A DNA stretch of 24,000 bases from an uncultured delta proteobacterium (GTDB taxonomy: Bacteria; Desulfobacterota; Desulfovibrionia; Desulfovibrionales; Desulfovibrionaceae), in assembly GCA_903843965.1 (NCBI GenBank), contig CAIMRY010000025.1, forward strand, positions 44,622 through 68,621. The letters are read 5' to 3'. Shown piece after piece: positions 1 through 24,000 of this stretch. The notes under the pieces are model-generated. The model was given only the letters and a program-made list of their open reading frames with translations, was not told the DNA's origin and ran no database searches. The number at the start of each line of letters is the position of its first letter. The stretch's first letter is position 1. A program made the position numbers and the translations under genes.

Positions 1-376
1 CCTCGGCGTTGATGCGCAGGAACACGGTGGCGTCCGTGAACTCCACCATGTCCAGCGACAAGCGGCGCGAGAAGAGCGGAATGACCCGGATGCGCGCCGA
101 CAGGGCGCTGGCCGTGAGCATGGGCTCCGGGCCGAAGCCGGGGGCGTTGCCCAGGGTGATGCCGCGCGCGTGCAGCCCCAGCCAGGGGAACACGCTGACG
201 CCCAGCTCGCCCCCCAGGCCGACCTGCTGGCCCGTGGCCTCCTGCATGAGCCGGGCGAACTCGGTGCGAAACTCCGGGGTGCTCATGTAGTGCGAGGCCC
301 AGAGCACCATGCCCCCGGTGAGGAGCAACAGCGCAATCAGCACGCCCAGGAGGATGAGGATGAGTTTTCGGCGCAT
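1..376 (-). CDS. AsmA-family protein, N-terminal part (continues past the left edge)
   Basis: Not in the ORF track because it is open at the edge. My reverse-complement translation from the ATG at 376 reads MRRKLILILLGVLIALLLLTGGMVLWASHYMSTPEFRTEFARLMQEATGQQVGLGGELGVSVFPWLGLHARGITLGNAPGFGPEPMLTASALSARIRVIPLFSRRLSLDMVEF. This shows an N-terminal membrane anchor and the FPWLGL...NAPGF block I recognise from AsmA-family N-termini. Confidence 0.6.
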   Translation of the reverse strand, partial: MRRKLILILLGVLIALLLLTGGMVLWASHYMSTPEFRTEFARLMQEATGQQVGLGGELGVSVFPWLGLHARGITLGNAPGFGPEPMLTASALSARIRVIPLFSRRLSLDMVEFTDATVFLRINAE

Positions 377-490
377 GGCCGCCCGCCTTGTGCCTCAGCT
401 ACGGTTGTGTGTTGCGGGGTCCGACGGCAGCCCGCAGTCCGCCTTTAGCTGGTTTGCGCATTCCCGGCAAGGACGCCTGGGGCAAAGCGT

Positions 491-1402
491 TCAGGACTCG
501 GTGGCCGGACCAGGCTGCGGCGCGTTTTCGCCGGGCCCGGCTTGCTCAATACCGATGCTCTCCAAACCGATGTCAACTAGGCCGATGCCTTCAAGCCCGA
601 CAATGGCGATGCCCGCCTTGTCCGCCACGGCCAGCGTGGACTCCAGGTCGAAGAACAGGCTTTTGCCCGCCTCCACGCCCAGGCACGTGGCCTTGCCCCC
701 AGCCATCAGGCGCACGGTGTCCAGGCCCACGCAGGGCAGGTCCACGCGCTCCTCCTGGCCGGGCTTGGCCACCTTGACCACCACGCAGCCCGCCCCGCCC
801 AGCTCGCAGCCGCGCCGGATGGCCGCGTCCGTGCCTTCCAGGGCCTCCACGGCGGCCACGATGCCCTCGCGCAGGACGATGCACTGGCCGATGTCGAGCC
901 GACCCAGCTCCCGGGCCATGGCCGCCCCGGCGCGCAGGTCGGCCCATTCGCGCTCGTCCGGTGCGCGCCGGGTAAGCACCCCCGGCGGGGTCATGAGCCC
1001 CGGCGCATAGGCCTGGGGCGGGCGGACCGTGATGCCCTCGGACTCCAGCAGGGTGGTGAAGGCGCGCAGAATGGCGTCGTCGCCCTTGCCCTTGAGCGAG
1101 AAGATGAGCTTTACGGCGCGGGCGTCGAGGTGCCGGATGTCCATGACCCCCGGCTTGTTGATGGCCCCGGCCATGATGGCCTCTTCGACCTTGTTCTGCT
1201 TGAAGAAGTCCACGAGCTTGCCCAGCTGGCCCAGCTTCAGCTCGCAGAAGACGTCGGCCAGGGGGTAGACTTCGGGGTTGGTGTGGCCCGCAAACCCGGC
1301 CACCACCAGGCGGTGCCCGGCGTCCTTGACCCCGCGCGCCACCAAAAGCGGGAACTGGCGCCCCCCGCTGATGAGTCCGACGACCTTGGCGGCTGCGCTC
1401 AT
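491..1402 (-). CDS. lpxI: UDP-2,3-diacylglucosamine hydrolase, LpxI (DUF1009) type
   Basis: 303 aa ORF. It contains GRLDIGQCIVLREGIVAAVEALEGTDAAIRRG and KPGQEERVDLPCVGLDTV, which match the conserved LpxI motifs (GRLDIGQ, AVEA-EGTD, RVDLP-IG). It lies directly downstream of lpxA. Confidence 0.8.
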   Translation of the reverse strand: MSAAAKVVGLISGGRQFPLLVARGVKDAGHRLVVAGFAGHTNPEVYPLADVFCELKLGQLGKLVDFFKQNKVEEAIMAGAINKPGVMDIRHLDARAVKLIFSLKGKGDDAILRAFTTLLESEGITVRPPQAYAPGLMTPPGVLTRRAPDEREWADLRAGAAMARELGRLDIGQCIVLREGIVAAVEALEGTDAAIRRGCELGGAGCVVVKVAKPGQEERVDLPCVGLDTVRLMAGGKATCLGVEAGKSLFFDLESTLAVADKAGIAIVGLEGIGLVDIGLESIGIEQAGPGENAPQPGPATES

Positions 1403-1480
1403 GGATTCCCCCTGCGTGGCTGCGCCAGCCGGAAGCAGGCCGCGCGCCCCGGCTCGTTGCGTCGCCGTTCTTTGGTGGTG

Positions 1481-2290
1481 CTAGTCGTCGCCGTTGGAGC
1501 TCTTGCCCGCGTCGCTGGTGATGCCGCGCACCGTGCCGCGCACGAACTCCACCAGCCGCGCCACCTCAGGCACGTCCGGCAACTCCTCCAGGGCCTTGGT
1601 CAGGGCCTCGTCGCGCATGAGGCCGGAGCGGAAGATGATGCGGTAGGCCTTCTTGATGGCCCCGATGGTGGCGCTGGAAAAGCCCTTGCGCTTGAGCCCG
1701 ATGATGTTCGGGCCGTAGAGCTTGGCCCGGGTGCCCTGGGCCAGCATGTACGGCGGCACGTCGTTGCTGTAGCCGGAAAGCCCGCCCAGAAAGGCGTACT
1801 CGCCGATGCGCGCGTACTGCTGCACCGCAGCCATGCCCGAGACGATGGTGTGGTCGCCGATGTCCACGTGCCCGGCCATGCTCACCGCATTGGCCACGAT
1901 GACGTGGTCGCCGATGCGGCAGTCGTGGGCCACGTGGGCATAGGCCATGAACAGGCAATGCGAGCCGATGGTGGTTTCGCCGTGGCCCTGGGGCGTGCCC
2001 CGATGCACGGTGACGTATTCGCGGAAATGGTTGGCGCTGCCTATGCGCACCCAGGTCTCCTCGCCCTTGAAGCCCAGGTGCTGGGGCGCGTCGCCGATGC
2101 AGGCGTAGGAGTGCACGTGGTTGTCCGGACCCATGTTCGTGTAGTCCTTGACCTGGGAAAAGGCGTCGAGGATGGAGCCGTCGCCGATGAGGACTTTCTC
2201 CTCGATGACGCAGTAGGGTCCGACAGTGACGTTGTCGCCCAGCTGCGCGCCGGGATGAACAACCGCAGAGGGATGGATCTGTGTGGGCAC
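1481..2290 (-). CDS. lpxA: Acyl-ACP--UDP-N-acetylglucosamine O-acyltransferase
   Basis: 269 aa with left-handed beta-helix hexapeptide repeats: IHPSAVVHPGAQLGDNVTVGPYCVIEEKVLIGDGS...YVTVHRGT...IGSHCLFMAYAHVAHDCRIGDHVI. GTG start overlaps the fabZ stop by 1 nt at 2290. Canonical lpxD-fabZ-lpxA order. Confidence 0.9.
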   Translation of the reverse strand: MPTQIHPSAVVHPGAQLGDNVTVGPYCVIEEKVLIGDGSILDAFSQVKDYTNMGPDNHVHSYACIGDAPQHLGFKGEETWVRIGSANHFREYVTVHRGTPQGHGETTIGSHCLFMAYAHVAHDCRIGDHVIVANAVSMAGHVDIGDHTIVSGMAAVQQYARIGEYAFLGGLSGYSNDVPPYMLAQGTRAKLYGPNIIGLKRKGFSSATIGAIKKAYRIIFRSGLMRDEALTKALEELPDVPEVARLVEFVRGTVRGITSDAGKSSNGDD

Positions 2291-2772
2291 TACATCTTCC
2301 CCTTGTCCACCACGGCGGCGGTGAAAATGCCCTCGGCCACGAGCTCGCCGTCAACGGTGGCGCGGCCCTGCATCTTCCAGATGTTCATCTTGCGCCGGAT
2401 GACGCTGGCCTCCAGGTTCAGGCGGTCGCCAGGGACCACGGGGCGGCGTATCTTGACCCCGTCGATGCCGGTGAAGAGGAACAGCTTGTCCGTGGAGTTG
2501 ATGCCCATGGTCTTGACCACGAAGATGCCGCCGGCCTGGGCCAAGGCCTCCAGAATGAGCACGCCGGGCATGATGGGCTGGCCAGGAAAATGGCCCTGGA
2601 AGAAATTCTCGTTGAAGGTCACGTTCTTGTAGGCCGTGATGCCCACGCCGGACTCGAAGCCGACCACCCGGTCCACCAGCAGGAAGGGATAGCGGTGCGG
2701 CAGCATCTCCATGATGCTGCGGATGTCGTCGACAAAGGCAGTGCCGTTCGCCGGGGCCGGGGCGCTCGTCAT
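2290..2772 (-). CDS. fabZ: 3-hydroxyacyl-ACP dehydratase
   Basis: 160 aa with the FabZ signatures LPHRYPFLLVDRV and FFQGHFPGQPIMPGVLILEALAQ. Located between lpxD and lpxA. Confidence 0.92.
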   Translation of the reverse strand: MTSAPAPANGTAFVDDIRSIMEMLPHRYPFLLVDRVVGFESGVGITAYKNVTFNENFFQGHFPGQPIMPGVLILEALAQAGGIFVVKTMGINSTDKLFLFTGIDGVKIRRPVVPGDRLNLEASVIRRKMNIWKMQGRATVDGELVAEGIFTAAVVDKGKM

Positions 2773-2773
2773 G

Positions 2774-3799
2774 TCAGTCCTCCTTGGGCTTGTCCTGGCG
2801 CTGCTCCAGGGCCTTCTCCAGCTTGCGCACGCGGCGCGCCAGGTCCGGCAGCTTGGGCAGGGTCAGTGACATCTTGAGATAGGTTGCTATGTCCATGGAG
2901 GGCGACCCGCCAACCATGGCCCCGGCGGGCTGGTCCACGCCGACGCCGGACTGCCCGGCCACCTGGACGCCGTCGCCCAGGCTGATGTTGTCACGCAGGG
3001 CCGACTGCCCGGCCATGACGACGCCGTTGCCCAGCGTGCAGCTGCCCGCGATGCCCGCCTGGGAGATGATCAGGCAGTGCTTGCCGATCTGCACGTTGTG
3101 GGCGATCTGGGCCAGGTTGTCGATCTTGGTGCCGTCGCCGATGCGTGTGGCGTCCAGGGCGGCGCGGTCGACGGTGGTGTTGGCCCCGATCTCGACGTCG
3201 TCACCCACGACCACAACGCCCACCTGCGGGACCTTCACGTGGCCCGCCGAGCTTTGGGCGTAGCCGTAGCCGTCGCTGCCGAGCACGGCCCCGGCGTGGA
3301 CGATGACGCGGTCGCCCAGGACTGTACCGGCCAGGAGCACGCTGTTGGGGTACAGGGTGCAGCCCTGGCCGAGCACGCAGTCCTCGCCCACGTAGACGCC
3401 GGGGAACAGGGTCGTGCCAGCTCCGATTGCCGCGCGGGCGCCGATGAAGGCGAAGGGGTACACGGTGATGTCAGGGGCGAGGCTCGTGTCCGGGTGGACG
3501 TAGGCCTGGGGGCTTACACCCGTCAGGCAGCCCTGCGGCTTGGCGAAGAGCGCCACCACGCGCGCCCAGTCGAGCTTGAGGTTTGTGCTGAGCAGGCAGG
3601 TGCGCCCCTCGGGCGCGAACGTCTCCTCGCACAAGACAGCGCCCGCCCTGCTGTGCTCGAGCTCCGGCAGGTGCTTGCGGTTCAGCAGGGGGGCGAGCTC
3701 GTCCGGCCCGGCCAGGGCCAGCGTGTTCACGGCGGCAATCTCAAGGTCGTGGCCGGAAAAGGTCAGACCGACCTTCCCGGCCACTTCGGACAAACGCAT
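2774..3799 (-). CDS. lpxD: UDP-3-O-(3-hydroxyacyl)glucosamine N-acyltransferase
   Basis: 341 aa. N-terminal LpxD-type domain followed by long hexapeptide repeats ([50 protein letters not shown]). Position is skp-lpxD-fabZ. Confidence 0.9.
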
Positions 3800-3813
3800 T
3801 CTCTGGCTCCGGA

Positions 3814-4350
3814 CTACTTCTTGGGCCGCGCTTTCCAGCCCCTGTTCAGCTCGGGAATCAACAACTTGGTGATGTCAATAGCGGGCTCAGCGTAGTAGGT
3901 TATTCCCTGCATCTTGGCGAGAAGCAAGGTTATGCCATTCTTGGCGCAGTAGTCGCGCACCACATCATTCAGCACGCGCTCGATCTCGGCCAGCTTGGTG
4001 TTCTGCTCGCGGCTGACGGCGCTCTGGAACCGGCGCATGTTCTCGGTCAGCTCGAACTCCTTGCGCCGGAGCTCGCGCTCCTTGTCAGCGCGGGCTTCAG
4101 GAGCCAGGCCAAAGGCCTGCTTCTGGAAGTTCTCCTGCAGCTTGATAAAGTCCGTTCTTTCTTTTTCGATCTTGTCGCTCTCGGGCTTCAGCTTGGCCTC
4201 AAGCTGCTTAATGGCCTCAGCGCCAGGTTCGGAGTTCTTCAAAGCCTCGTTGGGGTCAAAAACTGCGATTTTGACCGGACCGGCCCCGGCGGCAAAGGCC
4301 ACGGACTGAAGCAGGAAGAGGAAAAGGGCAAGGGCCAGAAACTTACGCAT
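3814..4350 (-). CDS. skp: OmpH/Skp-family periplasmic chaperone
   Basis: The track ORF starts at a GTG (4368). I prefer the ATG at 4350 because AAGGAG (reverse complement of 4359-4364) lies 8 nt upstream. Product begins [22 protein letters not shown] (signal peptide), and the rest is Lys/Glu-rich and helical. Classic position between bamA and lpxD. Confidence 0.8.
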
Positions 4351-4409
4351 GTCAAATTCTCCTTTCACCAGTTGTTGATACTTACGCTTCTGTCTACACA
4401 GGAAGACCG

Positions 4410-7145
4410 CTAGAAGGTCTGGCCCATGTTGAACTCCACCTTGTTCCGCGTGCTGTCATAGACTTCGTCCAAACCATGTCCGAACTCAAGCTTCAGCGGG
4501 CCCATTGGCGAGAACCACTGGAGGCCGACGCCCACGCTCTTGTACAGGCCAAGAGGCGGTGACGTATAGCCGTTGCGGGTGGGGTTGCTGAGCCACATCT
4601 CGCCTTCTTTCCAGGAGTTGCCTGCGTCAAAGAACAAGGAGCCGATGATACCCATCTTTTTGTTCAGAGGGTAGAGCAATTCAAGGTTCGTGAAGAGCAT
4701 CTTGTCGCCGCCAAGAGCCTGGCCCGTGGCGTCGTCCAGGGGCGAGATCTTGTGCTGCGTGTAGCCGCGCACAGTGCCCATGCCGCCCAGGGTGAAACGT
4801 TCGCCCAGGGGAATGGGGCTGCCCCAGTTCTGCCCGATCATGGCTGTGGACGCGTGGGATTTCAGCACAAGGTCGCCGATGACGCTGTTGTACATGACAA
4901 AGTCATAGCCGAGCTTGATGAAGTTGTCGTTGCCGCCCAGGATGGCGCCGCCATTGGTCAGGCTGACGGTGTTCACCGTGCCCTTGGTGGGCAGGGTCAT
5001 GCCGCCGCCGTTGGTGGTGTTGCGCGCCACCGAGACCGAGGCCACGCTGGCGATGTGCGTGCCCAGGGCGTCAGTGATCGCCTGCGCGGAGCCGGCTTTC
5101 GCGTCATAGATCCTGTAGCGGTCCAGGCGATAGCTCCACAGCAGGCTGGTGTACTCGCCGATGGGGTACGCAAAGTTGACCGTGGAGCCGATGGTGTTGC
5201 GCTGGTAGTCGACGAGGTTTTCGTCGCGTTCGTAGGCCGAAAAGCCCACGCCAAGCTTGCTGTCATCCCAGCGCGGGTTGAAGGCGTTTAAGGTGTAGCT
5301 CGTCTTCTTGGTGCTCCACTGCCCGGCGAGCCCCGCGCCCCAGCCCTTGCCGAACATGTTCTGCTCGTCCAGGGTGCCGGCGAAGTAGACGCCGTCGTAT
5401 GTGGAGAAGCCGACGCCGCCGCCGATCTTGCCGGTGTCCTTGTCCTTGACCTTGATCTTCAGGTCCATCTCCTCGGGATTGCCCGTGGGCACGGGCTCAA
5501 TGTCCACCGAGGAGAAGTAGCCGGACTTGTCCAGGCGTTCGGTGGAGCGCTTGAGCATTTCGCCGTTGAACAGGGAGCCGTCGGCCAGGCGCATCTCGCG
5601 CAGGATGACGTTGTCGCGGGTCTTGGTGTTGCCCTCGATGAGCACCCGACGGATGTGGACCTTCTGCAGCTTGCGCATGACATAAACGACATCCACTGTT
5701 TTTTCTTCCGGGTGGTCGTTCATGCGCACATTGGCCTCGGCGTAGGCGTAGCCGAAGTTGTTGTAGTATTCGGTCAAGGCCTTCAGGTCGTCGCGCACCA
5801 GGGAGCGGTCAAGATAGTCCTTCTTCCCGGCGGCCTTGCTCAGCTTGGTCACTTCCAGCAGCTTGTCCTCGTCGGCAATGAGGTCGCCCTCGACGCTGAC
5901 CTTCTCCACGCGGAAGCGCGAGCCCTCTTCGACCTTGAACTTGATGTAGATGCCGTCATCCTTGAACTCGATGTCGGGGCTGCCCACCTTGGCGTCCATG
6001 TAGCCGCGGTTGTTGTAATAGGCGGCGAGCACGGACGTGTCGCGCTCAACCATGTCCTCCTTGAGGATGCCGCCCTGGCTGAACCAGGAGAAGATCCCGC
6101 GCTCCTTCAAGGCCATGTCTTCCTTGAGGTCGTCCTCGGAAACCTGCTTGGCTCCTTCCACGGTGATGGACTTGATGTAGAGCTTCTTGCCCTCGTCGAT
6201 GACGAAGTTGAGACGCGCCTGCCCCTGGCCCGCGGTCTCGGTCTCGTGGGTGACCTTGGCGTTGTAGTAGCCGTCCTTGCGGTACAGGTCGCGGATGGCG
6301 TTGATATCCTCGGCCAGGACCTTTGGGTTCAAGACCGCGCCCTTCTTGGAGTTGACGACCTTGAGCACGTCCTCAACGGATTTCTCCTTGGCGCCCTTGA
6401 CGCCCAGGGCCAGGATGCGCGGCTTCTCCACAACCTGCACGATCATCTTCTTGCCGCCGTTGACGTCGCGCAGGATGATCTTCACGTCGTCAAAATATCC
6501 CAGGTCGTACACGGTCTTAAGGTCCGTGTTCACGGCCTTGGCGTCCAGAACCTCGCCTTTCTTTGTGGACAGGCGCATGAGCACCACGTCTTTGTCCAGC
6601 GCGGTGGTGCCCTCCACGTCGATGTCCACGATGCGCTCCAGGCCGAGCAGGTCACCCTTCATCTTGGTCACCAGGTCGTCCACGGCGGGCAGGAGGTTGA
6701 TCAGCCCCTCGCGCGTGGAGAACACAGGCCTCGGCGGCTTCAGCCCAAAGGGGTCCAGGACCCGGGCGTCGATGGACAGGGTCTCGCCCAGCTTGCTGAA
6801 GCTGCCGGTGATGGCGTACCCGGCGTTGGTCAAGAGGGCCGCCTCCTTGGCGGCGGCGGGGTCAGCGGGGTTCAGGCCCTTGGAGGCCAAAGCCTTGGCC
6901 ACGGCCTCCTTGTCGATGACGGTGAACCCGGCCTCGCGCAGGCGGTCGGACAACAGGTCCGGCAAACCCTGGCGGAGGTACTTCAGGTCGTCTCCGGCGT
7001 TCACCTCAAACGGCATCACGACCACTGTGACTTCGCGCGGCGAGGTCACTGCGGAGCGGGAAGGCCGTGGCGCGGCGCACACGGCCGCAAAGACCGTGAA
7101 AAACGCCAGCACAAGGAAAAAATTTTTGCTGCTACCCCTGGGCAT
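4410..7145 (-). CDS. bamA: Outer membrane protein assembly factor BamA (Omp85), with an extra N-terminal domain
   Basis: 911 aa. Signal peptide, repeated POTRA-like units (e.g. IVDIDVEGTTALDKDVV, ILALGVKGAKEKSVEDV, IKSITVEGAKQVSEDDL, VEKVSVEGDLIADEDKL, IRRVLIEGNTKTRDNVILREM) and a C-terminal beta-barrel ending in GLDEVYDSTRNKVEFNMGQTF. Sits upstream of skp-lpxD. Confidence 0.9.
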   Translation of the reverse strand: MPRGSSKNFFLVLAFFTVFAAVCAAPRPSRSAVTSPREVTVVVMPFEVNAGDDLKYLRQGLPDLLSDRLREAGFTVIDKEAVAKALASKGLNPADPAAAKEAALLTNAGYAITGSFSKLGETLSIDARVLDPFGLKPPRPVFSTREGLINLLPAVDDLVTKMKGDLLGLERIVDIDVEGTTALDKDVVLMRLSTKKGEVLDAKAVNTDLKTVYDLGYFDDVKIILRDVNGGKKMIVQVVEKPRILALGVKGAKEKSVEDVLKVVNSKKGAVLNPKVLAEDINAIRDLYRKDGYYNAKVTHETETAGQGQARLNFVIDEGKKLYIKSITVEGAKQVSEDDLKEDMALKERGIFSWFSQGGILKEDMVERDTSVLAAYYNNRGYMDAKVGSPDIEFKDDGIYIKFKVEEGSRFRVEKVSVEGDLIADEDKLLEVTKLSKAAGKKDYLDRSLVRDDLKALTEYYNNFGYAYAEANVRMNDHPEEKTVDVVYVMRKLQKVHIRRVLIEGNTKTRDNVILREMRLADGSLFNGEMLKRSTERLDKSGYFSSVDIEPVPTGNPEEMDLKIKVKDKDTGKIGGGVGFSTYDGVYFAGTLDEQNMFGKGWGAGLAGQWSTKKTSYTLNAFNPRWDDSKLGVGFSAYERDENLVDYQRNTIGSTVNFAYPIGEYTSLLWSYRLDRYRIYDAKAGSAQAITDALGTHIASVASVSVARNTTNGGGMTLPTKGTVNTVSLTNGGAILGGNDNFIKLGYDFVMYNSVIGDLVLKSHASTAMIGQNWGSPIPLGERFTLGGMGTVRGYTQHKISPLDDATGQALGGDKMLFTNLELLYPLNKKMGIIGSLFFDAGNSWKEGEMWLSNPTRNGYTSPPLGLYKSVGVGLQWFSPMGPLKLEFGHGLDEVYDSTRNKVEFNMGQTF

Positions 7146-7818
7146 AGAGAACTCCCGAACGCAACTCGAACCGCCGTCCCATGACGCCGGCCAGTTCTAT
7201 GTTATGCGTTACGACCACGAATGTCATCCCCAAGTCCCTGTTCAAGGACACCAGGAGTTCGCCGACCATTCTGCCCGTTCTCTCGTCCAGGTTTCCGGTG
7301 GGCTCGTCGGCCAGAAGGGCCTTCGGGCGGAGCAGGATGGCCCTGGCGATGGCCGCCCGCTGGCGTTCTCCGCCAGACAGGGTCGTCACCGCCTGTTCCA
7401 TGTGCTGCCGCATTCCCACCATCACCAGGGCCTCACGGGCCAGCTCCAGGGCTTCAGCCCTGGACTTCCCGGCAATGATGCCGGGCATGGCGACATTCTC
7501 CAAGGTCGTGAATTCCGGCAGCAGGTGGTGGAACTGAAAAACAAATCCCATGTCCCTGTTGCGAAGCACGGCCCTGCGCCTGTCGTCGAGGACCGCCAGA
7601 TTCTCCCCGGAGAAGAAAATTTCTCCACTCGTGGGCGCGTCCAGAGTTCCAAGAAGGTGCAGGAGGGTCGTCTTCCCGGAACCCGAGGCGCCTAGTATGG
7701 CAATGGATTCTCCAGGGGCTACGGTCAGATCGATCCCGTCAAGCACCCGCAGGCGCTCCCCTGGCCCAGCAAATTCCTTGCCAACCCTGTTCAGGCGGTA
7801 TAGCGGCTCTTTATTCAT
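7132..7818 (-). CDS. lolD: Lipoprotein-releasing ABC transporter, ATP-binding subunit
   Basis: Walker A GASGSGKTT, ABC signature LSGGERQR, Walker B LLADEPTGNLD. I place the start at the ATG at 7818 (MNKEPLYRLNRV), which overlaps the stop of the upstream permease gene by 8 nt. The track's longer 256 aa form adds an implausible leader. Confidence 0.85.
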   Translation of the reverse strand: MNKEPLYRLNRVGKEFAGPGERLRVLDGIDLTVAPGESIAILGASGSGKTTLLHLLGTLDAPTSGEIFFSGENLAVLDDRRRAVLRNRDMGFVFQFHHLLPEFTTLENVAMPGIIAGKSRAEALELAREALVMVGMRQHMEQAVTTLSGGERQRAAIARAILLRPKALLADEPTGNLDERTGRMVGELLVSLNRDLGMTFVVVTHNIELAGVMGRRFELRSGVLYAQG

Positions 7819-9040
7819 AACGCAAGGCATCCGAGGGCTTAAGCGCAGCTGCGCGCCGGGCCGGGTAGATCGTGGACAGATAGCACAGGGCAAGAGCCGC
7901 AACCCCGATCAGCAGCATATCCAAAAACTCAAGGCGTACAGGTAGATAGTCCACCGGGTAGACATCGCTCGGCAGCTTGATGAACTGGTATTTCTTGAGC
8001 AAAAGCGCCACAGGAAGGCCGATGGCGTAGCCCAGGGCCGTGCCCACCGCGCCGATAAAACTGCCCTGATAGATAAAAATCCGCCGGATGCTCCTCTCGT
8101 CCGCGCCCATGGCCATGAGCACGGCGATGTCCTTGGTCTTCTGCATCACCAGCATCACCAGCATGGTCACGATGCTGAAGGAGCCCACCAGCACGATCAT
8201 GGCCAGGATGATGAACATGGCCGTCTTCTCAAGCTCCAAGGCTGCGAAAAGATTGGCGTTCATCTCCTGCCAGTTGCGCACAAAAACAGGGTAGTCATGC
8301 AGCTTTGCGCGGATATGGTCGCTGACGGTGCCGGCCGCGTACACATCCGCCAGGCGAACCTCCAGCCCTGATACGATATCACCCTTGAATCCAAGGAGAC
8401 TTCTCGCCGCGCCCACGGTCACGTAGCCCAGGGTGGCGTCGTACTCGAACATGCCGGTCTTGAAGATTCCGGCCACGCGGAAGACCTTCACCTTGGGCGT
8501 AAAGCCTACTGCGCTGGGGGTTCCCGTGGGCGAGAGCAGGTTCACCAGCGCCCCCACCTCCAGCCCCAGGCGCTTGGCCATCTCCGCGCCGATGATCACT
8601 CCGGGCAGGTCGTCGCGGTCCTCCAAATCATTGACGCTTCCGGAAACCATGTCCCGGGTGATGCTCAGGACTTGGTCGGCGGTGGCGGGGTCGATGCCGC
8701 GCAGGACCACGCCCTTGACCCCGCCCTTGGCCGAGAGCATGACCTCGGAGTACACAAAGGGCGTGACCCCGCTGACGCCGGGCACCTCCCGGCACAGGTC
8801 CGCCAGCTTCTGGTAGTCGCGGATGCCGCCGGAAAAGGCGCTCACCAGCACGTGGGCGTTGACGCCCAGGATCTTGTCGCGCAGGTCCTTGGTGAACCCG
8901 TTCATGACCCCGATGACCACGATGAGCGCGGCCACGCCGAGGGCCACGCCGCACACGGCGAATAGCGAGATGATGCCGATGAAGGACTGTTTGCGAAGCG
9001 CGAAGATGTAGCGCAGGGCGATGAACAGTTCGAAGTTCAT
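7811..9040 (-). CDS. Lipoprotein-releasing system permease (LolC/LolE family, MacB-FtsX type)
   Basis: 409 aa. Starts [29 protein letters not shown] (typical LolC/E N-terminus), then a large periplasmic loop and a C-terminal FtsX-like 3-TM bundle ending YPARRAAALKPSDALRYE. Its ATG overlaps the lysS stop (ATGA, 9037-9040). Confidence 0.85.
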   Translation of the reverse strand: MNFELFIALRYIFALRKQSFIGIISLFAVCGVALGVAALIVVIGVMNGFTKDLRDKILGVNAHVLVSAFSGGIRDYQKLADLCREVPGVSGVTPFVYSEVMLSAKGGVKGVVLRGIDPATADQVLSITRDMVSGSVNDLEDRDDLPGVIIGAEMAKRLGLEVGALVNLLSPTGTPSAVGFTPKVKVFRVAGIFKTGMFEYDATLGYVTVGAARSLLGFKGDIVSGLEVRLADVYAAGTVSDHIRAKLHDYPVFVRNWQEMNANLFAALELEKTAMFIILAMIVLVGSFSIVTMLVMLVMQKTKDIAVLMAMGADERSIRRIFIYQGSFIGAVGTALGYAIGLPVALLLKKYQFIKLPSDVYPVDYLPVRLEFLDMLLIGVAALALCYLSTIYPARRAAALKPSDALRYE

Positions 9041-10668
9041 GCAGGTCCGGTGGCCGGGCCGGCCGGCCCGGATGAGGTTTGGCCGGAGCTGGTCTCCAGC
9101 CTGAGCAGCGGGAAGAGGATGACCTCGCGGATGGACGGGGAGTCGGTGAGCAGCATGACCAGGCGGTCGATGCCCACGCCCTGCCCGGCAGCCGGAGGCA
9201 TGCCGTACTCCAGCGCGCGCACGTAGTCCTCGTCCATGAAGTGCGCCTCGTCGTCGCCTGCGGCCTTTTCCTGCACCTGGTCCTCGAAGCGGCCGCGCTG
9301 GTCCACGGGGTCGTTCAGCTCGCTGAAGGCGTTGGCCAGCTCGCGGCCCACCACGAACAGCTCAAAGCGGTCGGTGATCTCCGGGTTGTCCTCGTTGCGG
9401 CGGGAGAGCGGAGAGATGTCCGTCGGATAATGATAGATGAAGTGCGGCTGGATGAGCTTGGGCTCCACGAAGATGTCGAAGAGCTTGGCTTGGAGCTTGC
9501 CCAGCTTTTCGCCCTTGACGACCTTCTCGCCGCTCTTCTTCACCAATGCGGCGCAGCGTTCGTAGTCCTTGTAGTCGGCCGGGTCAACGCCGCCGATCTG
9601 CTCCAGCGAGTCGTGGAAGCTTATGCGCGTCCACTTGCCCGGCGTCAGGTCGATCTCCATCTCCTGGTAGGTCACGATGGTGCTGCCGCACACGTCGCGG
9701 GCCACGATGGAGAGCATGTCCTCGGTCAGGTCCATGAGGTCCGTGAAGTCGGCATAGGCCCAGTAGAACTCCAGCATGGTGAACTCGGGGTTGTGCCGGG
9801 TGCTGATGCCTTCGTTGCGGAAATTGCGGTTGATCTCGTAGACCTTTTCGAACCCGCCCACGAGCAGGCGCTTCAGGTACAGCTCGGGCGCGATGCGCAT
9901 GTACAGCTTCATGTCCAGCGCGTTGTGGTGCGTCTCGAAGGGCCGCGCCGTGGCGCCGCCGGGAATGGGCTGCATCATGGGCGTCTCGACCTCAAGGAAG
10001 CCCCTGGCGTCGAGGTAGTTGCGGATGCCGCGCACGATCATGGTGCGCTTGCGGAAGATCTCGCTGGTGCGCGGGGTCACGATGAGGTCCACGTAGCGCT
10101 GGCGGTAGCGGGTCTCCATGTCCTTCAGCCCGTGGTACTTCTCCGGCAGGGGCCGCATGGACTTGGTCACCAGGACCACGGACCTGGCGCGCAGGGTCAG
10201 CTCGCCGGTCTTGGTGCGGAAGAGGTCGCCGCTGATGCCCAGGATGTCGCCGATGTCGTACTTTTTGAAGAGCTGGTAGGCCTCCGCGCCGAGGTCGTCG
10301 CGGGCCACAAAGATCTGCATGGACGCGCTGGAGTCCTGGAGCTTGACAAAGGTGACCTTGCCAAACGAGCGCAGCGAGCGCACGCGCCCGGCCACGGCGA
10401 ACACGCGGCCCACGGCCGCCAGCCCGTCATCGTCCATGTCCGTGTAGGCGGAGACGATGTCGGCCAGGTCCGTGTCCCGGCGGAAGGTGTTGGGGTACAG
10501 GGACACGTTCTCGTCGAGCAGGGCGCAGGCCTTGTCGATGCGGCCCTTGAGCACGTCGTTCAATTCATCGCGCGCGGCCAAGGCGTCCGCCAGGGGCTTG
10601 AAGCGCCCAGCGTGCTTCGACCCGGCGTGGCTGTCTGCCCCGCCGTTGCGTTGTTCGTTGTCGGCCAA
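9037..10668 (-). CDS. lysS: Lysine--tRNA ligase, class II
   Basis: 543 aa. OB-fold anticodon-binding region ([27 protein letters not shown]) and class II motifs ([21 protein letters not shown]; [20 protein letters not shown]; [20 protein letters not shown]). Confidence 0.92.
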
Positions 10669-10857
10669 AACGGGTATCTCCCTGGGATGTGCGGACTCTA
10701 AAGAAAGTCTTAAGCGATGCGCCTATGCTGGAATCCTGCCTAAGCCATCCGCCCCTGGCAGTCAAGGCGGAGATACTCTCCGGCGCAGGTGAAGTCAAAG
10801 CCAAAGATGGCGCGGGAAAAGGCCTGGCGGACTTGCCGGGCGATGGCGAGAAAATCC

Positions 10858-10886
10858 TTGACCCATGCCGGTAGTTTTGCTTAAAG
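10858..10886 (+). promoter_or_regulatory. Putative sigma70-type promoter for tRNA-Asn
   Basis: TTGACC (10858-10863), a 17 nt spacer, then TTAAAG (10881-10886). This would start transcription about 20 nt before the tRNA. The -10 element is weak (3/6 to TATAAT). Confidence 0.3.
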
Positions 10887-10912
10887 AAGCCTCCGCCGCA
10901 TCACGCGGCTCT

Positions 10913-10988
10913 TCCCCGGTAGCTCAATCGGCAGAGCGGGTGGCTGTTAACCACTAGGTTCGCGGTTCAAGTCCGTGCCGGGGAGCCA
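10913..10988 (+). tRNA. tRNA-Asn (anticodon GTT), CCA encoded
   Basis: Hand-folded cloverleaf. Acceptor stem TCCCCGG/CCGGGGA, D stem GCTC/GAGC, anticodon stem GGTGG/CCACT with loop CTGTTAA (anticodon GTT), T stem CGCGG/CCGTG with loop TTCAAGT, discriminator G, then CCA. Confidence 0.9.
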
Positions 10989-10998
10989 AAGAGAGCAA

Positions 10999-11033
10999 GG
11001 GCTCCAGATGACAGTCTGGGGCCCTTTTTCTTT
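10999..11033 (+). terminator. Rho-independent terminator after tRNA-Asn
   Basis: GGGCTCCAGA (10999-11008) pairs with TCTGGGGCCC (11015-11024): 10 bp including one G-U pair, with a 6 nt loop. Followed by TTTTTCTTTG. Confidence 0.65.
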
Positions 11034-11120
11034 GTCTGGCGGTTGTGCCCCGCTCTTACGCAGTCCCACGGGCACCGCTCCTGGCCTGGCGGAGCAGACG
11101 AGCCAGCGGCAGGCCCCCTC

Positions 11121-11294
11121 CTAGGTCTTACGAATTAGCGCCTGCGTGCACCAAGTCGTCTCATTCCCGTAGAGATCATGCTGCGTGGCCGTCGAGACAC
11201 CGCCCAGCGGCTCCCAGCCTTGCTGGAGAAGCCTGTTCACTTCAGCTTCCAGATCCTTAGACGCATCATGCAACAGTTTGTATTCCAAAGCCAT
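11121..11294 (-). CDS. Small DUF1737-like protein (57 aa)
   Basis: MALEYKLLHDASKDLEAEVNRLLQQGWEPLGGVSTATQ... resembles the DUF1737 pattern (small alpha/beta protein with a GWEP-GGV block), identified from memory of the family. The ATG at 11294 is preceded by AAGGAGG with 5 nt spacing, so the longer 65 aa form in the track is unlikely. Confidence 0.5.
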   Translation of the reverse strand: MALEYKLLHDASKDLEAEVNRLLQQGWEPLGGVSTATQHDLYGNETTWCTQALIRKT

Positions 11295-11753
11295 GCCACC
11301 CTCCTTGATCACGCACACTGAAGCGCTGCCCGCGTTCCACGTTGCCGGTGGCGTTGCGCAGGCACATTGCCACCGCTCGCCAATCTCATAACTTCCTGCT
11401 ATTCAATTGCCTGACGAGCGGCAAGATTATTATGGCCTGCCGCCAGCGGGTGTCCTCATGGCGTGATTCGCCTGCGTCCCCCCTAGCCTGGCTCCAACAT
11501 GGCGGAATTCCTGGTCCGGGCCCAGGTGGGCACGGCAAACCCGGCAACGCCGGCAGGGACGTCTGCGCGCGCCGGGACCGCCGCCCATGACCTGGGGGAG
11601 GCGGTTCTTTGGAGTTGAATTGAGACTCCTGATAACGTAGAGCTACGTAATCTCGGAACGAGAATACCCCAGGATCTGGCTTGTCATGCATGTTTGAGGA
11701 TCCGACGCCCTTGCGCGGACCCCAACACCAAACCCTCTTGCCGGAGAAAACCC

Positions 11754-12548
11754 ATGGCCGCGAAGAATTCCGTGCTGTCCGCGCTTGATGCTGATCTGTC
11801 GATCCGTGTCCTGAACCAGATTCCCACCCCGGTCATGGCCGTGGACAAAGACTTCAAGATCGTCTTCATGAACGAGGCCGGGTGCACTCTTTTGGGCCTG
11901 CCCCTGGACGAGATCACCCGGTTCAAATGCTCGGAGCTTATGAACTCCCTGCACTGCGGCACGCCGGAATGCCGCATGAATCAGGCCATGGACAACGGAA
12001 TCTGCGGCACTGCGCGCAACGAGGTGAACATCGACGGTCGAGCCGTGCCCATTGCGCCCTTAAAGGATGATGCGGGCAACATCATCGGCGGCGTGGAATA
12101 TGTCATCGACATCACCAGCCGCGTGCGCGACGAGCAAAAGCTGCGCGAGCAGAGCCGCACCATCATGGAGATCTCCACCCCGGCCATCAGCCTGTGGGAG
12201 GGCATCGTGGTGCTGCCCGTGGTCGGCGTGGTGGACTCCATGCGCGCCCAGCAAATGATGAACACCATGCTCGCCAAGATCAAGGAGAGCTCGGCCAAGA
12301 TCATCATCCTGGACATCCAGGGCGTGGCCGCAGTCGATACCGCCGTGGCCAACCACCTGATCAAGATCACCAAGGCCACCAAGCTCATGGGCTGTCGCTG
12401 CCTGATCTCCGGCATCTCCCCGGCTGTGGCCGAGACCCTGGTGCAGCTCGGCATCGACCTGGGCGACGTGGCCACCAACGCCACCCTGAAGGACTCCCTG
12501 GGCGAGGCCTTCGAGCTGCTGCGTTACGAAGTGCGCAAGTCCAAGTAG
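11754..12548 (+). CDS. rsbR: RsbR-like stressosome scaffold/sensor: N-terminal PAS (4-Cys) + C-terminal STAS
   Basis: Start chosen at the ATG at 11754 (GGAGAAAACCC upstream). PAS-like N-terminus (LNQIPTPVMAVDKDFKIVFMNEAGCTLLG...GGVEYVIDIT). The C-terminus (STPAISLWEGIVVLPVVGVVDSMRAQQMM...ILDIQGVAAVDTAVANHLIK...ISGISPAVAETLVQLG) matches the RsbR STAS domain, including both Thr phospho-acceptor contexts. Confidence 0.85.
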   Translation: MAAKNSVLSALDADLSIRVLNQIPTPVMAVDKDFKIVFMNEAGCTLLGLPLDEITRFKCSELMNSLHCGTPECRMNQAMDNGICGTARNEVNIDGRAVPIAPLKDDAGNIIGGVEYVIDITSRVRDEQKLREQSRTIMEISTPAISLWEGIVVLPVVGVVDSMRAQQMMNTMLAKIKESSAKIIILDIQGVAAVDTAVANHLIKITKATKLMGCRCLISGISPAVAETLVQLGIDLGDVATNATLKDSLGEAFELLRYEVRKSK

Positions 12549-12590
12549 CATGGCTGGCAAAAAGGCCTGCTTTTTCGCGGAGCATCGCCC

Positions 12591-13073
12591 ATGATCGACC
12601 AGGCTTTCGCCAGCCATGGCATGCACGTCATCGACGGCGTGCTTGTGGCCCAGGCTCCAGACAGCATTGAGGACGCGTCCCTGCGCCAGTTTCAGTCCGG
12701 GCTGCTCAGCCGGGTGCACGCCACCTCGCCGCGTGGCGTCATCCTCGACGTCTCGCGCGTGCGGCTCCTGGACTCCACCTCCTACGCGCTCTTGGCCGAC
12801 GCGGGCCGCATGGCGGCCATGCTCGGGGCGCGGGTGATCTTCGTGGGCTTCCAGCCCGGCGTGGTCTCGGCCCTGATGGACCTGGACGTGGACGTGGGCG
12901 CCCTGATCACGGCGCGCACCCTGGAGGACGGCATGGAGCTTATACGCCCGGCCCTGCGGGTAATCGAAGAGGACCCGGAGGAACAGGCCTCGGACGATTA
13001 CAAGCCGGAGGACGCCGCTGCAGGGGACGGGCAGTCCCAGACCGAGCCCGGCCAGGAGACCAAGACCCCATGA
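12591..13073 (+). CDS. rsbS: RsbS-like single STAS-domain stressosome protein
   Basis: 160 aa. VILDVSRVRLLDSTSYALLADAGRMAAMLGARVIFVGFQPGVVSALMDL matches the RsbS core, including the Ser in the L-D-S context (B. subtilis S59 equivalent). Acidic low-complexity tail. Its stop overlaps the rsbT start (ATGA). Confidence 0.8.
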   Translation: MIDQAFASHGMHVIDGVLVAQAPDSIEDASLRQFQSGLLSRVHATSPRGVILDVSRVRLLDSTSYALLADAGRMAAMLGARVIFVGFQPGVVSALMDLDVDVGALITARTLEDGMELIRPALRVIEEDPEEQASDDYKPEDAAAGDGQSQTEPGQETKTP

Positions 13074-13489
13074 CCCCGGCGCGCATCAGCGAAGAAGTAC
13101 ACATCGACCTCGCCCTGCCCTCGGACAACGCCGGGGCCATCTGCACGGCCAAGCGGCTGGCCGGGCAGGCGGGCTTCGACGAGGCCGGGCAGAGCCTCAT
13201 CGCCACAGCGGTGTCCGAGCTGGCCACCAACATCCTGCGCTATGGCGGCGGAGGCGAGGTGGTGCTGCGCCTGATCCATGAGCCGGGACGCAGCGGCATG
13301 GAGATCCTGGCCGAGGACCACGGCCCCGGCATCCGCAACATCGAGAGGGCCATGCAGGACCACTTCAGCACCGGCAAGAGCCTGGGCCTGGGCCTGCCCG
13401 GCGTCAAAAGGCTCATGGACGAGTTCTTCATCAACTCCAAGCCCGGCGTGGGCACCCTGTGCATCGCCCGCAAGTGGAGGCGGCTCTAG
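13070..13489 (+). CDS. rsbT: RsbT-like GHKL serine/threonine kinase (switch protein)
   Basis: 139 aa. N box AVSELATNILRYG and G boxes EDHGPGI and GKSLGLGLPGVKRLMDEF. Size and position (after rsbR and rsbS) are as in rsbRST modules. Confidence 0.85.
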   Translation: MTPARISEEVHIDLALPSDNAGAICTAKRLAGQAGFDEAGQSLIATAVSELATNILRYGGGGEVVLRLIHEPGRSGMEILAEDHGPGIRNIERAMQDHFSTGKSLGLGLPGVKRLMDEFFINSKPGVGTLCIARKWRRL

Positions 13490-14077
13490 ATGGGTACCGT
13501 CGACTGTCACCTGGTCCTGAAGCCCCTGACCGGGCTCTTGGAGGAATGCGGCGACACGGGAGTGGTCGTCGCGGGCGAGGCGTCCTGCTTCGCGGCCCTG
13601 GTTGACGTGCTGGGCCACGGACCAGAGGCGCGCCAGTCGGCCATCGTGGCCGAAACCTTTCTGCCGGGCTGCGCCGGGGCGGACCTGACCGTCTCGCTCA
13701 AGGGCTTGCACGAAAAGCTGCGGCGTGGGCGCGGGGCCGTGGCCACCCTGCTGGAGCTTGATCTCGCCAGCGGTGAGTTGCTGGTGGCGGGAGTCGGGAA
13801 CATCACCACCCGCGTCTTCGGCGTCGAGCATACCCGCGTGCTCCCGCGCGACGGCATCGTCGGTTATTCCATGAGCACCCCGCGCGTGCAGCGTCTGCGC
13901 CTGCGCATCGGCGATGTGGTCCTGCTCTATTCCGACGGCATCCGCGAGTCCTTTGAGCTGCACGACTGCCCCGGCCTGCTTGCGGGCAGCGCCAAGGAGA
14001 TCGCCGAGCGCGTCATGAAGGCCTTCCGCAAACAGGACGACGACGCCTCGTGCCTGGTGCTGAGGTACACGGCATGA
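13490..14077 (+). CDS. rsbX: RsbX-like small PP2C/SpoIIE-family feedback phosphatase
   Basis: 195 aa with PP2C-type motifs CGDTGVV, LVDVLGHGPEA, LLVAGVGNI, VLLYSDGI and QDDDASCLVLRY. The ATG follows the rsbT TAG with no gap. Confidence 0.75.
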   Translation: MGTVDCHLVLKPLTGLLEECGDTGVVVAGEASCFAALVDVLGHGPEARQSAIVAETFLPGCAGADLTVSLKGLHEKLRRGRGAVATLLELDLASGELLVAGVGNITTRVFGVEHTRVLPRDGIVGYSMSTPRVQRLRLRIGDVVLLYSDGIRESFELHDCPGLLAGSAKEIAERVMKAFRKQDDDASCLVLRYTA

Positions 14078-16107
14078 TCCCCCTGGGCGAATTTCTGGTC
14101 GAGGACGAGGTGACCTTCAACGAGTCGCGGCGAAAGGTCCTGCGGCTGGCCCAGGCCCTGGGCTTTGACGAGATCGGGGCCACCCGGCTGGCTATGGCCT
14201 ATTCCGAGCTTTGCCGCCTGGGCGTGGACCGGCCCGGCGGCGTGCGGACGCACCTCGGCCTTGAGGAGCAGCCTGGCGGCCTGGCCTTGGGCGTCGACTT
14301 CGCCTTCAGCGCCAATACCGGCGCGCCGCTTGTAGCGGACGCATTCTTTCGTTCCTTCACGGCCATTCCCGGCGCAGCCTGGTCCTACCGGGGCCTGTTG
14401 CCCCTGCCGGACCACTGCTTCCGCCTCGACGAGGAGCTGCTGGAGAGCCTGCGCAGTCGTCTGGCCCATCCCTCGCGCGAGGAGCTGCTGCGCGACCTGA
14501 GGAACAAGAACGCCGCGCTGGAACAGGAGATCACCAAGCGCATGCAGAGCGAGGAGGAGATCAAGCGCCAGCGCACCCTGCTGGACACCCTGGTCAACTC
14601 TCTGCCGCAGCTCATCTACTCCAAGGACACAAGCGGCACGTACCAGATCGTCAACAACGCCCTGTGCGAGATGCTGGGCCTGCCCGTCTGGGAGGTCCTG
14701 GGCAAGAACGCCAGCGAGCTCTTCCGCCCGGAAACGGCGGAGCGCATCAACCGCGCCGACCACAGGACCTTCACGGAGAAGCATCTCACCACCGAGGTGG
14801 ACTGGCGCACCTACCCTGATGGCCGCAAGGCGATCTTCGACATCATCCGTGTGCCCGTGCTGGACGAGCAGGGCGAGGCCACGGGCCTGGTCGGAGCCTT
14901 CACCGACATCACCGAGCGCATGCGCATGGAAGAGGCTGTGCGCGAAAGCGAGGTCAAGTACCGCGAGCTGGTGGAGAACGCCAACAGCATCATCCTCAAG
15001 CTGGACATGGACGGACGCATCACCTTCTTCAACGAGTTCGCCCAGAAGTTCTTCGGCTTTACGCCAGAGGAGATCCTGGGCCAGAGCATCGTCGGCACCA
15101 TCGTGCCCGAGAGCGAGTCCACAGGCCGCGACCTTGCGGCCTTCATCCAGGATCTGGTCAGGAACCCTGGCCAGCACGCCCGCAACGAGAACGAAAACGT
15201 CACCAAGGACGGCGAGCGCGTCTGGGTGGGCTGGACCAATCAGGCCCTGCGCGACGACGCCACCGGCCAAGGCCTGGGCGTGCTCTGTGTGGGCTCGGAC
15301 GTTACGGCCCAGAAGATCGCCCAGCTGCAGCGCGACGAGGCCCTGGAGCTCATCTCCGGAAGCATCCGCTACGCCAGCCGCATCCAGCAGGCCGTGCTGC
15401 CCGCGCCGGAGTTCCTGGCCGCGCTCTTCGCCGAGCATTTCGTGCTCTGGCAGCCACGCGACGTGGTCGGCGGCGACATCTTCTGGAGTGTGCCCTGGGG
15501 CCAAGGCGGCCTGTTCGTTTTGGGCGACTGCACCGGCCACAGCGTGCCCGGGGCCTTCATGACGCTGATCACCACCGGGGCCCTGGCCAAGGCCCTGCGC
15601 GACGTGGAGCCCGGCGACGTGGCCGGGCTGGTCAGCCACACCCACCAATTGGTGCAGACGGGCCTGGGCCAGCATGTGGACACCGGCGGCTCGGACGACG
15701 GCATGGAGCTGGGCGTCTGCTACATCCCGCAGGATAGGGCCAACCTGCGCTTCTGCGGGGCGCGCTTCAGTCTGTTCCTGCTGGAGAACGGCGAGGTGGC
15801 CGAGCACAAGGGCGACCGCAGAGGCATCGGCTACCGGGGCATCTCCCTGGACTTCCCCTTCACCGCTCAGGACTTCGCCCTCGCCCCTGGCCAGCGCTTC
15901 TTCCTGACCAGCGACGGGCTGCTGGACCAGATCGGCGGGGAGCGCAGGCGCAGCTATGGCAAGAAACGCTTTATGGAGCTGCTTGTCGGGCTCTGCGGCC
16001 AGCCCCTTGCGACGCACCCGGAGCGCATCATGGAGAGCCTGCGCGCCTATCAGGGCCAGGAGAAGCGCCGCGACGACGTGTCCGTGGCGGGCTTTCGGGT
16101 GGTCTGA
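14074..16107 (+). CDS. Multidomain PP2C (SpoIIE-type) phosphatase: degenerate GHKL-like N-domain, coiled coil, 2 PAS, PP2C (RsbU/SiaA analogue)
   Basis: Start placed at the ATG at 14074, overlapping the rsbX stop (ATGA). Two PAS domains (LIYSKDTSGTYQIVNNALCEMLG...; IILKLDMDGRITFFNEFAQKFFG...VGSDVT). PP2C motifs ASRIQQAVLP, VGGDIFW, LGDCTGHSVPGAFM, DDGMELGVC, FFLTSDGLLDQ and RRDDVSVAGFRV. Confidence 0.85.
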   Translation: MIPLGEFLVEDEVTFNESRRKVLRLAQALGFDEIGATRLAMAYSELCRLGVDRPGGVRTHLGLEEQPGGLALGVDFAFSANTGAPLVADAFFRSFTAIPGAAWSYRGLLPLPDHCFRLDEELLESLRSRLAHPSREELLRDLRNKNAALEQEITKRMQSEEEIKRQRTLLDTLVNSLPQLIYSKDTSGTYQIVNNALCEMLGLPVWEVLGKNASELFRPETAERINRADHRTFTEKHLTTEVDWRTYPDGRKAIFDIIRVPVLDEQGEATGLVGAFTDITERMRMEEAVRESEVKYRELVENANSIILKLDMDGRITFFNEFAQKFFGFTPEEILGQSIVGTIVPESESTGRDLAAFIQDLVRNPGQHARNENENVTKDGERVWVGWTNQALRDDATGQGLGVLCVGSDVTAQKIAQLQRDEALELISGSIRYASRIQQAVLPAPEFLAALFAEHFVLWQPRDVVGGDIFWSVPWGQGGLFVLGDCTGHSVPGAFMTLITTGALAKALRDVEPGDVAGLVSHTHQLVQTGLGQHVDTGGSDDGMELGVCYIPQDRANLRFCGARFSLFLLENGEVAEHKGDRRGIGYRGISLDFPFTAQDFALAPGQRFFLTSDGLLDQIGGERRRSYGKKRFMELLVGLCGQPLATHPERIMESLRAYQGQEKRRDDVSVAGFRVV

Positions 16108-16411
16108 CCCGGGTTGGGGCCAACAGGATGAATTTTCTGGATTGGCTCTCAGGCTGTGTTTCGTGCACAAAGAGAATGATGCGGACCAGTGGAGACCTAA
16201 GCTGGCACGCTCAAGACCCGATCCGGCGGCGCTCCCCAAAGAACGCTTCCGGCGGTCTGGTCGAACCCCCAGGCTGGCCGAAGTCTGGCCGCAGTCGGGC
16301 CGGAATCGGGCCGGAACCTCGCCAGGCCAACCTGGCTCCGGCCTTTGAACGAGGGCTCCTGGACAGCGTGTCCGAAATCTGTCAGCCCCCCCTGTGGAAT
16401 CGGAGGAACAC

Positions 16412-16957
16412 ATGCTCGCCAATGAAATGTTCGACCTGCGCAACACCCTGGACCAGCAGGGCATCACCTTCTGTTACTCCGGCTACATGACCGAGGCCAT
16501 ATTGTTTGGCATCGGCAACGCCATCAAGACCCACATGGAGATCGGCGACGCCGACGCCAAGCTGGCCAAGGGCGTCTTCGCCGTGTTCGTGGAGCAGGTG
16601 CAAAACGTCATCCGCTACTCCGCCGAGAAGGTCGGCAAGGAGGACGCCTCCGAGTTGCGCTACGGCATCCTGACCGTGGGCACCATGGGCGAAAAGCCCT
16701 TTGTGGCCTGCGGCAACATGATCGAGATCAAGGACGCCGACCGCCTGCGGGACTCGCTCACGCACATCAAGGGCCTGGACAGGGACGGCCTCAAGGCGCT
16801 GTGGAAAGAGACCCTGCGCGGGGAGGTCCCGGAAGGCAGCAAGGGCGCCGGCGTGGGCTTCATCGACATCGCCCGGCATGCACGCGGCGGCATCGATTTC
16901 GACTTCCGCACGGTTGACGATGCGTACGTCTTCTTCACTCTCAAAGCACTTCTATAG
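16412..16957 (+). CDS. SiaB-like small GHKL-type protein kinase
   Basis: 181 aa from the ATG at 16412 (GGAGG 5 nt upstream; the track's GTG at 16394 is less likely). Pattern ITFCYSGYMTEAIL...VFVEQVQNVIRYS (N-box-like) ...SKGAGVGFIDIAR (G-box-like). Size and position immediately upstream of a DUF1987 gene fit the SiaB family. Family assignment is from memory, not a search. Confidence 0.65.
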   Translation: MLANEMFDLRNTLDQQGITFCYSGYMTEAILFGIGNAIKTHMEIGDADAKLAKGVFAVFVEQVQNVIRYSAEKVGKEDASELRYGILTVGTMGEKPFVACGNMIEIKDADRLRDSLTHIKGLDRDGLKALWKETLRGEVPEGSKGAGVGFIDIARHARGGIDFDFRTVDDAYVFFTLKALL

Positions 16958-16970
16958 CAGGGACACACCC

Positions 16971-17351
16971 ATGAACACACTCCACATGCCAGCCACCGAG
17001 CGCACCCCTGAACTCCTGTTCGATTTCGCGGCCAACACCTTTTCGCTCAAGGGCGAGTCCTATCCGGAAAACATCGCCGAGTTCTACAGCAGTCCCGTGG
17101 GCCAGCTCAAGGAGCACCTGACCGCCCAGAAGGGCCAGAAGATCACCTTCCAGTTCGAGCTGCCCTACTTCAACAGCTCCAGCGCCAAGATCATCCTTGG
17201 CCTGTTCTCCATGCTGGAGCAGGCGGCCGTGGACGGCAACAAGGTGCTCATCACCTGGACCTGCGAGGAAGGCGACGACATGCAGGAGATGGGCGAGGAG
17301 TTCGCCGAGGACCTCGACGCCGCCAAGTTCGAACTGAAGTTCCTGGGCTAG
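16971..17351 (+). CDS. SiaC-like DUF1987 regulatory phosphoprotein
   Basis: 126 aa from the ATG at 16971. TPELLFDFAANTFSLKGESYPENIAEFYSPV...FQFELPYFNSSSAKIILGLF matches the DUF1987 pattern (TP-v-fd, G-S-PEN, YfN(T/S)SS-k). Confidence 0.75.
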   Translation: MNTLHMPATERTPELLFDFAANTFSLKGESYPENIAEFYSSPVGQLKEHLTAQKGQKITFQFELPYFNSSSAKIILGLFSMLEQAAVDGNKVLITWTCEEGDDMQEMGEEFAEDLDAAKFELKFLG

Positions 17352-17353
17352 CC

Positions 17354-18394
17354 ATGGGCTACGAGCTGTTCAACGAGGAAGCAGAGATCGTCGAAAAGGG
17401 CGAGTTGCTCCTGGAGCAGGGCGCCTTTGCCGACCCCGAAGCGGCCGCGCGCTTTGCCGAGATGCTCAAGCACTACAAAAAGCTGCTGAAGAACCTCCAG
17501 CGGCTCATGCGCCTGTCCGACCGCAACGAAGAGAAGCTCAACGCCCTGGCCCACGCCATGGATGAGAAGAACAAGCTCCTGGAGGCGCTTTCGGCCAACC
17601 TGTCCAAGTACCTGTCCCCGCAGATCGTGCATTCGCTGCTGACCGGGGAAAAGGGCACAGAACTCATCACCCAGCGCAAGAAGCTCACCGTCTTCTTCAG
17701 CGACATCAAGGACTTCACCAAGACCACCGAGAACATGCAGCCCGAGGACCTCTCGTATCTGCTGAACAGCTATTTCACGGAGATGTCCAAGATCGCTCTG
17801 CATTATGGGGCCACCATCGACAAGTTCATCGGCGACGCCATGCTCATGTTCTTCGGCGACCCCGAGACCAAGGGCGTGAAAGAGGACGCCGAGGCCTGCG
17901 TGCGCATGGCCGTGGCCATGCAGCGCCGCATGAAGAAGCTGCAAAGCACCTGGCGCTTCCGCGGCTACCAGAACCCGTTCCACATGCGCATCGGCATCAA
18001 TACCGGGTACTGCAACGTGGGCAACTTCGGCAGCGAAGACCGCATGGATTACACCATCATCGGCGGCGAGGTGAACCTGGCCGCGCGCCTGGAGGTCCAA
18101 GCCGAGCCCGACGGCATCCTCATCTCCTCGGACACCTTCTCCCTGGTGCAGGACATCGTGGAGGCCGAAGAACGCCCAAAGCTGACAGCCAAGGGCATTG
18201 AGCGCGAAATCATCCCCTACGCCATCACCAACATCTACGATGAGGAGCTGGGCTGTCCGGACCTCATCCGCTCGGAATTCAAGGGGCTGCGCATCATCGC
18301 GGACCTGGAGAAGGTCTGCGCCGCAGACAAGGGAGCCATCATCGAAACCATGGAGCAGCTTCTCGCGCGGTTGCGCGAGGAGCCTGCAGGCTGA
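17354..18394 (+). CDS. Class III adenylate cyclase (IIIb-like) with N-terminal coiled-coil stalk
   Basis: 346 aa. Catalytic core: LTVFFSDIKDFT (metal Asp117), IDKFIGDAMLMFFG (Lys157, Asp161), RIGINTGYCNVGNFG, DYTIIGGEVNLAARLE (Thr234, Asn241, Arg245). Residues 1 to about 105 are helical heptad-like, with no TM segment or recognisable sensor domain. Confidence 0.88.
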   Translation: MGYELFNEEAEIVEKGELLLEQGAFADPEAAARFAEMLKHYKKLLKNLQRLMRLSDRNEEKLNALAHAMDEKNKLLEALSANLSKYLSPQIVHSLLTGEKGTELITQRKKLTVFFSDIKDFTKTTENMQPEDLSYLLNSYFTEMSKIALHYGATIDKFIGDAMLMFFGDPETKGVKEDAEACVRMAVAMQRRMKKLQSTWRFRGYQNPFHMRIGINTGYCNVGNFGSEDRMDYTIIGGEVNLAARLEVQAEPDGILISSDTFSLVQDIVEAEERPKLTAKGIEREIIPYAITNIYDEELGCPDLIRSEFKGLRIIADLEKVCAADKGAIIETMEQLLARLREEPAG

Positions 18395-18419
18395 TCCGCA
18401 GGGCGAACAGGGGGTGCGC

Positions 18420-18827
18420 GTGGAGACGATCATCTGGACAGAAGCGCTCAGCGTAGGCGTGGAGCGCATCGACAGGGAGCATCAGACCCTGGTGGTCATG
18501 CTGAACGACCTGGGCCAGGTCATTGGCTCCGGACAGGGGCAGCAGTCCGTGGCGCAGGTCGTGTGCCGGATGCGTCAGTATGCCCAGGAGCATTTCGCAA
18601 CCGAGGAGGAGGCCATGACCGCCACCCGGTATTCTGGGCGCACCAGCCACATGGCCGAGCACGACGCCTTCATCGAAAAGGTCCTGGAAGTTGAGGACGC
18701 CTTGAGCCAGGGCGAGCCGGTTGCCGCTGGGGACATCTGGAAATACCTCCGGCTCTGGCTCACTGAGCATATCCAGGGCCCGGACAAGGTGCTCGGCGAG
18801 CATCTCTGCGCCTGTGGCAAGGGATAA
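18420..18827 (+). CDS. Bacteriohemerythrin (single domain)
   Basis: Start placed at the GTG at 18420 (product METIIWTEALSVGVERIDREHQ...); the track ORF begins much earlier inside the cyclase gene. All di-iron ligand motifs are present: DREH, EHFATEE, HMAEHDAF, EHIQGPD. Confidence 0.85.
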   Translation: METIIWTEALSVGVERIDREHQTLVVMLNDLGQVIGSGQGQQSVAQVVCRMRQYAQEHFATEEEAMTATRYSGRTSHMAEHDAFIEKVLEVEDALSQGEPVAAGDIWKYLRLWLTEHIQGPDKVLGEHLCACGKG

Positions 18828-18877
18828 GTAACCGACCGCGCCTGGTTGGTTGAATGGAATCGACAACGGGGGGGGAC

Positions 18878-19285
18878 ATGGAAACAGTTTTGTGGGCTTC
18901 TGAATTGGAGATTGGTGTCAAGAGCATTGACGAGCAGCACAGGCGCCTGGTGGGCATGTTGAACACCCTGGGCAAGGCCATTGGCGAGAACCACGGCAAG
19001 GACGCCATCATGGGCATCGTGGAGGAGATGAAGCACTACGCGGTGTATCATTTCAAGACCGAAGAAGAGGCCATGGAGGCCAAGGACTACCAAAAACGTT
19101 CTCAGCACAAGCAGGAGCACGACGCCTTCATCGAACAGGTGCTCGACGCGGCCGAGGCCCTGGAGTCCGGGGGCAATATCACCCCAGAGCAAGTCTGGGC
19201 TTTCCTGTACAAATGGCTTGTGGAGCACATCCTGGAGTCGGACAAGGCCATGGGCACTCACCTGGTCGCCCAGGGAATGCAGTAG
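18878..19285 (+). CDS. Bacteriohemerythrin (single domain), paralogue of the preceding gene
   Basis: Start placed at the ATG at 18878 (METVLWASELEIGVKSIDEQH), just after a G8 run (18868-18875) that could act as the RBS. Ligand motifs DEQH, YHFKTEE, HKQEHDAF and EHILESD. Confidence 0.88.
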   Translation: METVLWASELEIGVKSIDEQHRRLVGMLNTLGKAIGENHGKDAIMGIVEEMKHYAVYHFKTEEEAMEAKDYQKRSQHKQEHDAFIEQVLDAAEALESGGNITPEQVWAFLYKWLVEHILESDKAMGTHLVAQGMQ

Positions 19286-19684
19286 GTCGATCCGGTTCCG
19301 CAGTCTGCTCATCCTCTGGCGGGGCAGGCGCGGCGGATTCAGTTTTTCGAAAGCGCTGCCTGAGTTCTTGGCGAGCAGCAAGCACGCCTGGGCAAATTGC
19401 TGCCCCCCTCCCTCTTTTGCGCTGCAAGTCCGCACTAGGCATGTCCCAAAAACATATTCTACTGTCAAAGCCAGGGTGAAAGTGTACCGGCAGGGCCGAG
19501 TTATAGTGTACCGCCTTGGGGCAATGGATAAAGGCATGCTGCACGCTTGGCCATGTTGGTGGGCAGCGGCGCCCACCGCGACAATAATGGAGGCTACCAT
19601 GTCCTTGCCATCTTCTGTCTACTTCAGGCCGAAGGCTGCCGCCATGCTCGCGGGCTGGCCCAAGGCAGGGAGGGCACGCGCGCT

Positions 19685-19921
19685 ATGACTACCCGCGCAC
19701 TCCCGTCCGGTCCGGGCGGGTCCACAGAAGCCCCTGAAGTCGAAGTCCTTCACGTAACCACCGCCCCTCGTCCCACCCTCCGCCTACACCTCTGGCTTGA
19801 AAACAAGGGCGAGCTGTTCTTCGGCATTGGCCGGGCGCGCCGCCGCAGGGCGGGACCGGCGGCCAAGGCGCCCGTGGACAGAAAGCGCATTGTCAAAACC
19901 GCGTCTCTTGAGTATGCATGA
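19685..19921 (+). pseudogene. Possible remnant of a ModE-N-terminal-like (wHTH) regulator gene
   Basis: 78-codon ORF from the ATG at 19685. LRLHLWLENKGELFFGIGRA resembles the conserved N-terminal start of small ModE-like wHTH regulators, as I recall them. The expected HTH (GS...AA..LGMSYR.AW) is missing; the ORF continues as Arg/Ala-rich sequence and stops. Weak call. Confidence 0.25.
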
Positions 19922-19966
19922 ATGAGCCAGGGATACCGTCCTGCACACCAAAGCCCAGCGAGGACC

Positions 19967-20413
19967 ATGAAACTCTCCGCCAAGGCGCGCTACGCCGTGC
20001 GCATCCTGCTTGATCTTGCCCGGCACCTGGACGAGGGCCCGGTGCGCACCACGGATATTTCCGGCCGCACCGGCGTGTCCGCACGCTTCATCGAGCAGAT
20101 CCTGAAGCCCCTGAAAAAGGCCGCCCTGGTGACCAGTACGCGCGGCGCCACCGGCGGCTACACCCTTGTCGTCCGGCCCGAGGACATCAGCCTGGCGCGC
20201 GTCATCCGCATCATCGAGGGCAGCCTGTGCCTCACGCAATGCTGCGAAAACCCCTCGGTGTGCTCCCGCTCCTCGCATTGCCGCAGCCACCGGGCCTGGG
20301 TGCGCGTCTCCCAGGTCCTGGATGCCGAGCTGGAAAGCATCAGCATCAAGGACCTCCAGGACGACACGCTGTCCTGCACCGGCCCTGACTGCGCCTGCTG
20401 CCCCACGCCCTAG
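19967..20413 (+). CDS. Rrf2-family transcriptional regulator, putative Fe-S binding
   Basis: 148 aa from the ATG at 19967. MKLSAKARYAVRILLDLARH...ISGRTGVSARFIEQILKPLKKAALVTSTRGATGGYTL is a canonical Rrf2 wHTH. Cys88, Cys92, Cys93, Cys99, Cys105 and His108, plus a Cys-rich tail SCTGPDCACCPTP. Confidence 0.85.
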   Translation: MKLSAKARYAVRILLDLARHLDEGPVRTTDISGRTGVSARFIEQILKPLKKAALVTSTRGATGGYTLVVRPEDISLARVIRIIEGSLCLTQCCENPSVCSRSSHCRSHRAWVRVSQVLDAELESISIKDLQDDTLSCTGPDCACCPTP

Positions 20414-20561
20414 CCCCGCCCCGCCCCGCTTCGCAAGCGCCCCGCGCCGCCCAATCCCGCTGCCGCGCGGGAGCATTCCCATTCCCCCAGGCCTTGAGGG
20501 ATTGCCCAACCACATGTTTTAGAACGTAAAAAATATTTTGTGCTTTTATTCACGAATACCC

Positions 20562-20588
20562 TTGACTGCGTAGGCCTATTCTTTTAAT
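20562..20588 (+). promoter_or_regulatory. Putative sigma70-type promoter in the AT-rich island upstream of the second Rrf2 gene
   Basis: TTGACT (20562-20567), a 15 nt spacer, then TTTAAT (20583-20588; 5/6 to TATAAT). The spacer is shorter than optimal. It lies in the most AT-rich stretch of the window. Confidence 0.3.
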
Positions 20589-20699
20589 TCCGAGTCATAT
20601 GATCCTGATTGAATTCATCGCGTTTAGATTTATCGCTATTGACCAGGTACGAGTTGCGCGGATTTCGACCAGACTGGACCGACAAACAACGGGACAGAC

Positions 20700-21290
20700 A
20701 TGAAGCCAACCTCCAAAACCTGCCACGCCGTCAGAATCCTGCTGGAGCTTGCGCACCACGGGGACGCCCACCCCATGCGCGCCTCGGAGCTCTCCGTCAT
20801 CATCGGCATCTCAACCAAGCTCATGGAGAAGATCGTCCGCCCCCTCAAGGTCGCGGGCATGCTCAAGAGCCTGCGCGGGGCCAGCGGCGGCTACGTCCTC
20901 GACCGCGACCCCAAGGCCATCACCCTGGCCGACATCCTGACCGCCATGGAAGGCGCGGTGTTCAAGCCGCAGTGCTGCGAGGCCGACAGCGAGTGCCGGC
21001 TCCTCGACAGCTGTCCCACCGGCGCCATCTGGAGCGACATCGCCCTGCAGATGGAACAGCGCTTCCGCGCCATCACCCTGGCCGAGCTCATGACCGACGC
21101 GCGCGAGGACTGCCCCTCGCGCGCGGCCCGTGCGGCCCACGCCTCCAGATCCGCTGACGAACCCGACGGCACAAAGCCCTGGACCGACGCATGCGCTGGC
21201 CCGGGCAGAAGCAGAATCTCCCGCAGGAGGAAACCAGGGGCCGGACAAACCGCCCCGCGCATGCCGGGGCGCCCGCGCCCTGCTCGATGA
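20700..21290 (+). CDS. Rrf2-family transcriptional regulator, putative Fe-S binding, with a basic low-complexity C-terminal tail
   Basis: 196 aa. MKPTSKTCHAVRILLELAHH...LSVIIGISTKLMEKIVRPLKVAGMLKSLRGASGGYVL is an Rrf2 wHTH. Cys92, Cys93, Cys99 and Cys105 are at the same positions as in the upstream paralogue. The last 55 or so residues are Arg/Pro/Ala-rich. Confidence 0.8.
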   Translation: MKPTSKTCHAVRILLELAHHGDAHPMRASELSVIIGISTKLMEKIVRPLKVAGMLKSLRGASGGYVLDRDPKAITLADILTAMEGAVFKPQCCEADSECRLLDSCPTGAIWSDIALQMEQRFRAITLAELMTDAREDCPSRAARAAHASRSADEPDGTKPWTDACAGPGRSRISRRRKPGAGQTAPRMPGRPRPAR

Positions 21291-21331
21291 TGGCCGGCTA
21301 GAATTCCACACACCACAAAAAGGGGAAGATC

Positions 21332-22570
21332 ATGAAAAAATTGCTCATTCTCGGGTCCGGAGCAGGTGGCACCATCGTGGCCGCAAAAATGGCCAAGTCA
21401 CTTGGCGAGGACTGGCAGATCACGGTCATCGACCGCGATTGGAAGCACCACTACCAGGCCGGGTGGCTCTTCGTCCCCTTCGGCGTGTACTCCATGGCCG
21501 ACTGCGTGAAGCCCAAAACCGACTTCATCCCCGAGGGCGTCAGCTTCGTGCAGGACACCATCGTGAACATCAACCCCGAGAAGAAGCGGGTCAAGACCGA
21601 GAAGGGCCAGTACGACTACGACTGGCTGGTCATCGGCACCGGCTGCCGCATCATGCCCGACGAGATCGAGGGCATGATGGACGACTGGGGCGGCAACATC
21701 CACAACTTCTACACCCCGGATGGAGCCCAGAACCTCTACAAGAAGCTCAAGTACTACAAGAAGGGCAAGGTGGTCCTGAACATCGCCGAAATGCCCATCA
21801 AGTGCCCGGTGGCCCCGCTGGAGTTCGTGTACCTGCTCGACTGGTTCTTCACCGTCAACGGCGTGCGCAAGAACATTGAGATCGAGCTGGTGACCCCGCT
21901 CACCGGCGCCTTCACCAAGCCCGTGGCGGCCAGCATTCTGGGCCGGATCTGCGAGCAGAAGAACATCGCCATCACGCCCAACTTTGAGATCGCGGGCGTC
22001 AATGTGGGCGAGAAGACCATCGAGAGCGTCAAGGGCGACAAGGTCAACTACGACCTGCTCGTGGCCATCCCGCCCAATTTCGGCTCCCAGATCATCATCG
22101 ACTCCGAGCTCGGCGACGCCATGGGCTATGTGGACACCGACAAGCATACGCTGAAGGCCAAAAACATCCCCAACTGCTACGTCATCGGCGACGCCACCAA
22201 CTGCCCCACCTCCAAGGCCGGCAGCGTGGCCCACTACCAGGCCGACATCGTCTGCGACAACCTCCTGCGCGAGATCGACGGCGAGGACCCCCGGCCCGAG
22301 TTTGACGGCCACTCCACCTGCTTCATCGTCTCCGGCTACGAGCAGGCCTTTTTGATCGACTTCAACTACTCTGTGGAGCCGCTGGAGGGCAAATACCCCT
22401 TCCCCGGCCTGGGCCCCTTCTCGCTCCTGGGCGAAAGCCACTTCAACTACTGGGGCAAGATGATGTTCAAGTGGGTCTACTTCAATCTGATGCTCAAGGG
22501 CCACGAACTGCCGCTGGAGTCCCAGATGTTCATGGCCGGGAAGATGCGCCACCACCTGGCTGGCGCCTAG
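21332..22570 (+). CDS. Sulfide:quinone oxidoreductase-like FAD-dependent oxidoreductase
   Basis: 412 aa. Rossmann start MKKLLILGSGAGGTIVA, then MPIKCPVAPLEF (Cys158, resembling the PIKC-GAP motif of SQR-family enzymes), a second dinucleotide motif VIGDATNCPTSKAGSVAHYQA, Cys330 in GHSTCFIV, and an amphipathic C-terminus. RBS AAAGGGGAAG upstream. Confidence 0.8.
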   Translation: MKKLLILGSGAGGTIVAAKMAKSLGEDWQITVIDRDWKHHYQAGWLFVPFGVYSMADCVKPKTDFIPEGVSFVQDTIVNINPEKKRVKTEKGQYDYDWLVIGTGCRIMPDEIEGMMDDWGGNIHNFYTPDGAQNLYKKLKYYKKGKVVLNIAEMPIKCPVAPLEFVYLLDWFFTVNGVRKNIEIELVTPLTGAFTKPVAASILGRICEQKNIAITPNFEIAGVNVGEKTIESVKGDKVNYDLLVAIPPNFGSQIIIDSELGDAMGYVDTDKHTLKAKNIPNCYVIGDATNCPTSKAGSVAHYQADIVCDNLLREIDGEDPRPEFDGHSTCFIVSGYEQAFLIDFNYSVEPLEGKYPFPGLGPFSLLGESHFNYWGKMMFKWVYFNLMLKGHELPLESQMFMAGKMRHHLAGA

Positions 22571-22586
22571 GACGCGGGGGGGCACC

Positions 22587-23234
22587 ATGCAGGACGAACG
22601 TGTTCTCGAACGCATTGAAGGGATGGAGCAGCAGCTCAAGTACCTGGTCGACGCCTCCAAGGGTTGGCAGGAACTGAAGCACGACCTGACCCCCATCATG
22701 CACGACGCCTTCAAGACCCTGATGAAAGAGTTCGGCGACGTCGAAGCAGGCTTCCAGCTGGAAGACATCTTCGCGCTGCTGAAGCGCTTTCTGCGCAGCA
22801 TCAAGAACATCACCTACATGCTGGAGCAGATGGAGAACATCATCGACCTCTGGAAGACCATCGAGCCGCTGCTGCACTCGGCCGTGCCCAAGGGCGTGGC
22901 CTTTCTGGACAACATGGAGCAGCAGGGCGTGTTCCGCATGTACAAGGCCATGGTCCAGGTCCGCGGCAAGATGGCCCGGGCCTACACGCCGGAGGACATC
23001 GAGGTCATGGGCGACGGCTTCGTGTCCATGCTCGGGCTGATCAAGAAGCTCAGCACCCCGCAGGCGCGGGAGATGCTGGAAAAGCTGGCCGACATGATGG
23101 GCGACGTGGACCTGAAGGAGTGCAAGGAATGCGGGCCCATGGGCCTGGTGGCCGGGATGAGCGGCAAGGAGGCCCGCAAGGGGCTGGGCGTCATGCTGGA
23201 ATTCACCAAGAGCCTGGGCAAGCTGAAGGACTAG
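22587..23234 (+). CDS. DUF1641 domain protein
   Basis: 215 aa helical protein. The repeated architecture and C-terminal block (GPMGLVAGMSGKEARKGLGVMLEFTKSLG) resemble DUF1641 proteins that I recall as frequent neighbours of SQR/NDH-2-like flavoproteins. Starts 17 nt after the flavoprotein stop. Confidence 0.65.
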   Translation: MQDERVLERIEGMEQQLKYLVDASKGWQELKHDLTPIMHDAFKTLMKEFGDVEAGFQLEDIFALLKRFLRSIKNITYMLEQMENIIDLWKTIEPLLHSAVPKGVAFLDNMEQQGVFRMYKAMVQVRGKMARAYTPEDIEVMGDGFVSMLGLIKKLSTPQAREMLEKLADMMGDVDLKECKECGPMGLVAGMSGKEARKGLGVMLEFTKSLGKLKD

Positions 23235-23356
23235 GGCGGACAGCTCCGGGGCGACCGGCACCGCCCCGGAACGCGCGGCCCGGCGGCATTTGCCACGGCC
23301 GGACCGGGCCGCGCCCCATATACAAACACGCCGCATTCCTGCGGCAGGAGGCAGCC

Positions 23357-23710
23357 ATGAGCAAGAAGATCCTCATCGTGGACGACGACCCCGCAGTGGT
23401 GGACTTTCTGAACGAGGTGTTCACGGACAACGGCTACGCCACGGAAAAGGCCTACAACGGGGTCGAGGCGCTGGCCAAGACCGAGGCCTTCCGGCCCGAC
23501 CTCATCACCCTGGACATGGACATGCCGGAAAAGGCCGGCACCATGTTCTACATCGGCCTGCGCAAGCAGGAAGCCCTCAATAAGACGCCGGTCATCGTCA
23601 TCAGCGGCGTGGGCCCCCGGCCCCCGGCCCTGGGCCGGGACATCCCGGTGCTGACCAAGCCCGTTGACCCCGTGGTGCTGCTGGACCTGGTCGCCCGGAC
23701 CCTGGCCTAG
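23357..23710 (+). CDS. Stand-alone response-regulator receiver (CheY-like)
   Basis: 117 aa from the ATG at 23357 (AGGAGG at 23346-23351). KILIVDDDP, phospho-acceptor Asp in LITLDMDMP, VIVISG and LTKP. The track shows it only as the tail of a longer spurious ORF (22664..23710). Confidence 0.85.
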   Translation: MSKKILIVDDDPAVVDFLNEVFTDNGYATEKAYNGVEALAKTEAFRPDLITLDMDMPEKAGTMFYIGLRKQEALNKTPVIVISGVGPRPPALGRDIPVLTKPVDPVVLLDLVARTLA

Positions 23711-23826
23711 CCGCACCGGCCCCGGCGCGGCGGCCCAGGCGCAGGCCCGCCCGCTGCGCCAGGGCCGCACCGGGGCCGCCGCGCCGGAATGCAGCACACC
23801 CACCACCCAAGGCCAAGGGGGCAGCC

Positions 23827-24000
23827 ATGCCGCTTGCGCATCACGCGTCCACAGTCCCCGCATCTGCGGCAAACACCGTCCTGCTCGTGGACGATGAGCA
23901 GGACATCCGCGAACTGCTGGCCCTGTTCCTGGCCGACCTGGGCTTTTGCGTGCTCACCGCCGCAGACGGCGCCCAGGGCCTGGCCCTGTTCAAGACCGCC
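23827..24000 (+). CDS. Response regulator, N-terminal receiver part (continues past the right edge)
   Basis: Not in the track (open at the edge). My translation from the ATG at 23827 (AAGGGGG upstream) reads MPLAHHASTVPASAANTVLLVDDEQDIRELLALFLADLGFCVLTAADGAQGLALFKTA, a typical receiver N-terminus. Confidence 0.7.
   Translation, partial: MPLAHHASTVPASAANTVLLVDDEQDIRELLALFLADLGFCVLTAADGAQGLALFKTA

Follow-up and report, generated by a model that had tools for sequence, protein, structure and literature searches.

What does a stressosome control where no sigma factor is encoded beside it? The question is raised by ten genes of a sulfate-reducer relative, all lying on the plus strand at positions 11754-19285 of the window (the whole 24-kb stretch of DNA that was analysed). 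An earlier note on this DNA had read them as genes for an RsbR-like PAS-STAS protein, RsbS, RsbT, RsbX, a PAS-PAS-PP2C phosphatase, a SiaB-like kinase, a SiaC-like DUF1987 protein, a class III adenylate cyclase and two hemerythrins, and had proposed that the stressosome governs cAMP through two stacked phospho-switches. On balance we lean towards a three-tier cascade ending in cAMP synthesis as the output of this RSTX-type stressosome, a reading which rests on gene order, gene fusions and homology and on no experimental datum.

The locus and its stressosome genes

The profile-HMM check that the earlier note had proposed was run, and each product was assigned as described (Pfam, public gene calls); the gene boundaries match public gene calls on contigs with an identical cyclase. 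The three junctions that it had pointed out were confirmed in the sequence: the rsbS and rsbT genes overlap in ATGA at 13070-13073, the TAG of rsbT is immediately followed by the ATG of rsbX at 13490 (13487-13492), and rsbX overlaps the phosphatase gene in ATGA at 14074-14077. The siaB-like and siaC-like genes are 13 bp apart and the siaC-like and cyclase genes 2 bp. The tight or overlapping junctions, together with internal gaps of the ten-gene run in which no terminator-like site was found, are operon signals, although inferred from the sequence alone. The widest interruption, 304 bp at 16108-16411, divides the locus into two halves. A GGAGG precedes the ATG at 16412 on its 3' edge. Neither a protein remnant nor a promoter-like or terminator-like site was detected in it; an internal promoter could possibly sit there. 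In the two closest relatives (L006 and L007) this position is occupied by a gene for an SBP_bac_3-PP2C protein, i.e. a second SiaA-like phosphatase, and by a SiaC paralog, and the blastn synteny with both breaks at the gap. As the earlier note had stated, no sigma factor, RsbV or RsbW is encoded within the 24 kb, and no additional STAS, GHKL, PP2C, SiaB or SiaC paralog was found in the window. The upstream flank carries housekeeping genes and the downstream flank genes for Rrf2, SQR-like, DUF1641 and REC proteins.

The RsbR-like co-antagonist (11754-12548) consists of an N-terminal PAS sensor and a C-terminal STAS domain (Pfam PAS_4 and STAS). The latter matches RsbR of the Vibrio vulnificus stressosome (7O0I_B, E 3.5e-48) and of 6QCM (E 1e-25), and both threonines named in the earlier note, T196 in VDT (codon 12339-12341) and T228 in AET (codon 12435-12437), align with the acceptor positions of 6QCM and 7O0I. 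The PAS domain bears a Cys/His motif, C59-x7-H67-C68-x4-C73, which is invariant in eight orthologs. The RsbS-like scaffold (12591-13073), a single STAS domain (Pfam) with an acidic tail of about 40 residues, matches RsbS of 6QCM (E 9e-17), 7O0I_a and 2VY9, and its L-D-S serine, Ser62 (LLDS; codon 12774-12776), aligns with the phospho-Ser of these structural homologs. The RsbT-like switch kinase of the GHKL type (13070-13489; Pfam HATPase_c_2, E 6.5e-10) aligns with SpoIIAB and has intact N, G1 and G2 boxes (SELATN, DHGPG and GLGLPG). The RsbX-like feedback phosphatase (13490-14077; Pfam SpoIIE, E 1.2e-12) is a single-domain PP2C protein only 23% identical to the neighbouring SiaA-type PP2C domain. 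All the residue and motif claims of the earlier note for these proteins thus held. R-S-T-X loci anchored on RsbT were collected from 29 genomes.

An RsbR with two threonines, an RsbS serine, a GHKL-type RsbT and a PP2C-type RsbX are also the components of the Bacillus subtilis and Listeria monocytogenes stressosomes, whose first output is likewise a PP2C phosphatase followed by a kinase/phosphoprotein partner switch. In contrast to those systems, rsbX directly follows rsbT, the placement found in RSTX modules (Heinz 2022, PMC9237108), the output phosphatase carries an RsbT-like pseudo-kinase domain instead of RsbU_N and a SiaA-type PP2C domain, the partner switch is SiaB/SiaC instead of RsbW/RsbV, and the end point is a cyclase instead of sigma-B. 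In V. vulnificus and V. brasiliensis (Heinz 2022, PMC9237108; Jia 2016, PMC4976288), rsbRSTX is also directly followed by a non-sigma output, and the V. vulnificus RsbR STAS domain is the closest to that of the window. However, the Vibrio sensor is a globin in place of the Cys/His-bearing PAS domain, and the output combines a histidine kinase and a GGDEF regulator, not a PP2C phosphatase with SiaB/SiaC and a cyclase. Eleven downstream architecture types have been described for RSTX stressosomes (Heinz 2022, PMC9237108); neither the domain abbreviations given for them nor the paper's sole full-text mention of 'adenylate cyclase' indicates a cyclase or DUF1987 output.

The phosphatase and its N-terminal domain

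The next gene (14074-16107) encodes a phosphatase of 677 residues with two PAS domains and a SpoIIE domain (Pfam). The PAS-PAS-PP2C description held, but a domain formed by the first 135 residues (14074-14478) had been missed. This adaptor domain has no Pfam match and no RsbU_N. It is 42% identical to RsbT of the window over 45 residues (E 2e-5), the aligned part being the N-box region of RsbT, and its AF2 model (pLDDT 93) gave UsfX, RsbW and SpoIIAB as the best Foldseek matches. Neither the N-box Asn nor the G boxes are retained, and a helical linker (PSREELL..L..KN) follows the domain. The domain is thus a degenerate RsbT/RsbW-like GHKL fold, and RsbU_N identity was rejected. The analogy with Bacillus RsbT and RsbU drawn in the earlier note held only in part and remains loose, since the coupling domain is not RsbU_N.

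The adaptor family comprises 51 representatives, in all of which the domain is N-terminal. Among the 46 members scanned, the outputs were HisKA (22), SpoIIE (11), cyclase (2), GGDEF (1) and HD_5 (1). In every examined locus with upstream sequence present, the domain opens the gene immediately 3' of rsbX, as seen in Desulfovibrionales, Mariprofundus, Gemmatimonadetes, Polyangiales, Actinoplanes and others. The counterpart of this domain in Bradyrhizobium and Verrucomicrobiales is a genuine RsbT paralog of the HATPase_c_2 family. We infer, from sequence alone, that the adaptor is the key element linking stressosome and output.

The two PAS domains (14593-15309; Pfam PAS and PAS_4, residues 174-282 and 296-412) provide additional sensory input, and their number varies among the orthologs. 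The only PDB sequence match of the PP2C catalytic domain (15328-16107) was Pseudomonas aeruginosa SiaA (6K4E, E 1.5e-43); the domain also matched positions 403-657 of the NCBIfam SiaA model (E 1.2e-60). In a neighbour-joining tree the stressosome-linked PP2C domains formed a clade nested among SiaA-like ones and distant from RsbX. By these three criteria the domain is SiaA-type, and its assignment to the RsbU or RsbX type was rejected.

The SiaB/SiaC switch, the cyclase and the hemerythrins

The SiaB-family protein kinase (16412-16957) was recognized by Pfam DUF6272 (E 1e-39), NCBIfam SiaB_fam_kinase (183 bits, cut-off 85) and SiaB in the PDB (6KKO_A, E 1e-19), and the SiaC-family (DUF1987) phosphoprotein (16971-17351) by Pfam SiaC (E 2.7e-37) and SiaC of 6KKO_C (E 1.3e-15). 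The proteins of the window stay below the NCBIfam equivalog cut-offs of SiaA, SiaB and SiaC. The predicted acceptor is Ser69 (codon 17175-17177), at the position of Thr68 of SiaC, and not a threonine. The motif YFNSSS is conserved among the SiaC orthologs, and N68-S69-S70 corresponds to the N67-T68-S69 interface through which SiaC activates SiaD.

The cyclase gene (17354-18394; Pfam Guanylate_cyc) encodes an adenylate cyclase whose catalytic domain (17663-18229) is of class III and resembles that of P. aeruginosa CyaB (3R5G, E 1e-66); the motifs FFSDI, KFIGDA, MDYT and EVNLAARLE are present and the catalytic residues intact. KFIGDA and MDYT carry the Lys and Asp which select ATP in class III cyclases. 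In contrast to CyaB, the enzyme begins with a soluble helical module of about 85 residues (17354-17608) specific to SiaC-linked enzymes, although 3R5G covers the catalytic domain only and offers no N-terminus for comparison. Among cyclases this module is conserved only in the SiaC-linked ones, and it is homologous to the N-termini of GAF-HD_5 enzymes encoded after SiaC (E 1e-11 to 1e-4); in the AF2 prediction, residues 4-21 and 28-84 are helical. No sequence similarity to the SiaD stalk was found. Since the module is common to two effector types, it may be a stalk that receives SiaC, but docking is only inferred.

The arrangement resembles P. aeruginosa SiaABCD (Chen 2020/2021, PMC8457831; Poh 2020, PMC7647112) in the SiaA-type PP2C, the SiaB-family kinase, the SiaC-family phosphoprotein with an N-(T/S)-S motif and the effector gene immediately downstream, whose product has an N-terminal helical stalk. 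It differs in the phosphatase input (a stressosome adaptor and PAS domains), in the acceptor (Ser69 vs Thr68) and in the effector, a CyaB-like adenylate cyclase instead of the GGDEF protein SiaD.

The run ends with two bacteriohemerythrins (Pfam Hemerythrin, gene calls; NCBIfam bact_hemeryth 116 and 127 bits, cut-off 84). The first (18420-18827) starts with GTG at 18420, and the second (18878-19285) probably starts at 18878 rather than at the alternative ATG at 18854. The two co-oriented genes probably link the system to O2, NO or iron status, without a position in the pathway being assigned to them.

A putative cascade and its alternatives

According to the Bacillus, Listeria and Vibrio paradigm, a signal at the RsbR PAS domain would cause RsbT to phosphorylate Ser62 of RsbS and Thr196 and Thr228 of RsbR, all of which are present, and to leave the complex. 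Free RsbT would then engage the pseudo-kinase domain of the phosphatase; the identity of this domain and its position after rsbX are shown, whereas RsbT as its partner is an inference. Relayed through the helical linker and both PAS domains, this engagement would switch on the SiaA-type PP2C, which by homology to P. aeruginosa SiaA/B/C would remove the phosphate from Ser69 of SiaC against the action of the SiaB-family kinase. Unphosphorylated SiaC is predicted to bind the 85-residue module and alter cyclase activity, most likely by activation, as SiaC acts on SiaD, the sign again being inferred. RsbX would reset the stressosome.

Control of cAMP through stacked phospho-switches, as claimed in the earlier note, is supported by comparative evidence only. 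In bog metagenomes and in Pseudodesulfovibrio sediminis, the adaptor and a cyclase of the same subfamily (E 3e-106 and 4e-112) are directly fused in one protein, whose gene immediately follows rsbRSTX. Desulfovibrio inopinatus has the identical order of eight genes, with SiaB 38 bp after the phosphatase and a GAF-HD_5 enzyme, not a cyclase, as the last gene product. In three metagenome contigs (L040-L042) the stressosome/phosphatase/SiaB/SiaC linkage recurs in a rearranged order. The SiaB-SiaC-cyclase triad is itself conserved, occurring in Magnetospira, Terasakiella and Pseudodesulfovibrio. These fusions and linkages are independent comparative support for the wiring. The serine acceptor counts against it, threonine being the residue shown for SiaC, and so does the lack of sequence similarity between the N-terminal module of the cyclase and the SiaD stalk. 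Moreover, no interaction of VvRsbT with VvD1 was detected in Vibrio (Heinz 2022, PMC9237108), so that direct binding of RsbT to a downstream protein has not been proven in any system other than those with RsbU_N.

The same Vibrio result favours a different coupling within the same cascade, which remains possible: the pseudo-kinase domain would dock on the RsbS/RsbR STAS core and not on free RsbT, and be released or activated once RsbT phosphorylates the core. Its fold is that of kinases with STAS partners (RsbW-RsbV, SpoIIAB-SpoIIAA, UsfX-RsfB), it aligns with the N-box region of RsbT, and the equivalent domain in Bradyrhizobium and Verrucomicrobiales is a genuine RsbT paralog. On the other hand, no binding data exist and the precedent is free RsbT activating RsbU and MtG; since RsbW and SpoIIAB are described as dimers, a heterodimer of RsbT and the pseudo-kinase domain is equally plausible. 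Less probable is that SiaC inhibits the cyclase or that the product is not cAMP, so that stress would lower the messenger or change another one. Only for SiaD is it known whether SiaC activates or inhibits, and SiaC also pairs with GAF-HD_5 phosphohydrolases, in Magnetospira with both enzymes, so opposite control of synthesis and breakdown is conceivable. However, the CyaB-like core with KFIGDA and MDYT argues against another nucleotide, and the correspondence of N68-S69-S70 to the SiaD-activating interface argues against inhibition.

It is also conceivable, but unlikely, that two independent modules are merely adjacent, the substrate of the stressosome phosphatase being encoded elsewhere and the SiaB-SiaC-cyclase triad being driven by another SiaA-like phosphatase. 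The 304-bp gap would suit this view and, like the following points on other genomes, counts against the single cascade. The stressosome is missing from most triads, which in other genomes are accompanied by giant SBP/PAS-PP2C sensors. In L006 and L007 the SBP_bac_3-PP2C protein, encoded with the SiaC paralog beside the triad, appears, as judged from gene content, to be the triad's own SiaA-like input, and in another relative (L010) the stressosome-phosphatase module has no SiaB or SiaC within 6 kb downstream. Against this stand the SiaA-type PP2C domain, which groups with stressosome-linked ones including that of D. inopinatus, the recurrence of the linkage in different gene orders, the direct fusion of the adaptor to this cyclase subfamily elsewhere and the lack of any other PP2C, STAS or SiaC-like substrate in the 24 kb.

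The single cascade, which we prefer, shares with MtR/MtS/MtT/MtX-MtG of Moorella thermoacetica a nucleotide second-messenger cyclase under stressosome control (Quin 2012, cited in PMC7647112 and PMC12143880). There, however, the direct target of MtT is a GGDEF enzyme bearing RsbU_N, whereas the cascade proposed here would pass through two phospho-switch tiers, its adaptor domain has another fold and its enzyme is an adenylate cyclase of class III. In the literature searched, no paper was found that connects a stressosome with SiaB/SiaC, or SiaB/SiaC with an adenylate cyclase, and the novelty claimed in the earlier note held within that scope. If the proposed cascade is true, known parts would be newly wired, with a stressosome connected to cAMP through a phosphatase and a SiaB/SiaC switch without any sigma factor.

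The ten-gene locus and its stressosome module

The ten genes at 11754–19285 all lie on the + strand, and Pfam assigned their products, in order, to PAS plus STAS (RsbR), STAS (RsbS), HATPase_c_2 (RsbT), SpoIIE (RsbX), two PAS plus SpoIIE (the phosphatase of 677 aa), DUF6272 (SiaB-like), SiaC (DUF1987), Guanylate_cyc (the cyclase) and hemerythrin (the last two genes). This confirms the family assignment that an earlier note had made from sequence alone and set for profile-HMM checking. The gene boundaries are identical in the public gene calls for contigs encoding an identical cyclase. The junctions described in the earlier note held as well: ATGA overlaps join rsbS to rsbT (13070–13073) and rsbX to the phosphatase gene (14074–14077), and the rsbT TAG directly abuts the rsbX ATG at 13490. 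The phosphatase and SiaB-like genes are separated by 304 bp (16108–16411) ending with a GGAGG ribosome-binding site, which is followed by the ATG at 16412. The next two gaps measure only 13 bp (SiaB-like to SiaC-like gene) and 2 bp (SiaC-like gene to cyclase).

The surroundings of the locus are unrelated to the ten-gene module. The upstream neighbours on the − strand, as read from their translations, are lpxA, fabZ, lpxD, skp, bamA, lolD, lolE and lysS; the bamA-, lolE- and lysS-like products were confirmed by Pfam. The 1.1-kb region between lysS and rsbR contains a tRNA-Asn (GTT) gene (10913–10988) followed by a strong terminator-like hairpin with a 13-bp stem (10997–11026). A − strand ORF of 57 aa (11121–11294), which matches DUF1737 (E 5.7e-6) and is found in public annotations too, lies between the tRNA gene and rsbR. 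Downstream of the hemerythrin genes, a gene-free gap of 636 bp (19286–19921) precedes a group at 19922–23710 encoding two Rrf2-family regulators, an SQR-like Pyr_redox_2 flavoprotein, a DUF1641 protein and a stand-alone receiver domain, after which histidine kinases come on longer public contigs. No extra STAS, GHKL, PP2C, SiaB or SiaC paralog was found anywhere in the 24-kb window. The claim of the earlier note that RsbV, RsbW and a sigma factor are absent within 24 kb also held, the remaining window genes belonging to unrelated families. The organism is close to Desulfocurvus (Desulfovibrionaceae). A Desulfocurvus MAG encodes an RsbT with 94% identity to the one in the window, and identity at the DNA level across the locus is ~84%.

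By every available sequence criterion, the window encodes a complete stressosome module, as the earlier note had proposed; the features of RsbR, RsbS, RsbT and RsbX were all met at the sequence level, and assembly into a complex of ~1.5–1.8 MDa and sequestration of RsbT are inferred. The C-terminal STAS domain of RsbR matched the Vibrio vulnificus stressosome protein 7O0I_B (E 3.5e-48) and the RsbR of 6QCM (E 1e-25). The residues T196 (in VDT; codon 12339–12341) and T228 (in AET; codon 12435–12437) aligned with the acceptor threonines of the solved RsbR proteins; T228 is not constant across orthologs. The single STAS domain of RsbS matched 6QCM_A (E 9e-17) and further chains of 7O0I and 2VY9. 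Its S62 (codon 12774–12776) falls in the phospho-Ser column, and the serine it aligns with there is alanine in the mutant chain of 9O4R. The positions of all three acceptor codons in the earlier note were exact. RsbT, encoded after rsbS, is a HATPase_c_2 protein which keeps the N, G1 and G2 boxes (SELATN, DHGPG and GLGLPG) in an alignment with SpoIIAB. RsbX, encoded directly 3' of rsbT, is a protein of 195 aa consisting of SpoIIE/PP2C only; it did not match any NCBIfam model. This rsbR-S-T-X (RSTX) order has been described as the widespread form of the stressosome outside Bacillales (Heinz 2022).

The PAS part of RsbR (window 11754–12150) carries the motif C59-x7-H67-C68-x4-C73 (KCSELMNSLHCGTPEC), which 8 orthologs, drawn from several lineages, share without change. 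It is possible that this Cys/His motif forms a metal, Fe-S or redox-sensing site that sets the input signal. At ~12050, after GRAVPI, the window RsbR lacks four PAS residues (EYTA) present in 7/7 aligned orthologs. Public gene calls give the same product of 264 aa, so the absence reflects natural variation and not an error. RsbS extends past its STAS domain with a C-terminal tail of ~40 acidic low-complexity residues (~122–160; 12955–13070). The solved RsbS chains matched have only 115–123 aa; the RsbS orthologs (165–167 aa) are similarly long to the window RsbS.

The SiaA-type phosphatase and the SiaB–SiaC–cyclase triad

The only PDB sequence match of the PP2C domain of the phosphatase (14074–16107) was the P. 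aeruginosa SiaA structure 6K4E (E 1.5e-43). The domain also matched the NCBIfam SiaA model NF038263 at positions 403–657, i.e. the C-terminal 255 positions (E 1.2e-60). The full-length protein scored 206 bits against the equivalog cut-off of 700, because the N-terminal two-thirds differ. In a neighbour-joining tree, constructed without bootstrap support, the stressosome-linked PP2C domains of seven loci formed one clade nested among SiaA-like PP2C domains adjoining SiaB/SiaC, with RsbX as a distant outgroup (23% identity). The stressosome-linked phosphatase has a PP2C domain of the type that acts on SiaC, which is one line of support for a connection between the two halves of the locus.

The DUF6272 protein is a kinase of the SiaB family (NF038262, 183 bits against a cut-off of 85; 6KKO_A, E 1e-19), although it did not reach the cut-off of the strict SiaB equivalog (101 against 225 bits). 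The DUF1987 protein matched Pfam SiaC (E 2.7e-37) and the SiaC chain 6KKO_C (E 1.3e-15) and scored 77 bits against the NCBIfam SiaC equivalog cut-off of 150. In P. aeruginosa, SiaC contacts the SiaD stalk through an interface made of N67, T68 and S69, and binding is blocked once T68 is phosphorylated. The Thr68 column is occupied in the window by Ser69 (within N68-S69-S70), and a serine was found there in all cyclase-linked orthologs.

The effector SiaD of the SiaABCD system is a GGDEF diguanylate cyclase, whereas the gene following SiaC in the window (17354–18394) encodes a class III cyclase without GGDEF. Its catalytic domain matched that of CyaB (3R5G) with E 1e-66, and the motifs FFSDI, KFIGDA, MDYT and EVNLAARLE are all present, at residues 114, 157, 231 and 239, respectively. 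Class III motifs hold a metal-binding Asp pair, an ATP-specifying Lys/Asp pair and an Asn/Arg pair. On the basis of these motifs and the 3R5G match, the protein is by sequence a class III CyaB-like adenylate cyclase; its enzyme activity is inferred. The family of 342-aa cyclases is widespread (54–63% identity). The SiaB–SiaC–cyclase triad also occurs without a stressosome, in Magnetospira sp. QH-2, Terasakiella sp. SH-1 and Pseudodesulfovibrio. In the latter two, a gene for a giant SBP_bac_3/PAS sensor with a terminal SiaA-type PP2C domain precedes it.

The SiaC-linked cyclases have in common an N-terminal extension of ~85 residues, and their paralogs carry the adaptor domain described below, PAS or HAMP instead. 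The same module starts the GAF-HD_5 enzymes encoded after SiaC in D. inopinatus, in the metagenome contigs L041 and L042 and in Magnetospira (phmmer E 1e-11 to 1e-4). It is predicted by the structural model to form a helical hairpin and a 57-residue helix leading into the catalytic domain, and this predicted geometry resembles, by analogy, the SiaD stalk. When the module was compared with the SiaD stalk and with all other PDB sequences, only chance coiled-coil matches turned up and no sequence similarity to SiaD was seen.

The GAF-HD_5 phosphohydrolases encoded after SiaC have ~690 aa (Magnetospira sp. QH-2, locus L002, 7927–9990; locus L049, 13007–15079; contig L041, 4199–6274). The Magnetospira gene is flanked by those for SiaC and the cyclase, and a single SiaC may therefore act on the two enzymes alike. 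A set of ~550-aa PF20970 cyclases (P0011–P0019; one with HAMP and one from Humidesulfovibrio) is 78–87% identical to residues ~60–346 of the window cyclase and has a different N-terminus. This pattern suggests that input modules have recently been exchanged on a common catalytic core.

The N-terminal adaptor domain of the phosphatase

Residues 1–135 of the phosphatase, referred to here as the adaptor domain, gave no Pfam match, RsbU_N included, at E <= 0.01, and no meaningful match to PDB sequences. The identification of this region as RsbU_N was rejected, since in addition to the missing Pfam match its AF2 fold is alpha/beta and GHKL-like. The earlier note had referred to the paradigm of RsbU activation by RsbT; the window phosphatase has no RsbU_N four-helix domain and is not RsbU-like. 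The adaptor domain is 42% identical to the N-box region of the window RsbT (E 2e-5), with the Mg-binding Asn replaced. Its AlphaFold model, based on a 27-sequence alignment, had a pLDDT of 93, and its best PDB matches were the anti-sigma kinases UsfX, RsbW (TM 0.77) and SpoIIAB. The similarity to the RsbT N-box and the likeness of the model to UsfX, RsbW and SpoIIAB therefore indicate that the adaptor is a degenerate RsbT/RsbW-like pseudo-kinase. A conserved helical linker, PSREELL..L..KN, follows the domain.

An exhaustive search of 1.84 billion representatives yielded only 51 relatives of the adaptor, with the domain N-terminal in 51/51. The family size was taken from this search; an alignment-based, word-indexed protein search gave just 10 matches, mostly fragments. 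Among the 46 members scanned, the fusion partners were HisKA (22), SpoIIE (11), Guanylate_cyc (2), GGDEF (1) and HD_5 (1). In every locus with upstream DNA available, the adaptor opens the gene immediately 3' of rsbX. Such loci were found in Desulfovibrionales (L006–L010), bog metagenomes, P. sediminis, further metagenomes (L039–L047, scanned using an 8-sequence alignment) and D. inopinatus. The adaptor profile also matched post-rsbX genes of Mariprofundus, Gemmatimonadetes, Polyangiales, gammaproteobacterial and Actinoplanes loci, where a hybrid histidine kinase or a GGDEF enzyme serves as output; across 29 RsbT-anchored loci it gave 16 full-length and 8 partial matches. Pfam still recognizes the corresponding N-terminal domain of Bradyrhizobium and of a Verrucomicrobiales MAG as HATPase_c_2 (E ~1e-19), which suggests that the adaptor arose as an RsbT paralog fused to outputs and then degenerated.

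Most proteins encoded downstream of Gram-negative stressosomes lack RsbU_N, and an interaction of RsbT with the downstream protein D1 of V. vulnificus could not be demonstrated (Heinz 2022). We propose the adaptor as a candidate for the missing link between stressosome and output; there are no binding data, and its presence in the V. vulnificus protein (VvD1) is untested. In the literature searched, no downstream protein was described as carrying an RsbT-like adaptor domain.

Outside Desulfovibrionales, the rsbT and rsbX genes of many RSTX loci (L015, L017–L019, L021–L022 and L026–L032) are separated by a gene for another RsbT paralog, and in most of these the post-rsbX gene also starts with an RsbT-like or adaptor domain. 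In one bog-metagenome locus (L036, 1405–2888), a V4R-domain protein and a 313-aa HAMP-like-STAS protein replace plain RsbS and are followed by rsbT, rsbX and an adaptor–cyclase fusion.

Linkage of the two halves, proposed cascade and significance

The stressosome, the triad and the hemerythrins are kept together in the window and in the loci of its two closest relatives (L006 and L007). In D. inopinatus the order is rsbR-S-T-X, adaptor-PAS-PAS-PP2C, SiaB, SiaC and GAF-HD_5, and the gap between the phosphatase and SiaB genes is only 38 bp. In the metagenome contigs L040–L042, rsbRSTX and the phosphatase gene are instead preceded by those for SiaB, SiaC and GAF-HD_5; the linkage of stressosome and SiaB/SiaC outlasts rearrangement. 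In P. sediminis and bog metagenomes, the adaptor is fused to the same cyclase subfamily directly after rsbRSTX. This fusion represents a Rosetta-stone link from stressosome output to this cyclase subfamily.

Two comparisons complicate this picture. In L006 (5426–8438) and L007 (~7536–9738), genes for an 851-aa protein with two SBP_bac_3 domains and PP2C and for a second SiaC (YFNSPS) lie between the phosphatase and SiaB genes, so that the triad there has its own SiaA-like input; at the same site the window has the unrelated spacer 16108–16411. Either a loss left the stressosome phosphatase as the only local input in the window or L006 and L007 gained a second input, and both remain possible. 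The idea that the 304-bp gap is a deletion scar is unsupported, since no remnant of the SBP_bac_3-PP2C or SiaC2 genes of L006 was found in it, and the direction of the indel is undecided. Scans of the gap for sigma-70-like, sigma-54-like and terminator-like sites were also negative, which is weak evidence. The relative L010 speaks against the connection, as its stressosome-phosphatase module has no SiaB/SiaC within 6 kb downstream.

Weighing these data, we lean, without great confidence, towards a cascade leading from the stressosome to cAMP. The RsbR PAS domain would sense a signal, upon which RsbT would phosphorylate RsbS and RsbR and be released. RsbT would then engage the pseudo-kinase adaptor, and the coiled-coil linker and PAS domains would relay activation to the SiaA-type PP2C domain; the linker mechanism shown for RsbT and RsbU is an analogue of this step. 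The PP2C domain would remove the phosphate from Ser69 of SiaC-P, countering the SiaB-like kinase, and free SiaC may bind the N-terminal stalk of the CyaB-like cyclase and raise cAMP synthesis, the sign of the SiaC effect being inferred. RsbX would reset the system. In a serious alternative to this scheme, the adaptor would mimic RsbT and dock on the STAS core itself.

The two hemerythrins of the locus are bacteriohemerythrins (NF033749, 116 and 127 bits against a cut-off of 84). Hemerythrin genes also lie beside stressosome or triad modules elsewhere (L008, 8048–8422; L004, 1117–1500; L003, 13345–13680). Their recurrence near these modules, including in other Desulfovibrionales, hints that the system is tied to O2, NO or iron.

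Stressosomes with non-sigma outputs (Pané-Farré 2005), the control of a diguanylate cyclase by the Moorella stressosome and the SiaABCD switch are already known. In the full-text literature searched, no paper connected DUF1987/SiaC with a stressosome, and none connected an adenylate cyclase with SiaB/SiaC; within this scope, the claim of the earlier note that no stressosome-SiaBC-cyclase pathway had been characterised held. All parts belong to known families, and as far as the literature was searched, the novelty lies in the wiring and in two connector modules. With the wiring inferred, the locus and its relatives provide the first case we have found in that literature of partner switching of the SiaB/SiaC type under a stressosome, and the first of such switching over a class III adenylate cyclase, not a diguanylate cyclase. 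The SiaC mechanism would thereby be extended beyond c-di-GMP. Versions of the system are held by cultured strains, with the phosphatase–SiaB/SiaC form in Desulfovibrio inopinatus and the direct cyclase fusion in Pseudodesulfovibrio sediminis.

Although stressosomes are widespread, their outputs and the route of RsbT to them are poorly understood outside Firmicutes. The locus and its relatives offer a candidate universal adaptor, an RsbT paralog degenerated into a pseudo-kinase. A bolder reading, which we regard as no more likely to be right than wrong, is that the RsbT/RsbW-like pseudo-kinase is a common adaptor coupling RSTX stressosomes in many phyla to histidine kinases, GGDEF enzymes, PP2C phosphatases and cyclases, and jointly that the 85-residue helical module is a portable SiaC-receiver through which SiaB/SiaC would govern either cAMP synthesis by a CyaB-like cyclase or a GAF-HD_5 phosphohydrolase. 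On this reading, the window would exemplify a general design that is modular throughout and relies on two connector modules not recognised before. If this is true, the common adaptor would resolve a point that Heinz 2022 left open, namely how the signal of a stressosome reaches downstream proteins without RsbU_N.
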